Of a stretch of 64,000 bases of DNA, positions 1 to 64,000 are shown piece after piece; the first letter of the stretch is position 1, and each line of letters begins with the position of its first letter. This DNA comes from Flavobacteriales bacterium (GTDB taxonomy: Bacteria > Bacteroidota > Bacteroidia > Flavobacteriales > UBA7430), in assembly GCA_022425195.1 (NCBI GenBank), contig JAKMFX010000019.1, forward strand, positions 84,676 through 148,675. The letters are read 5' to 3'. The position numbers were made by a program, and so were the translations under genes. The notes beneath the pieces were generated by a model. The model worked only from the letters and a program-made list of their open reading frames with translations. It did no database searches and was not told the DNA's origin.

Positions 1-1
1 T

Positions 2-505
2 GATTTTGATTGGGCACAAGCTCAGTTGGATGTTCTCAAAAAATCAACGGCGAAATTAATCGCTAACAATGCAATGGAGTTGTCGCTTTTAATTCAAGAC
101 AATTTGAACCTGGACACCACCACCACCACCATGGAGATTTTCTCAAGAGCTGATCTGTTGATCTACCAGAACAAACTGGATGAAGCCTACAGCACACTTG
201 ATACCATCGTAATAGATTACCAGGGCCATAGCCTAGTCGATGAAGCTATATTTCGACAATACGAAATCAAAAGCCAACAAGGAGCGTATAAAGATGCAAG
301 TGAATTGTTAGATCAGATAATTACCTTCTACTCCTTCGATATATTAGCTGATGATGCTAAATTTGCCCAAGCGCAATTGCAAGAAATTCATTTTGAAAAT
401 CAAGAACAAGCTTCTGAGCTCTATCAAGAGATTATAAGCAAGCACCCAGATAGTTTTTACGTATCAGAATCACGAAAACGCTATCGAATTTTAAGAGGAG
501 AATAA
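2..505 (+). CDS. C-terminal fragment of a TPR-like helical-repeat protein (5' end lies upstream of the window)
   Basis: The frame is open from base 2 (DFDWAQAQLDVLKK...) to the stop at 505. Repeated A/Y/L-rich helical pattern (DEAYSTLDTIV, AKFAQAQLQEI, ASELYQEIISKHPDS). Confidence 0.5.
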   Translation, partial: DFDWAQAQLDVLKKSTAKLIANNAMELSLLIQDNLNLDTTTTTMEIFSRADLLIYQNKLDEAYSTLDTIVIDYQGHSLVDEAIFRQYEIKSQQGAYKDASELLDQIITFYSFDILADDAKFAQAQLQEIHFENQEQASELYQEIISKHPDSFYVSESRKRYRILRGE

Positions 506-507
506 CC

Positions 508-819
508 ATGATTATCTACAACGTTACATCAAACATCGAAGAGTCTATTGAGCAAGAATGGCTCAATTGGATGAAAGAGACCCACATCCCTGAGGTGATG
601 AAAACCCATATGTTTGTTTCTGCAAAAATGACCAAAGTTCTGGTGAAAGAAGAAATGGGCGGCGTTACTTATTCCGTGCAATACACCTGTGAGAGCATAG
701 CCAAGCTCGATGAATACCAAAAAATATACGCTCCGGAATTAAAAAGTGAATACGAAAAAAAGTATCGAGGGAAATATGTTGCTTTTAGAACCTTGTTGGA
801 AGTCATACAAGAATTTTAA
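508..819 (+). CDS. DUF4286-family small protein
   Basis: 103-aa ORF with an N-terminus (MIIYNVT...EWLNWMKETHIPEVM) like Bacteroidota DUF4286 proteins. It is tightly packed between neighbouring genes. Confidence 0.55.
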   Translation: MIIYNVTSNIEESIEQEWLNWMKETHIPEVMKTHMFVSAKMTKVLVKEEMGGVTYSVQYTCESIAKLDEYQKIYAPELKSEYEKKYRGKYVAFRTLLEVIQEF

Positions 820-1593
820 ATGAAAAAAGTACGTGCAAAAAAACACTTAGGTCAGCATTTTCTGAAAGACCTTTCCATAGCCAGAGCAATTGCCGATGGA
901 CTTAGTGGAGTGGGCTATGAAAATGTAATCGAAGTAGGTCCTGGTATGGGCGTATTGACCCAATATCTTTTACCCAAAGACTATACAACCCACGTGATTG
1001 AACTCGATCATGAATCCGTATTGTACCTGCAAGTCCAGTACCCTGAGTTAAGCCCAAGAATATACGCTGCGGATTTTTTACACCTTGACCTTAAAACTAT
1101 AACCCATGAGCGTTTTGCCCTCATCGGGAACTTCCCTTATAACATATCCTCACAAATACTTTTCAAGGCGCTCGAATGTAAAGATCAAATTCCTGAAGTG
1201 GTGGGCATGTTCCAAAAAGAAGTTGCAGAACGTGTGGCCAGTGGTCCTGGAAATAAAAAATACGGAATCATCTCAGTTTTACTTCAAGCTTACTATGATA
1301 TTGAATATCTATTTACCGTTCATGAAGATGTCTTTGACCCTCCCCCAAAAGTGAAATCGGGCGTCATTAGATTGAGAAGAAATACGAAAAAACAACTTGA
1401 TTGTAACGAGAAATTCTTTAAGCAAGTCGTCAAACAATCTTTCAGCCAACGAAGAAAAACACTCAGAAATTCTCTCAAACCCCTGATTGGAAAAAGCGGT
1501 TTCCAGGATCCTCTTCTTACCCTTCGTGCTGAACGGTTATCAGTAGAAGATTTTGTGTATCTTACCAATCAGCTTGAAAGCATACAGCCATGA
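820..1593 (+). CDS. rsmA: 16S rRNA (adenine1518/1519-N6)-dimethyltransferase
   Basis: KKHLGQHFL N-terminal motif, SAM-binding VIEVGPGMGVLT, and catalytic NFPYNISS motif. Confidence 0.92.
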   Translation: MKKVRAKKHLGQHFLKDLSIARAIADGLSGVGYENVIEVGPGMGVLTQYLLPKDYTTHVIELDHESVLYLQVQYPELSPRIYAADFLHLDLKTITHERFALIGNFPYNISSQILFKALECKDQIPEVVGMFQKEVAERVASGPGNKKYGIISVLLQAYYDIEYLFTVHEDVFDPPPKVKSGVIRLRRNTKKQLDCNEKFFKQVVKQSFSQRRKTLRNSLKPLIGKSGFQDPLLTLRAERLSVEDFVYLTNQLESIQP

Positions 1594-2939
1594 AGTTTGA
1601 TTTAACCAAAGAGTTTCTCCGTGAAATCACCGAAAAGCTCAACCGCCAAGAATATAAACAGGTAAAAAAAGAGCTCTCAGAATTACACAATGTAGACATC
1701 GCCGAGTTGATTGATGAACTCGATGATGACTATGGGAAGATTTTATTTGAACTTTTTGAGGACGAAGACTCGGCAGAGATACTTGTTGAACTCGACGACG
1801 AAAGTCGTGAGACGGTCTTAGAAGATCTGTCCTCTCAGGAGATTGCAGAAGACCTCATCGAAAACTTAGATTCAGATGATGCTGCTGATATTATTGCCGA
1901 CTTACCCTCTAAGAAAAAAGTAGAAGTTCTTTCACACATCGAAGACATTGATCATGCAAGTGATATTGTTGATCTTTTGGCCTATCCTGAAAATACAGCA
2001 GGGGGTCTAATGGCCAAAGAGCTGATTCGAGTGAATGAAAAATGGTCCGTTCTGCGATGCGTTCGTGAAATGCGAAAACAAGCTGAAGAAGTTGATAAAG
2101 TCTATGCCATTTATGTGGTGGATGACCACGATGTTTTACTCGGGACCTTGTCACTCAAAAAATTACTCTTGACTCCAGAAAAAACCCTCATCAAGAAGGT
2201 TTACAATGAAAAAGTGATTTCTGTAAAAGCCAATTACGACGATGAGGAAGTGGTTAACATCATGGACAAATATGACTTGGTCGTTCTTCCTGTAGTAGAC
2301 GACCTCAATCGACTCATTGGAAGAATTACGATTGACGACGTCGTGGATGTGATGAAAGAGGAAGCCATGGAAGATTACAACAAGGCTTCGGGGATCACAG
2401 AACAAGTAGATTCATCCGATAATATTGCAACGCTCACACGGGCTCGCTTACCTTGGCTACTCATTGGACTTGTAGGCGGTATTTTGGGTGCTCAAGTGAT
2501 GGGTATTTTTGACATCAAAAACCATATTGAATTGGCTTTCTTCATTCCTTTAATCGCCGCCATGGGGGGTAATGTAGGTGTGCAATCTGCAGCCATCATC
2601 GTTCAAGGTTTGGCGAGTAATAGCTTGGGCATGGACACCATCAGCCAACGATTATTGAAAGAGTTGGGGGTGGCTCTCTTAAATGGAATCATTTGTTCTG
2701 GGCTCATCATGCTCATTACATTCCTCATCGGTTATTCTAGCTCTATTTCTCTCACAGTAAGCATCTCAATGATGGCCGTCATTATTTTTGCAGCGCTCTT
2801 TGGGACTTTTGTTCCCCTTATTCTAGACCGATATAAAATTGACCCTGCATTAGCTACTGGGCCATTCATCACCACCGTAAATGATGTCTTAGGCCTATTT
2901 ATCTACTTCATGATTGGTAAATTATTTTTGGATCTCTAG
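1590..2939 (+). CDS. mgtE: Magnesium transporter MgtE
   Basis: Acidic MgtE_N region, a CBS-pair region, and a C-terminal TM domain with GGNVGVQS and PFITTVNDVLG motifs. Overlaps rsmA by 4 nt. Confidence 0.92.
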   Translation: MKFDLTKEFLREITEKLNRQEYKQVKKELSELHNVDIAELIDELDDDYGKILFELFEDEDSAEILVELDDESRETVLEDLSSQEIAEDLIENLDSDDAADIIADLPSKKKVEVLSHIEDIDHASDIVDLLAYPENTAGGLMAKELIRVNEKWSVLRCVREMRKQAEEVDKVYAIYVVDDHDVLLGTLSLKKLLLTPEKTLIKKVYNEKVISVKANYDDEEVVNIMDKYDLVVLPVVDDLNRLIGRITIDDVVDVMKEEAMEDYNKASGITEQVDSSDNIATLTRARLPWLLIGLVGGILGAQVMGIFDIKNHIELAFFIPLIAAMGGNVGVQSAAIIVQGLASNSLGMDTISQRLLKELGVALLNGIICSGLIMLITFLIGYSSSISLTVSISMMAVIIFAALFGTFVPLILDRYKIDPALATGPFITTVNDVLGLFIYFMIGKLFLDL

Positions 2940-2990
2940 GGCCATATAAGTCCAATATGATTAGCTAAAAAGGAAGTAAAAAAACGAAGT

Positions 2991-3929
2991 ATGAAGGTAT
3001 TATTTATTGATAGTGTTCACCCTATTCTAGAGAAACGTCTCAAAAGAATAGGTTTTACCTGCGAGCACGACTATACCTCAGATAGAGCACGTATCATTGA
3101 AAAGCTTCCCGACTTTGAGGGCATTGTCATTCGATCAAGAACAAAGGTCGATGAACAGTTCTTAGCAGCTGCAAAACACTTAAAATTTATCGCTCGATCA
3201 GGAGCAGGGCTCGAAAATATTGATCTTGATGCAGCAAAAAAAAGAGGCATTCATTTGTTTTCAGCTCCAGAGGGAAATCGACAAGCAGTAGGCGAACATG
3301 CGCTAGGAATGCTTCTTTCGCTTTTCAATAGATTATCCCTTGCCGATGAAGAAATCCGCTCCGGAAAATGGCAAAGAGAAGCAAACAGAGGGTTAGAGCT
3401 CTCTGGGAAAACCATTGGAATCATTGGTTACGGAAACATGGGGAAAGCCTTTGCTCAGTGCCTTTCTGGATTCGACTGTGAAGTCTTGGCCTACAGCTTA
3501 GAATCTGACATCTCGGATGATTACGCCATAGAATCCTCTCTAGAGGACATTCAGGATAAAGCTCAGATCATCAGCTTCCATACCCCTTATGATGATAGCA
3601 CGCATCATTATTTGGATGAATCCTTCGTTCAAAAAATGAGGCATCCTTTCTATGTGATCAATACCGCTCGAGGCAAAGTGGTTAAAACAAAGGCCTTAGT
3701 TGAAGGATTGAAGTCAAATAAAATACTCGGCGCCTGTTTGGACGTATTCGAGTATGAAAAATCGAGTTTCGAAAACCTCTTTGAAAAGGAAATGCCCGAA
3801 GACTTTAACCACCTTATTAATTCCCCAAAAGTTCTTTTGAGCCCACATGTGGCTGGATGGACCCACGAGTCCTATGAGAAACTCTCATCTGTATTGGCAG
3901 ATAAAATTGAGAAGACCTTCAAAAGCTAA
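2991..3929 (+). CDS. D-isomer-specific 2-hydroxyacid dehydrogenase (phosphoglycerate dehydrogenase-like)
   Basis: NAD-binding GIIGYGNMGKAF, INTARGKVV, and a C-terminal SPHVAGWT catalytic-His region. Confidence 0.8.
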   Translation: MKVLFIDSVHPILEKRLKRIGFTCEHDYTSDRARIIEKLPDFEGIVIRSRTKVDEQFLAAAKHLKFIARSGAGLENIDLDAAKKRGIHLFSAPEGNRQAVGEHALGMLLSLFNRLSLADEEIRSGKWQREANRGLELSGKTIGIIGYGNMGKAFAQCLSGFDCEVLAYSLESDISDDYAIESSLEDIQDKAQIISFHTPYDDSTHHYLDESFVQKMRHPFYVINTARGKVVKTKALVEGLKSNKILGACLDVFEYEKSSFENLFEKEMPEDFNHLINSPKVLLSPHVAGWTHESYEKLSSVLADKIEKTFKS

Positions 3930-3960
3930 TCCGGTCTAAATCTTGCGATAGAAACTACCT

Positions 3961-5094
3961 TCACAAGGTTCCTCTGAGAGCTTGCTCAGCTTCAATAGAC
4001 TCAAACAAAGCTTTGAAATTACCCTTTCCAAAAGATTGTGCCCCTTTGCGCTGGATGATCTCAAAGAACAGCGTTGGTCGATCTAAAACAGGCTTGGTAA
4101 AAATCTGTAATAGATAGCCTTCCTCATCTCGATCTACCAAAATTCTCAACTCCTTTAAGATCAATAGATTTTCGTCAATCTCTCCACACCGCTCCAATAC
4201 ACTGTCGTAATAGCTCCCTGGAACCTGAAGAAACTCAACACCACGAGCCCTCATCTGACTTACCGTCTCTATAATATCATCCGTAGCCACAGCTATGTGC
4301 TGACAACCGGCGCCCTTGTGGAAATCGAGATATTCTTCAATTTGAGAGCGTTTGGCACCATGAGCAGGCTCGTTAATCGGAAATTTTACACGACCATTCC
4401 CATTGCTCATGACCTTACTCATCAAAGCGGTATAGTGGGTTGAAATGTCCTTATCATCAAAGGTGATTAAGTTGGCAAAGCCCATCGTTTTGCGATAAAA
4501 TTCTGCCCATACATTCATTTCTTCCCAGCCGACGTTTGCCACCATATGGTCGATATGCTTTAAACCAATAGCATCGGGATTGAATGCAGAGGTCTGGGCT
4601 TCAAAACCCGGAAGAAAGGCCCCATGGTAATTTTTGCGCTCCACAAAAACATGCACCGTATCGCCATAAGCGTGGATTCCAGAACGAACCACCTCTCCGA
4701 ATGCATCCTTTTCGATAGTGGGTTCTAAATAAGGCTTTGCTCCTCTTTTGGTCGTTTCTTCAAAAGACTTTGTCGCATCATCTACCCATAGCGCGATGAC
4801 CTTTACGCCATCTCCATGTTGTTTGATATGCAATGATATTTCTCCTTCAGGAGTCATAGGGCTTGTCAAAACCAAACGTATCTTACCCTGCTGAAGCACA
4901 TAGGAAGTTCGGTCTCTAACACCTGTTTCTAATCCTTTATAAGCGACGCTTTGAAACCCAAAACAATTCTTATAATAAATTACAGCCTGCTTCGCATTGC
5001 CTACGTACATCTCTATGTAGTCGGTCCCTAGCAAAGGAAGGAAATCTTCAGCATGGGAAACGACTTTTTTCATTTCACTACTCATATTTATCAT
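3961..5094 (-). CDS. hppD: 4-hydroxyphenylpyruvate dioxygenase
   Basis: Two VOC-fold halves and the C-terminal signature FFEIIQRKGAQSFGKGNFKALFESIE. Adjacent to hmgA. Confidence 0.92.
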   Translation of the reverse strand: MINMSSEMKKVVSHAEDFLPLLGTDYIEMYVGNAKQAVIYYKNCFGFQSVAYKGLETGVRDRTSYVLQQGKIRLVLTSPMTPEGEISLHIKQHGDGVKVIALWVDDATKSFEETTKRGAKPYLEPTIEKDAFGEVVRSGIHAYGDTVHVFVERKNYHGAFLPGFEAQTSAFNPDAIGLKHIDHMVANVGWEEMNVWAEFYRKTMGFANLITFDDKDISTHYTALMSKVMSNGNGRVKFPINEPAHGAKRSQIEEYLDFHKGAGCQHIAVATDDIIETVSQMRARGVEFLQVPGSYYDSVLERCGEIDENLLILKELRILVDRDEEGYLLQIFTKPVLDRPTLFFEIIQRKGAQSFGKGNFKALFESIEAEQALRGTL

Positions 5095-5118
5095 CTATAA
5101 TTAAATTATTTACTGTTT

Positions 5119-6276
5119 TTATTCAAGCCACGACTTGAAGTAGTCTTTATCGCTCATATCTATGGCTGCACGAGTGCACTTTAATGGCTTAAAAGCATCA
5201 ATCATAACGGCCAATTCATGCGTTTCTTTTTGACCAATACTCCGCTCCATAACTCCCGGATGAGGTCCGTGAGGAATACCTGCAGGGTGTAGGGTAATGT
5301 CTCCTTGTTGGATGTGATTTCTACTCATGAAATCTCCAGCGACATAATACAATACTTCGTCTGACTGTAGATTGCTATGGTGATAGGGTGATGGCACTGC
5401 TTCGGGGTGATAATCGTATAGCCGAGGACAAAAAGAACAGATGACAAAACCCTTAGATTGAAACGTTTGATGAATCGGTGGAGGCATATGAACACGACCT
5501 GTAATGGGTTCAAAGTCTTGAATTGAAAAAGCGTAGGGGAAATTATAACCATCCCATCCCACCACATTGAAAGGGTGCGTGGCATAGATGAATTGGTGAA
5601 TCGTATGTTGCGCTTTTACCTTTATCAAAAAATCGCCTTTTTCATCGTAGCATTCCAGATGGTTTGGTCCCCTGATGTCTCTCTCGCAAAAGGGAGCATG
5701 CTCCATAAGTTGCCCAAAGGTATTTCTATATCGATTTGGAGTATATACGGGTTCCGTTGACTCTATAAGCAATAAACGATTGTGCTCTGTTTCAAAATCA
5801 ATTTGATAAATAATACCTCTGGGGATGACCAGGTAATCTCCGCTTGAAAAACTCACATTTCCCAGCATCGTGCGCAGTTTTCCATGACCCTTGTGAACGA
5901 AAATAACTTCGTCAGCAGCTGAGTTTTTATAGAAGTACGAGACCAGCGATCTTTTGGGTGCCGCCAAGGAAAGGCAACAATCAGTATTGAATAATAAAGG
6001 AGTTCTACTCTCTAAATAATCGTCTACTTCGGGCAGTTCAAAACCCTTAAATCGTTGAGATTTTATACTCTTCTCCTGAATGATTTCCGGAGTAACATCA
6101 ATAGATTCCAGAGCCTCTTTAATTTGAGTAGGGCGATTGACATGATACAACAAAGAGGACAATCCTGAGAAACCCTCCGTGCCAAATAATTGCTCGTAAT
6201 GGTATCCACCGTCCTCTCTCTTAAAAATCGTGTGTCGTTTGTGGGGAATAAGTCCCAATTTAGAATAGAATGGCAT
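5119..6276 (-). CDS. hmgA: Homogentisate 1,2-dioxygenase
   Basis: 385-aa cupin-type protein (YEQLFGTEGFSG, GDYLVIPRG, HHSN region). Co-directional with hppD, 24 nt downstream of it. Confidence 0.85.
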   Translation of the reverse strand: MPFYSKLGLIPHKRHTIFKREDGGYHYEQLFGTEGFSGLSSLLYHVNRPTQIKEALESIDVTPEIIQEKSIKSQRFKGFELPEVDDYLESRTPLLFNTDCCLSLAAPKRSLVSYFYKNSAADEVIFVHKGHGKLRTMLGNVSFSSGDYLVIPRGIIYQIDFETEHNRLLLIESTEPVYTPNRYRNTFGQLMEHAPFCERDIRGPNHLECYDEKGDFLIKVKAQHTIHQFIYATHPFNVVGWDGYNFPYAFSIQDFEPITGRVHMPPPIHQTFQSKGFVICSFCPRLYDYHPEAVPSPYHHSNLQSDEVLYYVAGDFMSRNHIQQGDITLHPAGIPHGPHPGVMERSIGQKETHELAVMIDAFKPLKCTRAAIDMSDKDYFKSWLE

Positions 6277-6492
6277 AATTCATGTTTTATGCAATCCTAA
6301 GGGGCTGAGTATTCAACTCAAATATAAGGCATTTCAACGAGATGATAACTACGTACTTTCCTATCGAATTTAAAGCATGAATTCGAAATATTTGGAAAAA
6401 TCTAAATAAGCGATAAGACCACTGAACAGCCCTATTACAAGTAAGCCAAATTTGTATATTTGTAGGATAGATATAATAATTTAATGTAATAA

Positions 6493-7446
6493 ATGACAAA
6501 AGACAAGATTCTAATCATAGGAGCTTCTGGACAAATTGGGACCGAATTGGTCATAAAATTAAGATCCATGTATGGAAATATAAATGTAATAGCATCTGAT
6601 GTTAAAAATGCATCTGATGAGGTGATGAAATCTGGACCGTATGAGGTGCTCGATGTTATGAATGAGTCTCGTTTACACGAAGTTGTCAAGAGGCACGGAA
6701 TTACGCAGATATATCTGCTTGCAGCTCTATTGTCTGCTACTGCAGAGAAAAATATGGAGCTCGGATGGGCTTTGAATATGCGTTCTCTATCTCATGTTTT
6801 AGATCAAGCTCGTTTTGGAAACGTTAAAAAGGTTTACTGGCCCAGTTCTATTGCTGTATTTGGTTCGACAACTCCACAAATCAACACCTCACAACACACC
6901 ATCATGGAGCCCAATACCGTTTATGGGATTACCAAACAAGCTGGAGAACGATGGTGTGAATATTACCATCAGAAATTTAATATCGATGTACGTAGCCTGC
7001 GATACCCGGGACTCATCAGTTGGAAAACACATCCTGGAGGAGGAACCACCGACTATGCCGTTCAGATCTTTCACCAAGCCTTAAAGGATGGAGAATATGA
7101 ATCTTTTCTCACTGAAGACACCACGCTGCCCATGATGTATATGCCCGATGCGGTTCGAGCCACCATTGAACTGATGGAGGCTCCCTCTGAAAACTTAAAA
7201 ATTCGCTCCTCGTATAATGTCGCAGGAATAAGTTTCAATCCCAAAGAAATTTCTGAAGCCATAAAAGCTTATATCCCAAAATTTAAAATAACTTACAACA
7301 CTGATGAACGTCAAGCAATTGCGAATACTTGGCCGAAATCTATAGACGATTCCGAAGCTCAAAAAGACTGGGGATGGAAACATCATTTCGACCTAGACGC
7401 CTTGACAAAAGACATGTTACTCAACTTAAAAAATAAATACAATTAA
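6493..7446 (+). CDS. NAD-dependent epimerase/dehydratase family protein (L-threonine 3-dehydrogenase-like)
   Basis: Rossmann motif ILIIGASGQIGTEL and SDR catalytic YGITK (YxxxK). Confidence 0.75.
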   Translation: MTKDKILIIGASGQIGTELVIKLRSMYGNINVIASDVKNASDEVMKSGPYEVLDVMNESRLHEVVKRHGITQIYLLAALLSATAEKNMELGWALNMRSLSHVLDQARFGNVKKVYWPSSIAVFGSTTPQINTSQHTIMEPNTVYGITKQAGERWCEYYHQKFNIDVRSLRYPGLISWKTHPGGGTTDYAVQIFHQALKDGEYESFLTEDTTLPMMYMPDAVRATIELMEAPSENLKIRSSYNVAGISFNPKEISEAIKAYIPKFKITYNTDERQAIANTWPKSIDDSEAQKDWGWKHHFDLDALTKDMLLNLKNKYN

Positions 7447-7464
7447 TAAAGAGATCCCCCAACC

Positions 7465-8928
7465 ATGCAACAGTTAAAGCTATATAATTCCTTAACCAGA
7501 AAGAAAGAGGTTTTTAAACCCATCATAAAAGATAGAGTTGGAATGTATGTCTGTGGTCCCACCGTATATGGAGATGCACACCTAGGACATGCACGCCCAG
7601 GAATTACATTTGATTTGGTATTTAGATACTTTCAATATCTAGGTTATAAAACTCGGTATGTACGAAACATCACCGACGTAGGGCATTTGGTCAATGATGC
7701 AGATGCAGGTGAAGATAAAATTGCAAAAAAAGCGCGACTGGAAGAGTTAGAGCCCATGGAGGTTGTTGCACATTATACCCGCAACTATCACCGAGATATG
7801 CATGCACTAAACACCTTACCCCCGAGTATTGAGCCCACCGCTACAGGGCACATCATTGAACAAATTCAAATGATTGAAAAGATACTTGACAATGGATATG
7901 CTTATGAAGTAGAAGGTAATGTATACTTCGATGTGGTTAAATACGATAAAGACCATACCTACGGAAAACTCTCCGGCAGAAATATCGAAGACATGATCTC
8001 GAACACTCGTGAACTCGATGGGCAGTCAGAAAAAAGAAATCCCGTAGATTTTGCACTTTGGAAAAAAGCGAAGCCAGAGCACATTATGAGATGGCCTTCA
8101 CCTTGGTCTGATGGATTCCCTGGTTGGCACTTAGAATGTTCGGCAATGAGCACCAAGTATCTAGGAAAACGATTTGACATTCACGGAGGGGGTATGGACC
8201 TCGTATTTCCGCACCACGAAGCTGAAATCGCACAATCATGTGCAAGTGATGGCGAGGATGCGGTGAACTACTGGATGCATAATAATATGATTACCATCAA
8301 CGGTCAGAAAATGGGGAAGTCGCTGGGTAACTTCATTACATTGAGTGAGTTTTTTGACGGTTCTCACAAAAGTTTAGAGCAAGCCTACAATCCCATGACG
8401 ATTCGCTTCTTTATTCTTCAAGCGCACTACCGGTCTACTGTAGACTTCTCAAATGAAGCTCTTAAAGGGGCTGAAAAAGGGATGACCAAATTGATGAATG
8501 CAATTGAAACACTAGAAAGCATTAAGCCTTCAAAAGATTCAAGCATAGACGTAGAGGAGTTCCGAACAAAATTCTATGAGGCCATCAATGATGATTTTAA
8601 CACCCCTATTTTAATTGCTCATCTGTTTGATGTGGTGAAGCAAATCAACACAATAGCATCTGGTAAAGGGAGTTTGACTGAGACCACAAAAAAAGACTTG
8701 ATGCAATTAATGTCTGACTTTTGTTTTGATATTTTGGGCTTAAAAAAGATAGAAGTCGCATCACAAAATGGCATGACTGACGAAGTCATGGAAGTCGTTT
8801 TAGGCCTCCGGAAATTGGCAAAAGAAAATAAAGATTGGACCGCGGCAGACTTGATTCGAGATGAATTGGCTAAACTAGACATTACCGTAACGGACTCCAA
8901 AGATGGAGCTACTTGGTCTAAAAAATAA
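7465..8928 (+). CDS. cysS: Cysteine--tRNA ligase
   Basis: Class I HIGH-type motif ([11 protein letters not shown]), KMSKS-type motif (KMGKSLGN), and WHLECS zinc-site region. Confidence 0.95.
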
Positions 8929-8939
8929 CTACCATTCAC

Positions 8940-9920
8940 ATGAGAAAGCTATTGACAATCGCCTTAATCATTTTGTTTTGGAGTTGTGGAAACGAATCTA
9001 AAGTAAACAAAGAAGTCGAAGTACCTAAAAGGATAATTGAAGTGCCTTCTTTTAATGAAGATTCGGCCTACAGTTACATTGCCGAGCAAGTGGCTTTTGG
9101 ACCTAGAGTACCGAATTCGATGGCACATGAAGCCTGTGGCTTTTATTTAATTGATGCTTTAAGAGGTTTCTCTGACACGCTCATCGTCCAAGAAGCCGAG
9201 TTAACGGCATTCGATGGAAATGTATTAAAAGCCAAAAACATCATCGCTTCTTTTAAGCCCGAACGGGCAAAACGCGTCATGCTATGTGCTCACTGGGATA
9301 CACGCCCTTTTGCAGATCAAGATGAAAAAGATAAAAACAAACCCATTGACGGTGCAAATGACGGGGGTAGCGGTGTTGGCGTATTGTTAGAAATCGCCAG
9401 ACAGTTCTCCATTAAAAAACCCGATGTGGGTGTTGACATCATTCTTTTTGATGCAGAGGATTATGGACAACCTGATGAAAGCGAATATCCAAGAATGGAA
9501 CATTCCTATTGTCTGGGCTCTCAATATTGGGCACAAAACTTACACCGGCCCAACTACTTTGCGAAATACGGTATTTTGCTCGATATGGTAGGCGGAAAAG
9601 ACGCCGTTTTCACTCAAGAGCAGGTATCGGTAGCATATGCGCCGCAAGTGCTCAAAAAAGTTTGGAACACGGCATCTGAACTGGGTTATGGGAACCAATT
9701 CTCCTATGATAAAACACACCCGATTACCGATGACCACCTCTACATCAACATTTTAACGCAAGGAAGAGTTCCTACAATCGATATCATTGAACACGACCAG
9801 AACTCCAAAAATAAGTTTTACAAACATTGGCACACCCACGAAGATAAATTAGAGCATATTGATAAAAAAACACTCAAAGTGGTTGGCCAAACGGTGATGC
9901 ACGTCGTTTACAATGAATAA
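8940..9920 (+). CDS. M28-family metallopeptidase / glutaminyl-cyclase-like lipoprotein
   Basis: Lipobox-like signal (LFWSCGN). Metal-ligand motifs CAHWDTRP, DGANDGGSGVG and ILFDAEDYG. Confidence 0.7.
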   Translation: MRKLLTIALIILFWSCGNESKVNKEVEVPKRIIEVPSFNEDSAYSYIAEQVAFGPRVPNSMAHEACGFYLIDALRGFSDTLIVQEAELTAFDGNVLKAKNIIASFKPERAKRVMLCAHWDTRPFADQDEKDKNKPIDGANDGGSGVGVLLEIARQFSIKKPDVGVDIILFDAEDYGQPDESEYPRMEHSYCLGSQYWAQNLHRPNYFAKYGILLDMVGGKDAVFTQEQVSVAYAPQVLKKVWNTASELGYGNQFSYDKTHPITDDHLYINILTQGRVPTIDIIEHDQNSKNKFYKHWHTHEDKLEHIDKKTLKVVGQTVMHVVYNE

Positions 9921-9950
9921 AAAAAGCCCTCACAATGTGAGGGCTTTTTT
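9921..9950. terminator. Bidirectional intrinsic terminator between convergent genes
   Basis: AAAAAGCCCTCAcaatgTGAGGGCTTTTTT: an 8-bp GC-rich stem flanked by an A-run and a T-run. Confidence 0.8.
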
Positions 9951-9969
9951 ATCTTCTTCAAAAGTGAGA

Positions 9970-12153
9970 TCAATACACCAAATCCATTTCTTCGATGAGA
10001 TGGGTCGCTCCTGCATATTTGTCAATGATAAATAATACATAACGGATATCGCAGGATATGGTTCTCTGCAACTCAGGCTCAAAAGCAATATCGCCACTCA
10101 TGGCCTCCCAATTACCATCAAAAGCAGTTCCAACTAAGTGTCCTTTAGCATTGATAACGGGTGAACCGGAATTTCCTCCTGTAATGTCAGTGTTATGAAT
10201 AAAATTAACAATCAAATCTCCATTCTCATCAGCATAGGGACCATAATCTTTTGCCTTGTGTAAATCAATCATCCTTTGTGGTAGATCAAACTCGTGATCA
10301 CCAGGTACATATTTCTCCATCACACCGTCTAAAGTAGTCACACAGTCGTAGTGGACAGCATCTGCGGGAACATAATCTCCCACAGAACCGAAGGTGGTTC
10401 TCATAGAAAAGTTCGCATTGGGATAAAAGGTCTTATCCGGATTCATCTTGCGCAATCCATCTATAAAAAGCCGATTCCCTTTGCCTAACTTTTCATTGGC
10501 TTCTGCATTCAAAGAGCCCAAACCGAAATAGCTTTGCAAAACAGAGCTGGAGGCAACATAAGCCAAATCTTTTGCTAATTTCTTGGCATTGGGGGAGGCT
10601 ATAAATGCATAAAAGCGCCCCTCGTCGGTAAAATAAGACTTGGTATACATTTTTGCCGCATACTTATCAAAACTACCCTTGAACTTTTTATCTACATAGG
10701 CAAAGAAACTAGGGTGTTGATCTGGGCTAACCTCAGCTTGGTATTTAGTAAACAATTGAGCAAATTGTTCCTGGTCAAGAGCAGCATTGTAATTCTTAAA
10801 ATGCGCTTCTGCAAAACTATTTAGCTCTTCCAATGCAACAGATTTTGACTCAGGGTCTTCCGTGTCCATCCACTTCTTCATCATACGATGTGCCCGATAG
10901 GTAAACAAAACTGCATCAGTCCCTCTGATACCTACTTCGGCGAGGAATGTAGCGCCCCTTTCTGTTTCATTGGTCTTGCCATAAGCCTCTTCAATAAGAC
11001 CTAGTGCCGCTCCGTATTTTGATTGATTTGCCTTCGATGCATTTGCAAACACCTGAAAATCTTTTTCTATTTCTTGCTTTTTCTCATAAACTCCTAAACG
11101 CTTCAGTCCCTTGGACTGTCCGATAAAATATTTCCAATAGTTTGCCGTTCGAGCGTGTTTGGATGCATATTGAATACGTACTTTCGGGTCGGCATCCATG
11201 TGTTTGTTCATGATGTCTAACTTCAAATCACGAATGTCTACAATGGTAGGCGCTTTGATGTCTAATAATTGACGAACACCCCATGAGGTCAGGTATCGAT
11301 CTGTTGAGCCTGGGTAGCCCCATATCATGGTAAAATCCTCATTAGACACCCCTTCCAAAGAAACAGGTAAATGGTGGTAAAAAGCATCGTTTTTCTCTCT
11401 GAGTTCCTTCGTCAAAGGAACGTTCTCGGCTGCAAAAGAAGCAGGCGTTCCGTCAGGAGCACTATAAATTCGCAACAGTGTGAAATCTCCCGTATGCCGA
11501 GGCCACATCCAGTTGTCTGTATCTCCACCGTATTTCCCAACAGAGGACGGGGGTGCACCCACCAATCGAATGTCTTGAAATCGTTCATAGAGAAACATAT
11601 AAAACTCGTTCCCCTCATAAAAAGACTTGATATTTACAATGTAGTCATTGTCTTTACTCACTTCTTCTTTGATCGCTTTTATGGCCTTCTGGATCGCCTT
11701 TTCTCTTTCTGCTTCAGACAAGTCGTCGCTAACTTCTTCCAATACTCTATCGGACACATCCTCCATACGGATTAAGAAGTCGACATACAGGTCGGGGTTC
11801 GCCAACTCATCTGATCGATTCATGGCCCAAAATCCATCGGTTAAATAATCATTTTCTACTGAGGAATGGCTTTGAATTGCATTGTAAGCACAGTGATGAT
11901 TTGTTAACAATAAGCCCTCTTCAGAAATGACTTCTCCAGTACAAAAGCCTCCAAAAACTACAATGGCATCCTTCAAGCTAGACTGGTTGATGCTATAGAG
12001 CTCCTCCGCGGTTAATTGTAGGCCTGCTGCTTGCATATCTACCTCATTCAACCGCTTGATGAACATGGGCAACCACATGCCCTCATCCGCTTTAACAATC
12101 GTAGGGCTTGCCATAAATATGGCTAGGGTAACAACTAAAATTCTCTTAAACAT
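9970..12153 (-). CDS. S46-family dipeptidyl-peptidase (DPP7/DPP11-like)
   Basis: Signal peptide followed by ADEGMWLP. Catalytic regions TNHHC (His) and GGNSGSPV (Ser). Confidence 0.9.
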   Translation of the reverse strand: MFKRILVVTLAIFMASPTIVKADEGMWLPMFIKRLNEVDMQAAGLQLTAEELYSINQSSLKDAIVVFGGFCTGEVISEEGLLLTNHHCAYNAIQSHSSVENDYLTDGFWAMNRSDELANPDLYVDFLIRMEDVSDRVLEEVSDDLSEAEREKAIQKAIKAIKEEVSKDNDYIVNIKSFYEGNEFYMFLYERFQDIRLVGAPPSSVGKYGGDTDNWMWPRHTGDFTLLRIYSAPDGTPASFAAENVPLTKELREKNDAFYHHLPVSLEGVSNEDFTMIWGYPGSTDRYLTSWGVRQLLDIKAPTIVDIRDLKLDIMNKHMDADPKVRIQYASKHARTANYWKYFIGQSKGLKRLGVYEKKQEIEKDFQVFANASKANQSKYGAALGLIEEAYGKTNETERGATFLAEVGIRGTDAVLFTYRAHRMMKKWMDTEDPESKSVALEELNSFAEAHFKNYNAALDQEQFAQLFTKYQAEVSPDQHPSFFAYVDKKFKGSFDKYAAKMYTKSYFTDEGRFYAFIASPNAKKLAKDLAYVASSSVLQSYFGLGSLNAEANEKLGKGNRLFIDGLRKMNPDKTFYPNANFSMRTTFGSVGDYVPADAVHYDCVTTLDGVMEKYVPGDHEFDLPQRMIDLHKAKDYGPYADENGDLIVNFIHNTDITGGNSGSPVINAKGHLVGTAFDGNWEAMSGDIAFEPELQRTISCDIRYVLFIIDKYAGATHLIEEMDLVY

Positions 12154-12236
12154 TTAAATATTTTTTATTTAATACTACATAAGAATAACAAAGAAAAGAA
12201 AATGTGGGCATACATTTGACATCCCACAAATGGAAA

Positions 12237-12689
12237 TCATTTTGTGATTCCCCCTTCCTTGACCGATTGGTAGGGAACAAAAACCATGCACTTATTTGAA
12301 TCGTAATAAAGCCGAAGCGTATCACTGAAATATTTATAGGATGAGGCCTGTTTTATTGTTCTCGATAGATCCTTACCCCAGCCTCGCTCTAAAACTCTGG
12401 TACCTCCAAATTTCTTTACCTCGATCGCCTGATTTTCACCAAGTTCGTAGTTCCCAAGGACACTATTTGTCGTTGTTCTCCCCTTGATCTCTCCATCCCT
12501 TCCATCGTCGGTGAATTCAAAGGTCAGGCGTCCATTATGGCACTCTCCTTGAGGCCTACAATCCTTTTGATGGCTCTCAAGATTTTCAAAGCAAATTAAA
12601 GTCCAGTGACCGTTAAGGCTTTCGTCCAATTTGTTGGAATCAAAGAAACCAGTAATCAATGTAAAAACTAAAACGACTATATACTTCAT
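12237..12689 (-). CDS. Small secreted protein, possibly META/HslJ-like
   Basis: Signal peptide. Loose META-domain pattern (HWTLICFEN...GNYELGENQAIEV...LRLYYD). The family assignment is weak. Confidence 0.35.
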   Translation of the reverse strand: MKYIVVLVFTLITGFFDSNKLDESLNGHWTLICFENLESHQKDCRPQGECHNGRLTFEFTDDGRDGEIKGRTTTNSVLGNYELGENQAIEVKKFGGTRVLERGWGKDLSRTIKQASSYKYFSDTLRLYYDSNKCMVFVPYQSVKEGGITK

Positions 12690-12716
12690 AAACTGTTATA
12701 CATCATTATTATTGCT

Positions 12717-13145
12717 TCAATCTTCATCCCCAAAATCATAGGGGAGCTCTTCTTCCAACCAAGCGTCAATTTGTTTGAAATTCTCAATTTCTCTTCGGTC
12801 GCGTTTGGTAGGTCTTCCCAAACCACGATCTCGATCTTCACCCAAAAGTCTTCTGTGGTGAAAAGCTCTGAATTTTTCTCTTTCCTCAAGAGGTGTTAAA
12901 TCCTCATAGCAATCTTTGGCAATGGAATAGGCCACACGGCTTTTTAGAATTTCTATAATTTTAAACTGCAGCTTCAAGCCATTTTTATCTACCGATATTT
13001 GTTCTCCACCTGACACTGATCGAGCAGGTTTACATTTCGACCCGTCCACCTTTATCTTTCCAGATTTACACGCTTGTGTGGCTCTACTTCTGGATTTAAA
13101 GATTCGAACCGTCCAAAGCCATTTATCAATTCTTGTTTTCTCCAT
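12717..13145 (-). CDS. S4-domain RNA-binding protein (Hsp15-like)
   Basis: N-terminal RIDKWLWTVRIFKSRSRATQACKSGKIKVDG is a typical S4/Hsp15 motif. Confidence 0.7.
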   Translation of the reverse strand: MEKTRIDKWLWTVRIFKSRSRATQACKSGKIKVDGSKCKPARSVSGGEQISVDKNGLKLQFKIIEILKSRVAYSIAKDCYEDLTPLEEREKFRAFHHRRLLGEDRDRGLGRPTKRDRREIENFKQIDAWLEEELPYDFGDED

Positions 13146-14946
13146 CTTTAAAATAGCTATTCAACTTTTGTGCTTTGCTCTTTCCTAGAACCTCTGTAAG
13201 TTCGCTAAGCTTAGCTTCTTTAATCCGCTTAATCGACTTGAATTTCATCAATAAGTCAGCTTTTGACTTAGGACCAATACCCGGGATGTCGTCTAATGCG
13301 GAATGTAAACTGGACTTACTTCTTTTGTTTCTGTGATGGGCAAGACTAAACCGGTGTGCCTCATTACGCAAATGCTGAATCAGCTTTAAGGATTCCGAAC
13401 GCTTATCGATGTAAAGGGGAACTGAGTCTCCTGGAAAATAAATCTCTTCTAAGCGTTTCGCTATCCCTACAATCGCAATCTGTCCTCTTAGTTCTAACTT
13501 GTCAAGCGCTTTCAAGGAGGAGCTGAGTTGCCCCTTCCCACCATCAATAATGATGAGCTGAGGAAAGGGTTCCTTTTGTTCTTTTAATCGTTTGTATCTT
13601 CGGTAAACGGCCTCCTCCATAGAGGCAAAGTCATCGGGGCCATCAACGGTTTTGATGTTAAAATGTCGGTAATCCTTTTTACTGGGTTTGGCATTTTTGA
13701 ATACCACACAAGCCGATGCAGGATTGGTTCCCTGTATATTGGAGTTATCAAAACATTCTATTTGAACGGGTAATTCTGACAGTCGTAAATCTTTTTTTAC
13801 CTGTTCTAAAATTCTTTTACTATGACGCTCCGGATCTATAATATTAAGCGTTTTTAATTTTTCCTGCCGCATATACTTTGCATTCCGAAGCGACAAGTCA
13901 ATTAACGCCTTTTTCTCTCCCCGCTGAGGAAGATGTAATTTCACCTCATCTTTCCATGGGCTAATAATTGATTTATTGAGTAAGACCTCTTTGGCGGTGG
14001 ATTGAAATTTTGCGCGAATATCCATCAACGATAGCGTCAATAAATCTTCATCTGTTTCATCGAGCTTTTTCTTGATCTCCAAATTGTGAGACTGTATAAT
14101 GGCTCCTTTGACAACTTTAAAGTAGTTGATATATGCCGAGTCGGTGTCAGAGAATATCGTAATGACATCCACGTGCTCTATGGTAGGACTTACAACGGTA
14201 GATTTGGATTGATACTGCTCCAACGCCTCCAACTTCTCTTTGATTTCCTGCGCTTTTTCAAATTCAAGGGCTGTAGCATGTACTTGCATTTTTTCCTTTA
14301 AGGGTTGTAGGATACTTCGGGTATTCCCCTTTAAAATACTGCGTATCTCGGAAATGGTTTGCATGTAGTCTTCCTCATTTTGATGGTCCTCACAGGGGCC
14401 TAAACACTTTTTAATATGATAATCTAGACATACCTTAAACTTCTGATTTTCTATATTTTGCTTGCTCAAATTAAAGGTACAAGAACGCAGCTGATACAGT
14501 TGGTTGATTAATTCCAAAAGCACTTTTATTGCCTTTGACGAAACGTAGGGTCCAAAATATTCGGAACCATCTTTGATGACTTTTCGCGTTGAAAATACAC
14601 GAGGGAATCTTTCTTTTTTGATGCAAATCCAAGGGTAGGTCTTATCATCCTTTAGCAAAACGTTGTACCTAGGTTGCAGCTTTTTGATGAGGTTGTTTTC
14701 CAGCAATAATGCATCTACTTCACTCTCAACCAAAATATATTCAATACGCTCAATCTTTTTTACCAGTACTCGAGTTTTGGCATAGTCGGTATGGTCTTTG
14801 TGAAAGTAGGATGAGACGCGTCGTTTTAGCTTTTTTGCTTTCCCTACATACAGTATTGTATCCTGCTTATCAAAGAATTGATAAACACCAGGTCCCGAGG
14901 GAAGCGTCTTTAAAAACTGAGCAATATGTTCTTTAACAGCGGGCAT
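13126..14946 (-). CDS. uvrC: Excinuclease ABC subunit C
   Basis: GIY-YIG N-terminus (GVYQFFDKQDTILYVGKAKKLKRRV), a UVR domain, and a C-terminal HhH (IPGIGPKSKADLL). Confidence 0.95.
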   Translation of the reverse strand: MPAVKEHIAQFLKTLPSGPGVYQFFDKQDTILYVGKAKKLKRRVSSYFHKDHTDYAKTRVLVKKIERIEYILVESEVDALLLENNLIKKLQPRYNVLLKDDKTYPWICIKKERFPRVFSTRKVIKDGSEYFGPYVSSKAIKVLLELINQLYQLRSCTFNLSKQNIENQKFKVCLDYHIKKCLGPCEDHQNEEDYMQTISEIRSILKGNTRSILQPLKEKMQVHATALEFEKAQEIKEKLEALEQYQSKSTVVSPTIEHVDVITIFSDTDSAYINYFKVVKGAIIQSHNLEIKKKLDETDEDLLTLSLMDIRAKFQSTAKEVLLNKSIISPWKDEVKLHLPQRGEKKALIDLSLRNAKYMRQEKLKTLNIIDPERHSKRILEQVKKDLRLSELPVQIECFDNSNIQGTNPASACVVFKNAKPSKKDYRHFNIKTVDGPDDFASMEEAVYRRYKRLKEQKEPFPQLIIIDGGKGQLSSSLKALDKLELRGQIAIVGIAKRLEEIYFPGDSVPLYIDKRSESLKLIQHLRNEAHRFSLAHHRNKRSKSSLHSALDDIPGIGPKSKADLLMKFKSIKRIKEAKLSELTEVLGKSKAQKLNSYFKDGENKN

Positions 14947-15057
14947 TACTCAAATGTAAGGAAAGTACGATGGATTCGTAGTCAACTTGATACTTTTTGA
15001 GCGAGTTGAAGGTACTTCTAAAAGTAAATGAGAGGCATGAAGGTTTCAGTAAAGAAA

Positions 15058-15861
15058 TTAATTCCAGAATTCACGCTTTTTATTGCGCTCTTTCTTCAAC
15101 TTCACATACTCTTCAGTAGGCACTTTGAGGAAAGAAGCATGCTGCTCTATAGCATACTCTAACTGCTCTACAATTTTGTCAATTGAATCGTTGTCATAAT
15201 CAATTTCCAATGGCGCTTTGATGACCATAGATTGTAGTATTCCCTTTTTCTTGATGAACAAGCCTCTCTTGTCAAAAGATCTTCTAAAGCCGTCTATCAC
15301 TATGGGAACTACAAGAGGTTTGTATTTTTTTATGATGTGAGCCGTTCCTTTTCGTATGGGATTGAAAGCCTTTGTGGTACCTTGAGGAAAAGTAATCACC
15401 CAGCCATCGTCTAGTGCCGTTCCAATATTACTAATGTCCTTCATGTCAACCTGTCGATTGACCGACTCACCTGCTGCACGCCAAGTTCTGGTGATGGTAA
15501 CCGCTCCCACGTATGACATTACCTTAGGTAAAAATCCCGATTTCATGGTTTCCGCAGCAGCTACATAATAAAGGTTGGTTTTGGGCGACCATAAATAACC
15601 CACATTCTTGATGCTATCAATACGCCCCTTTAGGGATGCATTAAAAACGTGATACATCGCCGCAACATCAGCAAAATAGGTTTGATGATTTGAAACAAAC
15701 AGGACGTGTTTATCTTCTAGGTCTCTGATGATTTCAGAACCTTCAATTTTAAGACTGTTAAAGCTATGGTAGCGTCTGTGGGAGAGAACCCCCAAGAGCT
15801 GAATCAACCAGCGCTTTAAAAATATAAAATGTCCAAAAGGATCTTTTTTGAAAAGGCCCAT
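15058..15861 (-). CDS. Lysophospholipid (1-acyl-sn-glycerol-3-phosphate) acyltransferase family protein
   Basis: HX4D acyltransferase motif (NHQTYFAD) and an FPQGT motif. Confidence 0.75.
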   Translation of the reverse strand: MGLFKKDPFGHFIFLKRWLIQLLGVLSHRRYHSFNSLKIEGSEIIRDLEDKHVLFVSNHQTYFADVAAMYHVFNASLKGRIDSIKNVGYLWSPKTNLYYVAAAETMKSGFLPKVMSYVGAVTITRTWRAAGESVNRQVDMKDISNIGTALDDGWVITFPQGTTKAFNPIRKGTAHIIKKYKPLVVPIVIDGFRRSFDKRGLFIKKKGILQSMVIKAPLEIDYDNDSIDKIVEQLEYAIEQHASFLKVPTEEYVKLKKERNKKREFWN

Positions 15862-15876
15862 AAATTTAAAGGGGAT

Positions 15877-16866
15877 CTACAAAAGCGATTGCTCGATAAG
15901 TTTCTCAGCAACTTGAACGGCATTTGTTGCAGCACCTTTGCGTAAATTATCCGCAACAATCCACATGTTTAATGTGTTTGCTTGGGAATCATCTCTACGA
16001 AGTCTACCCACAAAAACTTCATTCTTCGACTCCGCATATTTTGGCATCGGATATGTGTTTGTATCGGTATTGTCTTGGAGCACTAATCCTTCCGTTTCAC
16101 TGATTGCTTTTCGAACGACCGCCATATCATAGTCGTTTTTAAAGGTAACATTTACGCTCTCAGAGTGACCACCCATCACAGGGACACGAACTGCGGTAGC
16201 CGTAACGCCTATGGAATCATCACCTAAAATTTTTCGCGTTTCATTCACCAACTTCATTTCTTCTTTGGTGTAACCCGACTCTAAAAAGTCATCACAATGC
16301 GGTAAACAATTTCTGTAGATTGGGTATGGATACGCCATTTCTCCTTCAACACCTTCTTCCTCGTTCACCAACTGTTGCATCGCCTTAACCCCTGTTCCTG
16401 TGATGGATTGATAGGTTGAAATGATGACGCGTTCCAGGCCATAAAGTTCGTGAAGAGGCGCTAAAGCCAAAACAAGTTGTATGGTAGAACAGTTTGGGTT
16501 GGCAATAATTTTATCCTCAGCGGTCAATTCATCCGCATTGATTTCAGGAACGATAAGTTTGTGGTCAGGACTCATTCTCCAAGCTGAAGAATTGTCCACA
16601 ACCGTAGTGCCAACTTCAGCAAACTTTGGAGCCCACTCTAAAGAAGTTGAACCTCCAGCAGAAAATAATGCTAAATCCGGTTTTTCGGATACGGCTTGTT
16701 CTAGGCTGCGCACCTTATATTCTTTACCTTGGTATGAAATCAGCTTTCCGACAGATCTCTCGGAAGCAACAGGTATCAATTCAGTGATAGGAAATTGACG
16801 TTCCGCCAACACCTTTAACATAACGTTTCCCACCATTCCAGTGGCACCAACAACAGCTACTTTCAT
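15877..16866 (-). CDS. asd: Aspartate-semialdehyde dehydrogenase
   Basis: MKVAVVGATGMVGN Rossmann start and active-site NPNCSTI. The ORF-track start at 16935 is trimmed to the conserved N-terminus. Confidence 0.9.
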   Translation of the reverse strand: MKVAVVGATGMVGNVMLKVLAERQFPITELIPVASERSVGKLISYQGKEYKVRSLEQAVSEKPDLALFSAGGSTSLEWAPKFAEVGTTVVDNSSAWRMSPDHKLIVPEINADELTAEDKIIANPNCSTIQLVLALAPLHELYGLERVIISTYQSITGTGVKAMQQLVNEEEGVEGEMAYPYPIYRNCLPHCDDFLESGYTKEEMKLVNETRKILGDDSIGVTATAVRVPVMGGHSESVNVTFKNDYDMAVVRKAISETEGLVLQDNTDTNTYPMPKYAESKNEVFVGRLRRDDSQANTLNMWIVADNLRKGAATNAVQVAEKLIEQSLL

Positions 16867-16960
16867 TTTTTCTTTTTTTATTGTGTAGGGTAATAAAGTT
16901 GTTTTTATGTGGTTTTCACCTAAAAAACGGCACAAAGATACGCATTATGCTTGATTTAGC

Positions 16961-17914
16961 TTAATAAACTTGCTCAACAACCTTAAGAATGTTGTTTCCT
17001 CTACCCATCGTATAATAATGAAGGCAGGGAGCGCCGAACGCCATCAGCTCTTTGGATTGCTGAACGGCCCACTCGATACCCAATTCATATACCGCCTCGT
17101 TTGTTTTGCACTTTAGAACTTCGTCTACAAGGACTTCAGGATAATTGATATGAAAAAACTGAGGTATCCTTTGCAATTGTTTTTTAGTCGCCAATGGCTT
17201 AAGCCCCGGGATGATAGGAACGTTGATGTCCATCTCACGACATTTCTTAACAAAATCAAAATATACCTGATTGTCAAAAAACATTTGTGTGACAATGTAA
17301 TCAGCTCCTTTGTCAACTTTTTGTTTTAAGTATTGGAGGTCGGTTTTCTTATTCGGTGATTCAAAATGCTTTTCTGGATATGCCGCCACGCCGATACAAA
17401 AATTGGTTTTGGCAATATTTTGCAACTCATCATCTAGATAAATCCCTTTATTTAGATTGACCACTTGTTCCAGAAGTTCACTCGCATATTCATGTCCTTC
17501 AGGCTCAGGCACAAAAACACCTTCAGACTTCATTGGGTCACCCCGAAGAACCAAGAGGTTGTTTACGCCCAAATAATCTAAATCAATCAGTGCATTTTCA
17601 GTTTCTTCTTTGCTGAAGCCCCCACAAATAATGTGTGGCACGGTGTCTACATTGTATCGGTTGGTAATCCCTGCAGCAATCCCAACAGTTCCTGGTCGCT
17701 TTCTTACTTTTTGCTTTCTCAACAAGCCATTTGCTTGGGGGATGTATTTGTTTTCCTCTCGATGGTAAGTGACATTAACGAAAGATGGCTTGTATTCCAT
17801 TAGAGGGTCTAAAACCGAAAAAAGGTCTTCTATTTTTTGTCCCTTTCTTGGAGGTAAAATCTCTAAAGACAAAAGCGTTTTATCCGCTTGTTTAATATGA
17901 TCTGTTATTTTCAT
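16961..17914 (-). CDS. metF: Methylenetetrahydrofolate reductase
   Basis: 317 aa with SLEILPPRKG, VTYHRE and LRGD motifs. Lies within the met operon. Confidence 0.9.
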   Translation of the reverse strand: MKITDHIKQADKTLLSLEILPPRKGQKIEDLFSVLDPLMEYKPSFVNVTYHREENKYIPQANGLLRKQKVRKRPGTVGIAAGITNRYNVDTVPHIICGGFSKEETENALIDLDYLGVNNLLVLRGDPMKSEGVFVPEPEGHEYASELLEQVVNLNKGIYLDDELQNIAKTNFCIGVAAYPEKHFESPNKKTDLQYLKQKVDKGADYIVTQMFFDNQVYFDFVKKCREMDINVPIIPGLKPLATKKQLQRIPQFFHINYPEVLVDEVLKCKTNEAVYELGIEWAVQQSKELMAFGAPCLHYYTMGRGNNILKVVEQVY

Positions 17915-17923
17915 CTTCCTCTT

Positions 17924-20599
17924 TTAGTACGCTAAGTTTGGCTGAAGTCTTCGTTCAGCTTCCGCTTGGTTAATTTTTGATCTTTCCGCATAATCTGCTA
18001 CCTGATCTTTTTGTATTCTTCCTAGGCCAAAATATTTTGCTTGTGGATGGGCAAAATAAAGTCCCGACACCGATGCCGCAGGATACATCGCCAAAGATTC
18101 TGTAAGTGAAATCCCAACCTCTTCCTCAACGTTCAAAAGATTCCAAATCACTTCTTTTTGGTAGTGATCAGGACATGCGGGATATCCCGGTGCCGGACGA
18201 ATGCCTTTGTACGATTCTCGAATTAAATCATCGTTCGTTAGTTGTTCTTCAGTAGCATACCCCCAGAATTCTTTTCGTAGGTATTCATGAAGGTATTCCG
18301 CAGTGGCTTCTGCCAATCGGTCGGCCAAAGCCTTTACCATAATGCTCTGGTAGTCGTCTTGTTCTTTTTCGAAACGTTCAATCCACTTTTCAATTCCTAA
18401 ACCTGCAGTCACGGCAAAAGCTCCGATATAATCTGCCCCAGAACCCTTCGCTTGAATGTAATCTGCCAAACAAACATTAGCTGCCTTTTTACTCTTTTTA
18501 CTTTGCTGTCTCAAACCGACAATCGTATCAGCGACTATACTTCTGCTTTCATCCGTATAAACTTCAATGTCGTCATCAGCGACTTGATTGGCTGGAAAAA
18601 CACCAAGAACAGCCTTGGATTCTAAGCCATCACTGGCTATGATTTCTTCCAACAGTGCAAGCGCATCCTTGTACAATTCTTGTGCTTGATGACCCACAAG
18701 GTCATCTTCTAAAATTTTTGGAAACCTTCCATGTAAATCCCAAGTTTGGAAAAATGGGGTCCAATCGATGTAGTTTTTTAAACGCTCCAAGTCGATCTTA
18801 TGAAGGGTTTTTGTGCCTATCGTTTTGGGCACAAACACAGGGTTTTCATCCCAGTCCAATATGGCTTTGTTGGCACGGGCAGTTTCAATATCTGCAAACT
18901 TCTTTGTTTTCGAGTTGGCTTCGAATCGAGTTTTTAACTCACCATATTCATCTTTCGTTTCGCTAATTACCTGCTGTGAAAAATCAGGATTCAACAGTTT
19001 GCTTACCAGAGGAATACTTAAGGATGCGTCGCCTACATGGAAAACTCCTTTTTGATATTTGGGCGCTATTTTCACCGCTGTATGAACTCTAGAGGTCGTG
19101 GCACCTCCAATCAATAGTGGTGTCGACAAGTCTTGTCGTTCCATTTCATTGGCGATATTTACCATTTCATCTAGCGATGGAGTGATCAGCCCACTAAGTC
19201 CTATGATGTCTGCCTCTTCTTCTTTTGCCCGTTCTAGTATTTGTTCCATAGGAACCATCACACCCAAGTCAACCACCTCATAATTATTACAAGCCAGAAC
19301 GACCCCTACGATATTCTTACCTATGTCATGAACGTCTCCCTTAACCGTGGCCAAGAGGATTTTTCCCACCTTTTTCTGCTTTTCATCTTTTCCCTCTTCG
19401 ATAAAAGGCTGTAGATAGGCCACTGCCTTCTTCATCACTCGTGCACTTTTTACGACCTGAGGTAAAAACATTTTACCGCTCTCAAATAATTTCCCAACAA
19501 CACCCATACCATCCATAAGTGGTCCTTCAATCACGTCTAAGGGCTTGTCTAAGGCCAACCTCGCTTCCTCGGCATCCTCAACAATAAAGTCTGTGATCCC
19601 CCTGACCAAAGCGTGTTCAATACGCTTTCCCAAAGGCTCATTTCGCCATAGAACCTCATCTTTCTTCTTATCCTTCCCCTGCCCTACATATGCTTCAGCC
19701 AAATCGACCAAACGCTCGGTAGCATCTTCGCGCCTATTGAATAAAACATCTTCAACATGTTGCAATAATTTGGGGTCAATATCCTCGTATATTTCTATCA
19801 AATTAGGATTTACAATCCCCAAACGCATTCCGTTTTTGGTCGCGTGATACAGAAAAGAGGCATGCATGGCTTCACGAACCGGATTGTTTCCTCTAAAAGA
19901 AAAAGAAACATTACTAACGCCCCCGCAAATATTTGCTCCAGGAAGGTTTTCTCTGATCCATTTTGTGGCCTTAAAAAAGTCTAATGCATAATTGTTATGT
20001 TCTGGGATCCCGGTCGCTACAGGAAATATATTTGGATCGAAAATAATATCTGAGGGCGCAAATTTTACATGCTCAACCAATAGGGTATAAGCACGCTGGC
20101 AGATCTGAATTCTTCGCTCATAGGTGTCTGCTTGTCCCTTTTCATCAAAGGCCATAATAATAGCTGCCGCTCCATAGCGTTTGATTTTTTTGGCCTTATC
20201 GATAAAAGAAGCCTCTCCATCTTTCAAGCTGATTGAGTTGACTACCCCTTTCCCTTGAAGACACTGAAGGCCGGCCTCTATCACTTCCCACTTAGAACTG
20301 TCCACCATAATTGGAATACGTGAAATGTCTGGTTCTGAAGCGATGAGATTCAAAAAGTTAACCATGCATTCTTTGGCTTCAAGAAGGGCATCGTCCATGT
20401 TCACATCCAAAATCTGTGCGCCACCCTCTACCTGATCTCTGGCAATGGCTATAGCCTCTTCAAACTTTTCCTCTTTGATCAGTCGCAAAAACTTTTTTGA
20501 ACCCGCCACATTCGTTCGCTCCCCAACATTTACAAAGTTGAGGGCATCGTTGACGATCAGTGGTTCTAAACCACTTAGTGTTAAATGCTTTGTGCTCAT
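17924..20599 (-). CDS. metH: Methionine synthase, cobalamin-dependent: pterin-binding, B12-binding and AdoMet-reactivation modules, without the Hcy module
   Basis: Starts [13 protein letters not shown]... B12-binding [11 protein letters not shown] (DxHxxG) and a C-terminal reactivation domain. The start ATG overlaps the stop of the upstream Hcy-domain gene (ATGA at 20596-20599). Confidence 0.9.
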
Positions 20600-21597
20600 A
20601 GTTCCTGAGTTACACTTTTCTTTCTGGGTTGGTACGTCGCTGCCAAATCTGCTATTGCCTTTATATGTTCGGGTGTTGTTCCGCAACAGCCACCTACAAT
20701 ATTTAGTAATCCTTGATCTAAAAACGGTTTTAAATACGCACACATCATCTCAGGGCTTTCATCGTACTCACCAAAAGCATTCGGTAAACCTGCATTCGGA
20801 TACACACTGATAGGAGAATCGCTTATGGCAGAAAGACTTCTAATGTGAGGCAGGAGTTGCTCAGCTCCCAAGGCACAATTCAAGCCAATGCTATAAAAGG
20901 GAAGATGAGAAAGTGATATGTAAAAGGCTTCAACCGTTTGACCCGATAAGGTTCGTCCACTGGCATCGGTAATGGTGCCCGAAATCATAATCGGAAGTGT
21001 TACTTCCAATTCATCAAAAACACGCTGTATCGCAAACAAGGCAGCCTTGGCATTTAAAGTATCAAAGATGGTTTCAACCATAAGAAGGTCAACACCACCA
21101 GCTATTAAGGCACGAGATTGCTCTGAATAGGCTTCTACCAGGTCGTTAAAAGTAATGGCTCGATATCCGGGCCTATTGACGTCAGGAGATAAAGATGCCG
21201 TTCGGTTGGTAGGGCCTATGGCTCCTGCAACAAATCTGGGCTTGTCTGGGTTTGACTGAGTAAAACGAGTTGTGACCTCCTTGGCAATTTTTGCGGAGTG
21301 GTAGTTAATGTCGTAAACTGAGGATTCAAGCGAATAATCGGCTTGCGCAATGCTCGTTCCACTGAAGGTATTTGTTTCAATGATATCAGCTCCTGCTTCC
21401 AAATATTCGGCATGAATTTCTTTGATGATTTCCGGTCGAGTTAAAGACAGTAAATCATTGTTTCCTTTCAGCGGACTCGGGTGTTCATCAAACCATCCGG
21501 CTCTGTAATCCTCTTCTTCAAGTCCGTAGCCTTGAATCATGGTGCCCATACCCCCGTCCAAAACGAGAATGCGTTTATGTATAATTTCTTCTAACAA
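20596..21597 (-). CDS. Homocysteine S-methyltransferase domain protein (stand-alone N-terminal MetH module)
   Basis: LVLDGGMGT start and Zn-ligand Cys motifs GLNCALG and [10 protein letters not shown]. Confidence 0.88.
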
Positions 21598-21617
21598 GGT
21601 CTTGTCATTATTGACGT

Positions 21618-22799
21618 TTATTTTTCTTGTGAATTATTCAAGGCTCCATCAATATCCTTAATGATGTCATCGATATGCTCTAAGCCCACAGAGATTCGGA
21701 TAAGCCCCTGTTTAATTCCAACCTCTAGTCGTTCTTCTTCAGTAAGACGTGCGTGGGTTGTTGATGCTGGGTGGGTAACAATCGTTCTGCTATCCCCCAA
21801 GTTGGCCGTTAGTGAGGCCAACTGTACGGCATTTAGAAACCTTTTCCCGGCTTCTATTCCACCCTTTACGATGAAGCTTAAAATACCGCCACCCTGGCTC
21901 ATTTGTTTTCGCGCAATGTCATATTGCGGATGTGAGGGTAAAAAAGGATACCTCACCGAGTCAACACTTGGATGGGTTTCCAAAAATTGTGACAACTTTA
22001 ACGCATTGTCACTGTGTCGATCCATTCTCAATGCTAGTGTTTCTAGACTCTTGGTAAGCAGCCATGCATTAAAAGGAGATAATGAAGGACCAGAATGTCT
22101 GGCAAAAGCTTTCACTTCTTCAATGATTTCTTTCGAGCCCAAGATGACGCCTCCTAAAACACGGCCTTGACCATCCATGTATTTGGTTGCTGAATGCACC
22201 ACGATGTGCGCTCCGAACTCTATAGGCCTTTGAATGTAAGACGTAGCAAAACAATTGTCCACAACCAATAATACATTATGTTTCTTTGCCAATTTCCCTA
22301 AATGCTCAAGGTCAATAATGTCAATCCCAGGGTTAGAAGGCGTTTCTACGAATAATATTTTTGTATTTTCTTGTATTGCAGACTCCCAGTCCTCTTGTTT
22401 GTTCGCATCTACGTAGGTGTGATTGATGTTCCATTTAGGGAAAACCTTGGTAAATAAAACATGAGAAGACCCAAATATAGAGCGACAAGAAACCACATGG
22501 TCCCCACTTTGAAGTAGACTTGCAAGCGTCGTAAATACAGCAGCCATTCCAGTAGCTGTTGCCCAACCTGCTTCCGCTCCTTCCATCAAAGCTACCTTGT
22601 CTATAAATTCTGTGGTTGTTGGATTTGAAAATCTTGAATAGATATTCCCATCCTCTTCGTCAGAAAACATAGCTCGCATTTGCTCAGCATCATCAAAAAC
22701 AAAACTTGATGTTAGATGAAGAGGTGTTGAGTGCTCATTGAACTGAGAACGCTCTGTTTGGGTTTTTATGGCTAGTGTTTCAAATTTTTGAGTGCTCAT
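21618..22799 (-). CDS. PLP-dependent O-acyl-homoserine sulfhydrylase / Cys-Met metabolism family (MetZ/MetY-like)
   Basis: PLP-lysine motif [11 protein letters not shown]. The start is trimmed to MSTQKFETL, which removes the overlap with osmC. Confidence 0.85.
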
Positions 22800-22803
22800 C
22801 TTC

Positions 22804-23220
22804 TTAGTTGTTTCTAATTTCGAAGCTATACGATATCTCTGCAGTAGGCTGTAAAATCTTTGACACCGAGCAGTATTTGTCAAGAGATAGTTCGATGCTT
22901 TTAATGACTCTTTTTTCTTTTAAATCGCCCCATAAAATGAAGTGAAGATTGATTTTTTTAAACACAGAAGGAACAGCGTCTTCGCGCTCGGCAGTGATTT
23001 GCACCTTAAAGTCGTCCAGTTTTTGTTTCTGTTTTTCTAAAATCAAACCTATGTCAATGCTGCTACAACCCCCTAGGGCCATAAGTAAAAGATCCATCGG
23101 TCGAGTCCCTTTATCATCTCCACCCACTTTTGGGCTGGCATCAATTTGAACTTTATGATGGTAAGCATCTGAGGCTTCAAAATGAAAAGCCTTATTCTTT
23201 CTTACGAGTTCTACATTCAT
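22804..23220 (-). CDS. OsmC/Ohr-family peroxiredoxin-like protein
   Basis: 138 aa with paired Cys motifs (LGGCSSID and DKYCSVSK) typical of OsmC. Confidence 0.75.
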   Translation of the reverse strand: MNVELVRKNKAFHFEASDAYHHKVQIDASPKVGGDDKGTRPMDLLLMALGGCSSIDIGLILEKQKQKLDDFKVQITAEREDAVPSVFKKINLHFILWGDLKEKRVIKSIELSLDKYCSVSKILQPTAEISYSFEIRNN

Positions 23221-23224
23221 AGTT

Positions 23225-24235
23225 TCATTGATTAAAATGCTTACTTATGACTTCAGTTAGGGCGGGTGTTTCAATTAAAAATCCATCGTGCCCGTAAAGT
23301 GAATCTATTTCGACGTAAGTGCCTTCATTTATGTGGCTGGCAACAAACTTTGACTCTTCAACAGGAAACAAAATGTCTGAGCTCAAGCCCACAACTAGAG
23401 CCTTAGCCTTGATGCTTCCTAAAGCATCCTGCAGGCTTTCTCGCCCTTCAGAGACATCATGATTATCCATAGCTACAGAAAGCGTCCAGTAGGAGTAGGC
23501 GTTAAATCGCTTGGCTAACTTTTCTCCTTGATACTGCTGATAAGCTGAAGCTTTCAACGCGCCTGATTCGGACCTTCCTTCTTGTGTGGCTTGATAGGTT
23601 TTGTAGTTTCTATAACTCAAAAGAGCGATCGCTCTCGCTGTTTTCATTCCCTGAATACCTGCTTCAGCATCTTCTTGCCCCCAGGTATGATCAGTGGCAA
23701 TGGCCAAACGCTGGGTCTCATTGAAAGCAATTCCCCAAGGAGAATGCTTTGCATTGGATGCAATGACCACCAAATTCTCAACAATTTCTGGTTCTATGAT
23801 AGACCATTCCAAAGCTTGTTGACCTCCAATAGACCCCCCGATTAGGGTGTTTATTTTCTCGATCCCTAATTCTTTTCTTAACAGGATTAAAGAGCGGGCA
23901 ATGTCTCGTATGGAGGTTTTTGGGAAACTTCCGTAATAAGGTTTTCCCGTCTTAGGATTTACCGATAGAGGCCCGGTAGAGCCATAATGGGAACCTAAGA
24001 CGTTCACTGAGATGATAAAATGTTTTTCCGGATCGTATAGCTTTCCTTTGCCTACAAGCCCACTCCACCAGTCGGAAACATCGGAGTTTGCGGTGAGGGC
24101 ATGGCAGACCCATATCACATTATCGCGATGGGCATTCAACGTTCCCAAAGTCGAATAACTCAATTCCAGTTGAGGTAGTAATCCCCCGAACTGCAATGGG
24201 AATTCTTGTTCGTATGTGAAAGTTTTATGATTCAT
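23225..24235 (-). CDS. metX: Homoserine O-acetyltransferase
   Basis: Alpha/beta hydrolase with nucleophile elbow GGSIGGQQAL and a C-terminal GHDGFL motif. Confidence 0.9.
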   Translation of the reverse strand: MNHKTFTYEQEFPLQFGGLLPQLELSYSTLGTLNAHRDNVIWVCHALTANSDVSDWWSGLVGKGKLYDPEKHFIISVNVLGSHYGSTGPLSVNPKTGKPYYGSFPKTSIRDIARSLILLRKELGIEKINTLIGGSIGGQQALEWSIIEPEIVENLVVIASNAKHSPWGIAFNETQRLAIATDHTWGQEDAEAGIQGMKTARAIALLSYRNYKTYQATQEGRSESGALKASAYQQYQGEKLAKRFNAYSYWTLSVAMDNHDVSEGRESLQDALGSIKAKALVVGLSSDILFPVEESKFVASHINEGTYVEIDSLYGHDGFLIETPALTEVISKHFNQ

Positions 24236-24448
24236 GATAAAAGTTCTGGTTGATGTAGTTTTCTACTTTAGTATTTACTTTTTAAGGTAAGGCTACAGCA
24301 GGGCATAGAAAAAAACACCCATCTTAAATGGATTGATTCGAGTCGATTAAAAACAGACTTTAGTGAAAATAAAAAAGCATCTTTTTTCATGACTTTTAGT
24401 CTTTTTGAAAAGAGAAACTGATTCAGATAATAAGAACTATCAGGGGAT

Positions 24449-24481
24449 AAAAAAATCTCTCCCGATAAGTCAGAAGAGATT
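24449..24481 (-). terminator. Expression-platform terminator of the SAM-I riboswitch
   Basis: Minus strand AATCTCTTCtgacttatcGGGAGAGATT followed by TTTTTTAT, directly 3' of the aptamer. Confidence 0.7.
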
Positions 24482-24507
24482 GGTTTGCAAAGCATTTGCT
24501 TCTCGTC

Positions 24508-24608
24508 GTCCTTATTTTCCCTCTCTCGAGGTAGGATTTAGCACCTTGTCTTTCGACGGGTTGCTAAGGTTTCATTGGGCCTGTCCCTCCACCTTTCTGA
24601 ATAAGTTT
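24508..24608 (-). promoter_or_regulatory. SAM-I (S-box) riboswitch aptamer
   Basis: Minus strand reads CTTATTCAGAAAGGTGGAGGGACAGGCCCAATGAAACCTTAGCAACCC...AAGGTGCTAAATCCTACC...GGGAAAATAAGG. This matches the S-box core (GGUGGAGGGAC.GGCCC.AUGAAACC..GCAACC...GGUGCUAAAUCC) with P1 CUUAUU/AAUAAG. It sits upstream of metX. Confidence 0.9.
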
Positions 24609-24630
24609 ACTCGTTTTGTTAAACGTTTTG

Positions 24631-24638
24631 CAAATATA
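24631..24638 (-). promoter_or_regulatory. Candidate Bacteroidota -7 promoter box for the riboswitch/met operon
   Basis: Minus strand TATATTTG fits TAnnTTTG and lies about 25 nt 5' of riboswitch P1. Confidence 0.4.
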
Positions 24639-24765
24639 CAGCTAGAATCGATTAAAATCCAAGCATTTGCATATTTATTTATGTTGTCATCTGAGGTTTG
24701 AGGCTTGTTTTATCGCTAAAAGCATCTTTATAACGCTCAGGCCTTCCATCAAAGATCAAGCGGAA

Positions 24766-25809
24766 CTACTTTTCCCAAGTATTTCCACCCGCCAATAATT
24801 TATTGAGGTCTGGTGCTCCTTTCACCTCAATCTCCTGTTGTAATTGTTGACTAAGGCTTTCTTCGTAAGTTCCTCTTTCTTCTTGATAGAAAATACCAAA
24901 AGGGCGAGGGCGTGCATCTGCGTCGGTCGCATTGTCTTCAAAAAACCGGACTAGAATATTGGCTTTGTTACGATCTGTTTCATCATGAATCCACAAATCA
25001 TCCATGCTGACGTTGTCGTCATTAAGCGAGACAATTTTGGCTTGAAAACCATCAAGAACAATCCCCTTATCTAGCTCAGCTCCAAATACAAGTGGTTTTC
25101 CGTGCTCTAGGTAGACACTGTTCTCTTTCTTATTGGTCTTGTCTGTAAATGTGGAAAAGGCACCATCATTAAAGATGTTACAGTTCTGATAAATTTCTAC
25201 CAAAGAAGTTCCCTGATGACGCTCAGCACGAAGCAAAATTTCTTTCAAGTGTTTTGGCTCTCGGTCGATCGATCGGGCAATGAAAGTCGCATCTGCACCC
25301 AAGCTCAAAGCCAAAGGATTAAATGGGTGATCCAAAGATCCCACAGGAGTCGACTTTGTCTTTTTTCCCAATTCAGAAGTTGGTGAGTACTGACCTTTGG
25401 TTAAACCATAAATCTGGTTGTTGAAAAGCAGAATATTCACATTGAAGTTTCTTCTCAAAAGGTGGATAAAGTGATTCCCTCCAATCGCTAGTGAGTCACC
25501 ATCTCCAGTGATAATCCATACGCTTAAGTCAGGGCGAGAAGCCTTTAAACCACTAGCAACAGCTGTAGCCCGACCATGAATGGAATGCATTCCGTAAGTA
25601 TTCATATAGTAAGGAAACCTTGAAGAACACCCGATACCAGATATAAAGACGATGTCTTCCTTAGGAATTCCCAATTCAGGCATCACACTTTGCACCTGTT
25701 TCAGGATGGAATAATCTCCACAACCTGGGCACCATCTAATGTCTTGGTCGCTAGAAAAATCTTTTGCAGTCAATTTTTGTTGATTGCTATCTTTTAAAAC
25801 ATCAAGCAT
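24766..25809 (-). CDS. korB: 2-oxoglutarate/2-oxoacid:ferredoxin oxidoreductase, beta (TPP-binding) subunit
   Basis: [10 protein letters not shown] and TPP motif [15 protein letters not shown]. Confidence 0.88.
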
Positions 25810-25814
25810 GAAAT

Positions 25815-27680
25815 TTACTTTAATTGGTTTAAAACTTCGTTTTTAATCTCTTGAGCATGGAAAGGTTGACCTTTTACTTTGCTTAAACGCTTGGCATCGA
25901 CCAAGTATTTGTCGCGAATCAACTTAACCAATTGTCCATCATTAAGTTCTGGAATGACAATCCGATCAAAATTCGACAGCAGTTCGCCCAAGTTTTCAGG
26001 GAATGGGTGAATGTATCGTATTTGTGCATGAGCAACATCAATTCCTTCATTGCTAAGCTCTTGAGCAGCTGTTTTGATGGCTCCATACGTGGATCCCCAA
26101 CCTAAAATCAATAATTTAGAGCTCATCGATCCACTATCCAGTTCCTGCTGGGGAACATGCTTTGCGATTTGATTTACTTTAGCTGCTCTAAGGTTCACCA
26201 TTTCTTGATGGTTGTCGGGATCATAAGAAACATTTCCTGACTCCTTATCCTTTTCCAAGCCACCCAAGCGGTGTTCTACACCTGGCGTTCCTGGAATGGC
26301 CCATTCTCTGACTAAATCTTCATTACGTTTGTAAGGTAAGTAAGGTTCATCGTCTTCTTTTCTGGCTTCGCGAACTTTAAGAGCAATGGGTTTTAGCTCT
26401 TCAGCCGTGGGGTATTTCCATGGCTCTGCACCATTTGCTATGTATCCATCGGTTAATAAAAATACTGGAGTCATGTGCTCTACGGCAATTCGGCATGCTT
26501 CATAAGCCATCTCAAAGCAATCAGAAGGAGACTGAGCCGCTACAATAGGTAAGGGTGCTTCTCCATTTCTACCGTACATCGCCTGCAATAAATCCGACTG
26601 CTCAGTTTTTGTCGGCAAACCTGTTGATGGTCCACCACGTTGTACATTAATGATGACCAAAGGGAGTTCCATCATAACAGCCAAACCTATAGCTTCGCCC
26701 TTAAGAGCAATCCCAGGGCCCGAAGAAGCTGTAGTGGCTAGATCACCACCAAACGAGGCGCCTATAGCAGAACAAATTCCCGCGATTTCATCTTCTGCTT
26801 GGAAGGTTTTAATGCCAAAGTTTTTGTGTTTTGCTAATTCATGAAGGATGTCTGATGCTGGAGTAATCGGATAACCTCCGTAGAATAAATTCATTCCTGA
26901 GGTATGAGCTGCAGCAATTAGCCCTAAAGATGTTGCCTGATTTCCAATGACGTTTCTGTAAACACCAGGCTCCATTTCTGCCGGTTTGATCTCAAAACGG
27001 TTTGAAAACGTTTCACTGGTTTCCGCATAGTGATAACCAGACTTTAAAACTTTCAAGTTGGCCTCAAGAACTTCTTCCTTAGATTTAAATTTTCTTTGGA
27101 GGAAATCAATGGTTGAATCCAAAGAACGGTTGTAAATCCAATAAATAAAACCGAGAACAAACATGTTTTTACATCGATCTCTTTCTTTAGACCCCAGAGA
27201 GGATTCTTTCAGGTTTTCTCGGGTTAACTTGGTGATATCTATCTGATGAACCTTGTAACCTTCTAAACTGGAGTTGGTCAATGGATTGTCCTCAGGGTCT
27301 ATGCCTGCTAACCTAAAGTTCTTTTTATCAAAGCCTGCCGAGTTGATGATGATGGTTCCTCTTTCCTTAAGTCTGGAAAGATTCTTTTTTAACGATGCTG
27401 CATTCATCGCCACCAATACATCACATAAATCTCCCGGGGTAAAAACAGCTGAGTTACCAAAATTAATTTGAAAACCTGAAACGCCTGCTAAGGTTCCCAA
27501 AGGAGCCCTAATTTCTGCGGGGAAGTCAGGAAAGGTACTCAAATCATTTCCATACAAAGCCGTATTATTGGTGAATTGATTTCCAATAAGTTGTATCCCA
27601 TCACCAGAGTCTCCAGCATAAAGAATGGTTACTTTGTCTAGTACGTTTTTAACTTGTGTGTTTTCTTTTTCCAATGTCAT
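25815..27680 (-). CDS. korA: 2-oxoglutarate/2-oxoacid:ferredoxin oxidoreductase, alpha subunit (fused gamma-alpha type)
   Basis: 621 aa with an N-terminal GDSGDGIQ (gamma-like) region followed by the pyrimidine-binding domain. Lies 5 nt upstream of korB. Confidence 0.88.
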
Positions 27681-27689
27681 TTTATTTGC

Positions 27690-28340
27690 TTAATGCAATC
27701 CACATTCCGTTTTTTGAGCATCTGCCCATCTACCTTCTCTACCTTGACCTTTCTTGGTACAATGAAAACATCCGATAGAATTATAACCACATAATTGAAG
27801 CGGGTGAGCAGGTAAATTATTTTTTACAATAAACTCCTTCTGATCTTCATCACTGGAATCTATCAGAGGGTAAAACTTTATAACGTCGTCTTTGAGTTCA
27901 AAAATTTGTTTCTCAGAACGAGCGCTGTTTTGATGGGCCATCAATCCCGAAACCCAAATTTTGAATCCTGTCTTTAATTTCTGTAAAGGGTTTACCTTGT
28001 TTAGAGAACAGCAAAAGTCGGGATTTTTTGACCAAGTTTCATCTTTCAGAGTGAACTCATTTTCCTGCGGATCTGGTTTTACATCAACCACCTGTAATCC
28101 TAATTTTTTAGCCAGCTTTTTCTTGTAGCTGATGGTTTCAGGAAATGAATACGTTGTATCAATAAAATGAATCTTTTGTTCGGGGTTTACCTTTGCGATT
28201 AGACCCAGTAAATACGCAGAAGAAGCTCCAAATGAAGAAGTTACCAAGACCTCGTCGGTCGAATACTCTTCGTATAAAGCACTCAGCCGTTCCTCGAGGC
28301 TAAGTGAAATATATTTTTTGTTCTTCGCTTCTATCATCAT
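27690..28340 (-). CDS. cysH: Phosphoadenosine-phosphosulfate/adenylylsulfate reductase family protein (CysH-like, Fe-S type cysteines)
   Basis: PP-loop-like SSFGASS and C-terminal ECGLH. The CC...CxxC cysteines (DFCCS, GCFHCT) suggest the [4Fe-4S] APS-reductase type. Confidence 0.8.
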   Translation of the reverse strand: MMIEAKNKKYISLSLEERLSALYEEYSTDEVLVTSSFGASSAYLLGLIAKVNPEQKIHFIDTTYSFPETISYKKKLAKKLGLQVVDVKPDPQENEFTLKDETWSKNPDFCCSLNKVNPLQKLKTGFKIWVSGLMAHQNSARSEKQIFELKDDVIKFYPLIDSSDEDQKEFIVKNNLPAHPLQLCGYNSIGCFHCTKKGQGREGRWADAQKTECGLH

Positions 28341-28344
28341 TCTC

Positions 28345-29490
28345 TTAATTCGCGTCTACCTCTTCAAAGTATGCATCTATACCCCCTGAAAGGTTGTATA
28401 AATTTGAAAATCCAAACTCTTTTTCAAGCAGTTGTATGGCTTTTTTACTTCTGGCACCGGCTTTACAGTGTACCACAACTTTTTTGTCCGATACAATTTG
28501 ATCTACCTCTTCCTCTACGTCTGCAAGAGGGATGTGAACGCCATCAAGATTAGAAATCTCATATTCAAAGTCCTCACGCACATCGATCAACTGAAAAGGC
28601 TCATCACTATTTTGCAAATCCAAAAATTCAGCAACAGAAAGGCTCTTCACGTCCTCCTCTTTGTTTGAACTAAAGCCACAAAATTCTTGATAATCTATTA
28701 ATTCTGTAATCGATGGGTTTTTTCCGTTCAACGGATTTTCATCGTCACGGTGCACTTTTACCGTTCTAGTTTCAAAGTTCATGGCATCAAAAAGGAACAG
28801 GCGGCCTACCAAAGGCTCTCCCACTCCCGTAATTACCTTGATTACCTCATTGGCTTGTAGCGAACCTACAATGCCAGGTAGCACACCTAAAACACCACCT
28901 TCAGCACAACTTGGAACCAATCCAGGAGGTGGTGGCGATGGGAATAAGTCTCTGTAGTTTGGTCCTACTACGCCTTCATTATTGATGTAATTGAAAACAG
29001 ATACTTGACCGTCGAATCGATAAATCGATGCATACACATTCGTTTTACCCAATAGGACACATGCATCATTTACTAAGTAACGGGTTGGGAAATTATCTGT
29101 CCCATCAGCTACTAAGTCATAATCCTTAACAATATCTAGAGCATTTTGAGAACTCAATAGGACATTATGAGTGACAATCTTAATGTAAGGGTTTAAACCT
29201 TCCAACCGTTCTTTGGCGGCTAAAACTTTTGGCTTGCCAATGTCATCGGTAGAGAATAGTACTTGACGTTGTAAGTTTGAATCTTCAACCACGTCGAAAT
29301 CAAGTACACCAATCGTACCCACCCCGGCAGCTGCTAGATACTGAAGAAGGGGTGCGCCCAAACCTCCAGTCCCCACGACCAACACTTTGGCTGCTTTTAA
29401 CTTCCGTTGTCCTTCAATATTGAATTCAGGGATAATTAAGTGCCGACTGTATCGGGATAATTCTTCTTTGCTAAATGTTTCTTCTGCCAT
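28345..29490 (-). CDS. MoeB/ThiF-type E1 adenylyltransferase fused to a rhodanese domain (MoeZ-like sulfur-carrier activator)
   Basis: ATP-binding VVGTGGLGAP and a C-terminal rhodanese domain with active-site loop HCKAGARS. Confidence 0.85.
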   Translation of the reverse strand: MAEETFSKEELSRYSRHLIIPEFNIEGQRKLKAAKVLVVGTGGLGAPLLQYLAAAGVGTIGVLDFDVVEDSNLQRQVLFSTDDIGKPKVLAAKERLEGLNPYIKIVTHNVLLSSQNALDIVKDYDLVADGTDNFPTRYLVNDACVLLGKTNVYASIYRFDGQVSVFNYINNEGVVGPNYRDLFPSPPPPGLVPSCAEGGVLGVLPGIVGSLQANEVIKVITGVGEPLVGRLFLFDAMNFETRTVKVHRDDENPLNGKNPSITELIDYQEFCGFSSNKEEDVKSLSVAEFLDLQNSDEPFQLIDVREDFEYEISNLDGVHIPLADVEEEVDQIVSDKKVVVHCKAGARSKKAIQLLEKEFGFSNLYNLSGGIDAYFEEVDAN

Positions 29491-29496
29491 GGTAAA

Positions 29497-29775
29497 TTAG
29501 TTTATTCCTCCTGCAATCGCTGGGATGATGCTAAGTACATCATCAGCTTTAAGGGCTGTTTTTTCTTTGTCTAGGACATTAATATCTTCATCACCTAAGT
29601 AAATTCTTAGAAAGCTTCTAATTTGATTTTTGTCATCAAAAAGGTGCTTATGAACCGTCGGGAATGCACTTGCAAGTGCTTCAATCGCTTCGTATACATT
29701 TGCAGCATCTGCTTCAAAGGCCGCTTGATTGTCTGTAAATTTTCTTAGGGGTGTTGGGATAATTACTTTTGCCAT
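29497..29775 (-). CDS. MoaD/ThiS-family sulfur-carrier protein (CysO-like) with residues after the Gly-Gly
   Basis: 92-aa beta-grasp-sized protein ending ...IIPAIAGG-IN. Flanked by JAMM and E1 genes. Confidence 0.8.
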   Translation of the reverse strand: MAKVIIPTPLRKFTDNQAAFEADAANVYEAIEALASAFPTVHKHLFDDKNQIRSFLRIYLGDEDINVLDKEKTALKADDVLSIIPAIAGGIN

Positions 29776-29796
29776 GATCTTAATTTTAAACGTTTT

Positions 29797-30228
29797 TTAC
29801 TTTTTTTCTTCGTTATCGAAAACGGGTTCTTGAATGAATTTTTGCGCATCGTTAAGCGTCCATGATGAGGTTGCTGCCACTTCACTTTTTACAATAGACA
29901 CAATCACATATGAGAAATTAGGCTGAGCAAATTTCAAATCTGTAGGCGAAGGCACTGCCGGGTGGTCTGGATGAGAGTGATAAACTCCAATTAAATCCAG
30001 ATCATTTTCTATCGCGTAGCGTTCTGCTTTTACATAATCAATAGGAGCAATTTCAAAGATTCGCTCCGGATTGGTTTTGTTTTGATTGACCACATCTCTG
30101 ATCTCAGTAACTTCTTTAATCTCGTTAATCTTTCCGTAAAAGAAGCCACATCCTTCGTGCGGATAGCACGCAACCAAATGCGCATGCATTTCTTTCAGTG
30201 CAGTGTCTGTAAACTTTACTTCTTTCAT
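29797..30228 (-). CDS. JAMM/MPN+ zinc metalloprotease (Mec+-like)
   Basis: Catalytic Glu region HEGCGF and JAMM motif HSHPDHPAVPSPTD. Confidence 0.85.
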   Translation of the reverse strand: MKEVKFTDTALKEMHAHLVACYPHEGCGFFYGKINEIKEVTEIRDVVNQNKTNPERIFEIAPIDYVKAERYAIENDLDLIGVYHSHPDHPAVPSPTDLKFAQPNFSYVIVSIVKSEVAATSSWTLNDAQKFIQEPVFDNEEKK

Positions 30229-30234
30229 CTTCTT

Positions 30235-31185
30235 TTATTTAAAAAGTTGTTCATAAACCTCGCTGTACTTGTCAGCACTATCAGGTATAATGGTTACGAT
30301 AACTCCCTCCTCCAGTTGATTTGCGAGTCGAATCGCTCCAACTAGGTTTGCAGCGCCTGAGGGTCCTATCAATAGGCCTTCTTTTTGTGAAATGTCTTTC
30401 AACAGAGCAAAACTTTCTTCTGTAGAGATTTCTTGATTGTCATCGGCTTGCTCAGCGTTGTATATCTTAGGTACCAAAGCCGTCTCCATATGCTTCCATC
30501 CCTCAATGGCATGCATGGCTGAATCAGGATGAAGGGCAATCACTTGAGTGTTGGGGTCTTGCTCTTTTAGGTACGTTCCCGTACCTCTCATCGTACCGGT
30601 AGTCCCAAGACCCGCCATGAAATGTGTGATCTTTTCATCACCCAGCTGCTCAACAATCTCAGGGCCTGTTGTTTTATAATGTGCTTCCCAGTTGCTATCG
30701 TTACCGTATTGGTCGGCGTAAAAATACTTCTCCGGATGAGCGGCAAACATCTCTTTCGCTTTGTTTTGGGCTCCATCTGTAGATTCATACTGAGATGTCA
30801 ATATCAGTTCAGCACCTAGAGATTTTAAATTTCTAATTCGCTCTATGGATGCATTCGCGGGGATACAAAGTGCTACAGGAATGCCTAAGGCGCCACAAAT
30901 AGAAGCATATGCAATACCCGTATTTCCACTCGAAGCGTCCAACAATGTTTTGTTTCGATCTAATTCGCCTGCAAAAATAGCGTTTTTAACAATTTCAAAG
31001 GCAGGTCGACTCTTCACGCTGGCCCCAAATTGTTGCCATTCTAACTTGGCGTATATTTTCACCCCTTTCTTTTGAAAAAGCCTGTTAAAAGGATACAGCG
31101 GAGTGTTACCTATGAACTTTTCCAATTGCTCTAATCCTTCAATTAAGCTTTTGTCTTCCACTCTATTTTCTTTTATCAGTTCCAT
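30235..31185 (-). CDS. cysM: Cysteine synthase family PLP enzyme (CysM/CysK-like)
   Basis: PLP-lysine region GASVKSRPA and SSGNTGIAYA loop. The start is taken at MELIKEN; the longer ORF start at 31236 would overlap cobA. Confidence 0.82.
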   Translation of the reverse strand: MELIKENRVEDKSLIEGLEQLEKFIGNTPLYPFNRLFQKKGVKIYAKLEWQQFGASVKSRPAFEIVKNAIFAGELDRNKTLLDASSGNTGIAYASICGALGIPVALCIPANASIERIRNLKSLGAELILTSQYESTDGAQNKAKEMFAAHPEKYFYADQYGNDSNWEAHYKTTGPEIVEQLGDEKITHFMAGLGTTGTMRGTGTYLKEQDPNTQVIALHPDSAMHAIEGWKHMETALVPKIYNAEQADDNQEISTEESFALLKDISQKEGLLIGPSGAANLVGAIRLANQLEEGVIVTIIPDSADKYSEVYEQLFK

Positions 31186-31213
31186 ATACTTTTTGTTCTC
31201 ATCTTTTTTAGCC

Positions 31214-31996
31214 TTAATGAGGCACTTGATGCGCAAGATTTTCGTTCACAAAATTATAAACGTATTCGGGATGAAGTTTCACAACTTCCCCAATCACAAT
31301 AACTCCAGGACCTTCTTGAGGTTCTGATTTTAGTTTATCAACGATGTTCGACATCTTCCCTACAAAGATCTTCTCATTGGGTAGGGAGCCGTTGAATATG
31401 ACTGCAATGGGGTAATTAGATCTTCCTTCCTCAGAATATATGGCCGCTATTTCTTCTATTTTTCGCAAGCCCATTAATATGACTACCGTGGCATCAGACT
31501 GAACAGCCAGAGAAACATCTTTCGAAAGCTTCCCATTGCTCTTCGTTCCCGTAATCACCCAGAATCCGTCGTTTATTCCTCTTTTCGTTAAGGGAATGCC
31601 CTGTAAACCTGTTAAAGCAATCGAGCTTGAAATTCCCGGTATATATTCGGTTTCTATGCCGTGAAGTTCTGCGTACTCTTTTTCTTCATACCCTCTTCCA
31701 AAAACATATGGATCTCCACCTTTTAAGCGTATCACGCTTCCCGCTTCTTCAACGTATTTTACAATGAGCTCATTGATTGCATCTTGAGAAAAAGAAGGCT
31801 CGCCAGCTCTTTTTCCGACAGAAATCTTAAGTGCAGCATCATTTGCTGCCTCAAGCAACTCTGGGTTCACCAATGCATCATACAAGATGACTTTGGCATC
31901 TCTAATGGCTCGGAAGCCCTTCCACGTGATCAACTCTGGATCACCTGGTCCTGCTCCAAGAATCATTAACTTACCCTTTGTCGTTTGCTTAATCAT
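31214..31996 (-). CDS. cobA: Uroporphyrinogen-III C-methyltransferase (siroheme branch)
   Basis: LGAGPGDPELIT and RLKGGDPYVFGRG motifs. Confidence 0.88.
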   Translation of the reverse strand: MIKQTTKGKLMILGAGPGDPELITWKGFRAIRDAKVILYDALVNPELLEAANDAALKISVGKRAGEPSFSQDAINELIVKYVEEAGSVIRLKGGDPYVFGRGYEEKEYAELHGIETEYIPGISSSIALTGLQGIPLTKRGINDGFWVITGTKSNGKLSKDVSLAVQSDATVVILMGLRKIEEIAAIYSEEGRSNYPIAVIFNGSLPNEKIFVGKMSNIVDKLKSEPQEGPGVIVIGEVVKLHPEYVYNFVNENLAHQVPH

Positions 31997-32723
31997 TGTT
32001 CTTTTCTCTTAATGCAAAAGCATCTTTCACAAACTTTACAGCAAGTGTTAAGTAACTTTGAGCAAAATCTTTAGTTGGTGCATTTTCATTCATGGCATAA
32101 ACCGTTTCCTGAAAGCTATTTTCTAAATTAAAGTGTGCAGCTTGAGGATACTTCTCATCAAAGTCTTTGATGATTCCTGCCTGAGTGTTGGTTTTCAATC
32201 CTTCAGAAACCAACAATGCTTTTGCTGTATTTACCAATGCTGAATAAGAATGGTAAATCGAATCTGAGTATGCATCTGCTTCGAAAGCTTCCGTTCCAGA
32301 CGCCAAACGCTCTTCCGACTCCAAAAGCAAAGTGGAAACAAGATCAATTGTAACCCCAGCACATTCACCAACTCCAATTTCGGTTTTGAAAGTCTCATCA
32401 TGACCCCAGTCTATGAAATCACTATCCACCAAATTATCTGTAGATGCCAAGCTTTTCAATAACTCATAGAAGTATGGCTTCCCTTGTCTTTGGTAATAAT
32501 CAATATGATACTCCCCTTCATTAGCGTGAGCTTCATAATCATTCAAAATCGTTTTTAAAGCTAATGGTGCTCTCTTGCTTGGGATCTTAACAATCTTATC
32601 CGAAACACGTCCGGCACCATCACCAATAACCCCTCCTCCGAGAAGGATTTGGGTTGCAGGTAATATCCCCTTCTTTACTTTAATTGCAATGGAATCCAAT
32701 GGCAGCCATCGAGTGTTGCCCAC
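31989..32723 (-). CDS. Sulfite reductase hemoprotein, C-terminal fragment: end of the NiR/SiR domain plus a helical C-terminal extension. Read in a different frame from the N-terminal fragment.
   Basis: ...IKVKKGILPATQILLGGGVIGDGAGR continues the SiR fold that breaks off in the upstream ORF. It overlaps that ORF by 44 nt in another frame. Confidence 0.7.
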   Translation of the reverse strand: MGNTRWLPLDSIAIKVKKGILPATQILLGGGVIGDGAGRVSDKIVKIPSKRAPLALKTILNDYEAHANEGEYHIDYYQRQGKPYFYELLKSLASTDNLVDSDFIDWGHDETFKTEIGVGECAGVTIDLVSTLLLESEERLASGTEAFEADAYSDSIYHSYSALVNTAKALLVSEGLKTNTQAGIIKDFDEKYPQAAHFNLENSFQETVYAMNENAPTKDFAQSYLTLAVKFVKDAFALREKNND

Positions 32724-34083
32724 ATGAGTTCATACACCCACTGATTTTAATCTTTAAATTTTTGTTGTAGATGTAGTCTGGATAATCTTGCTTTAAAACA
32801 TCTTCCAAGGCCCCAGCAACTCCTGTACTGTTGGCAATACCCAAGTTACACGTGTCGGTACCCGGACAAGCGGTAACATCATGAGTGCTGTCTGCACCTG
32901 GCACCGCAAAACCTAAACCGTCTAACTCGCTGTAAAGCACTTTTAGATTCGCTTCAGGAACGAACTTAATGACAAAGCCCTGACCGATGGTAAATCGAAT
33001 TTCATCGGAAGCCAATCTCTCAACAATCTTGGCAAGCGCACGTGCTTGAGTCGTTGTGAAGTCCCCTGTCAGAAGTCTTACGTTCACGGCATAGTACCCC
33101 TCTTGCTTTTGAGCGATCACATTACTCTTAAACCATTTGTCATAAGCTTCTGCATCAACATCTACATTAACGGTTTCAGTTAAAGGCTGAGGTCTTTTGC
33201 TTTCTTCGTAGGTGTCTGGATCAATATGAAACGTTTGGTGTTTTAATGCTTTACGCTCTAACTCAACCAATCTTTGAAATTCTTCTACACCAATCTTTTT
33301 CACCAAATACTTTAAACGAGCTTTGTTTCTTCGGGCTCTTTCTCCGTGCTTATCAAATACACGTACCAAGGCTTCGCTGTAAGGAATGATTGCGTCTTCC
33401 GGAAGGAAGTCGTAAACCGACTGCGCCAAGTAAGGCTGGGCACCCAAACCACCTGCGATCACGACTTTAAAACCACGCTGCTCTTCGCCGTTAACAATTC
33501 TTGTTTTTGCGATAAACCCAATATCGTGAATAAACGTATAAGCGCTGTCTTCCTCATCTGAGGAAAAAGCAATTTTCACCTTACGACCCATCTCTTGAGA
33601 AATAGGGTTTCTCAAAAAGAATTCAAACATTGCATGTGCATATGGACTCACATCAAACGGCTCATTTTTGTCAACTCCTGCCAAAGCAGATGCAGTAATG
33701 TTTCTTACCGTATTTCCACAAGCCTCCCTAAGCGTTACATCGTCTTTTTCAAGATCTGCCCATAGTTGAGGCGTTCTATCTAAACTCACATAGTGAATTT
33801 GAATGTCCTGACGTGTGGTAATGTGTAATTTTCCTGTTGAGTATTCATCGGCAACATCGGCAATTCTGAGCAACTGATTCAATTTTGTCTTACCGTATGG
33901 GAGCTTAATACGTATCATTTGCACTCCAGATTGACGCTGTCCATAAACCCCTCTTGCCAAACGAAGACTTCTGAACTTGTCTTCATCTAACTTACCATCT
34001 TTAAAAAGGTGGATCTTTCTTTCCAACTCAATAATATCCTTTTCTACTACAGGATTTTCAATTTCGGTTCTAAAACTTTGCAT
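32680..34083 (-). CDS. Assimilatory sulfite reductase hemoprotein (ferredoxin-type NiR/SiR family), N-terminal fragment ending prematurely
   Basis: Siroheme/4Fe-4S cysteine motifs TACPGTDTCNLG and SGCMNSCGQH. The stop comes directly after AAIGFHCN, inside the conserved domain. Confidence 0.8.
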   Translation of the reverse strand: MQSFRTEIENPVVEKDIIELERKIHLFKDGKLDEDKFRSLRLARGVYGQRQSGVQMIRIKLPYGKTKLNQLLRIADVADEYSTGKLHITTRQDIQIHYVSLDRTPQLWADLEKDDVTLREACGNTVRNITASALAGVDKNEPFDVSPYAHAMFEFFLRNPISQEMGRKVKIAFSSDEEDSAYTFIHDIGFIAKTRIVNGEEQRGFKVVIAGGLGAQPYLAQSVYDFLPEDAIIPYSEALVRVFDKHGERARRNKARLKYLVKKIGVEEFQRLVELERKALKHQTFHIDPDTYEESKRPQPLTETVNVDVDAEAYDKWFKSNVIAQKQEGYYAVNVRLLTGDFTTTQARALAKIVERLASDEIRFTIGQGFVIKFVPEANLKVLYSELDGLGFAVPGADSTHDVTACPGTDTCNLGIANSTGVAGALEDVLKQDYPDYIYNKNLKIKISGCMNSCGQHSMAAIGFHCN

Positions 34084-34111
34084 GCGATTTGGGGTTTAGT
34101 GTTTTGGGTAT

Positions 34112-34141
34112 AAAAAAAACCTTTCTAGGAGGAAAGGCTTT
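34112..34141 (-). terminator. Intrinsic terminator inside the 5' leader of the cysteine operon (attenuator terminator)
   Basis: Minus strand AAAGCCTTTCctcctaGAAAGGTTTTTTTT. It lies 28 nt upstream of the sir ATG and about 30 nt downstream of the Cys-rich leader ORF stop. No upstream same-strand gene needs terminating. Confidence 0.65.
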
Positions 34142-34167
34142 GTATATCTATGATTTCTTGTTTGTCA

Positions 34168-34275
34168 TTAGCATATATCTAACCTTTCGTTTTGTGTACA
34201 ACAACACATTACATAACAGGCACAACAATTCATCATTGCGTTGTCTAGGTTAGTGTATGTATTTGAATTTTTCAT
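34168..34275 (-). CDS. Cysteine-rich leader peptide ORF (35 codons, 7 Cys): MKNSNTYTNLDNAMMNCCACYVMCCCTQNERLDIC
   Basis: I translated this by hand from the minus strand; it is absent from the ORF track because it is too short. There is an in-frame TAA 11 codons upstream of the ATG. Codons 17, 18, 20, 24, 25 and 26 are UGU, and codon 35 is UGC. Followed by the terminator above. Confidence 0.6.
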   Translation of the reverse strand: MKNSNTYTNLDNAMMNCCACYVMCCCTQNERLDIC

Positions 34276-34648
34276 GCTGTTGTTTATATAGGGTAATTGT
34301 GAGTGTGCTTAAATGATGGTTCATCTTAGCAACAACAGCAAGTTGCCTGTGTGGATACACGAGCAGATCTAGTAAGATCGTTGGATAGGGCTAAAAAAGT
34401 AATTTTCTTCATCACTTTTAGGGTCTGTAAAGTATTGTTAAAAACTTTTTGTAAATATACGACCATAATCAATTACAAAACAAGCAATCTTTTATTTATT
34501 TTAAAACTAATTGCGTTCGCAACTCCTCCAATACAACAAATGTTTCCCTCAAATTCACCGCTATAACCTACGTCATCATAGAGAGTTAAATAAATCAAAT
34601 CATGTAGATAGCTCTATATTATTTTTTATATTTAGACCATGATATAAT

Positions 34649-37192
34649 TTGTTTGAGATGAAATATTTTTGGCTAGCACTGGTGTTTATAAGTCCTTTAA
34701 ACGCCCAATTTTTCGATGACTTTTCCGATGGTGATTTTAAGGAGCACCCTACATGGCAAGGAACAGAAGCACACTTTGAGATCAATGATGAAAAGGGCTT
34801 GCGCCTGAACGCCCCCAGAGAAAGTGGTGTTTCCTACCTATCTACCCCCACTCAGTTGCTCGAAAACAGCTCTTGGCAAATGTCTCTGAAGTTAGATTTC
34901 AACCCCTCTTCGTCCAACTATTTAGACTGGTATTTAATGGCAAATGATTCGGTATTGAATCGTTCTTCAAAAGCCTACTTTGTAAGAGTTGGAGGGACTA
35001 CCGACGACATTTCTCTATATAAAAAAATCAACGGAGATGAAGTTAAAATCATTGACGGCTTGGACAAGCGTACTGACAGTAATCCTGTACAACTGCATCT
35101 TAAAATCTCACAATCTCTAAACGGCCTATGGCGTTTATGGATAGATGTAATGGAGGGAAAGGACTGGGTTTTGGAGGGGGAGGTGATGGACCAGGAAGTT
35201 CGTGAGACCAAATATACTGGTATTCATTGTGTATATACCTCCACGCGCAGTAATCGATTTTATTTCGATGATTTTATCCTCAACGGAAGCCTATTCATAG
35301 ACAGTATTCCGCCTAAGCTCATTACATCTTCGGTCGGAAACGAAAACACCCTCCAATTGCAATTTGATGCTGAAGACCTTGCTCCTCCCTCCTTGAATCA
35401 CTATACCCTCAACCCACAAACGATAAGACCCAGACAAGTTTTGCAAACCGGAAGTAAAATAACCCTCATCTTTGAAAATGATCTTCCCAGCAATACACAC
35501 TTTCATCTCGAGATAAAAGGCTTGTCGGATTCCACAGGCAATCTAATGGCAGATACACTTATTGAATTTTACAGACAATCTCACCTACCATTCGACCTCG
35601 TCATAAATGAAATCATGATGAATCCAGTGCCTAAAGTGCAACTCCCAAAGACAGAGTATATAGAGCTCTTCAACCGAACCGAATATCCGCTAACCATAAG
35701 AGGGTGGAAAGTCAAAATAAATCATAGCATTCGTGAAATCCCAGAAGTAACCATCCCAGCACAAGATCACCTCTTACTTACAAATCCAGAAGATTTACAT
35801 CCATTTAACGCACCATTCAAAGCAGCCCTAAGTCCATGGGTAAGCCTAGGCAATACTGAAAGTTACATCGGCCTGATGGACGAAGAAGGAAACATCATCC
35901 ACGAGGTGGAGTACCACAAATCATGGGTTCAAAACTCAAATAAAGAACGGGGTGGGTGGGCCCTAGAAATGATGGACCCAGAGCACTATTGTAGCGGAAA
36001 AATCAATTGGGGAGTTTGCAAGAATGACATCGGCGGTACACCGGGCTTCCCCAATAGCATAAGAGAAGATAAAGACGAAAGTAGCAACCTTCATATTCAA
36101 GACATCGTAGCTGTTGAACAAAATGAAATACAAATTCACTGGTCGGAAAACCTCTACGATTCGACGCTTTTCACAATCAACTCCACCTCCTTTTACCCCG
36201 CGATTGACGTTCGCAACATCCGCCACATACAAAACAAAACTTGGGTTCAATTTGCCGAGGATTTAAAAGAAGGCGAAAGCTATTTATTTGAAACCCCAGC
36301 TCTGAAAGACTGTTATCATCATGAGATCCAAAAGGCCCATCATGAATTTAGAAAAGGGCTATGGCCAGAAACAGGAGCTATTTATCTGAATGAATTGCTA
36401 TTTAACCCTCCGACGGGAGGTTATGACTATGTAGAGCTTTATAATACTTCCGAAGAATATATAGATCTTTCCAAACTTTACCTGGGAAACTATGACAGTC
36501 TATTCAACACCATTACAAATACAGAAAGGATCACCACAGACCCAGTGAATTTCCCCCCTAAGACGTATCTGGCATTGTGTGAAAACAAAGGTTGGATGGC
36601 GTCGAACTATAAAACCGACGTTTCCGTTAAATTTCTTGAGGTCCATCGGCTTCCTAATCTCCCGCGTCAAAAAGGAAGCCTCGCATTGAGCAATCTGGCC
36701 TTTGAAGTACTGGACAATTACAGCTATCATGAAAACCAGCATTTCTCGCGTTTAGGATCCCCAAAAGGGGTGGCTCTTGAAAGGTTGCATCCTACCTCAA
36801 CAAAATGGTTCTCCGCTTCATCAATGGAAAATTATGGAACTCCAGGAAGGAAAAACTCTCAATTCACTTACGAAGCACCGAGCAAAGCTAAGCTAGAAAT
36901 CCTGCCCGAAGTGTTTACGCCTAATCTGGACGGTAGGGAAGATTTTACAAACATTACACTCGTTCCTAAAAATCCAGTGAAGATAAACATCCACATATAC
37001 AATAAAAAGGGGAGGGTCATTCGTGAGCTTTGTCAATCGGAATTGATCACTCGGAAAACCCAATGGATTTGGGATGGCTTGAGCGAAGAAAAGCTCGAGC
37101 TACCCATCGGCATTTACATGATTGTTGTTGAATTATGGTCTTCTAAAGGCAAACCCGAATACCTGAAGCATCCCGTCGTCATACATCACTAA
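34649..37192 (+). CDS. Large secreted protein with two lamin-tail-domain (LTD)-like modules and a T9SS type-B-like C-terminal domain
   Basis: Signal peptide (KYFWLALVFISPLNAQ). LTD signatures INEIMMNP...EYIELFNRTEYPLTIRGWKV and LNELLFNP...DYVELYNTSEEYIDLSKLYL. C-terminal EVFTPNLDGREDF motif. Confidence 0.7.
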   Translation: MFEMKYFWLALVFISPLNAQFFDDFSDGDFKEHPTWQGTEAHFEINDEKGLRLNAPRESGVSYLSTPTQLLENSSWQMSLKLDFNPSSSNYLDWYLMANDSVLNRSSKAYFVRVGGTTDDISLYKKINGDEVKIIDGLDKRTDSNPVQLHLKISQSLNGLWRLWIDVMEGKDWVLEGEVMDQEVRETKYTGIHCVYTSTRSNRFYFDDFILNGSLFIDSIPPKLITSSVGNENTLQLQFDAEDLAPPSLNHYTLNPQTIRPRQVLQTGSKITLIFENDLPSNTHFHLEIKGLSDSTGNLMADTLIEFYRQSHLPFDLVINEIMMNPVPKVQLPKTEYIELFNRTEYPLTIRGWKVKINHSIREIPEVTIPAQDHLLLTNPEDLHPFNAPFKAALSPWVSLGNTESYIGLMDEEGNIIHEVEYHKSWVQNSNKERGGWALEMMDPEHYCSGKINWGVCKNDIGGTPGFPNSIREDKDESSNLHIQDIVAVEQNEIQIHWSENLYDSTLFTINSTSFYPAIDVRNIRHIQNKTWVQFAEDLKEGESYLFETPALKDCYHHEIQKAHHEFRKGLWPETGAIYLNELLFNPPTGGYDYVELYNTSEEYIDLSKLYLGNYDSLFNTITNTERITTDPVNFPPKTYLALCENKGWMASNYKTDVSVKFLEVHRLPNLPRQKGSLALSNLAFEVLDNYSYHENQHFSRLGSPKGVALERLHPTSTKWFSASSMENYGTPGRKNSQFTYEAPSKAKLEILPEVFTPNLDGREDFTNITLVPKNPVKINIHIYNKKGRVIRELCQSELITRKTQWIWDGLSEEKLELPIGIYMIVVELWSSKGKPEYLKHPVVIHH

Positions 37193-37220
37193 CAAAAGCA
37201 AAATATAGAAAACAAAAAAA

Positions 37221-37317
37221 GGGCAAGCTACTTAAATCACAGTGCTCAACCCTCTACCCTTGCTGCGTTCCCGCCCTGGGGGAATTTGAGGGGAGCGACT
37301 TGTCTAAGACTTGCCCC
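37221..37317 (-). ncRNA. ffs: Small bacterial SRP RNA (4.5S-type)
   Basis: Minus strand GGGGCAAGTCTTAGA...CCCCAGGGCGGGAACGCAGCAAGGGTAGAGGG...TTTAAGTAGCTTGCCC. The termini pair (GGGCAAG/CTTGCCC). Apical GCG-GGAA-CGC tetraloop with flanking AGCA/CAGG motifs as in domain IV. Followed by a T7 run and preceded by a TAnnTTTG box. Confidence 0.72.
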
Positions 37318-37320
37318 GCG

Positions 37321-37328
37321 CAAAGATA
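37321..37328 (-). promoter_or_regulatory. Candidate -7 promoter box for the SRP RNA
   Basis: Minus strand TATCTTTG fits TAnnTTTG and ends a few nt before the predicted 5' G-run of the SRP RNA. Confidence 0.5.
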
Positions 37329-37386
37329 CGATTCTTTGGATTTTGGGCTGCCTAAACTTTAGAAATTTTACAGGTACATAAAGGAT

Positions 37387-37421
37387 GAAAAAAATCCCTT
37401 TTCCGAAATGGAAAAGGGATT
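37387..37421 (-). terminator. Intrinsic terminator downstream of the glycyl-tRNA synthetase gene
   Basis: Minus strand AATCCCTTTTCCatttcGGAAAAGGGATT followed by TTTTTTTC. Confidence 0.8.
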
Positions 37422-37446
37422 GAATCTATCACCTTAAAAAATGAGC

Positions 37447-38988
37447 TTAACACTTCGCTAAATTGTGGCGTATGCTTACAGATTGGTCAATAATATCTCG
37501 AACGGCATCGATAGATACTCGTTCTTGCTCCATACTATCTCTGTGACGAATGGTCACACAATTGTCATTTGCCGAATCGTTATCCACCGTAATACAGAAA
37601 GGAGTTCCATTGGCATCTTGCCGACGATAACGGCGTCCTATCGAATCTTTTTCTTCTATTACGCAATTGAACTCTAATTTCAATTCATCGTATAATTTTC
37701 TTGCGAGCTCAGGAAGACCGTCCTTTTTGGTTAGCGGTAAAATAGCCGCTTTTACCGGAGCCAAGACTGGAGGTAAAGCAAGAACAACTCGTGTGTCATT
37801 ATCACCTACTTGTTCCTCGCGATATGCATTACACATGGTCAATAAGAACATTCGATCCACACCTATAGACGTTTCAACCACATAAGGCGTATAGCTCTCA
37901 TTGATTTCTGGATCGAAATACTGAACTTTCCTTCCGGAGTATTCCTGATGTGCTTTGAGGTCAAAATCGGTGCGCGAGTGAATCCCTTCTACCTCTTTAA
38001 ACCCAAATGGGAATTGATATTCTATATCGGCAGCAGCATTTGCGTAATGTGCCAATTTTTCATGATCGTGAAAACGGTATTTCTCTGCCTCAACACCTAA
38101 AGATAAGTGCCACTTATGGCGTGCCTCTTTCCAATGCTCATACCATTTCATTTCTTCTCCTGGACGAACAAAAAATTGCATTTCCATCTGCTCAAACTCA
38201 CGCATTCGGAAGATAAACTGTCGAGCTACAATCTCATTACGGAAAGCTTTACCTATCTGGGCGATTCCGAAAGGCACTTTCATTCGCGCCGTTTTCTGGA
38301 CATTCAAAAAGTTCACGAAAATTCCCTGAGCGGTTTCTGGTCGCAACCACAAATCACTTGAAGCGTCAGCCGTCGCTCCCATTTTAGTTCCAAACATCAA
38401 ATTAAACTGACGTACATCGGTCCAATTGGAAGTTCCTGATATCGGGCATTTGATTTCTAATTCCTCGATGAGCGCTTTCACATCAGCAAGGTCCTCTTTC
38501 TCTAAGCTTCCATTCAAACGCTTCGAAATGTCTGCCATCTTTTCCTTATAACCCAAAACTCTTGGGTTTGTTTCCAAAAACTGCGCTTGATCAAAAGCAT
38601 CGCCAAAACGCTTGGCCGCCTTCTTAACCTCTTTGGCAATTTTACCTTCAATCTTGGCGATAAAGTCCTCTACCAAAACATCTGCTCTGTAGCGCTTCTT
38701 AGAATCCTTGTTATCAATTAAAGGATCGTTAAACGCATCTACGTGACCAGAGGCTTTCCATATGGTCGGATGCATGAAAATTGCAGAGTCAATACCGACA
38801 ATGTTTTCATTCATCTTTACCATCGATGCCCACCAATATTCTTTGATGTTTTTCTTGAGCTCTGACCCGTTAGATCCGTAGTCGTATACTGCTGCCAAGC
38901 CGTCGTATAATTCACTTGATTGAAAAACGTATCCGTACTCCTTGGAGTGCGCTATAACTTTCTTGAAAATGTCTTGTTGATTTGCCAT
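37447..38988 (-). CDS. glyQS: Glycine--tRNA ligase (dimeric class II type)
   Basis: 513 aa with LRPETAQG, FRNEI and GVDR class II motifs and a C-terminal anticodon-binding domain. Confidence 0.93.
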   Translation of the reverse strand: MANQQDIFKKVIAHSKEYGYVFQSSELYDGLAAVYDYGSNGSELKKNIKEYWWASMVKMNENIVGIDSAIFMHPTIWKASGHVDAFNDPLIDNKDSKKRYRADVLVEDFIAKIEGKIAKEVKKAAKRFGDAFDQAQFLETNPRVLGYKEKMADISKRLNGSLEKEDLADVKALIEELEIKCPISGTSNWTDVRQFNLMFGTKMGATADASSDLWLRPETAQGIFVNFLNVQKTARMKVPFGIAQIGKAFRNEIVARQFIFRMREFEQMEMQFFVRPGEEMKWYEHWKEARHKWHLSLGVEAEKYRFHDHEKLAHYANAAADIEYQFPFGFKEVEGIHSRTDFDLKAHQEYSGRKVQYFDPEINESYTPYVVETSIGVDRMFLLTMCNAYREEQVGDNDTRVVLALPPVLAPVKAAILPLTKKDGLPELARKLYDELKLEFNCVIEEKDSIGRRYRRQDANGTPFCITVDNDSANDNCVTIRHRDSMEQERVSIDAVRDIIDQSVSIRHNLAKC

Positions 38989-39106
38989 AGCTGCAAAAGT
39001 AATAAATAGTATGATATGACCGAGAAGTGTTCAGCGAAGTTCATGGATTAACACCAGGCACAGGGTTAAAAGAAACTCTGGGGTAGGGTGGGTCAACAGA
39101 GAAAAA

Positions 39107-40081
39107 TTACTTTTTTCTGTCGATAACGTATTTTATAAGTGCGTGTAAAGAAGTTTTAGCCTCGCAATCGGGCATGTCTGAGATGATTTCTAAAGCCTGA
39201 GCTTGATAAGCATACATCTTTCCCTCAGCATATTTCAATCCCCCACTTTGCCGGACGAAATCAATGACTTCCTTAACTTTTTTCGGGTTTTTGTGGTGCC
39301 TTTTAATCATCGTAATGATCTCTCTTCGCTTGGAAGAGCTACACTGCTGTAGAGCAAAAATAAGGGGTAAGGTCATTTTTTGCTCCTTGATATCGATACC
39401 TACCGGCTTGCCAATAAGTCCTTGTTTGTGATAATCAAAAAGATCGTCTTTGATCTGAAAAGCAATACCGATGGCTTCACCAAAAGCCCACATTTTCTTG
39501 ACGAGGTCTTCGTCTTTGGATACGGAAGAACAACCCACGGCACAACAGGCAGCAATCAAAGAGGCCGTTTTCTTTCGAATGATTTCGTAATACACCGCTT
39601 CCACAATGTCAAGGCGACGTGCTTTTTCTATTTGCAACAACTCCCCTTCACTCATTTCCTCAACAGCACGAGAGGTCAATTTCAATAGGTGGAAATCGTC
39701 ATTTTTCACCGCCAACAACAAGCCCTTTGAAAGGAGAAAGTCGCCCACAAGAACGGCAATCTTATTTTTCCACAAAGCATTCACTGAAAAGAATCCACGA
39801 CGCATATTCGCATCGTCAACCACATCGTCGTGAACCAAGGTTGCCGTATGAAGCAACTCTATCATCGATGCGCCTCGATAGGTGCTATCATTAACACTTC
39901 CGCATAATTTGGCCGAGAGAAAAACAAACATTGGCCGCATTTGCTTCCCTTTACGCTTTACGATATAATTGGTAACCTTGTCCAGCAAGGGAACTTTACT
40001 GGCCATAGAGATTTTGAACTTAGACTCGAAAGAATCCATTTCATCTTTAATGGGTGCCTTTATTTGATCGATGATCGACAT
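39107..40081 (-). CDS. ispB: Polyprenyl diphosphate synthase (octaprenyl-type)
   Basis: First DDxxD (LVHDDVVDD) and second DDxxD (QIKDDLFD) motifs. The start is taken at MSIIDQIK. Confidence 0.85.
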   Translation of the reverse strand: MSIIDQIKAPIKDEMDSFESKFKISMASKVPLLDKVTNYIVKRKGKQMRPMFVFLSAKLCGSVNDSTYRGASMIELLHTATLVHDDVVDDANMRRGFFSVNALWKNKIAVLVGDFLLSKGLLLAVKNDDFHLLKLTSRAVEEMSEGELLQIEKARRLDIVEAVYYEIIRKKTASLIAACCAVGCSSVSKDEDLVKKMWAFGEAIGIAFQIKDDLFDYHKQGLIGKPVGIDIKEQKMTLPLIFALQQCSSSKRREIITMIKRHHKNPKKVKEVIDFVRQSGGLKYAEGKMYAYQAQALEIISDMPDCEAKTSLHALIKYVIDRKK

Positions 40082-40266
40082 GCAGCGCAAATTTACTAAT
40101 AATTGTTCTTCTGTTGCGGAAAACCCCCCAATAATGACTTTGGGAAAATATACAGTAAATTTTTAATGAGAATTGCCTGCTCTGTAAATATCATAGAAAA
40201 ACTTTTGTTAACGATTAATGCACATATATCTATATATAGTATTTTTGTGTTCATTAAAAATGAATT

Positions 40267-41892
40267 ATGAGAAAATTGAGTTCTACTCGGGCGCTTGTCA
40301 CAGCTATTTTGTTTGTATGTAACACCAATTGGTGTCTTGGTCAAGAAATTGGTGATATTGTAAAAAAAGAAGTTTTAGGTGAACTAGAAAATGTAGGCGT
40401 CTATTGTGGAATTGATAACGGTAAAGCTGTAGTGATAAATTTTCAGGACGATTTCATCGCAGGATTGGAAGTAGAGGGTTTTAAACAAAAAAACTATATT
40501 CCGAGCCATGGCCTGATGCATCAGGTAAAAGATGCTTTAAAAGAGTTAAACATCAATGGGTTCACACCATTCGCTAATGAAACATACCTTTGCCTAGACG
40601 GTTCAAGCCAGCCTGTGTCCTATGACATTGCAGAAAATACCATTGGTCATCTAAACCTAAACCCATACAATCTATATCGCGTGCGAATGATCTCTTTATT
40701 TAACTCAGATTATATTCATAGTCATGCATCGTTGAGTAATTTACAGGGTTATGCTTTTATTCTCCTGGATGACGATGATATTAACTCAATAAGCACCCTA
40801 GATTCTGAACCAGAAATAAATACGATTGAGGGCGATTTTTACCAAAATAACATTACCAATGCTGACATGTACTTTCATGAACTTTTAATCAGCAACTCAT
40901 CAGAACATCCATACAATCATCTCATAGATGAGATTTACGAGTCCTCAAATTACTACGATACAGACGAAGTCTGTTTAGATTACCCAACCATACCAATCAC
41001 AAACAACCACAATACCCATCACCGAATCCTAAATATGTATGACGCCTACGGAGATGGCTGGAATGGTGCTACCTATCAAATAATTGACGCATCGGGTGCA
41101 AGTATAGCTTTTGGTGGATTGTCCTCAGGGCATCAGGGAACAAATAACTTATTAATGGCTGATGGGTGTTACACAATGATCGTTGAAGGGGGCAATTACC
41201 CAGAAGAGATTTCATGGAGCATACAATTAAATGAGTCCTCAAACGAAGTTCTCATGATTGAAGGGGGCGTTGGCACAGAGTATTTCTCTGTTGGAGAGCC
41301 TGATTGTGATATGAATGTTACTGAGCTACCAGCTTGTGCATCTGGAGAAGTAATGGATTGCGACGGAAGTCAAGAATGTTTCCCTCAGAATTGGATTGGC
41401 GATGGCTTTTGCGATGGCGCTGATCAAAAATACGATGCTGATTTAAGCTGTCACAATAATGACGGAGATGATTGTGGAACAGTAGATTGCCATGGCATGG
41501 ATTACGCGGGGTATGAAGATTGGATCGGAGATGGCTATTGTGATGACGGAACTTGGGGCTTTTATTTCAATTGCCCGAAGTTTAACGACGACGAAGGGGA
41601 CTGTATAGAAGGCCTAAGGCTCGCATCAAAGGGACCGAAATCATTTATAAAAGCTAAGCTTAATTCAGAGACCGTTATGATAACACTTACAGACGAAGGC
41701 AAATACAAAGAAGGGGGGCCTCTAGACTATGATTTGTTCGATATACTTGGAAATATCGTGAGTAAGGGTGCGCTAAAAGGAGTTGAAAATAAACTTCCAT
41801 TGGACCATCTCATACCAGGCGCCTATATTCTGAAGGTGAAAAATAGTGCGCGGGAGGAAATTCTAAACTATAAATTTGTCAACCCTGATTAG
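40267..41892 (+). CDS. Secreted protein with two Cys-rich LNR-like (WIGDGxCD) repeats and a T9SS type-A-like C-terminal sorting domain
   Basis: Signal peptide. CFPQNWIGDGFCDG...DGDDCG and YEDWIGDGYCDDG...DDEGDC. The C-terminal ~80 aa end in the beta-rich pattern GAYILKVKN...ILNYKFV. Confidence 0.6.
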   Translation: MRKLSSTRALVTAILFVCNTNWCLGQEIGDIVKKEVLGELENVGVYCGIDNGKAVVINFQDDFIAGLEVEGFKQKNYIPSHGLMHQVKDALKELNINGFTPFANETYLCLDGSSQPVSYDIAENTIGHLNLNPYNLYRVRMISLFNSDYIHSHASLSNLQGYAFILLDDDDINSISTLDSEPEINTIEGDFYQNNITNADMYFHELLISNSSEHPYNHLIDEIYESSNYYDTDEVCLDYPTIPITNNHNTHHRILNMYDAYGDGWNGATYQIIDASGASIAFGGLSSGHQGTNNLLMADGCYTMIVEGGNYPEEISWSIQLNESSNEVLMIEGGVGTEYFSVGEPDCDMNVTELPACASGEVMDCDGSQECFPQNWIGDGFCDGADQKYDADLSCHNNDGDDCGTVDCHGMDYAGYEDWIGDGYCDDGTWGFYFNCPKFNDDEGDCIEGLRLASKGPKSFIKAKLNSETVMITLTDEGKYKEGGPLDYDLFDILGNIVSKGALKGVENKLPLDHLIPGAYILKVKNSAREEILNYKFVNPD

Positions 41893-41907
41893 GCATCCTT
41901 TCCGGGT

Positions 41908-42951
41908 TTACTTTTTATTGGCAAGCTGGCCACATGCCGCGTCGATGTCTTTACCTCGACTTCTACGAATATTTACCACCACGCCTCGTGCTTCTAAATA
42001 CTCCATAAAAGCGTCCACCTTTTCAACTTTAGCCTGCTTGAACTCACCCCCATCAATCGGGTTGTATTCAATGATGTTGACTTTACAAGGGATGTGTTTA
42101 CAAAACTCGTAAAGTTCATGCGCATCCTGTAATTCATCGTTAAAGTTATCGAAGATGATGTATTCGTAAGTGACCCGAGATTGTGTTTTCGCATAGAAAT
42201 ATTTGAGTGCCTTGGCCAAAACCGATAAATTATTGGTCTCGTTAATGCCCATAATTTTATCGCGCTTTTCATCGTTTGCCGCATGAAGGGATAGGGCCAA
42301 ATTAAATTTGACATCATCATCTGCTAGCTTTTCAATCATTTTGGCAACACCAGCAGTAGATACCGTAATTCGCTTAGGCGACATGCCTAAACCTTCTTCA
42401 GAAGTGATTTTTTCTATGGATTCAAGAACGTGATTGTAGTTCAACAAAGGCTCTCCCATTCCCATATAAACGATGTTAGAAAGTGGCTGACCGTTTCGTT
42501 CCATGGCCTGGTCTCTAATGATTCTTACCTGGTCATAAATCTCATCGGCATGGATGTTACGCATGCGCTTTAGGCGTCCTGTGGCACAGAACTCACAGGC
42601 CAAGCTACATCCTACTTGAGAAGAGATACAAGCCGTCATTCGACTGTCTGCAGGGATGAGTACTCCCTCACATATTCGGTCGTCGTACAAACGAAACGCA
42701 TTTTTTATCGTCCCATCGGTACTGTATTGCGAGTCATCTACTTGAACTGCGTTGATGGTAAAGCCCTCTTTCAGCATTTGTCGCGTTGACAAGGAGAGGT
42801 TGGTCATCTGATCAAAATCGGTCGCTGACTTTTTCCACAACCACTCATATACCTGCTTGGCACGAAAAGCTTTGTCGCCTTTCGCCACGAAATATTCTTT
42901 GAGTTTTTCTTTCGATAGAGCTCTAATGTCTTGTTTCTCCTGCTTTTTCAT
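41908..42951 (-). CDS. rlmN: 23S rRNA/tRNA (adenine-C2)-methyltransferase, radical SAM
   Basis: Radical SAM CxxxCxxC (CSLACEFCATG) and C-terminal DIDAACGQL. The start is taken at MKKQEKQD. Confidence 0.9.
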   Translation of the reverse strand: MKKQEKQDIRALSKEKLKEYFVAKGDKAFRAKQVYEWLWKKSATDFDQMTNLSLSTRQMLKEGFTINAVQVDDSQYSTDGTIKNAFRLYDDRICEGVLIPADSRMTACISSQVGCSLACEFCATGRLKRMRNIHADEIYDQVRIIRDQAMERNGQPLSNIVYMGMGEPLLNYNHVLESIEKITSEEGLGMSPKRITVSTAGVAKMIEKLADDDVKFNLALSLHAANDEKRDKIMGINETNNLSVLAKALKYFYAKTQSRVTYEYIIFDNFNDELQDAHELYEFCKHIPCKVNIIEYNPIDGGEFKQAKVEKVDAFMEYLEARGVVVNIRRSRGKDIDAACGQLANKK

Positions 42952-42994
42952 CGCTGCAAAGATAGGGATTCTTACCTTTGTTAAAATTTTATTG

Positions 42995-44167
42995 ATGCGC
43001 ATCCTTCAGGCTTCTTATATCATCCCACTAAATGCAGCTCCCATTGCAAAGGGTTACTTGTACATAGAAGACGATGGAACCATCATCCACATGGGCCAAG
43101 AAGCTCCGATTACCGATCAATTCGAGGTAGAAGTCTTTGAGGGCATCCTATGTCCAGGATTTGTAAACACCCATTGCCATTTAGAACTTTCGCATATGAA
43201 AGGAATGATACCTGAGGATTCTGGGCTGCCTTCTTTTATAGATCAAATCCCAAAACAAAGGCAAAAAAGCACAGATGACCTGGTTGCGGTCATGAAACGT
43301 GTCGATTGTGAAATGCATGAAGCGGGCATCGTTGCCGTTGGAGACATCTCCAATTCAGACGTGAGTATTCCCGTAAAAAGCGAAAGCACTATTCGCTACC
43401 ATTCCTTTGTTGAGCTTTTTGGCTTGAACAAAAGTGAAGCCTCACAGCTGCAAGAAGAGGGAGAAAAAAAAGTAAAAAAATTCGAAACGGCTGATTTGTC
43501 TGCATCGCTTGTGCCCCACGCACCCTACTCTGTTTCCCCGAGCTTACTCGGAGGTATTTATAACCATAGCAAGGGCTCCTTACTGAGTATTCACCATCAA
43601 GAAACGCGCTCTGAAAACGAACTTTTCATGAAGGGTAAAGGAGATTTGGCAGATGTATTGCTCAAAAAAGAGCTTGACCTCAGCGCACATCTGAATTGTG
43701 GAAAGAACTCCAGTGATTTCAGCCTCATCTCTTATTTGCCTGCCCATCAAAAAATCCTTCTGGTCCACAATACTTATTCAACGGCCAAGGACATAGACCG
43801 TGTGATGAAACATTTCGAAGCCGCCTACTGGTGTACTTGCCCGAAGGCAAACTGGTATATTGAACGTCGTTTGCCGGACTACCATCTATGGCGTGAAAAA
43901 GGATTGAAAATAACCCTAGGCACCGACTCTTTGGCTTCAAACGACACCTTAAGCATTTTGGATGAGATGAAACTGATTCAAAAGCAATACCCCAACATTC
44001 CAACCGATGAACTACTCTCTTGGGCATGTAAAAATGGTGCTGACTTTTTTGATTACAAAACCCTAGGAAGCTTTAAAGCGGGTAACAAACCCGGAGTCAT
44101 TTTAATTGAAAAAGTAGATGGCTTGCAATTAACCCCTGAATCTAAGGTAAGAGTGTTGGCGCATTAA
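42995..44167 (+). CDS. Amidohydrolase-family protein (chlorohydrolase/deaminase-like)
   Basis: Metal-binding FVNTHCHLELSH and later HAPYS, VHNT and GTDS motifs. The start is trimmed to MRILQASYIIP; the upstream extension is antisense to rlmN. Confidence 0.75.
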   Translation: MRILQASYIIPLNAAPIAKGYLYIEDDGTIIHMGQEAPITDQFEVEVFEGILCPGFVNTHCHLELSHMKGMIPEDSGLPSFIDQIPKQRQKSTDDLVAVMKRVDCEMHEAGIVAVGDISNSDVSIPVKSESTIRYHSFVELFGLNKSEASQLQEEGEKKVKKFETADLSASLVPHAPYSVSPSLLGGIYNHSKGSLLSIHHQETRSENELFMKGKGDLADVLLKKELDLSAHLNCGKNSSDFSLISYLPAHQKILLVHNTYSTAKDIDRVMKHFEAAYWCTCPKANWYIERRLPDYHLWREKGLKITLGTDSLASNDTLSILDEMKLIQKQYPNIPTDELLSWACKNGADFFDYKTLGSFKAGNKPGVILIEKVDGLQLTPESKVRVLAH

Positions 44168-44829
44168 CGAGTCATCAGAACCTCTGCCAAGGATAAATCT
44201 TCAGGGCTGGTTAATTTGATGTTTGTGGTCTCTCCCTCACAAAGGCATACTTTCGCTCCCAAGGCCTCCACCACAGAAGCATCATCAGTAAATGCATCTC
44301 TTTCTTCTTGTTCGTAGGCTGCTTGTATCAGCTCGGATGAAAAACACTGAGGCGTTTGTACCAAATAGTACTGACTTCTATCAAGCGACTTGCTCGAATC
44401 GTCGCTTACCCTCCGTATGGATTCTGAAACAGGACAGGCTGGAATGACGGCATTGTTCTGCTCCGCCAGGGCATAAATCTTAGTGATCAGGTCTGAACTT
44501 ATCAGGGGGCGAACACCATCGTGAACGGCTATGATTGATGCATCGGTACAATGTTCCAAACCGTTTTTTACCGATTCAAACCTAGATTTCCCTCCAGAGG
44601 CAATTTGATGGGGTATCTGAAATTGATGTTTTCGGCAAAGTGTCGCCCAGGTACTGTGATGAGAAGAGGGCAACACAACAATCTGCTCAATGGAAGCGTT
44701 GGCGCTATAAAATTTCTCTATCGTATGCATCAAAACAGGCCTGCCCAGCAATTCCATAAACTGCTTCGGGATCGAACTTTTCATTCTTTGCCCACTTCCG
44801 CCGGCGACTATGATGGCATATCTCTTCAT
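44164..44829 (-). CDS. ispD: 2-C-methyl-D-erythritol 4-phosphate cytidylyltransferase
   Basis: AIIVAGGSGQRM P-loop-like motif and VHDGVRP. Confidence 0.9.
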   Translation of the reverse strand: MKRYAIIVAGGSGQRMKSSIPKQFMELLGRPVLMHTIEKFYSANASIEQIVVLPSSHHSTWATLCRKHQFQIPHQIASGGKSRFESVKNGLEHCTDASIIAVHDGVRPLISSDLITKIYALAEQNNAVIPACPVSESIRRVSDDSSKSLDRSQYYLVQTPQCFSSELIQAAYEQEERDAFTDDASVVEALGAKVCLCEGETTNIKLTSPEDLSLAEVLMTR

Positions 44830-44954
44830 TTTTATTTTGGGTGATTATTGAAAAGTACGGCGTAAGTTTGACTCTTCAAAATTTTACCGCTCAAAACAAA
44901 AAAAGCTAAAAGATCGAGACCTATTAGCTTTTTGTGTATCTGTATTTTCTTTGT

Positions 44955-46004
44955 TTATAAAATCAACATGGCATCTCCGTAGGTGAAGAAATTGTATTTC
45001 TCTTTAATCGCTTCTGCATATGCCTCTTTGAGTAACTCAAAACCACAAAAGGCGGCGGCATGCATCATCAAAGTAGACTTGGGCGTGTGTAGATTCGTGA
45101 TCATACAATTCGGAATTCTGAAATCATAAGGAGGGAAAATGAACTTGTTGGTCCATCCGTCAAACGCATTCAGTGACCCTGAGGTGGATACTGAACTCTC
45201 GATAGCGCGAAGGCTCGTGGTTCCGACAGCGCATACTCTACGGTTCTCTTTAAGGGCTTTATTTACCGTATTGCAGGCTTCCTCTTTAATGATGGCTTGT
45301 TCAGACTCCATCTTGTGCTTCGATAAATCCTCTACCTCTACCGGTCGGAATGTTCCCAAGCCCACATGGAGTGTTACTTCAGCGAAGTTCACGCCTTTTA
45401 TTTCCAATCGCTTCAAAAGATGTTTGCTGAAATGCATTCCCGCAGTTGGAGCGGCTACAGCTCCATGTTCTTTGGCGTATACCGTTTGGTAGCGCTCATC
45501 ATCTTCGGGATCAGGCTCACGATCGATGTACTTGGGAAGCGGTGTTTGCCCTAATTCATCTAGCTTTTCTCTGAATGCCTCGTAAGACCCGTCAAAAAGA
45601 AAACGCAATGTACGCCCTCTTGACGTTGTGTTGTCAATAACCTCAGCTACCAAAGAGCCATCCTTACCAAAATACAGTTTGTTCCCGATTCTAATTTTTC
45701 GAGCCGGATCAACCAAAACATCCCAAAGACGATTTTCTTTGTTCAGCTCGCGCAACAAAAACACCTCAATCCTAGCTCCCGTCTTTTCCTTATTTCCAAA
45801 CATACGTGCTGGAAAAACTTTGGTGTTGTTCAAAATCATAACATCTTGATCATCAAAGTAATCTATCAGATCTTTGAAGTGTTTATGTTCAATTTTACCT
45901 GTATCGCGATGAACCACCATCAATCTAGACTCGTCTCGGTTTTGCGTTGGTCTTTTCGACAACAGCTCATCCGGCAATTCATAGTTGAAGTGAGAAAGTT
46001 TCAT
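44955..46004 (-). CDS. queA: S-adenosylmethionine:tRNA ribosyltransferase-isomerase
   Basis: [10 protein letters not shown] start, AAPTAGMHF and VGTTSLR motifs. Confidence 0.92.
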
Positions 46005-46073
46005 TTTGGTAATCATAGCATCTGTATTTTAGGCTTGCAAATATAGGAAATAAAATAAATTTTTTGCGATTTA

Positions 46074-46766
46074 TTAAGACTTCATCAAAAGCTCAAAGTC
46101 TTGAATATCAAGCGCATTTTTTAATTCGTAGTCGCCAATTTTTGTTCGCTGTAGCTTGGTCAGCCAAGCACCACTGTTCATCACCTTGCCTATGTCGTGA
46201 GCAAGCGACCGAATATAGGTTCCTTTGCTACAGGCCACTCGGAAGGTCAGATAGGGCATTTCTACACTCAAAAGCTCTAGGGCTTGAATGGAAATAGATC
46301 GAGGTCTTAGCTCAACATCTTTACCTTTTCGCGCGCTTTCGTATAATTTCTTTCCGTCTATTTTGATCGCTGAGAAAATGGGCGGGTATTGTTGACTCTC
46401 ACCGAGAAAGGACGCCAATGTTTGCCTAATTAAATCCATGTCTATGTGCTGGGTGGCATAAAATTGATTTTCTGCCGACTCGCCATCATAGCTTGGAGTG
46501 CTTGCGCCCAGCTTTATGGTCGCGATGTATTCCTTGTGTGCCGACTGATACATCTCTATTTCCTTGGTTTTTTTCCCAGTACATAGAATCATTAACCCCG
46601 ACGCCAGAGGGTCTAAAGTACCGGCGTGGCCCACCTTAATTTTTTTGACTTTAAGCTTGCGTTTGATCAGCCAGCGCAGCTTGTTTACCACCTGAAAGCT
46701 CGTCCAGTGAAGAGGTTTGTTGATGCACAATACTTCCCCTTCTATAAATTGAAACTCTTTTTTCAT
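46074..46766 (-). CDS. truB: tRNA pseudouridine(55) synthase
   Basis: Catalytic-Asp motif GHAGTLDPLASG. Confidence 0.92.
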   Translation of the reverse strand: MKKEFQFIEGEVLCINKPLHWTSFQVVNKLRWLIKRKLKVKKIKVGHAGTLDPLASGLMILCTGKKTKEIEMYQSAHKEYIATIKLGASTPSYDGESAENQFYATQHIDMDLIRQTLASFLGESQQYPPIFSAIKIDGKKLYESARKGKDVELRPRSISIQALELLSVEMPYLTFRVACSKGTYIRSLAHDIGKVMNSGAWLTKLQRTKIGDYELKNALDIQDFELLMKS

Positions 46767-46787
46767 TGACTTATGGCTGAGGTAAAA

Positions 46788-48080
46788 CTAGACCCCTTCA
46801 ATTTCTTGGAGGGTTTCATCGAGTGCCAATAGGGTTTTATCCAATAACTCTTTGCTGTGAGTTCGAGAGATAAACAAAGACTCAAAAGCCGATGGAGCCA
46901 GATAAATGCCCCGCTTGAGCATGCCGTGAAAAACCTTTTTGAAATAATCGGCGTCCGCAGCACAGGCATCATCAAAATTATAAACCTCATCCACGCCAAA
47001 GTGAAAACTCAGCATCGAACCCACTCGATTTAGGCACACCTTCAACGAGTGCTTGTCAAACACATTTCGCATCCCCGACTCCAGATAAGCCGTTTTCTCT
47101 TCCAGCTCCTCAAAAATGGCAGGGTGCTCATTCAATTCTTTCAATAAGGTGTAGCCGCAAGACATTGCCAGCGGATTCCCAGACAAGGTTCCTGCTTGGT
47201 ATACCGGTCCGAGAGGAGCGACCATATTCATAATGTCTTCGCGGCCTCCAAAAGCCCCAACCGGGAGACCTCCACCGATAATCTTACCCATACAAACCAT
47301 GTCGGGCTGTATGTTAAATCGTTTGTGGGCACCGCCCTCAGAAAGCCGGAAACCGGTCATTACCTCATCGAATATGAGCACCGCTCCGTGGGCGTCACAC
47401 AAAGTACGCAGCCCTTCCAAAAAACCTTCTTTGGGAGGAATACACCCCATATTTCCTGCTACAGGCTCGATGATGATGGCCGCAACCTCGCCTTTGTTCT
47501 TAATTAAGACCTCCTCTACATGTGCCAAATCGTTATAGCGTGCCAACAAGGTGTCTTTTGCCGTTCCGCTGGTTACTCCGGGTGAATTGGGAACCCCCAA
47601 GGTGATGGCTCCCGAGCCAGCCTTAATCAAAAAGGCGTCTGAGTGCCCGTGATAGCAACCTTCAAATTTGATAAACTTCTCTCGATCCGTAAAGGCCCGA
47701 GCTACGCGTATCGCGCTCATACAAGCTTCCGTTCCTGAATTTACCATCCGTACTTTTTCAACGCCGGGCATCATCTCACAGATGAGTGCTGCAATATCTG
47801 TTTCAAGCGCTGTAGGACCGCCAAAAGAAGTCGAGGCATCTGCTGCTTTTTTTAGCGCATCAAGAACGGGTGGATGACAGTGACCCAAAATCATAGGTCC
47901 CCAGGAGCCGATATAATCAACGTATTCATTGCCCTCTACATCTACCAGAACAGAGCCTTTGGCTTCTCGAAAGAAAACGGGTGTACCCCCAACGGATTTA
48001 AAAGCTCGTACGGGAGAATTGACCCCACCTGGGATATACATTTGTGCTCTTTCAAAGAGCGCTTTGCTTGTCGTCATCAA
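46788..48080 (-). CDS. hemL: Glutamate-1-semialdehyde 2,1-aminomutase
   Basis: [20 protein letters not shown], and PLP-lysine region GKIIGGGLP. Confidence 0.93.
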
Positions 48081-48129
48081 AAACTGATTTTAATCTTTTT
48101 AATTGTATGGGCGCTGCGCAACCGTTCCC

Positions 48130-49113
48130 TTAGGATTTCAAAAGGCGCGCTATGTCTTTAGCAAAATAACTGGCAATAAGGTCTGCACCCGCTCTTTTGA
48201 AACCTATGGCGGACTCCAGCATCGCATCTTCAAGGTTCAACCAACCTTTGTCTGCAGCTGCATGAATCATTGAAAATTCTCCAGATACCTGATAGGCGGC
48301 AACCGGAACTTTAAATTTATCTTTCACCAAGCGGACCATATCCAAATAGGGCATGCCGGGCTTGACCATTAAAATATCAGCACCTTCTTGTAGGTCTAAA
48401 GCACACTCTGCAAGTCCCTCTTCAGCATTTGCCGGGTTCATTTGATAGGTTTTCTTGTCGCCAAATCCTGGGGCGGAATCCAATGCATCTCGAAAAGGAC
48501 CGTAAAAACAAGAGGCGTACTTCACGGCGTAAGACATGATGCCTACATTGGGAAATCCTTGTTCCTCCAGGACTTCACGAATGTATCCTATCCTCCCGTC
48601 CATCATGTCTGAGGGCGCAACGATGTCTGCACCAGCTTGAGCGTGAGAAAGGGCCATCTCGCCCAGCAATTCAACACTCGCATCATTTACAATTTCTCCG
48701 TCTTCCACCAAGCCGTCGTGGCCGTCAGAAGAATACGGATCTAAAGCAACATCCGTCATCACACACATCTCGGGACAATTCTTTTTTAGGGCTTTGATGG
48801 CTCGCTGCATCAAGCCTTCCGGGTTTAGGGCTTCGCTCCCTTTGGCATCTTTGAGCTCATCCGGCACTTTCGCAAAAAGAAGCACACTTCGAAGGCCTAA
48901 ATCAAAACACGATGCTACCTCTTCAATCAACAAATCGATGGTGTAACGATAGTATCCGGGCATCGAAGGGATTTCTTCTTTCGCATTTTCGCCTTCCATA
49001 AAAAATAGGGGTACGATAAAATCGGTCGCTTGCAAATGGTTTTCTTGCACCAGAGCGCGAAGGGCCTCCGACTTGCGTAATCTTCTTGGTCGTGAATAAG
49101 GATGTACAGTCAT
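48130..49113 (-). CDS. hemB: Porphobilinogen synthase
   Basis: RPRRLR start region and VKPGMPYLD active-site lysine region. The start is trimmed from 49215 to MTVHPYSRPRRLR. Confidence 0.92.
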   Translation of the reverse strand: MTVHPYSRPRRLRKSEALRALVQENHLQATDFIVPLFFMEGENAKEEIPSMPGYYRYTIDLLIEEVASCFDLGLRSVLLFAKVPDELKDAKGSEALNPEGLMQRAIKALKKNCPEMCVMTDVALDPYSSDGHDGLVEDGEIVNDASVELLGEMALSHAQAGADIVAPSDMMDGRIGYIREVLEEQGFPNVGIMSYAVKYASCFYGPFRDALDSAPGFGDKKTYQMNPANAEEGLAECALDLQEGADILMVKPGMPYLDMVRLVKDKFKVPVAAYQVSGEFSMIHAAADKGWLNLEDAMLESAIGFKRAGADLIASYFAKDIARLLKS

Positions 49114-49156
49114 GCGTATGAATTTACCTACAAAAGTACGTTGAATTCCTGAATGT

Positions 49157-49633
49157 CTACAATTTATGATTCTGGATTTCACTAAAAGCCATGGCTTTTT
49201 GCTTGATGGCCCCACTTTCTAGACCTTCAATCACCAGAAGACAGGCCTGCTGAAAATCGCTCACAAGGTCTTCGATGATGAAAACTCTTTTCGAGGCCAC
49301 AAGCTGTAAGTGCTTGTGTTTACTTTTTGTTTTGCGTTCCAGAACGATAAAGCCTCCGGGGCTACACATGTGGCTCATGGTACACCGGAGTTGCTTGTAT
49401 AGCCAATCGCCATCGATCAGGTCGGCATAGGTGTTGGGGAGCAGTTGGTTCACCGCCAGGTGAAATCTTTTTTTGGACTGAGCCTTTGCACCTAGAGGTT
49501 TCTTATCGAGGAAACTACCCAAAGTTTCCAAGCCTTGACTGACTAAAAAGAAAACGGGGAAATAGAACTCTGCTTGCAACAATTGCTGACTTTCTTGAAG
49601 CAGTCTTTGCTGAATGAATTCTTCGTTTCTCAT
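49157..49633 (-). CDS. Hypothetical protein
   Basis: ORF with no recognisable motif. The start is trimmed to MRNEEF to avoid overlapping the Nfu-like gene. Confidence 0.4.
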   Translation of the reverse strand: MRNEEFIQQRLLQESQQLLQAEFYFPVFFLVSQGLETLGSFLDKKPLGAKAQSKKRFHLAVNQLLPNTYADLIDGDWLYKQLRCTMSHMCSPGGFIVLERKTKSKHKHLQLVASKRVFIIEDLVSDFQQACLLVIEGLESGAIKQKAMAFSEIQNHKL

Positions 49634-49662
49634 CAAAATAAAATGCTGTTGAAGCTGTGCGC

Positions 49663-50283
49663 TTATCCGTTGATGGCAATCACTTCCTTTACCAAGGTGG
49701 GAAGCATCTGTTTGAGCATGCTTTCTATCCCTTGTTTCAGGGTAACTGTAGAAGATGGGCAACCACTACAAGCGCCTTGAAGCAATACCGACACCTTTCC
49801 GTCTTCAAAAGACACAAACTTGATGTTTCCTCCGTCAGACTCTACCGCGGGCGCAACGTATTCCTCGAGGATTTCTACGATACGTGTTTCTATCTCTCCT
49901 AACTGCTCCGTTGCGGGCGCATCCGTGGCTTCTGTATTTCCCAGAACCTCTTGCTGAACTTCGGTGGCATTTGCGTCATCTTCGACAACCACACCACCGT
50001 CCGCTAGGTACTCGCGAATGAACTCGCGAATTTCCATCACGATGTCGTCCCACTCCATCATGTCGTACTTGGTTAGAGACACAAAGTTCTTGGCGATAAA
50101 GACTTCTTTCACAAAAGGAAAATGAAAGAGTTTTGCGGCTAAAGGCGCATTTTTTGCTTCGTCTATATTCATGAACTCTTGGCTGTCTCCGAATAGGATG
50201 GCACGGTTCACGACAAATTTCATTACCCCCGGATTGGGTGTAGATTCAGCATAAACTGAAGTAGGTACTTTATTCTCGCTCAT
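49663..50283 (-). CDS. NifU/Nfu-type Fe-S cluster assembly protein (Nfu_N plus NifU C-terminal domain)
   Basis: C-terminal CxxC motif GACSGCPSS and an N-terminal Nfu_N-like ESTPNPGVMKF. Confidence 0.8.
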   Translation of the reverse strand: MSENKVPTSVYAESTPNPGVMKFVVNRAILFGDSQEFMNIDEAKNAPLAAKLFHFPFVKEVFIAKNFVSLTKYDMMEWDDIVMEIREFIREYLADGGVVVEDDANATEVQQEVLGNTEATDAPATEQLGEIETRIVEILEEYVAPAVESDGGNIKFVSFEDGKVSVLLQGACSGCPSSTVTLKQGIESMLKQMLPTLVKEVIAING

Positions 50284-50322
50284 CTTCCTTAATTTTACAC
50301 AAAATTACAAATTAGTAGAGAT

Positions 50323-50841
50323 ATGGCATTGGTGAAATCAATAAAAGGCAAAAGTCCTTCTTGGGGTAAGAATTGTTTCTTGGCAGAAAATGCAACCCTC
50401 GTGGGGGATGTGGTCATGGGAAAAGACTGTAGCGTGTGGTTCAACGCCGTACTCCGAGGAGATGTGCACTACATAAAAATGGGCGATCAGGTAAACATTC
50501 AAGACGGGGCCATCGTTCACGGAACCTATCAAAAACACCCCACAAACATTGGCAATAAAGTCTCTATCGGACACAATGCATTGGTCCACGGATGTACCAT
50601 TCACGACCAGGTACTGGTGGGTATGGGCGCAACGCTCATGGACAATTGTGTGATCCACTCCAACAGCATCATCGCTGCAGGGGCTGTGGTCTTAGAAAAT
50701 ACGGTGGTCGCATCGGGCTGTATTTATGCGGGAGTGCCGGCAAAAAAAGTGAAAGAGTTAAATGAAGAACAAACAGCGCGATTGATCGAGGGCATCTCTA
50801 ACAATTATGTCAAGTACGCAAGTTGGTTGGAAGAAGAGTAA
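50323..50841 (+). CDS. Gamma-carbonic-anhydrase-like hexapeptide-repeat protein
   Basis: Left-handed beta-helix repeats and the conserved GDVxxG...NIQDGAIVHG...HGC pattern. Confidence 0.8.
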   Translation: MALVKSIKGKSPSWGKNCFLAENATLVGDVVMGKDCSVWFNAVLRGDVHYIKMGDQVNIQDGAIVHGTYQKHPTNIGNKVSIGHNALVHGCTIHDQVLVGMGATLMDNCVIHSNSIIAAGAVVLENTVVASGCIYAGVPAKKVKELNEEQTARLIEGISNNYVKYASWLEEE

Positions 50842-50845
50842 GGGA

Positions 50846-51364
50846 CTACAACTCTATGGGAAACTCTTTTTTTATTTGTTCCACCCAAGCCGCCACACGG
50901 TCGTCCGTTTGATCAAACTGGTTGTCTTCGTCGATGGCCAAGCCTAAAAAAGTTCCCTTATCTAGTTCGGCTTTAGACTCGGTATGCTCGTAGCCCTCTG
51001 TAGACCATTTTCCGACGATGGTCCCTCCATTTTTCAGGACTACCTCGCCAATGATTCCCACACCATCAATGAAGTAATCACAATAAACAAATTGGTCTCC
51101 CAAACCAAAAAGAGCAACCGTCTTACCACTGAAATCTATCTTTTTGAACTGGTCAAAAAAGGTATCCCAATCGCTCTGAAGTTGACCGTCATGCCAGGTA
51201 GATAGACCCAAAATAATTTGATCATACTCCGCAAAGTCCTCCACTTTGGCGTCATACATATCTATCAAATAGACCTGCTCCTTACTGATCTTACTTCGAA
51301 TTTTAAGGGCGATCTCCTCGGTATTTCCCGTGTCTGACCCATAGAACAAGCCTATTTTCTTCAT
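50846..51364 (-). CDS. fldA: Long-chain flavodoxin
   Basis: MKKIGLFYGSDTGNTE FMN phosphate-binding loop. Size is about 172 aa. Confidence 0.88.
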   Translation of the reverse strand: MKKIGLFYGSDTGNTEEIALKIRSKISKEQVYLIDMYDAKVEDFAEYDQIILGLSTWHDGQLQSDWDTFFDQFKKIDFSGKTVALFGLGDQFVYCDYFIDGVGIIGEVVLKNGGTIVGKWSTEGYEHTESKAELDKGTFLGLAIDEDNQFDQTDDRVAAWVEQIKKEFPIEL

Positions 51365-51499
51365 CGCTGACTGATTTTTTTGCAAAGTTAAGCATTCTCT
51401 CTAATCAACATATAAAAACGGCACTAAAAGCGTCGAATTCAAGCCTGTGGGTCGTAAATAAATTCGTCAGGAATTGACAGAGCAATCCTATTTGTTTTG

Positions 51500-51507
51500 T
51501 AATTTTG
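51500..51507 (+). promoter_or_regulatory. Candidate -7 promoter box for the bacilliredoxin gene
   Basis: TAATTTTG fits TAnnTTTG and lies about 30 nt upstream of the ATG at 51538. Confidence 0.35.
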
Positions 51508-51537
51508 CAAATAATAGAATCACATAAAAGAAAAAAT

Positions 51538-51951
51538 ATGTACCCAGAACAAATGGTGGCGCCTATGCGTCAAGACCTAGCTCAAGAAGGCTTTACCGAG
51601 TTAAGAAGCGCTGAAGAAGTAGATAAGCTATTAGGCTCAGCATCGGGAACGGTTCTCGTTGTTGTAAATTCCGTATGTGGATGTGCAGCAGGAAACGCTC
51701 GTCCTGGAGCAAAAGCTGCCGTGAAAAATGCAAAGAAGCCAGATCACATCACTACCGTTTTTGCGGGTGTTGACAAAGATGCGGTGGCTAAGGCCCGTGA
51801 ATTTATGATTCCTTTTCCTCCATCATCACCATGCATTGCTTTGTTTAAAGGTGGAGAAGTCGTGCACATGTTGGAAAGACATCATATTGAAGGTCGTGGC
51901 GCTGATGCGATTGCCGCCAACTTAATGGCTGCCTTTGACGAGTTCTGCTAG
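51538..51951 (+). CDS. BrxA/BrxB-family bacilliredoxin (YphP/YqiW, DUF1094)
   Basis: VVNSVCGCAAGNARPG redox motif, TVFAGVDKDA and SSPCIALFKGGEVVH, closely following the Bacillus bacilliredoxin pattern. Confidence 0.85.
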   Translation: MYPEQMVAPMRQDLAQEGFTELRSAEEVDKLLGSASGTVLVVVNSVCGCAAGNARPGAKAAVKNAKKPDHITTVFAGVDKDAVAKAREFMIPFPPSSPCIALFKGGEVVHMLERHHIEGRGADAIAANLMAAFDEFC

Positions 51952-51973
51952 GATACTTCACACATATAAATGT

Positions 51974-52008
51974 AAAAATCCCCTCGAGATGTTCGAGGGG
52001 ATTTTTTT
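51974..52008. terminator. Bidirectional intrinsic terminator between convergent brx and nrdA
   Basis: AAAAATCCCCTCGAgatgtTCGAGGGGATTTTTTT. Confidence 0.85.
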
Positions 52009-52044
52009 ATTCTAGCTGTATGGTATTCTGGGGGGGGCTAGATA

Positions 52045-54429
52045 TCACGATCCGCAAGCCACGCAATCGTCTGGATTGTCAATGGAACATGCCAACTGCT
52101 CTTCCGGGGTAAACTCTTGTACCTCTTCAGCAGCTACAACCGGTTCCATTTGGGCTTTGGATTGTTTTTGTACCGTAAATTTAATCGCATCAACAGCAGA
52201 TTTCGTTCTCAGGTAATACATCCCTGTTTTCAAGCCTTGTTTCCAAGCGTAAAAATGCATGGATGTTAGCTTTCCTAGGTTTGCATTTTCCACAAACAAG
52301 TTTAATGATTGTGACTGGTCAATGAACATACCGCGTTCTCCGGCCATGTCGATGATGTCACGCATACTCAATTCCCAAACCGTCTTGTATAGGTCTTTGA
52401 TGTTTTGCGGGATGATCTCAATGTTTTGAATCGATCCATTGGTGCGAAGGATTTCGTTTTTCAACTCATCGTTCCACAAGCCTAGCTTGACCAAGTCTTT
52501 TAAAAGGTGCTTGTTCACAATAATGAACTCTCCTGAAAGGACGCGTCGCGTGTAGATGTTTGAAGTATAGGGTTCAAAACACTCGTTGTTACCTAAAATC
52601 TGAGACGTCGATGCCGTTGGCATTGGCGCTAGTAGTAGGGAGTTGCGAACACCACTTTCCTTAATTTCTTCACGAAGTTCATCCCAGTCCCATCGACCAG
52701 AAAGTTCTTTAGCTTCCACACCCCATAGATCAAACTGGAACTGACCTTGAGAAATTGGAGACCCTTCGAAGGTCTCGTAGGCTCCGTCCACCTTAGCCAG
52801 GTCTTTGGAAGCTTTCAAAGACGCAAAGTAAATCGTCTCGAAAATGTCTTTGTTGAGCTGCTTCGCCTCTGGAGAGGTAAACGGCAAACGCAATTGGATG
52901 AAGGTATCGGCCAAACCTTGCACACCGAGTCCTACCGGACGGTGGCGCATGTTTGAATTCCGTGCTTCAGGTACTGGATAGTAATTCCGGTCAATCACAA
53001 CGTTTAAGTTCTTGGTTACCTTATAGGTCACTTCGTACAATTTGTCGTGGTCAAATTTTCCGTTGTCCACAAACATTGGCAAGGCAATGGATGCTAAGTT
53101 ACATACAGCCACCTCGTCTGGTGCCGTGTATTCTATAATCTCAGTACACAAGTTGGACGAACGAATGGTTCCGAGGTTCTTTTGATTTGATTTTTCATTA
53201 CAGGCATCCTTATACAACATGTAAGGTGTACCGGTTTCAATTTGAGATTCAACAATTTTCTCCCAAAGTTCACGTGCCTTAATCGTCTTACGACCTTTTC
53301 CTTCCGCTTCGTACTGTTCGTAAAGCGCTCTAAATTTATCACCGTAGGCATCTGCCAAGCCCGGGCACTCATTCGGACACATTAACGTCCACTCACCATT
53401 GGCCTCTACACGCTCCATGAACAAGTCAGGCGTCCACATGGCGTAGAAGAGGTCACGCGCACGCATTTCTTCTTTCCCGTGATTTTTTCTCAAGTCTAAG
53501 AAGTCAAACACATCTGCATGCCATGGCTCTAGGTATATGGCAAAAGATCCTTTTCTTTTTCCTCCACCTTGGTCTACGTAACGAGCCGTATCATTAAAGA
53601 CGCGCAGCATAGGAACAATTCCGTTAGACGTCCCATTCGTACCGCGTATGTACGATCCTTTGGCACGAACGTTGTGAATGCTTAATCCAATTCCACCCGC
53701 AGACTGCGATATTTTAGAACACTGCTTTAGCGTGTCATAAATCCCATCGATGCTATCGTCTTTCATGGTCAATAAGAAGCATGAAGACATTTGTGGTTTC
53801 GGCGTACCGGCATTGAATAAGGTAGGTGTTGCGTGCGTGAAGTATTTCTTCGACATCATCTCGTAGGTCTCGATGGCCGCATCAATATCGTCTTTGTGAA
53901 TCCCTATAGAAACCCGCATCAACATGTGCTGAGGTCGTTCTGCAATCTGCCCATCCAAACGCAATAAGTACGAACGCTCTAAGGTTTTAAATCCAAAGTA
54001 ATCATATCCGAAATCCCGGTCGTATATGATGGTCGAGTCCAACACTTCTTTGTGCTCTTGGATGATTTCGTATACATCATCGGCCAAAAGAGGTGCCTGT
54101 TGATTCGTAATTGGATTGACGTATTCGTAGAGCTCGGTCATGGTTTCCGAAAACGATTTTTTCGTTTTCTTGTGTAAGTTTGACACGGCAATGCGAGCCG
54201 CCAACTGTGCATAGTCTGGATGCTTAACCGTTAGCGAAGCAGATACTTCCGCCGCCAAATTATCCAACTCAAAGGTCGTTACATTTTCATAGATTCCTTC
54301 AATCACCTTCATGGCAACTGTAGTAGGATCTACCAAAGCATCTAAACCATAACAGAGTTTTTGTATTCTGGCAGTAATTTTGTCAAACTTTACAGCCTCT
54401 TGGCGGCCGTCTCTTTTTAATACGAACAT
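52045..54429 (-). CDS. nrdA: Class Ia ribonucleotide reductase, alpha subunit
   Basis: N-terminal ATP-cone ([16 protein letters not shown]), catalytic SNLCTEI, and a C-terminal CxxC tail (DDCVACGS). Confidence 0.95.
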
Positions 54430-54451
54430 AGGGATAGGGAGTTAGTGGGAT

Positions 54452-55426
54452 TTAAAAATCAGCGTCAAAGGTGAATCCAGCGTCTTCTTCTTTTCCTAAG
54501 ACACCTGCTTTTTGGTATTCCGATACGCGTTTCTCAAAGAAATTGGTCTTTCCTTGAAGCGAAATCATGTCCATGAAGTCGAATGGGTTTTCGACATTAT
54601 AGACTTTATCGCATCGCAACTCCACCAACAAGCGATCCGTAACAAACTCTAAATACTGCGTCATCAGGTCTGAGTTCATTCCAATCAGTCGAACCGGTAA
54701 GGCTTCGATGATAAATTCTCTTTCAATATCTAAAGCTTCGGTAATGATTTGTTTAATTCTTTCTTTAGGCACTTTGTTTACAATGTGATCGTTGTGCAGC
54801 ATGCAGGCAAAGTCACAGTGAAGTCCCTCATCACGAGAAATCAACTCGTTCGAGAAGGTAAGCCCTGGCAAGAGTCCTCTCTTCTTCATCCAGAAGATGG
54901 AGCAGAAAGAGCCTGAGAAGAAAATTCCTTCTACGGCGGCAAAAGCAATCAATCGTTCAGCAAAACTTGGCGACTCAATCCATTTTAAAGCCCAGTCGGC
55001 TTTCTTCTTGATGGCGTCAAAGTTTTCGATGGCATTAAACAACTTGTCGGCCTCTGTTTTGTCTTTGATGTAGGTGTCAATCAACAAGGAGTACGTTTCC
55101 GAATGGATGTTCTCCATCATGATTTGAAAGCCGTAGAAAAACTTCGCCTCTGTGTACTGTACTTCTGAAAGGAAGTTCTCCGCAAGGTTTTCGTTAACAA
55201 TCCCGTCTGAGGCCGCAAAAAAGGCAAGAACGTGTTTGATGAAGTGTCTTTCGTCATCGTTCAGCTTGGTTTCCCAATCGATGGTGTCCTGACTCAAGTC
55301 AATTTCTTCCGCCGTCCAGATGCTGGCTTCTTCTTCTTTGTAAAATTTCCAGATGTCATCATGGACGATCGGAAAGAGGACAAATCGGTTTTCGTTTTCT
55401 TCTAAAATAGGTTCAACAGCTGCCAT
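54452..55426 (-). CDS. nrdB: Class Ia ribonucleotide reductase, beta subunit
   Basis: Di-iron/tyrosyl radical motifs ([23 protein letters not shown]) and a C-terminal acidic tail ending in DADF. Confidence 0.95.
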
Positions 55427-55708
55427 AACTTATTGTATGTTTTTTGAACCAAAAGGTCCAATGGGTTTGAAAATCAACACTTGAGTATCGAGGAATAAAA
55501 AAGCCCAATTGGGATTTGAGCTACTACAAAGATTTTAATAAAAACTCTCGCATCCAATAGCGGAATTAAAATTGCCTTTTGAAGTTTTCAACAAATCGTT
55601 GATATCCATCCCAAAGTGCGCATTTATAAAGAGTTGCAAAATTCTAATCAGTGTTAAAAACAAAATAAAATTTAAAAAACGCCTACAAATAAAAACTTGA
55701 TAATCCCC

Positions 55709-56290
55709 CTAGGAACTGCATGATTTTTTGTGCTTTTCCGCAGCAAACTCAAGGGCTTTATACCAATCCATTCCGTATTTTTTCTGTAGCGGCTCTTTCA
55801 AAAACTTATACACCGGAACTTTCAATTTTTGGCCGCATTCACAGGCGGGTTCGCAAATGTTCCACTTGTGATAATTGACCGCCTCGAATTCGGGGTAACT
55901 TTGCACACGAACGGGGTACAATTCACAAGAAATGGGTTTCTTAAAGTCGATTTTGCCAGCTCGATAAGCGGCCTCAATGGCGCATTTTGCCGTTTTATTT
56001 TCATCAAAAAAGACGTAAACACATTCTTTTCCTTGCACCAGAGGGGTTTCCTTTTCTCCATCTTCACCAAGCACCCACTTGCCTTGTTCTTCTACACCCC
56101 TTATGCCTTTCTCAACCATGAAGGGCTTCACCTCCTCATAGATGCTTTCAAGCACCTCTGCTTCGCGGTCTTCTACAGGGGCTCCACCCGTGCCCTCCAC
56201 ACAACAAGCCCCTTTGCAGGCGCTTAAATCGCAGACAAACTCTTGATCCAAGAGGTCTTCAGAGATTAGGGTGTTTTTTATAGATATCAC
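55709..56290 (-). CDS. DUF3109-family Cys-rich protein
   Basis: FVCDLSACKGACCVEG N-terminal Cys cluster and further Cys motifs (CELYP, CEPACECG). Confidence 0.6.
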   Translation of the reverse strand: MISIKNTLISEDLLDQEFVCDLSACKGACCVEGTGGAPVEDREAEVLESIYEEVKPFMVEKGIRGVEEQGKWVLGEDGEKETPLVQGKECVYVFFDENKTAKCAIEAAYRAGKIDFKKPISCELYPVRVQSYPEFEAVNYHKWNICEPACECGQKLKVPVYKFLKEPLQKKYGMDWYKALEFAAEKHKKSCSS

Positions 56291-56361
56291 CCTACAAAGA
56301 TACGACTTTAAAGGGCAAAAAAATTATTCTAACACTATTGAAGAGCAGAAATAAATTCGTC

Positions 56362-57840
56362 TCAACTAAGCCTCTCTTTGATAAATGCCTCGGCATTGCG
56401 GATGTGGGTTTGCTTTTTTTCCTCCGACATGCGATTCAGCGAATGCGCTAACATGGAGGTTCGAGGATTCGACTTAAAAAAGTCTTGATGCTTCATCACG
56501 AAGCTCCAAAAAAGGCCGTCCCAAGTGCCTTCCCACGCTCCCTTGCTGTAATTGCTCATCTTTCGTAGGTAATTGGAGCCGCCGATATAGGGCTTGGTCG
56601 CAAAAGTACCTCCGTCGGCAAACAGACACATCCCATATACATTGGGCACCATCACCCAATCGTAGGCATCAATAAAAAGTTCCATAAACCAACGGTGCAC
56701 CTCGTCGGGGTCGAACTCGCACAACAGCATGAAGTTCCCCAACACCATGAGTCGTTCAATGTGATGGCAATAACCCGTTTCAAGGGTTCTCTTAATGGTA
56801 ATGTCTATGGGTTCAATACCTGTGGTCCCGTCGTAAAAGCTGGCCGGTATTTTACGTTTAAAACCCCAAAAGTTTCGCGTTCGGGAATACCTTCCCTTAC
56901 AAACGTACATCCCGCGAATGAACTCACGCCATCCGATGATCTGGCGAACAAAGCCTTCGGTAGAATTGATGGGAATCCCTTCCTCTTTTGCAAAAGATAA
57001 AGCCCGGTCAACGATGTCTTTGGGTAAAATTAAGCCTGCGTTCATGAGTGGCGACAGCAAACTATGGTTAAGTATAGAAGCCTCTTTGACCAAGGCATCT
57101 TCATAAATGCCAAAATCGTAAAACCGATAGGTTAAAAACTGCTCCAGCCAAGCCTCAGACTCCTCGTGGGTAATGGGATACAGCCGGTCTTCGGAGAGAT
57201 TTCCGGGGCAGGCTGAAAAGTGCGCTTCTACATAAGTTACTGCCTCATCCCAAAACCGATTTTTCTCGGGGAAATACACCGCCGGTGGCGTTTTGTCTTT
57301 GGGGTATTTTTTACGGTTGTCCGCATCGTAGGTCCACTTTCCTCCTTCAGGATTCCCCTCAGCATCTAGCAATATGTCGAGCCTTTTGCGCTGCTGCTTG
57401 TAGAAGGTGGTTTGGAAGAACGATTTCTTATCCGATCGGAAAAAGGGTTGTAGGTCTTTCTTGCTGTTGAGAAACTGTGGGCTGTCGTACATCGTTAGCT
57501 GAATGGCCCTTGCCGTGTCGCGCAAGCGCTGCTCCAACCAATCGTCTACAGGATCTATGACGTGGATGTGAGCAATCTTCTTGTCGGCGATTTCTTTATG
57601 AAATTCTCGAATGTCCGAAAGGACATCGGAAGATTCTATATAATGCACGGTCTTGTTCAAACCCTCCAAATGGGATTGGTAGGCCTTCATGGAAGCTCGG
57701 TGAAAGGCGATTTTCTGCTGGTGAAAGGCGTAGTGTTTGAAGAAGAGGTATTCCTCAACCAGGTATATATCGAAGTCATTCTCTAGAAGTGGGCTCTTCT
57801 GAAAGAGCTGATGCGGAAAGATGAGGTTAATCGCTTTCAT
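56362..57840 (-). CDS. Cryptochrome/photolyase-family protein of the PhrB/CryB (FeS-BCP, COG3046-like) type
   Basis: 492 aa with N-terminus [10 protein letters not shown]...YLVEE...[12 protein letters not shown] and a C-terminal helical domain with HIERLM and YDWV regions, typical of this subfamily. Confidence 0.75.
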
Positions 57841-57966
57841 ATTTTTTATTTCGTTTGCATCGTTCGCTGCAATATTTTACCTGCTCCCAGTCTCTTTTCC
57901 ACTTCTTTCGCCAAGCATAAGGCTTGCCGCAGGTCAGACAGATTTTTGTGGGAAGGTGAGTCTTTT

Positions 57967-59109
57967 TCACTGTCGCAGTTCTTTTTTACATTTTTTCCAA
58001 AAGCCAAAGAAGGATGGGAAGTAACCTTGAACGCTACTCATCCATTCCCGGGGTTCTTCCGTTCCCTGATAATGTAGATTCAAGGGATGCTCTTTGTACG
58101 CGATTTGTGCGGGCGCCACCTGCTGCAACAGTTCTTCATATTCTCCGACGAACACCTTGATGTTGGAAATGTTTTTTGACAGATCAATGGCAAAGTCCAA
58201 ACTTCGCTGACTCACCGGATGCTTCTGAAAAACAGAGGGCTCCAAGAGGAAAATTCGTTGCACATCTTCGTCTTTGTGCCAAAGGGGGTCGAGGTTGTAG
58301 TAGTTGTAAACCAGAGTCTTTTTCGTTGCATCGAGGTTTGGGGCGTCCGTGATAGGTAAACGACATTCTAGAGCTTCTGTAGTCGTTTCCAAGAGGGCTT
58401 CCGGAATCTCCAATTCTTCGAAGGCCTCGTAGCCGACATCTAAAAAGGTATTCTTTTGAGCGCTCTTAAAGTACTTGTTGATGTTGTCTTGATTGGCATA
58501 ATATTTTTTATTGGAAAAGGCCCCTGCTACCCACTGCCAGCTGAGTTGATTGCTGGCCAGGTCGCCATCCAGAAGGTGGGCATACATCCACCGCGCGGGA
58601 GTGAGCCAATGGCACCTTGCAACATTGCAACATATGGAAGCCACATACATGCGCATGTGGTTGTGCATATAGCCACTTTCATAAAGTTCTCTTATGGCAA
58701 CATCTACCACTTCGACACCTGTACTTGCCTCCACTACTGCTAAAGGCATTTGTCTATTATTCACTTTTTCTTGAGGCCGTTTGAGATCGGTGTGGATGCC
58801 CTCACCCTTGGCCAACCAAACCTGCTGCCAATAATCTCTCCACGCAAGTTCTTGGGTAAACTTTTCCGCCTGATACCAGCTCAGACCGAGTGATTTTACG
58901 TGCTTATACACCTGACGTGTGGACAAAAAGCCTCTTGAAATGTAGGGGCTTAATCTGGAGACGGCCCCATCAGAAAAGTTTCGGCTTTGGGCGTACTTGA
59001 CTGGATTTATCTGCGCCAAGAGAGTCCTAACGCCCTCATGTGTTGTTGGGAAACGATCCTCTTTAAACTCTTCAAAACGCTCGTTTCGGTCTGCTTGGTT
59101 GTCAGTCAT
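57967..59109 (-). CDS. Photolyase/cryptochrome-family protein with the FAD-binding domain at the N-terminus (atypical architecture)
   Basis: FAD-domain motifs occur in order from residue ~45: [65 protein letters not shown]. No alpha/beta domain precedes them. Confidence 0.75.
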
Positions 59110-59233
59110 CTCTCAAAGTTACGGATAATTCACCAATGGTGTGTGCGTAAAAACAAACCTTAGTAGTTCCCTTTTACGCAAAGAGAAAAATTTACTTTCA
59201 AGGCGTTGGTATTTTAATTTCCCTATCTCACAC

Positions 59234-59264
59234 AAAAAAGCCTCCTCAGAAAGAGAAGGCTTTT
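59234..59264 (-). terminator. Intrinsic terminator between the AT-rich insertion and the photolyase-family gene
   Basis: Minus strand GCCTTCTCtttctGAGGAGGC (one mismatch) followed by TTTTTTGTG. Confidence 0.5.
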
Positions 59265-59476
59265 GTACACAAGACGATTCAGTTCTCGAACTCTTTCACA
59301 AAGACCTAGTACAGCTCTATGATTTAAAAGAATGCTTAAAACAAGAGGATTTATTGAATGTATGATGATAAACTGTGAGTAAATAAGCGTTTGCCAATTG
59401 TTTACTTACTACATTACAGTACTTAAACTACATAGAGATAGAATATCCTATTGTATGAATATCAATTTCGTAAGTA

Positions 59477-60085
59477 CTAATCTTTAAATAAATCTTCTTT
59501 GTTATCTTTCGAATTAAATTTATCTAGAACCAATTGCCGATCCAATAAAGAGATAAAATCGTTAATTTCATCAACAGAATAAAACACAAACGCAATATTA
59601 TCTAATGTCATAAATTGATTTTCGCTCGCAGTTAACTCACCAGTAGTTATTATGAAAGCATAGTCAACAGTTCCATTGTTTTCGGATATTTTCATTCTAT
59701 ATGTTAGGTTGACTGAGAAATCAAATTTCCACTCATCATAGTATAAGAAATAACCTTCAACTCTTGGTTGTGAAGCCTCGATGCTTTTGTCTAATTCTTT
59801 AACTTGATTTTCTTTTGCCACTAAATACCATTCTTCGTACTTTTTTGCTGCATTTTGAAGAGATACTTTAAATTTTTCAATCTTCTTATATCTAACTAAT
59901 AAACCAACCTTTTCGTGTGAAGCATCAAGAGAATAACCATCAATATATAGATCATAAGCACCTTTTTCATCTGGTTTTACGGCTTTTACAGAAAGCTGTC
60001 TATCAAGAATATTAAACTGACTAATAGTTTCTTGGCTATAGGCGAAGGAGTAAATAAAAAAGAAAGTTAAAATAATTTTTTTCAT
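59477..60085 (-). CDS. Hypothetical secreted protein (island cargo)
   Basis: Signal peptide MKKIILTFFFIYSFAYSQ. No recognisable family. Confidence 0.5.
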   Translation of the reverse strand: MKKIILTFFFIYSFAYSQETISQFNILDRQLSVKAVKPDEKGAYDLYIDGYSLDASHEKVGLLVRYKKIEKFKVSLQNAAKKYEEWYLVAKENQVKELDKSIEASQPRVEGYFLYYDEWKFDFSVNLTYRMKISENNGTVDYAFIITTGELTASENQFMTLDNIAFVFYSVDEINDFISLLDRQLVLDKFNSKDNKEDLFKD

Positions 60086-60156
60086 AATTCTGTAGTTAGT
60101 CTTCGATTAAGTTATACAAGTTAATTACCTCTAGATAGAATGATTTTTATGAGTGA

Positions 60157-60420
60157 TTATAATCCTAATGAAGATATATCACTCTCATTCATACCAATGT
60201 CTTTTGCTATTTTTTTATTGTAATTCCTTATGGCCTTGTTCAAAGTAAACAAACGATATAGTGTCCAAACACCTAAGCCTCCTAAGGTAAGATAGTAGAT
60301 AATTTGTAGGAAAATTTGATCCATACTTCCGTATGACCAACCTAAAAATAAAAACAAAAGCCAAATATTAGACTTGTTAGCTCTTCTTTCATTATACAGC
60401 AAAAGCTTGTTTGTTTCCAT
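60157..60420 (-). CDS. Small two-TM membrane protein, TM2-domain-like
   Basis: LLFLFLGWSYG...YYLTLGGLGVWTLYRLF resembles the TM2-domain pattern (LG..G...QL.TLGGLGIW). Confidence 0.45.
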   Translation of the reverse strand: METNKLLLYNERRANKSNIWLLFLFLGWSYGSMDQIFLQIIYYLTLGGLGVWTLYRLFTLNKAIRNYNKKIAKDIGMNESDISSLGL

Positions 60421-60758
60421 ATCAGAAATTTGATAAAGTGTTAGAAATCATTTTCTTCGGACTAAATCTAAGTAAAATCAACGATATAGTTGTTTAATTT
60501 ATGAACAATTATAAAACTAACTTAAGCAATAAGTAGTCTGTAACAACAGAAAAAATGTTGGAAACTTCGAATATCAATTTGAAACCTCGGTTTGGAAATG
60601 AGTTTTAATTAATCAAATATTTGTAATGAACACAAGTGGATAGGGGTGTTTACACTATTGGTGTTTTATAACAAATAACCATCGCCCGAACATCACACAT
60701 CCTATGTCAAAAAAACAAATACTAATGGGGTATCCCCTACTCACATACTTAAGTTGAT

Positions 60759-60890
60759 ATGATTTCTTTAGAGAAATGTAAAGAAATACTAAATTGTAAT
60801 GAAAATCATTACTCAATGGAACAAGTCAAAATAATTCGAGACACTCTCGAAACATTGGCTGGTATCGTCTATGAATCAAAACTGGGCTAA
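60759..60890 (+). CDS. Possible 43-aa ORF translationally coupled to the recombinase gene
   Basis: Hand-translated as MISLEKCKEILNCNENHYSMEQVKIIRDTLETLAGIVYESKLG. Its stop overlaps the recombinase ATG context (TAAAATG). No family recognised. Confidence 0.25.
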   Translation: MISLEKCKEILNCNENHYSMEQVKIIRDTLETLAGIVYESKLG

Positions 60891-60891
60891 A

Positions 60892-62478
60892 ATGAAATCC
60901 CTCAAAGGAAAAAGAGCAATCCTCTACAGAAGAGTAAGTACGACCGATCAAAAAGATTACGGAAATAGTTTAAACTCTCAACAAACAGAACTTCATAAAT
61001 TCTGTGCGAGCCATTCTATTGAAATTGTTAAAGATTTTCAAGAAGACTATTCGGCTAAAGATTTCTACAGACCCGTATTTACGAAACTCATACAATATGC
61101 CACATTAAACAAAAACAGAATAGACTATCTTTTGGTATATCAATGGGATCGATTTTCTAGAAGCACTGTTGGATCAGTAAATATGGTGGAACTATTTAGA
61201 GGTATGAACATTGAGGTAAACAGCATAAATCAATGGGTAAATCACGATGATGCTCATCAACACCTTGTGTATATGTTTTATATTAGTATGCCAGAAGTTG
61301 ACAATAGAATCAGAAGAGATAGGACAATAGAAGGCACAAGAAGTAATCTTAAAGAAGGGCGTTGGGTGTTAAATCAGCCTAAAGGCTATGTACCAGGTAG
61401 AGATGAGACAGGAAAGGTATTAATGAAACCCGATCCAAAAATTGCCCCATTAATTTCTGAGTTATTCAAAGACTTTTCCCTCGGAATCTACTCTCAAAAT
61501 GAGTTGAGAAAATTACCCAAATTCAAACCACTTGAGTTAACAAAAAGTGGAATCAGTAGAATCTTGAATCAACCTTTATATTCAGGTAAAATTATAGTTC
61601 CTGCCTACAAGGATGAGCCAGAGCAGATGGTTGATGCCATTCACGAACCCTTAATCTCTGAGGAAATTTTTGAAAAAGTTCAATACGAACTGGGTCAAAG
61701 AAAACGCATCAAACATAAGCCTGTTAAACAAAATGATTTATTACCTATGAGAGGTTATTTATCTTGCAATAAATGTGGCTCTAACCTCACTGGGAGTGGT
61801 TCTAAGAGCAAAACAGGGAAGAAGCATTATTACTACCATTGTAACCCAAGAAATGGCTGTAATGAGCGATTTAAAGTCGCTTTAGCTCACAACTCAATTC
61901 AAGATACACTGGACAGTTTGAAACCCAAAGAAGAGGTCATAAACCTCTTCGAATACATCTTAAAAAACCAATATGAAAATTCTGAAAAGTCCAACAAGTC
62001 AACAATAAAAAAAATAGACGATAAGATTACTAAACTTAAGAACAGAAAAGACATCTTGTTGGATAGGTATTTAGATGGTCACATTGATAATGACACCTAC
62101 AATTCAAAATCTTCTGAATTATCGCATCAAATAAATGATTTGGTTTTTGATAAAAATCAATTGGATCAGTATGAAAAGGATGAAATTGAATACATCGACT
62201 TTGGAATTTATATGGTAAAACATCTTGGAACTCTATATGACAAAGGCAGTTTACCCATAAAACAAAAACTACTGAGTTCGATATTCAAAGAAAAACTCGT
62301 ATTTGATGGGGAAAAGTATCGAACTCCAAAACTCAATAAAGGAATTGAGCTCATTACGAGTAGCATCAAGGGATTGGAAAGCATAGGAAACAAAAACGGG
62401 AGACCATCTTTCGATAACCTCCCGTTAAGTACCTGGGGCGGGAATCGAACCCGCACTCTCGAAAGAACTGGATTTTGA
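60892..62478 (+). CDS. Large serine recombinase (resolvase/invertase N-terminal domain, recombinase domain and zinc ribbon)
   Basis: Catalytic-serine motif AILYRRVSTTDQ. Cys4 zinc ribbon (CNKCGS...YYYHCNPRNGC) and a C-terminal coiled-coil region. An alternative start is at 60871. The last ~16 codons are antisense to tRNA-Leu. Confidence 0.85.
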   Translation: MKSLKGKRAILYRRVSTTDQKDYGNSLNSQQTELHKFCASHSIEIVKDFQEDYSAKDFYRPVFTKLIQYATLNKNRIDYLLVYQWDRFSRSTVGSVNMVELFRGMNIEVNSINQWVNHDDAHQHLVYMFYISMPEVDNRIRRDRTIEGTRSNLKEGRWVLNQPKGYVPGRDETGKVLMKPDPKIAPLISELFKDFSLGIYSQNELRKLPKFKPLELTKSGISRILNQPLYSGKIIVPAYKDEPEQMVDAIHEPLISEEIFEKVQYELGQRKRIKHKPVKQNDLLPMRGYLSCNKCGSNLTGSGSKSKTGKKHYYYHCNPRNGCNERFKVALAHNSIQDTLDSLKPKEEVINLFEYILKNQYENSEKSNKSTIKKIDDKITKLKNRKDILLDRYLDGHIDNDTYNSKSSELSHQINDLVFDKNQLDQYEKDEIEYIDFGIYMVKHLGTLYDKGSLPIKQKLLSSIFKEKLVFDGEKYRTPKLNKGIELITSSIKGLESIGNKNGRPSFDNLPLSTWGGNRTRTLERTGF

Positions 62479-62511
62479 ATCCAGCGCGTCTACCAATTCC
62501 GCCACCCAGGC
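62430..62511 (-). tRNA. tRNA-Leu (anticodon CAA)
   Basis: Minus strand GCCTGGGTGGCGGAATTGGTAGACGCGCTGGATTCAAAATCCAGTTCTTTCGAGAGTGCGGGTTCGATTCCCGCCCCAGGTA. Cloverleaf with a long variable arm, anticodon loop TTCAAAA and T-loop GGTTCGATTCC. No encoded CCA. Confidence 0.9.
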
Positions 62512-62529
62512 TTGAAAAAGGTCGAGGGG

Positions 62530-62537
62530 CAAAATTA
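62530..62537 (-). promoter_or_regulatory. Candidate -7 promoter box for tRNA-Leu
   Basis: Minus strand TAATTTTG fits TAnnTTTG and lies about 19 nt upstream of the mature tRNA 5' end. Confidence 0.4.
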
Positions 62538-62768
62538 AGAATACTTTGGCGCCCGCAAAATATTTTTTGGCTTTTAATTCCCTCAACCAAACGCATCCGA
62601 GCAATTCCAGCGCCCGCACACGACTGCGGCTCTATTTTATCTCTGACCATCCACAAACAAAGCGTAAGGATAATCGGCCGTTTACTTGAGCATTTACAAT
62701 ATAATTTCTTACATTTGCTGCCCTTACAGAAGAACGGATTAATCTATTTATCAAAGGATTGCAAAACG

Positions 62769-63698
62769 ATGGATTCAACAATTAAAATATTTTCAGGTAG
62801 AGCGACCCTCCCTTTAGCAAAAAAAATTGCCGAAGACTATGGAGTTCCCTTAGGAAATATCATCATTTTCAACTTTAGTGATGGTGAGTTTATCCCTTCT
62901 TTTGAAGAAACCGTAAGAGGTTCTAAGGTATTCATCATTCAGTCCACTCCACCTCCATCAGACAATCTTATGGAGTTGTTGTTGATGATTGATGCTGCCA
63001 AGCGAGCCTCAGCCTCGCAAATTGTGGCCGTGATGCCTTACTTTGGTATGGCACGCCAAGATCGTAAAGACAAGCCAAGAGTGCCTATAGGGGCAAAGCT
63101 TGTTGCCAACATGCTTACCGCAGCCGGGGCAACGCGCATCATGACTTGTGACTTGCATGCCGATCAAATTCAAGGGTTCCTCGAGGTACCCGTGGATCAC
63201 CTATACGCTTCTTCCGTTTTTATCGACCACATCAAATCTTTAAACCTAGAGCATTTAACCATCGCCTCTCCGGATATGGGGGGTTCCAAGCGCGCGCATG
63301 CTTATGCCAAGCACTTGGGTTGCGAAATGGTGATCTGTTACAAACACCGCAAGAAAGCCAATGAAATTGGTGACATGCGCGTGATTGGAGAGGTAGAAGG
63401 AAGAAATATCGTATTGGTGGATGACATGGTAGATACCGCAGGTACGCTAACCACGGCAGCAGACATGATGTTGAAGCATGGAGCCTTGTCCGTTCGAGCG
63501 GTTTGTACGCACCCTGTTTTGTCGGGCAAAGCCTACGAGCGCGTAGAAAACTCAAAAATGCTTGAGCTGATCGTTACCGATACTTTGCCAAGTCAAGAGA
63601 GTCCAAAAATTAAAGTCATAAGCATCGCTCCCCTGTTTGCCAACGTCATTAAAAACGTGGTCAACAACGAGTCGATCAGTAAAAATTTTATTCGTTAA
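62769..63698 (+). CDS. prs: Ribose-phosphate pyrophosphokinase
   Basis: MDSTIKIFSG start, PYFGMARQDRK, DLHADQIQGF, and PRPP-binding VLVDDMVDTAGT. The ORF-track start at 62475 is a spurious 5' extension across the tRNA. Confidence 0.93.
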   Translation: MDSTIKIFSGRATLPLAKKIAEDYGVPLGNIIIFNFSDGEFIPSFEETVRGSKVFIIQSTPPPSDNLMELLLMIDAAKRASASQIVAVMPYFGMARQDRKDKPRVPIGAKLVANMLTAAGATRIMTCDLHADQIQGFLEVPVDHLYASSVFIDHIKSLNLEHLTIASPDMGGSKRAHAYAKHLGCEMVICYKHRKKANEIGDMRVIGEVEGRNIVLVDDMVDTAGTLTTAADMMLKHGALSVRAVCTHPVLSGKAYERVENSKMLELIVTDTLPSQESPKIKVISIAPLFANVIKNVVNNESISKNFIR

Positions 63699-63727
63699 AT
63701 TAGTTTATAAACCAAAAATCAAACCAA

Positions 63728-64000
63728 ATGAAATCAGTATCTATTAGCGCTGAAAAGCGTGTAGATTTGGGGAAAAAGGAAGCCAAAGCCTTAAGAGCTG
63801 CAGGGAAAGTACCTTGCGTTGTTTACGGCGGAGAAACCGTACATCACTTTTCGGCTACGGAAATCGCTTTCAATAACCTTGTTTACACACCGAATGTATA
63901 CGCGGTGGCGATTGATATTGAGGGCGCTACAGTTAATGCCCTTATCAAAGACATTCAATTTCACCCCGTAACCGATCGAATCCTACACATCGACTTTATC
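63728..64000 (+). CDS. rplY: Ribosomal protein L25/Ctc, N-terminal part (3' end beyond the window)
   Basis: Hand-translated as MKSVSISAEKRVDLGKKEAKALRAAGKVPCVVYGG...IQFHPVTDRILHIDFI. Open to the window end. Confidence 0.85.
   Translation, partial: MKSVSISAEKRVDLGKKEAKALRAAGKVPCVVYGGETVHHFSATEIAFNNLVYTPNVYAVAIDIEGATVNALIKDIQFHPVTDRILHIDFI

What the first reader, a model, noticed from the sequence alone, without database searches (positions are those of the whole stretch)
28345..31236. Protein-thiocarboxylate cysteine synthesis module (CysM-like, JAMM, CysO-like, MoeZ-like) with a C-terminally extended carrier
Four tightly spaced consecutive genes encode a CysK/CysM-family PLP enzyme, a JAMM/MPN+ protease (HSHPDHPAVPSPTD), a 92-aa MoaD/ThiS-fold carrier, and a MoeB/ThiF E1 fused to rhodanese (HCKAGARS). 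This is the gene set of the Mycobacterium tuberculosis CysO/CysM/Mec+/MoeZ cysteine route. It is also analogous to the Wolinella succinogenes HcyS/HcyD/HcyF/MetY route.

Here the module is embedded directly in a sulfite reductase / cobA / cysH-like operon of a Bacteroidota-type genome. The carrier ends AGG-IN rather than GG, so the Gly-Gly needed for adenylation and thiocarboxylation is masked by two residues. That implies an obligatory maturation cleavage, most simply by the adjacent JAMM protease, as described for HcyS-Ala/HcyD and QbsE/QbsD. The pathway assignment is inferred from domain content and synteny only.
Basis: partly seen in the sequence, partly recalled or inferred. Interest (0 to 1): 0.6.

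Follow-up and report, generated by a model that had tools for sequence, protein, structure and literature searches.

The report
Carrier-protein cysteine synthesis gene cassette
Four adjacent genes in a marine Flavobacteriales genome encode a known kind of cysteine pathway in which sulfur is delivered on the end of a small ubiquitin-like protein. The two extra residues on that protein's end are the rule in this gene family, not an oddity.

Summary
On the minus strand lie a CysK/CysM-family PLP enzyme (30235-31185), a JAMM protease with an intact motif (29797-30228), a 92-aa ThiS/MoaD-fold carrier ending AGG-IN (29497-29775), and a MoeZR-type E1 fused to rhodanese (28345-29490). They sit inside sir-cobA-[module]-cysH-korAB.

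The carrier's best solved relatives are CysO proteins, not MoaD or ThiS. The PLP enzyme belongs to the CysM branch but forms its own clade, about 33% identical to M. tuberculosis CysM.

Relatives of the PLP enzyme were fetched from 80 genomes of several phyla. In 65 of the 67 loci with enough flanking sequence, the JAMM gene lies next to it. Of 67 carriers found, 62 have residues after the Gly-Gly, and in 22 of these the carrier is fused in frame to the E1. The masked Gly-Gly is therefore a family trait, and proteolytic maturation is very likely obligatory.

This operon type was catalogued in 2006 (Iyer et al., row 4c). The chemistry is established for the M. tuberculosis (CysO) and Wolinella (HcyS-Ala/HcyD) systems. 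Verdict: a sound annotation and a new member of a known kind, of moderate to low interest. The acceptor substrate, the sulfur loading step and the cleavage itself remain untested.

The parts
30235..31185 (-). CysM-branch PLP beta-replacement enzyme (316 aa from the ATG; an alternative TTG start at 31236 overlaps cobA). It has the Schiff-base Lys58 (SVKSR), the Asn loop S86-G-N-T-G90, the phosphate loop G194-T-T-G-T198, and the clade motif H225..E228-G-W-K231-H232.
   Evidence: Pfam PALP and NCBIfam cysKM/cysM matches, the latter below their equivalog cut-offs. PDB matches. Invariant columns. Tree and bootstrap. K231 aligns with M. tuberculosis CysM R220.
29797..30228 (-). JAMM/MPN+ zinc metalloprotease (143 aa) with E25, H84-S-H86, S94 and D97. 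It is the proposed tail-removing and cysteine-releasing hydrolase.
   Evidence: Pfam Prok-JAB, E 7.4e-23. Best solved relative is 2kcq (Mov34/MPN/PAD-1 family), E 4.8e-24. Adjacent to the PLP gene in 65 of 67 loci.
29497..29775 (-). CysO-like beta-grasp sulfur carrier made as a precursor (92 aa), ending PAIAGG-IN.
   Evidence: Pfam ThiS. Best PDB matches are CysO proteins. Alignment with M. tuberculosis CysO shows 31% identity and shared IPT.LR and PA(I/V)AGG motifs.
29500..29505 (-). Codons for the Ile91-Asn92 tail that masks Gly90. The stop codon is at 29497-29499.
   Evidence: DNA read directly. Tail statistics in relatives.
28345..29490 (-). MoeZR-type E1 adenylyltransferase/sulfurtransferase (381 aa). 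It has the GTGGLG nucleotide loop and the SCAEGG cysteine, and lacks both CxxC zinc motifs.
   Evidence: Pfam ThiF plus Rhodanese. NCBIfam MoeB/MoeZ models at 460-469 bits, below cut-off. Sequence. MoeZ versus MoeB criterion from PMC3227635.
28366..28635 (-). Rhodanese domain of the E1, with the active-site loop C-K-A-G-A-R.
   Evidence: Pfam Rhodanese on residues 286-375. Sequence.
31989..34083 (-). Context: NirA-type (ferredoxin-type) sulfite reductase. It is split here by a 5-nt deletion near 32689; close relatives have a single 699-aa ORF.
   Evidence: Pfam NIR_SIR and NIR_SIR_ferr. Gene calls in relatives. DNA alignment.
31214..31996 (-). Context: uroporphyrinogen-III C-methyltransferase (cobA/cysG C-terminal type), for siroheme supply.
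   Evidence: NCBIfam TIGR01469, 253.6 bits against a cut-off of 185.
27690..28340 (-). Context: CysH-type APS/PAPS reductase with the CC...CxxC and ECGLH motifs.
   Evidence: NCBIfam NF002537, 185.8 bits against a cut-off of 154. Sequence.
24766..27680 (-). Context: the two subunits of a 2-oxoacid:ferredoxin oxidoreductase (korA 25815-27680, korB 24766-25809). They are the last genes of the transcription unit and a likely source of reduced ferredoxin.
   Evidence: NCBIfam TIGR03710 at 672.7 bits and TIGR02177 at 267.2 bits, both above cut-off. Same gene order in L002-L006.

Best explanation
The four genes form a self-contained cassette that makes cysteine from protein-bound sulfur. In this genome the cassette is wired into the sulfate-reduction operon. 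The proposed cycle has five steps.

1. The carrier is translated as an inactive precursor (…AGG-Ile-Asn). The JAMM protease cuts after Gly90 and exposes the Gly-Gly carboxylate.
2. The ThiF domain of the E1 adenylates Gly90.
3. Sulfide from the co-transcribed sulfite reductase converts the acyl-adenylate to a thiocarboxylate. This happens either directly or through a persulfide on the fused rhodanese domain.
4. The CysM-like PLP enzyme forms an aminoacrylate from an activated serine (O-acetyl- or O-phosphoserine, not determined). The carrier thiocarboxylate attacks this intermediate. An S-to-N acyl shift then gives carrier-Gly-Gly-Cys.
5. The same JAMM protease hydrolyses that amide, releasing cysteine and regenerating the carrier.

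Shown here: the genes, their domains and motifs, the CysO affinity of the carrier, the conserved synteny, and the near-universal masking of the Gly-Gly. Inferred by analogy with M. tuberculosis CysO/CysM/Mec+/MoeZ and Wolinella HcyS-Ala/HcyD: every chemical step.
For: - Domains and motifs are complete.
- The carrier is closest to CysO structures: E 1.6e-9 and 2.5e-7, and 31% identity with shared N- and C-terminal motifs.
- The PLP enzyme groups with E. coli CysM and M. tuberculosis CysM against the CysK group in 100 of 100 bootstraps. With its 80 relatives it forms one clade in 100 of 100 bootstraps.
- In 65 of 67 loci with at least 3 kb downstream, JAMM follows the PLP gene. In 62 of these an E1 follows too, with a free or fused carrier.
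- Only these genes are conserved around the PLP gene.
- 62 of 67 carriers have residues after the GG, and 22 are fused in frame to the E1.
- 116 of the 120 closest homologues have a tail, usually of 2 residues and of variable sequence.
- Only 7 of 139 family representatives with the motif end at the GG.
- The E1 lacks the CxxC motifs, which makes it MoeZR-type.
- The cassette is co-oriented and tightly packed with sir, cobA and cysH.
- Precedents for JAMM removal of residues after the GG are described in PMC5925218. The M. tuberculosis pathway is summarised in PMC3227635.
Against: - No biochemical or genetic data exist for this clade.
- The PLP enzyme is only 32-35% identical to any characterised CysM or CysK. 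By score it is nearer E. coli CysM (179 bits), which uses free sulfide or thiosulfate, than M. tuberculosis CysM (140 bits).
- Its position relative to the two is unresolved: 61 versus 31 of 100 bootstraps.
- NCBIfam equivalog cut-offs are not reached for the carrier, JAMM, E1 or PLP enzyme.
- Two loci have the PLP gene with no neighbouring module genes, and three have JAMM but no E1 or carrier nearby.
- The sulfite reductase gene in this window carries a frameshift.
- Whether the genome also has cysK/cysE, or uses this E1 and carrier for molybdenum cofactor or tRNA thiolation, could not be checked.
Confidence: 0.75

Rival explanations
1. The carrier thiocarboxylate feeds homocysteine and methionine synthesis, as in Wolinella HcyS/HcyD/HcyF/MetY. 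The consumer would be the O-acylhomoserine sulfhydrylase encoded 6 kb downstream. This could happen instead of, or in addition to, cysteine synthesis.
For: - A metX-osmC-sulfhydrylase-metH-metF operon lies directly downstream.
- The carrier has a masked Gly-Gly, like HcyS-Ala.
- The module sits among sulfate-reduction genes, like Iyer type 4e.
- In one locus (L067, Kryptoniota) the module is directly followed by genes matching the window's sulfhydrylase and metX.
Against: - The methionine genes form a separate unit behind their own SAM riboswitch at 24509-24607.
- The sulfhydrylase scores best as MetZ (O-succinylhomoserine sulfhydrylase, 539.7 bits against a cut-off of 522), not as the MetY type.
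- Linkage of the methionine genes to the module is seen in only 1 of 80 loci, whereas the CysM-like gene is always present.
- Type 4e E1 proteins lack rhodanese and come with SirA. Here the reverse holds.
Confidence: 0.12
2. The PLP enzyme is an ordinary CysM that uses free sulfide or thiosulfate. The carrier, E1 and JAMM serve another sulfur-transfer task (molybdenum cofactor, thiamin or tRNA thiolation) and are merely co-located.
For: - The PLP enzyme's highest-scoring characterised relative is E. coli/Salmonella CysM.
- Some sources annotate relatives as 'cysteine synthase B' or 'S-sulfo-L-cysteine synthase'.
- M. tuberculosis MoeZR also serves molybdenum cofactor synthesis.
Against: - The order PLP-JAMM-carrier-E1 is kept across Bacteroidota, Acidobacteriota, Armatimonadota, Rhodothermota and others, with no other conserved neighbour.
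- No MoaE, ThiG or TtuA-like gene occurs in the window.
- Thiamin and molybdenum cofactor operons never contain JAB genes.
- The carrier is nearest to CysO, not MoaD or ThiS.
Confidence: 0.08
3. The module is a ubiquitin-like protein-conjugation system (SAMP/Urm1/TtuB-like, or an anti-phage Ubl system). JAMM would be the deconjugase and the tail a ubiquitin-style propeptide.
For: - The best NCBIfam matches, all below cut-off, are SAMP1, desampylase and the SAMP-activating E1.
- PADLOC JAB and E1-E2 models match weakly.
- Making the carrier as a precursor resembles ubiquitin.
Against: - There is no E2 domain. The PADLOC matches cover only the E1 core, and neither the PLP enzyme nor the carrier matches any defence model.
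- The module is embedded in an amino-acid biosynthesis operon.
- A PLP enzyme is an invariable partner.
Confidence: 0.05

Closest known systems
M. tuberculosis CysO / CysM / Mec+ / MoeZR cysteine pathway (Burns et al. 2005; O'Leary et al. 2008; summarised in PMC3227635)
   Same: It has the same four protein types: a CysO-family beta-grasp carrier, a CysM-branch PLP enzyme, a JAMM protease, and an E1 with a C-terminal rhodanese that lacks the CxxC motifs. The carrier is homologous to CysO (E 2.5e-7, 31% identity).
   Different: M. tuberculosis CysO ends exactly in Gly-Gly; here the Gly-Gly is followed by Ile-Asn. The PLP enzyme is only about 33% identical and lies in a separate clade, with Lys231 where M. 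tuberculosis CysM has Arg220, the residue tied to O-phosphoserine use (from my own knowledge). In M. tuberculosis moeZ is unlinked and the operon carries ClpS (Iyer type 4d). Here all four genes are adjacent and sit inside sir-cobA…cysH-korAB.
Iyer, Burroughs & Aravind 2006 gene-neighbourhood type 4c (ThiS/MoaD + E1-rhodanese + JAB + cysteine synthase; includes Salinibacter ruber)
   Same: The gene content and domain architecture are exactly the same. The JAMM protein's best solved relative is 2kcq (Mov34/MPN/PAD-1 family), which from my own knowledge is the Salinibacter ruber protein.
   Different: That paper lists the type as uncharacterised and standalone. Here it is inserted into a sulfate-reduction operon, which is a type 4e-like context.
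Wolinella succinogenes HcyS-Ala / HcyD / HcyF / MetY (Krishnamoorthy & Begley 2011; from my own knowledge, paper not held)
   Same: The carrier is made with extra residue(s) after the Gly-Gly that a JAMM protease removes. The cluster is linked to sulfate reduction, and the same protease also releases the amino-acid product.
   Different: The consumer there is an O-acetylhomoserine sulfhydrylase that makes homocysteine. The E1 there lacks rhodanese and comes with a SirA-like protein. Here the consumer is a CysM-like enzyme and the E1 carries rhodanese.
QbsE-CF / QbsD (thioquinolobactin) and CxnE-decapeptide / CxnF (chuangxinmycin) (PMC5925218)
   Same: The sulfur carrier has residues after the Gly-Gly, and a cluster-encoded JAMM protease is held to expose the Gly-Gly.
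   Different: Those are secondary-metabolite pathways with different sulfur acceptors, not a CysM-like enzyme.
E. coli / Salmonella CysM (O-acetylserine sulfhydrylase B)
   Same: It lies on the same branch of the PLP family, separated from the CysK group in 100 of 100 bootstraps. It is the highest-scoring characterised relative (179 bits) and has a basic residue (R210) at the position of K231.
   Different: Identity is 35%. It uses free sulfide or thiosulfate and has no carrier, JAMM or E1 neighbours (L087).

Membership tests
CysO-type protein-thiocarboxylate cysteine pathway (M. tuberculosis) | Beta-grasp ThiS/MoaD-family carrier homologous to CysO, with a C-terminal Gly-Gly | tested here: met
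   Pfam ThiS, E 3.2e-9. CysO structures are the best PDB matches. The alignment shares the IPT.LR and PA(I/V)AGG motifs. The Gly-Gly is present but followed by 2 residues.
CysO-type protein-thiocarboxylate cysteine pathway (M. tuberculosis) | CysM-type PLP enzyme with intact catalytic residues | tested here: met
   PALP, E 1.6e-65. K58, the S86-G90 loop and the G194-T198 loop are invariant. It joins the CysM branch in 100 of 100 bootstraps, but as a separate clade 32-33% identical to M. tuberculosis CysM.
CysO-type protein-thiocarboxylate cysteine pathway (M. tuberculosis) | JAMM/MPN+ protease with the E…HxH…S..D motif (the Mec+ role) | tested here: met
   Prok-JAB, E 7.4e-23. E25, H84, H86, S94 and D97 are present.
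CysO-type protein-thiocarboxylate cysteine pathway (M. tuberculosis) | MoeZR-type E1: ThiF domain without the two CxxC motifs, plus a C-terminal rhodanese with an active-site Cys | tested here: met
   ThiF plus Rhodanese. GPNYRDLF and RDDENPLNG replace the CxxC sites, and the CKAGAR loop is present. Criterion from PMC3227635.
CysO-type protein-thiocarboxylate cysteine pathway (M. tuberculosis) | O-phosphoserine as acceptor substrate (Arg220 of M. tuberculosis CysM) | tested here: inconclusive
   Lys231, invariant in the clade, aligns with R220. E. coli CysM, which uses O-acetylserine, also has Arg there. No cysE or serC/serB gene in the window settles the question.
CysO-type protein-thiocarboxylate cysteine pathway (M. 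tuberculosis) | Carrier thiocarboxylate is the sulfur donor and the carrier-Cys adduct is hydrolysed by the JAMM protease | not testable with these tools
   This needs enzyme assays and mass spectrometry. Only conserved synteny supports it.
Iyer et al. 2006 neighbourhood type 4c | Adjacent genes for ThiS/MoaD, E1 fused to rhodanese, JAB and cysteine synthase | tested here: met
   All four genes are adjacent and co-oriented. Definition from Table 1, row 4c.
Wolinella HcyS/HcyD/HcyF/MetY homocysteine route (Iyer type 4e) | Carrier with residue(s) after the Gly-Gly, plus a JAMM protease in the cluster | tested here: met
   GG-IN tail. JAMM is adjacent. Cleavage itself was not tested.
Wolinella HcyS/HcyD/HcyF/MetY homocysteine route (Iyer type 4e) | E1 without a rhodanese domain, accompanied by a SirA-like protein | tested here: not met
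   The E1 has a rhodanese domain. No SirA/TusA-like ORF was found among the operon genes. Criterion.
Wolinella HcyS/HcyD/HcyF/MetY homocysteine route (Iyer type 4e) | O-acetylhomoserine sulfhydrylase is the consumer within the cluster | tested here: inconclusive
   A MetZ-type sulfhydrylase lies 6 kb downstream, in a separate unit headed by a SAM riboswitch. The module's own PLP enzyme is CysM-like.
MoaD/MoeB (molybdenum cofactor) or ThiS/ThiF (thiamin) sulfur transfer | Carrier nearest to MoaD or ThiS; MoaE or ThiG/ThiH neighbours; no JAB gene | tested here: not met
   E. coli MoaD and ThiS structures are not matched at E <= 1, while CysO proteins are. No MoaE or ThiG occurs in the window. 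A JAB gene is present, and such operons never contain one.
Ubl conjugation or anti-phage E1-E2-JAB systems | E2 domain (often fused to the E1) and no metabolic partner | tested here: not met
   PADLOC E1-E2 models match only the E1 core. There are no matches for the carrier or the PLP enzyme.

The most novel reading that the evidence does not exclude
The clade spans Bacteroidota, Acidobacteriota, Armatimonadota, Rhodothermota and other phyla, and none of its members has been characterised. Across it the sulfur carrier may always be made as an inactive precursor, ranging from a 2-residue tail to full fusion with its own E1. JAMM cleavage would then be an obligatory, and possibly regulated, on-switch for sulfur assimilation. 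In addition, the same thiocarboxylate might feed both the CysM-like enzyme and the neighbouring MetZ-like sulfhydrylase. In that case, reduced sulfur would pass from sulfite reductase to cysteine and homocysteine without ever being free sulfide in these aerobes.
Probability: 0.15. Interest if true: 0.55.

Novelty: new member of a known kind. Interest (0 to 1): 0.3.

Why it matters
The finding supports a sound functional annotation for genes that databases currently label only 'MoaD/ThiS family protein', 'cysteine synthase family protein' or 'molybdopterin converting factor'. It suggests that many marine Flavobacteriales and other Bacteroidota, as well as Acidobacteriota and Armatimonadota, may make cysteine through a protein thiocarboxylate rather than free sulfide. 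This bears on metabolic models of sulfur assimilation in aerobic environmental bacteria.

The comparison gives a clear, testable generalisation. In this clade the carrier is almost always made with a masked Gly-Gly, so the JAMM protease should act twice in the cycle: once to mature the carrier and once to release the product. The chemistry and the operon type are already known, so nothing here overturns current understanding.

Tried and rejected
1. Stop-codon readthrough or a recent fission. In the window the carrier stop and the E1 start are in frame (TAA TTT ACC ATG). Across other loci, however, carrier and E1 share a frame in only 13 of 42 cases, which is chance level. Rejected as a signal.
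2. A natural variant lacking JAMM. L001 seemed to lack the gene, but the gap is a run of 100 N in a scaffold. Rejected.
3. An anti-phage Ubl system. PADLOC gives only domain-level JAB and E1 matches, with no E2. Rejected.
4. A riboswitch or leader upstream of sir (34084-34648). No Rfam match better than E 0.14, all far below gathering scores. The sigma-70 promoter scan was no better than shuffles and does not suit Bacteroidota anyway.
5. Extra conserved partners, such as cysE, serC or a cysteine desulfurase. Clustering the flanking ORFs of the 80 loci found only PLP, JAMM and carrier/E1, plus antisense shadow ORFs.
6. cysDN, cysE and cysK in the window. None found.
7. Reading the primary Begley papers (PMC3089676, PMC2647513). 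They are not held. What I say about them rests on my own knowledge and on secondary accounts.
8. Deciding whether the PLP clade is sister to M. tuberculosis CysM or to E. coli CysM. Neighbour-joining bootstraps do not decide it, at 31 versus 61 of 100.

Full report
**The observation**

Four co-oriented ORFs lie on the minus strand, separated by 6, 21 and 6 nt.
- The first is a PLP enzyme at 30235-31236. The TTG start overlaps cobA; the ATG at 31185 gives 316 aa, the length called in close relatives.
- The second is a 143-aa protein at 29797-30228.
- The third is a 92-aa protein at 29497-29775.
- The fourth is a 381-aa protein at 28345-29490.

Pfam assigns PALP (E 1.6e-65), Prok-JAB (7.4e-23), ThiS (3.2e-9), and ThiF (7.1e-78) plus Rhodanese (8.6e-13). 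The quoted motifs are present. The JAMM signature is complete (E25, H84-S-H86, S94, D97), and the rhodanese loop reads CKAGAR. The carrier's last codons read gca gga gga ata aac taa, that is AGG-IN-stop.

**Genomic setting**

The transcription unit is sir, cobA, PLP, JAMM, carrier, E1, cysH, korA, korB.
- The sir gene encodes a NirA-type sulfite reductase.
- The cysH product carries the CC…CxxC and ECGLH motifs.
- The korA and korB genes encode a 2-oxoacid:ferredoxin oxidoreductase, a plausible source of reduced ferredoxin.
- A SAM riboswitch at 24509-24607 (81.3 bits against a gathering score of 44.4) then heads a separate methionine unit: metX, osmC, a MetZ-type sulfhydrylase, a split metH, metF and asd.
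- Proteins identical to the carrier and the PLP enzyme come from marine metagenomes and are labelled Flavobacteriales bacterium.
- No cysDN, cysE or cysK is present in the 64 kb window.

**The carrier**

Against all solved structures, the best matches are two CysO proteins. One is 4n6e_B (E 1.6e-9), which I recall as the Amycolatopsis CysO in complex with BexX. The other is M. tuberculosis CysO, 3dwg_C (E 2.5e-7). MoaD-related proteins appear only at E 1e-3 or worse, and E. coli MoaD and ThiS are not matched at all. An alignment with M. tuberculosis CysO shows 31% identity, with shared IPT.LR, DED(I/V) and PA(I/V)AGG motifs. The refutation condition 'the carrier groups with MoaD or ThiS' is therefore not met.

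**The PLP enzyme**

The enzyme keeps the Schiff-base lysine (K58), the Asn loop (S86-G90) and the phosphate loop (G194-T198), all invariant among relatives. It scores 179 bits against E. coli CysM and 140 bits against M. tuberculosis CysM. Identities are 35% and 32-33% respectively.

A neighbour-joining tree included the window enzyme, 80 relatives, E. coli CysK and CysM (taken from L087), M. tuberculosis CysM (sequence verified as identical to 3dwg_A) and a CysK structure.
- The window enzyme and its relatives form one clade in 100 of 100 bootstraps.
- That clade joins the two CysM proteins against the CysK group in 100 of 100.
- The order among the three is unresolved: 61 of 100 with E. coli CysM and 31 of 100 with M. 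tuberculosis CysM.

'CysM-like' is therefore right, but orthology to M. tuberculosis CysM is not shown. The clade's hallmark motif, H225..E228-G-W-K231-H232, places an invariant Lys where M. tuberculosis CysM has Arg220. From my own knowledge, Arg220 is the residue tied to O-phosphoserine use. E. coli CysM has Arg210 at the same position. The acceptor substrate therefore cannot be read from the sequence.

**The E1**

Both CxxC zinc motifs of MoeB are absent: GPNYRDLF and RDDENPLNG stand in their places. By the criterion given in PMC3227635, this makes the E1 a MoeZR-type enzyme.

**Synteny**

A scan of one genome per GTDB species with a PLP alignment returned 80 loci at 47-63% identity. They come from Bacteroidota, Rhodothermota (Salinibacter, Balneolales, Fodinibius), Acidobacteriota, Armatimonadota, Rubrobacter, Cyanobacteriota, Phycisphaerales and Kryptoniota.
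- Of the 67 loci with at least 3 kb downstream of the PLP gene, 65 have a JAMM gene next to it.
- Of these 65, 42 have a free carrier plus E1, and 20 have an E1 that itself contains the carrier.
- Three loci have JAMM only, and two have neither JAMM nor the other genes.
- Clustering all flanking ORFs found no other conserved gene. The cassette is self-contained.
- Linkage to sir, cobA or cysH is confined to Flavobacteriales-type loci (L027, L034, L041, L086).

**The tail**

This point decides how special the finding is.
- Among the 120 closest carrier homologues (57-100% identity), 3 end at the GG, 81 have a 2-residue tail and 16 a 3-residue tail.
- In these homologues the first tail residue varies (I 49, S 16, V 13, K 13) and the second is often N or A. 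The nearest relatives switch between IN, VN and KN.
- Among the 80 genome loci, 45 carriers are free-standing and only 5 of these end at the GG. The others have tails of 1 to about 30 residues.
- A further 22 carriers are fused in frame, through a short variable linker, to the N-terminus of the E1. An example is …AIAGG-TEDAVQ-FSKEEL… in L086.
- Among 150 representatives of the family at 50% identity, 7 of the 139 with the motif end at the GG. Many long 'tails' are E1 sequence. Some of these are metagenomic gene calls that may be incomplete.
- Some tails start with Cys or are poly-Cys: GG-C, GG-CCCC, GG-CCCCCCL. These mimic the carrier-Gly-Gly-Cys product that a Mec+-type protease hydrolyses.

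A Gly whose carboxylate is in a peptide bond cannot be adenylated. Cleavage after the GG is therefore chemically required. The masking is a trait of the family, not a peculiarity of this locus. The only protease conserved with the carrier is the JAMM protein.

**Comparison with what is known**

Iyer, Burroughs and Aravind (2006) already listed this gene set. Table 1, row 4c reads ThiS/MoaD, E1 fused to rhodanese, JAB and cysteine synthase, and includes Salinibacter ruber. They also proposed that JAB proteins free the carrier's C-terminus where the carrier is fused to another protein. The JAMM protein's best solved relative is 2kcq (Mov34/MPN/PAD-1 family), which I recall as the Salinibacter ruber protein.

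The M. tuberculosis chemistry is summarised in PMC3227635:
- MoeZR loads CysO with sulfur.
- CysM adds O-phosphoserine to the CysO thiocarboxylate.
- Mec+ releases cysteine.

Removal of residues after the GG by a JAMM protease is described for QbsE-CF/QbsD and proposed for CxnE/CxnF (PMC5925218). From my own knowledge it was also shown for HcyS-Ala/HcyD in Wolinella; that paper is not held.

The window's module combines three things: the type 4c gene set, a pro-carrier as in HcyS and QbsE, and a type 4e-like sulfate-reduction context. It differs from type 4e in having a rhodanese on the E1 and no SirA-like gene.

**Mechanism and confidence**

The best explanation (about 0.75) is the cycle set out in the Best explanation section:
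- JAMM matures the carrier.
- The E1 adenylates it.
- Sulfide from Sir forms the thiocarboxylate, either directly or through the rhodanese persulfide.
- The CysM-like enzyme couples the thiocarboxylate to an activated serine.
- JAMM releases cysteine.

The rivals are as follows.
- A Wolinella-like supply of the nearby MetZ-type sulfhydrylase, about 0.12, more likely as an added role than as the main one.
- Unrelated co-location of an ordinary CysM, about 0.08.
- A Ubl-conjugation or defence role, about 0.05. The module has no E2 domain, and PADLOC matches are at domain level only.

**Caveats**
- In this window sir carries a 5-nt deletion (GGATC, near 32689) relative to relatives that are 96-98% identical. 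The deletion splits the 699-aa ORF. It may be an assembly error or a real lesion.
- NCBIfam equivalog cut-offs are not reached for any of the four module proteins. This is consistent with an uncharacterised clade.
- The rest of the genome could not be examined.

**Verdict**

The feature is a new member of a known kind of system. Its most useful new content is the comparative finding that masked or fused carriers are the rule in this large clade.

Noticed in passing
window 32680-32700 (sir, minus strand): There is a 5-nt deletion (GGATC) relative to relatives that are 96-98% identical (L002, L003). It frameshifts the sulfite reductase into 467-aa and 244-aa ORFs; relatives have one 699-aa ORF. 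This is either an assembly error or a real inactivating lesion in the gene that should supply the sulfide.
   Followed up: partly
L012, L015, L018, L019, L026, L028, L031, L033, L035, L048, L051, L054, L055, L059, L060, L061, L063, L066, L067, L071, L082, L086: In 22 of the 80 related loci the carrier is fused in frame to the N-terminus of the E1-rhodanese protein (464-598 aa) through a short variable linker placed right after the AGG. The Gly-Gly is therefore internal and must be released by cleavage.
   Followed up: yes
L077 9403-9690; L022; L043; proteins P0253, P0265, P0303: Some carriers, mostly from Acidobacteriota, have tails that begin with Cys or are poly-Cys (GG-C, GG-CCCC, GG-CCCCCCL). 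These resemble the carrier-Gly-Gly-Cys product that a Mec+-type protease hydrolyses.
   Followed up: no
window 24766-27680 (-): The korA and korB genes (2-oxoacid:ferredoxin oxidoreductase) are the last two genes of the sir…cysH operon, and this is conserved in close relatives. They are a plausible dedicated source of reduced ferredoxin for the NirA-type sulfite reductase in an aerobe.
   Followed up: partly
window 24509-24607 (-), with genes 15877-24235 (-): A SAM-I riboswitch (81.3 bits) heads a unit of metX, an OsmC-family protein, a MetZ-type sulfhydrylase, metH, metF and asd. The metH gene is split into a 333-aa S-methyltransferase ORF and an ORF of about 890 aa for the B12-binding part; the same split is seen in relatives.
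   Followed up: partly
window 31989-32723 (-): The C-terminal part of the sulfite reductase gives a weak Pfam HEPN match (E 4.1e-5, residues 131-189 of that ORF). This is an unusual appendage for a NirA-type enzyme.
   Followed up: no
window 60000-62511: A large serine recombinase gene (60871-62478, +) overlaps a tRNA gene (62430-62511, -). It lies in a stretch with GC of 0.33, against about 0.42 elsewhere. This is probably the edge of an integrated element.
   Followed up: no
L076 9467-10513: In a Phycisphaerales genome the PLP-JAMM pair is followed by a second, CysK-like PLP gene (60% identical to E. coli CysK) instead of a carrier and E1.
   Followed up: no
window 37217-37323 (-): A Bacteroidales-type small SRP RNA (83.5 bits) is present, consistent with a Bacteroidota origin.
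   Followed up: no
window 29490-29499: The carrier stop codon and the E1 start codon are in the same reading frame (TAA TTT ACC ATG), one stop codon away from the fused architecture. The frame is shared in only 13 of 42 other loci, so this is probably chance.
   Followed up: yes

Follow-up and report, generated by a model that had tools for sequence, protein, structure and literature searches.

The 565-nt AT-rich gap upstream of sir (ATG at 34083, minus strand) is the site of a leader that most likely functions as a ribosome-mediated transcription attenuator, reading charged tRNA-Cys, and probably tRNA-Met, and gating an operon for sulfite reduction and CysO-type cysteine synthesis. The original prediction had proposed a trp/his-type attenuator for a cysteine operon, composed of a Cys-codon leader ORF and a terminator, and it is supported computationally by conservation, folding, shuffled sequences and the nature of the target genes. 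It also counted a single Cys ORF in the gap, which proved to be incorrect because the gap contains two, here called uORF1 and uORF2. The parts of the leader, their alternative pairings and their recurrence in other genomes are evident from sequence and computation. Throughout, "the window" refers to the whole 64-kb stretch of DNA that was analysed.

The leader precedes genes for sulfite reduction and cysteine synthesis

The candidate regulated operon (24766–34083, minus strand) was delimited by Pfam annotation and tight same-strand spacing. It comprises, in this order, sir, a cobA-type methylase, a CysM-like PLP enzyme, JAB/Mec, ThiS/CysO, ThiF-rhodanese/MoeZ and CysH, followed by the alpha and beta proteins of a 2-oxoacid:ferredoxin oxidoreductase. 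This Pfam content, sulfite reduction plus CysO/CysM-type cysteine synthesis, agrees with the target that had been predicted. Sulfur-assimilation enzymes flank the leader on one side, while a T9SS-sorted protein with a lamin-tail domain (LTD) is encoded on the opposite strand on the other; the gene layout confirms that there is no same-strand gene upstream that would need a terminator. No modification, protease, export or immunity genes were found among the neighbours, as judged by Pfam analysis of the window genes. The sir gene itself is frameshifted in the window sequence, at about 32689, which we count against the attenuator reading.

Promoters of Bacteroidetes follow the consensus TTTG / TAnnTTTG. 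In the sequence of the gap, we found a promoter-like site of this type at 34452–34483 (minus strand), with TTG/TTTG at 34483-34476 and TATATTTA at 34459-34452, which places the predicted transcription start at about 34445, approximately 30 nt upstream of uORF1. The site is kept in loci L002 and L001, and perfect TATATTTG motifs occur at the equivalent position in L003 and L078.

uORF2 is followed by an intrinsic terminator with a predicted antiterminator

Re-reading of the sequence agreed with the 35-codon ORF with 7 Cys described before. This leader peptide ORF, uORF2 (34168–34275, minus strand; stop codon at 34170-34168), encodes MKNSNTYTNLDNAMMNCCACYVMCCCTQNERLDIC, is backed by clade conservation and is located upstream of sir with 84 nt between it and the ATG; six of its Cys codons fall within 10 codons. 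The putative sensor block MMNCCACYVMCCC (codons 14-26; 34198–34236, minus strand) combines 6 Cys and 3 Met in 13 codons. The hairpin and U8 predicted upstream of sir were found as described and constitute an intrinsic terminator, AAAGCCUUUC-CUCCUA-GAAAGGUUUU plus U-tract, with a full extent of 34141-34112 on the minus strand: a 5' arm AGCCUUUC (34139-34132), the loop CUCCUA, a 3' arm GAAAGGUU (34125-34118) and U8 (34119-34112). A spacing of 28 nt separates it from the uORF2 stop on one side and from the sir ATG on the other, and folding placed the sir start region in no helix.

A second copy of GAAAGGUU at 34188-34181 duplicates the terminator 3' arm. This copy is part of region 2, GAAAGGUUAG (34179–34188, minus strand; 10-19 nt upstream of the uORF2 stop), which masked folding identifies as the predicted 5' strand of an antiterminator. 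Because strong terminators dominate the full-length minimum free energy (MFE) structures and the states are nearly isoenergetic there, folding was redone on the transcript cut before the terminator 3' arm. Under these conditions, region 2 paired with 34139-34132 for every ribosome stall at Cys-cluster codons 17-26, and the pairing was lost with a ribosome at codon 35 (the last Cys) or at the stop. The duplex has an energy of -9.1 kcal/mol compared with a shuffle mean of -3.9 (p=0.006). The proposal that GAAAGGUU at the end of the ORF can pair with AGCCUUUC as an antiterminator is thus in agreement with masked folding and shuffles as well as with the mismatched-lineage comparison described below. 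Two features count against it: the helix is only 8 bp long, and uORF2 codon 35, the last before the stop, is itself a Cys codon at which a stalled ribosome would favour termination according to masked folding.

A comparison of the energies of the alternative folds had been suggested along with the original prediction, and ribosome-masked folding reproduced the terminator/antiterminator alternative. In full-length RNA, the two states were nearly isoenergetic by ribosome-masked MFE, the terminator being the MFE structure when the ribosome stalls at the first Cys pair (-20.3) and the antiterminator when it stalls at the last (-19.8), which implies that the switch must be kinetic. Region 1, CUAACCU (34247–34253, minus strand), is a candidate anti-antiterminator partner of AGGUUAG at 34185-34179, and the two had been proposed to bracket the Cys codons. 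The complementarity exists at these coordinates and the helix forms in the full-length free-RNA MFE, but it lies 5' of the Cys codons, outside the footprint of a stalled ribosome rather than under it, and loses to the antiterminator in truncated free RNA. In the L001 subclade, another helix, of 10 bp, occupies the equivalent position. We consider this candidate the weakest and least secure helix of the leader.

uORF1 ends in a Cys run that can pair next to the uORF2 start

The ORF overlooked so far, uORF1 (34326–34415, minus strand), encodes MKKITFLALSNDLTRSARVSTQATCCCC, with an ATG at 34412, an in-frame GTG at 34415 and a stop codon at 34328-34326; it ends CCCC-stop and lacks a terminator of its own. 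Its Cys run, UGC UGU UGU UGC (34329–34340, minus strand), contributes the 5' arm of a predicted hairpin, GCUGUUGUU (34339-34331)/AACAACAGC (34284-34276), of -18.5 kcal/mol. The AACAACAGC element (34276–34284, minus strand) abuts the uORF2 AUG on the 5' side and can pair either with the uORF1 Cys run or with the UGUUGUUGU run of uORF2. This 9-bp inverted repeat at the AUG had been recognized and is indeed present, but GCUGUUGUU is not a mere repeat arm, as it is the Cys run of uORF1. AACAGC-AUG at the uORF2 start is invariant within the clade, and the unrelated leader L143 shows an analogous GUUGUUG/CAACAAC pairing. Twelve clade members keep uORF1, in which the terminal Cys codons number 4, 5 or 6 and indels of 33 and 36 nt preserve the frame; in L083 and L090, the ATG is lost and the in-frame GTG kept. 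A paralog of uORF1 is located in the met leader of the window at 24390-24268, and no terminator follows this short ORF before metX.

Conservation within the clade

When the gap was shuffled with its dinucleotides preserved, two ATG-ORFs with at least 3 Cys per 5 codons were obtained in 0.05% of cases, and the remaining intergenic DNA of the window yielded artefacts only, none of them a comparable Cys-cluster short ORF. Single complementarities of 7-9 nt occur about as often as expected by chance in 565 nt (we estimate about 0.6 perfect 9-mers), so that their weight derives from position and conservation. uORF2 is kept in 13 clade sequences with in-frame changes, the Cys block being invariant and the N-terminal residues varying freely. 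Region 2 is invariant in 14 sequences. The terminator stems of the clade do not vary either, but their loop takes different forms (CUCCUA, CUCAUC, UUAAUC); the L156 terminator carries one-sided changes with pairing kept. No true compensatory changes were found in the helices within the clade of the window, since these helices are invariant. Covariation within the clade is therefore uninformative, and matched and mismatched pairings were compared across lineages instead, so the covariation evidence comes from different lineages only. Hence, of the conserved Cys ORF with compensatory changes that was to be expected of such a leader, the Cys ORF and terminator are retained in the 13 clade sequences and in at least 10 lineages, but the clade itself offers no compensatory change.

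The signature recurs across Bacteroidota

We surveyed 156 sulfite-reductase loci and compared 127 operon-leading gaps with 215 control gap-strands. The scan for Cys clusters was limited to intergenic gaps because a six-frame scan of whole loci was swamped by out-of-frame noise in genes (e.g., a recurrent antisense 'SVIYTSCCCYF'). A Cys-cluster short ORF together with a terminator was present in 28 of the operon-leading gaps and in none of the controls (28/127 versus 0/215; Fisher p=1e-13). One of the 28 matches, L044 (Mucilaginibacter), lies beside a small CxxC protein gene and is a probable false positive. At least 10 lineages carry the signature; their leader sequences defy alignment and their peptides are unrelated, sharing only Cys/Met richness. 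Every other lineage with the element has a strong terminator downstream of its Cys short ORF. The Cys codons comprise 66 TGT and 36 TGC, and this mixed use suggests that the codon, and not a motif in the RNA, is under selection.

With transcripts cut before the terminator 3' arm, 14 of 16 units had their antiterminator segment between -24 and +1 nt, counted from the short-ORF stop. The pairing survived a Cys stall, and moving the ribosome to the stop abolished or reduced it in the window, L001, L003, L005, L018a/b and L062a/b, only L011 being unaffected. Antiterminators exceeded shuffles with a Fisher-combined p=2e-9, and matched duplexes were more stable than duplexes mismatched across lineages (mean -10.1 versus -7.8 kcal/mol; permutation p=1e-4); for the terminator arm of the window, its own ORF end ranked 1 of 15 lineages. 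Antiterminator complementarity was weak in L005, L011, L132, L136, L139 and L160. Tandem units with one terminator per short ORF exist in L018, L062 and L160, and a decayed copy in L159 shows the appearance of lost function. Many Bacteroidota are without the element and have an Rrf2 regulator gene instead. The leaders of cysH-cysD-cysN-sir operons (Flavobacteriaceae) fall outside the 3-kb flanks of the survey; in two such loci inspected with 9-kb flanks, those of Flavimarina, where an Rrf2 regulator gene is present, and Pseudofulvibacter, no Cys short ORF was found upstream of the operon.

Methionine codons and SAM riboswitches

Met codons, which were not selected for, are enriched 4-fold beside Cys codons across lineages, and ATG codons in the leaders are enriched in frame only (52 versus 5 and 10 in the other frames). 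The enrichment suggests combined sensing of Cys and Met. The window carries a SAM-I riboswitch ahead of metX (24607-24509), and in L085, L159 and L143 homologous Cys short ORFs have one immediately upstream; in L143, only 8 nt separate the aptamer from the poly-Cys ORF. The Rfam scan detected no SAM aptamer in the sir leader of the window.

Proposed mechanism of attenuation

We infer the ribosome positions, the kinetic order, the cysteine response and the role of uORF1 as follows. From a start about 30 nt upstream of uORF1, the nascent transcript would reach its decision unit at uORF2 and the terminator. When cysteine is plentiful, the ribosome would advance to the uORF2 stop (34170-34168) and cover GAAAGGUU at 34188-34181; AGCCUUUC (34139-34132) would then pair with the downstream GAAAGGUU (34125-34118), and RNA polymerase would terminate at U8. 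When cysteine is scarce, a ribosome stalled in the MMNCCACYVMCCC block (34236-34198) would leave the upstream GAAAGGUU free to capture the nascent AGCCUUUC, so that no terminator forms and transcription proceeds into sir. In addition, a ribosome stalled on the terminal CCCC of uORF1 would keep AACAACAGC at the uORF2 AUG unpaired, which would favour ribosome loading on uORF2 at low cysteine only.

A more speculative extension, to which we give roughly one chance in three at best, is that the leader constitutes a two-stage, dual-amino-acid sensor combining a uORF1 relay, Cys/Met sensing and, in sister lineages, SAM integration. In such a relay, stalling at the CCCC of uORF1 may unmask the uORF2 start, and two successive stalls may be needed for the transcriptional decision; if true, this would sharpen the response. 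The interleaved Met codons may allow the leader to report both sulfur amino acids. In sister lineages, short-ORF modules in series with SAM-I riboswitches may integrate SAM, Met-tRNA and Cys-tRNA signals in one leader.

Alternative explanations

Control could be translational rather than transcriptional, with stalled ribosomes opening structures that hide a start codon, as in the mycobacterial poly-Cys short ORFs, and with the hairpin and U8 being incidental or a partial terminator. The mycobacterial precedent does act in this way (bioRxiv 10.1101/834739), uORF1 and the paralogous short ORF before metX both lack a terminator, and the uORF1 Cys run pairs with the 9 nt beside the uORF2 AUG. However, a canonical terminator stands after uORF2, 28 nt upstream of a sir start that is in no predicted helix, every other lineage has a Cys short ORF followed by a strong terminator, and the antiterminator complementarity is lineage-specific. 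Translational control may well hold for uORF1 but does not extend to the uORF2 unit, and as an account of the whole leader we consider it improbable. Less probable still is a terminator switched by a trans-acting protein, a small RNA or a metabolite-binding RNA, the Cys-rich ORFs arising incidentally from GU-rich motifs in the RNA. Low-complexity pairing is indeed provided by (UGU)n/(ACA)n complementarity, the 351-nt leader folds more stably than shuffles (z=-4.6), and SAM riboswitches adjoin homologous short ORFs at other loci; against this, there is no Rfam match, TGT and TGC are mixed, ATG is enriched in one frame only, indels are in frame, and what is kept across lineages is the ORF, the Cys codons and the terminator logic, not any RNA sequence.

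It is very improbable that the Cys-rich peptides have a function of their own, for instance as RiPP precursors or as metal- or redox-active peptides, and are co-transcribed by coincidence. Bacteroidota natural-product clusters do include small Cys-rich peptides, and the clade shows no variation in the Cys block NAMMNCCAC...CCC, both of which count in favour of a product. The gene context, with sulfur-assimilation neighbours and no modification, export or immunity genes close by, led us to discard a RiPP precursor; moreover, the peptides of different lineages are alike only in Cys/Met richness, non-Cys residues are free within the clade, and a terminator separating the peptide gene from the operon is in keeping with a leader and not with a product expressed together with the operon. 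Chance, in the form of an AT-rich gap, a (TGT)n microsatellite and an ordinary hairpin, is effectively refuted: slippage can expand TGT repeats and the short complementarities occur at about the expected rate, but the shuffles, the survey counts and the conservation in 13 clade members all stand against it.

Significance and comparison with known systems

Cysteine has been strikingly missing from the classical leader-peptide attenuators that work through a terminator; the Cys short ORFs known so far lack terminators (Actinobacteria) or act on a synthetase gene (Rhodobacterales). The leaders described here would give Bacteroidota, a phylum in which sulfur regulation is poorly known, its first proposed attenuators of this kind for sulfate/sulfite assimilation and cysteine synthesis, and our literature search found no description of a Bacteroidota Cys leader. 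Their independent sequences in at least 10 lineages provide a natural system for studying attenuator reinvention, and the Met/Cys mix with adjoining SAM riboswitches is a testable case of multi-signal integration in a single leader. The findings also bear on regulatory ORFs lacking in genome annotation and suggest a compact cysteine-responsive switch for Bacteroidota genetics.

An Rfam 15 scan of the sir leader (E<=10) returned nothing at the gathering score, the best match being Phe_leader (20.8 bits against a cut-off of 55, E=2.5), and no leader family reached the gathering score in the whole window, consistent with the earlier remark that no named RNA family was known for such a Cys leader. 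That such a leader is without precedent holds for Rfam families but not more broadly, since Cys leader peptides are already known in Actinobacteria and before cysS of Rhodobacterales.

Classical leader-peptide attenuators include trpL, hisL, leuL, thrL, pheL and ilvL in Proteobacteria and the Trp leader in Bacteroidetes. In Flavobacterium psychrophilum, ilvE and hisG leaders have been predicted (PMC9723704 supplement). Polycysteine leaderless short ORFs are found in mycobacteria (Canestrari et al., bioRxiv 10.1101/834739), where the element studied acts on translation of leaderless mRNAs by exposing the next gene's ribosome-binding site, and Cys leader peptides without obvious terminators have been predicted in Actinobacteria (Seliverstov et al. 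2005, PMC1262725). The leaders described here resemble these elements in carrying Cys-codon runs in short ORFs upstream of cysteine-metabolism operons, in the predicted use of stalling on the Cys tract as the signal, and in that several loci per genome can respond together. They differ in that the window has a canonical terminator/antiterminator and its ORFs would lie inside a leader, downstream of the promoter-like site; a Cys-tract duplex that hides the next start in place of a terminator is not what the uORF2 unit shows, and only uORF1, through its duplex with the uORF2 start region, resembles the mycobacterial logic.

In Rhodobacterales, cysS is preceded by the uORFC-8-2 motif (Brewer et al. 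2021, PMC8632094). This motif, which we compared by description, is likewise predicted to be a ribosome-mediated attenuator, its uORF having tandem Cys codons and its terminator a U run. It is, however, a single alignable RNA family of one alphaproteobacterial order that controls the cysteinyl-tRNA synthetase gene through two Cys codons only, at about positions 14-15 inside stem 1, whereas the elements here are many non-alignable leaders and that of the window precedes sir, not cysS, in a Flavobacteriales relative. SAM-I (S-box) leaders also terminate transcription before Met/Cys genes but sense a metabolite through an aptamer rather than tRNA charging through a ribosome.

The closest correspondence is with the classical attenuators, in which the operon makes the sensed amino acid, its 5' leader contains a short ORF where codons for this end product cluster, an intrinsic terminator stands just before the first gene, and a mutually exclusive antiterminator has its 5' strand at the ORF end. 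The leader ORF, clustered Cys codons, intrinsic terminator and stall-dependent antiterminator were all four found computationally. Unlike in classical systems, cysteine would be sensed, with Met codons interleaved, two Cys ORFs lie in tandem, and the regulatory codons fall outside the candidate anti-antiterminator. The element of the window thus most likely belongs to the classical leader-peptide attenuator class, sensing Cys and displaying some variant features.

Organization of the sir leader and its operon

The leader precedes a minus-strand operon whose genes, by Pfam matches, encode in order sir, a uroporphyrinogen methylase (cobA type), a CysM-like PLP enzyme, a JAB/Mec protease, ThiS/CysO, ThiF-rhodanese/MoeZ, CysH and a 2-oxoacid:ferredoxin oxidoreductase. 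It is an operon for sulfite reduction and a protein-thiocarboxylate route to cysteine, which we take to be of the CysO type named from the M. tuberculosis pathway. The oxidoreductase alpha and beta genes (24766-27680, minus strand) form the final gene pair, a position this enzyme also holds in L159, one of the sir loci compared here, and it may be the source of reduced ferredoxin for the ferredoxin-type sulfite reductase. In the window, sir (31989-34083, minus strand) consists of two overlapping ORFs of 467 and 244 aa, and its homologs are single proteins of ~700 aa. Using tblastn with a 96%-identical 703-aa homolog, we placed the frameshift at ~32689 (junction 32687-32689, at ...AIGFH / AIKVKKG...), which may reflect an assembly error or pseudogenisation. 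The C-terminal third of the ~700-aa sulfite reductases (window 31989-32723, P0006 and others) weakly matches a HEPN domain (E=4e-5), which is not usually found fused to a sulfite reductase, and several database entries label the whole homolog 'HEPN domain-containing protein'. The window also carries a Bacteroidales-type small SRP RNA (37217-37323, minus strand, 83.5 bits) and a tRNA gene (62430-62511, minus strand).

The 35-codon Cys-rich ORF of the original prediction, here uORF2, is present as claimed at 34275-34168 on the minus strand, according to both a reading of the sequence at 33900-34800 and the ORF listing, and encodes MKNSNTYTNLDNAMMNCCACYVMCCCTQNERLDIC. The predicted hairpin and T-run before sir were found on the same strand by the terminator scan (AAAGCCTTTC-CTCCTA-GAAAGGTTTT plus the remaining T-run, 34141-34116), starting 28 nt past the uORF stop and ending 28 nt short of the sir ATG (34083). 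No upstream gene on this strand needs a terminator there, as had been stated; the next feature in the ORF listing is a divergent plus-strand gene from 34649. The short complementarities proposed between these elements were likewise all recovered. The inverted-repeat arm GCUGUUGUU (34339-34331) is present too, but it doubles as the Cys run of uORF1, a further short ORF that had been missed, which encodes MKKITFLALSNDLTRSARVSTQATCCCC and runs from ATG 34412 (in-frame GTG 34415) to the stop at 34328-34326 on the minus strand. An antisense short ORF on the plus strand, MYLNFSCCCLYRVIVSVLK (34257-34316), also has CCC, mirrors AACAACAGC and is most likely without meaning.

Among dinucleotide shuffles of the 565-nt gap, 1.8% contained one ATG-ORF with 3 or more Cys in a stretch of 5 codons, and 0.05% contained two. 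The window's intergenic DNA totals 4.6 kb with 50 short ORFs, and the only further Cys-cluster ORFs among these were artefacts, one being antisense of the inverted repeat and one lying within the unfiltered cysO gene. An Rfam scan of the leader returned no family, the top match being Phe_leader, whose 20.8 bits fall below the cut-off of 55.

Conservation in the clade and recurrence across Bacteroidota

The comparison drew on 80 genomic and 76 metagenomic sir loci. Both uORFs are retained across the window's clade (13 aligned sequences, sir 89-95% identical), and similar leaders occur beyond it, which bears out the expectation of a conserved short ORF with a Cys run in relatives. In the clade alignment no change occurs in the Cys blocks, the GAAAGGTT box or the terminator stems; the terminator loop and spacers vary, and the non-Cys residues of uORF2 are free to do so. 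Cys-codon counts differ in frame (uORF1 has 4, 5 or 6; the second uORF2 run has 3 or 5), and the 33- and 36-nt indels of uORF1 both preserve the frame. The uORF1 ATG is absent from two loci (L083 and L090), in which the neighbouring GTG is retained.

Outside the clade, Cys-cluster short ORFs followed by strong terminators were found in the sir leaders of L003, L005, L011, L018, L062, L078, L132/133/136/139/140, L143-145, L147/150 and L160, lineages whose leader sequences cannot be aligned with each other. Two complete units of ORF and terminator stand in tandem in L018, L062 and L160. L143-145 share the layout of the window: the first ORF lacks a terminator, and the second, in which as many as 12 of 30 codons are Cys, possesses one. 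The signature of Cys-cluster short ORF plus terminator occurred in 28/127 operon-leading gaps (sense strand), L044 being a doubtful match, versus 0/215 other gap-strands (Fisher p=1e-13), in lineages that are partly related and amount to about 10-12 independent ones. Cys codons in the leaders are TGT (66) and TGC (36).

The element is absent from the examined loci of Solitalea, Mucilaginibacter and cysDN-type Flavobacteriaceae, and in Flavimarina an Rrf2 regulator gene takes its place. Lineages without the Cys leader often have an Rrf2-family regulator gene beside the operon (L157 5147-5578); L132-L140 have an Rrf2 gene (L133 392-847) and a Cys leader together. Mucilaginibacter loci carry a small gene of ~145 aa upstream of sir (e.g. 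L038 2429-2863).

The proposed terminator/antiterminator switch

All support for the attenuator is computational. In full-length MFE folds the terminators prevailed; because the two window states are almost isoenergetic at full length (-20.3 vs -19.8 kcal/mol), the choice between terminator and antiterminator must be kinetic. We also folded the transcript up to the terminator loop only, using a 28-nt ribosome mask. In the window, AGCCUUUC paired with GAAAGGUU (34188-34181) when the RNA was free of ribosomes and also when a ribosome was placed on any codon of the Cys cluster (17-26); a ribosome placed on codon 35 or the stop abolished this pairing. L005 and both units of L018 and L062 behaved in the same way, L001 and L003 did so in part, and in L011 masked folding did not reproduce the mask-dependent loss of pairing.

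In 14/16 units, the segment that pairs best with the terminator 5' arm is located at -24 to +1 nt relative to the stop of the short ORF. The antiterminator is short and its complementarity weak in some lineages; compared with shuffles, the duplex gave p=0.006 in the window and a Fisher-combined 2e-9 over 16 units, some of them related. Pairing with the unit's own terminator arm averaged -10.1 kcal/mol, versus -7.8 with the arms of other lineages (permutation p=1e-4), and the own ORF end ranked 1/15 in 7 units, the window among them. Since own pairs outperform mismatched lineages, region 2, the antiterminator 5' strand near the ORF end, tracks the sequence of its own terminator. This tracking across lineages is the covariation that the clade alignment, with its invariant stems, could not give.

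The proposed anti-antiterminator CUAACCU (34253-34247)/AGGUUAG (34185-34179) fared less well. It forms in the free full-length fold, but in the window it sits 5' of the footprint of the stalled ribosome and is outcompeted by the antiterminator in the shortened transcript, and we regard this predicted helix as unproven. At this position the L001 subclade has another helix, of 10 bp.

uORF1 and SAM riboswitches

The Cys run of uORF1 pairs with the 9 nt immediately 5' of the uORF2 AUG, giving an inter-ORF hairpin of -18.5 kcal/mol in the window and of -14.3 and -16.2 in two relatives. In the unrelated L143 leader, GUUGUUG of the first ORF pairs with CAACAAC just before the second. At a mycobacterial poly-Cys ORF, a stalled ribosome prevents a duplex that masks the next start site (bioRxiv 10.1101/834739). 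Because the pairing of uORF1 beside the next start matches this mechanism, we propose that uORF1 gates uORF2 and would control ribosome loading on it.

uORF1 belongs to a separate family, with a paralog of the same start context, MKKDAFLFSLKSVFNRLESIHLRWVFFSMPCCSLTLKSKY, at 24390-24268 (minus strand). This paralog closes a second sulfur leader (24268-24607, minus strand), in which a promoter-like TATATTTG is followed by a SAM-I riboswitch scoring 81 bits (24607-24509), by a terminator at about 24481-24449 and lastly by the short ORF, which thus sits between riboswitch plus terminator (24607-24449) and metX; it ends 32 nt before metX, with no terminator between them. The uORF1 homolog of L085 and that of L159 likewise have a SAM riboswitch upstream. 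L159 (1453-1860 and 5861-6000) has metX, OsmC, a metB-like gene and aspartokinase between the uORF1 homolog and a shortened uORF2, MCNCKPKERFFTLLRI; in L085 (1153-2000) only fragments of met genes are left there. In this alternative wiring, also seen at L156 (1861-2000), the shortened uORF2 is followed by a weakened terminator and then sir. As these loci have genes or fragments between the uORFs, the tandem layout of the window probably arose by deletion or rearrangement. The L159 copy of uORF1 is decayed, with a frameshift and the Cys run lost, and its contrast with the conserved copies is an argument for maintenance of uORF1 in the window. The wiring of SAM riboswitch, uORFs and met genes in relatives points to modular shuffling of leader units.

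In L143 (1514-1715; also L144 and L145), 8 nt separate the end of a SAM-I aptamer (77.6 bits) from the start codon of a poly-Cys ORF (…SMSCCCCCCK), and no riboswitch terminator is obvious in this interval. A UUAAUUGAC/GUCAAUUGG hairpin holds the AUG in its loop, and the aptamer may be a riboswitch gating leader-peptide translation.

Methionine codons in the leader peptides

Internal Met, which played no part in selecting the leaders, occurs 52 times in 22 non-redundant leader peptides against an expectation of 13, a 4.0-fold enrichment (p=7e-17). Among non-Cys residues it accounts for 20% up to 3 codons from a Cys and for 5% elsewhere (p=2e-7), and ATG occurs 52 times in frame versus 5 and 10 times in the remaining two frames. 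Alternative starts may account for some upstream Met codons; the 22 (of 52) that fall inside the Cys cluster or beyond it cannot serve as such starts for the cluster. Met and Cys codons interleave in the window (34198-34236) and in leaders L003, L005, L018, L062, L132-L140, L143, L147 and L160. This codon pattern suggests that the leaders report both sulfur amino acids, Cys and Met; to our knowledge, no Met-sensing leader peptide has been described.

Comparison with known leaders

In the literature searched, whose coverage is incomplete, Cys leaders are described neither for Bacteroidota nor before sulfite-reductase/cysteine operons, and Naville and Gautheret (2010) mention no Cys leader. In Bacteroidetes, attenuation by leader peptides is recognised for Trp, and predictions exist for ilvE and hisG of F. 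psychrophilum (PMC9723704 and supplement). Short ORFs with Cys runs are known from Actinobacteria 'without obvious terminators' (PMC1262725), one of which was later shown to act translationally (bioRxiv 10.1101/834739), whereas uORF2 of the window has a terminator. The uORFC-8-2 motif of Rhodobacterales combines two Cys codons with a terminator (PMC8632094) but precedes cysS, whereas the window element precedes sir. The working principle of the window element is probably that of the classical trp, his, leu, thr, phe and ilv leaders; the tandem relay, the Met/Cys mix and the series wiring with SAM riboswitches are variant features that would be of added interest if confirmed.
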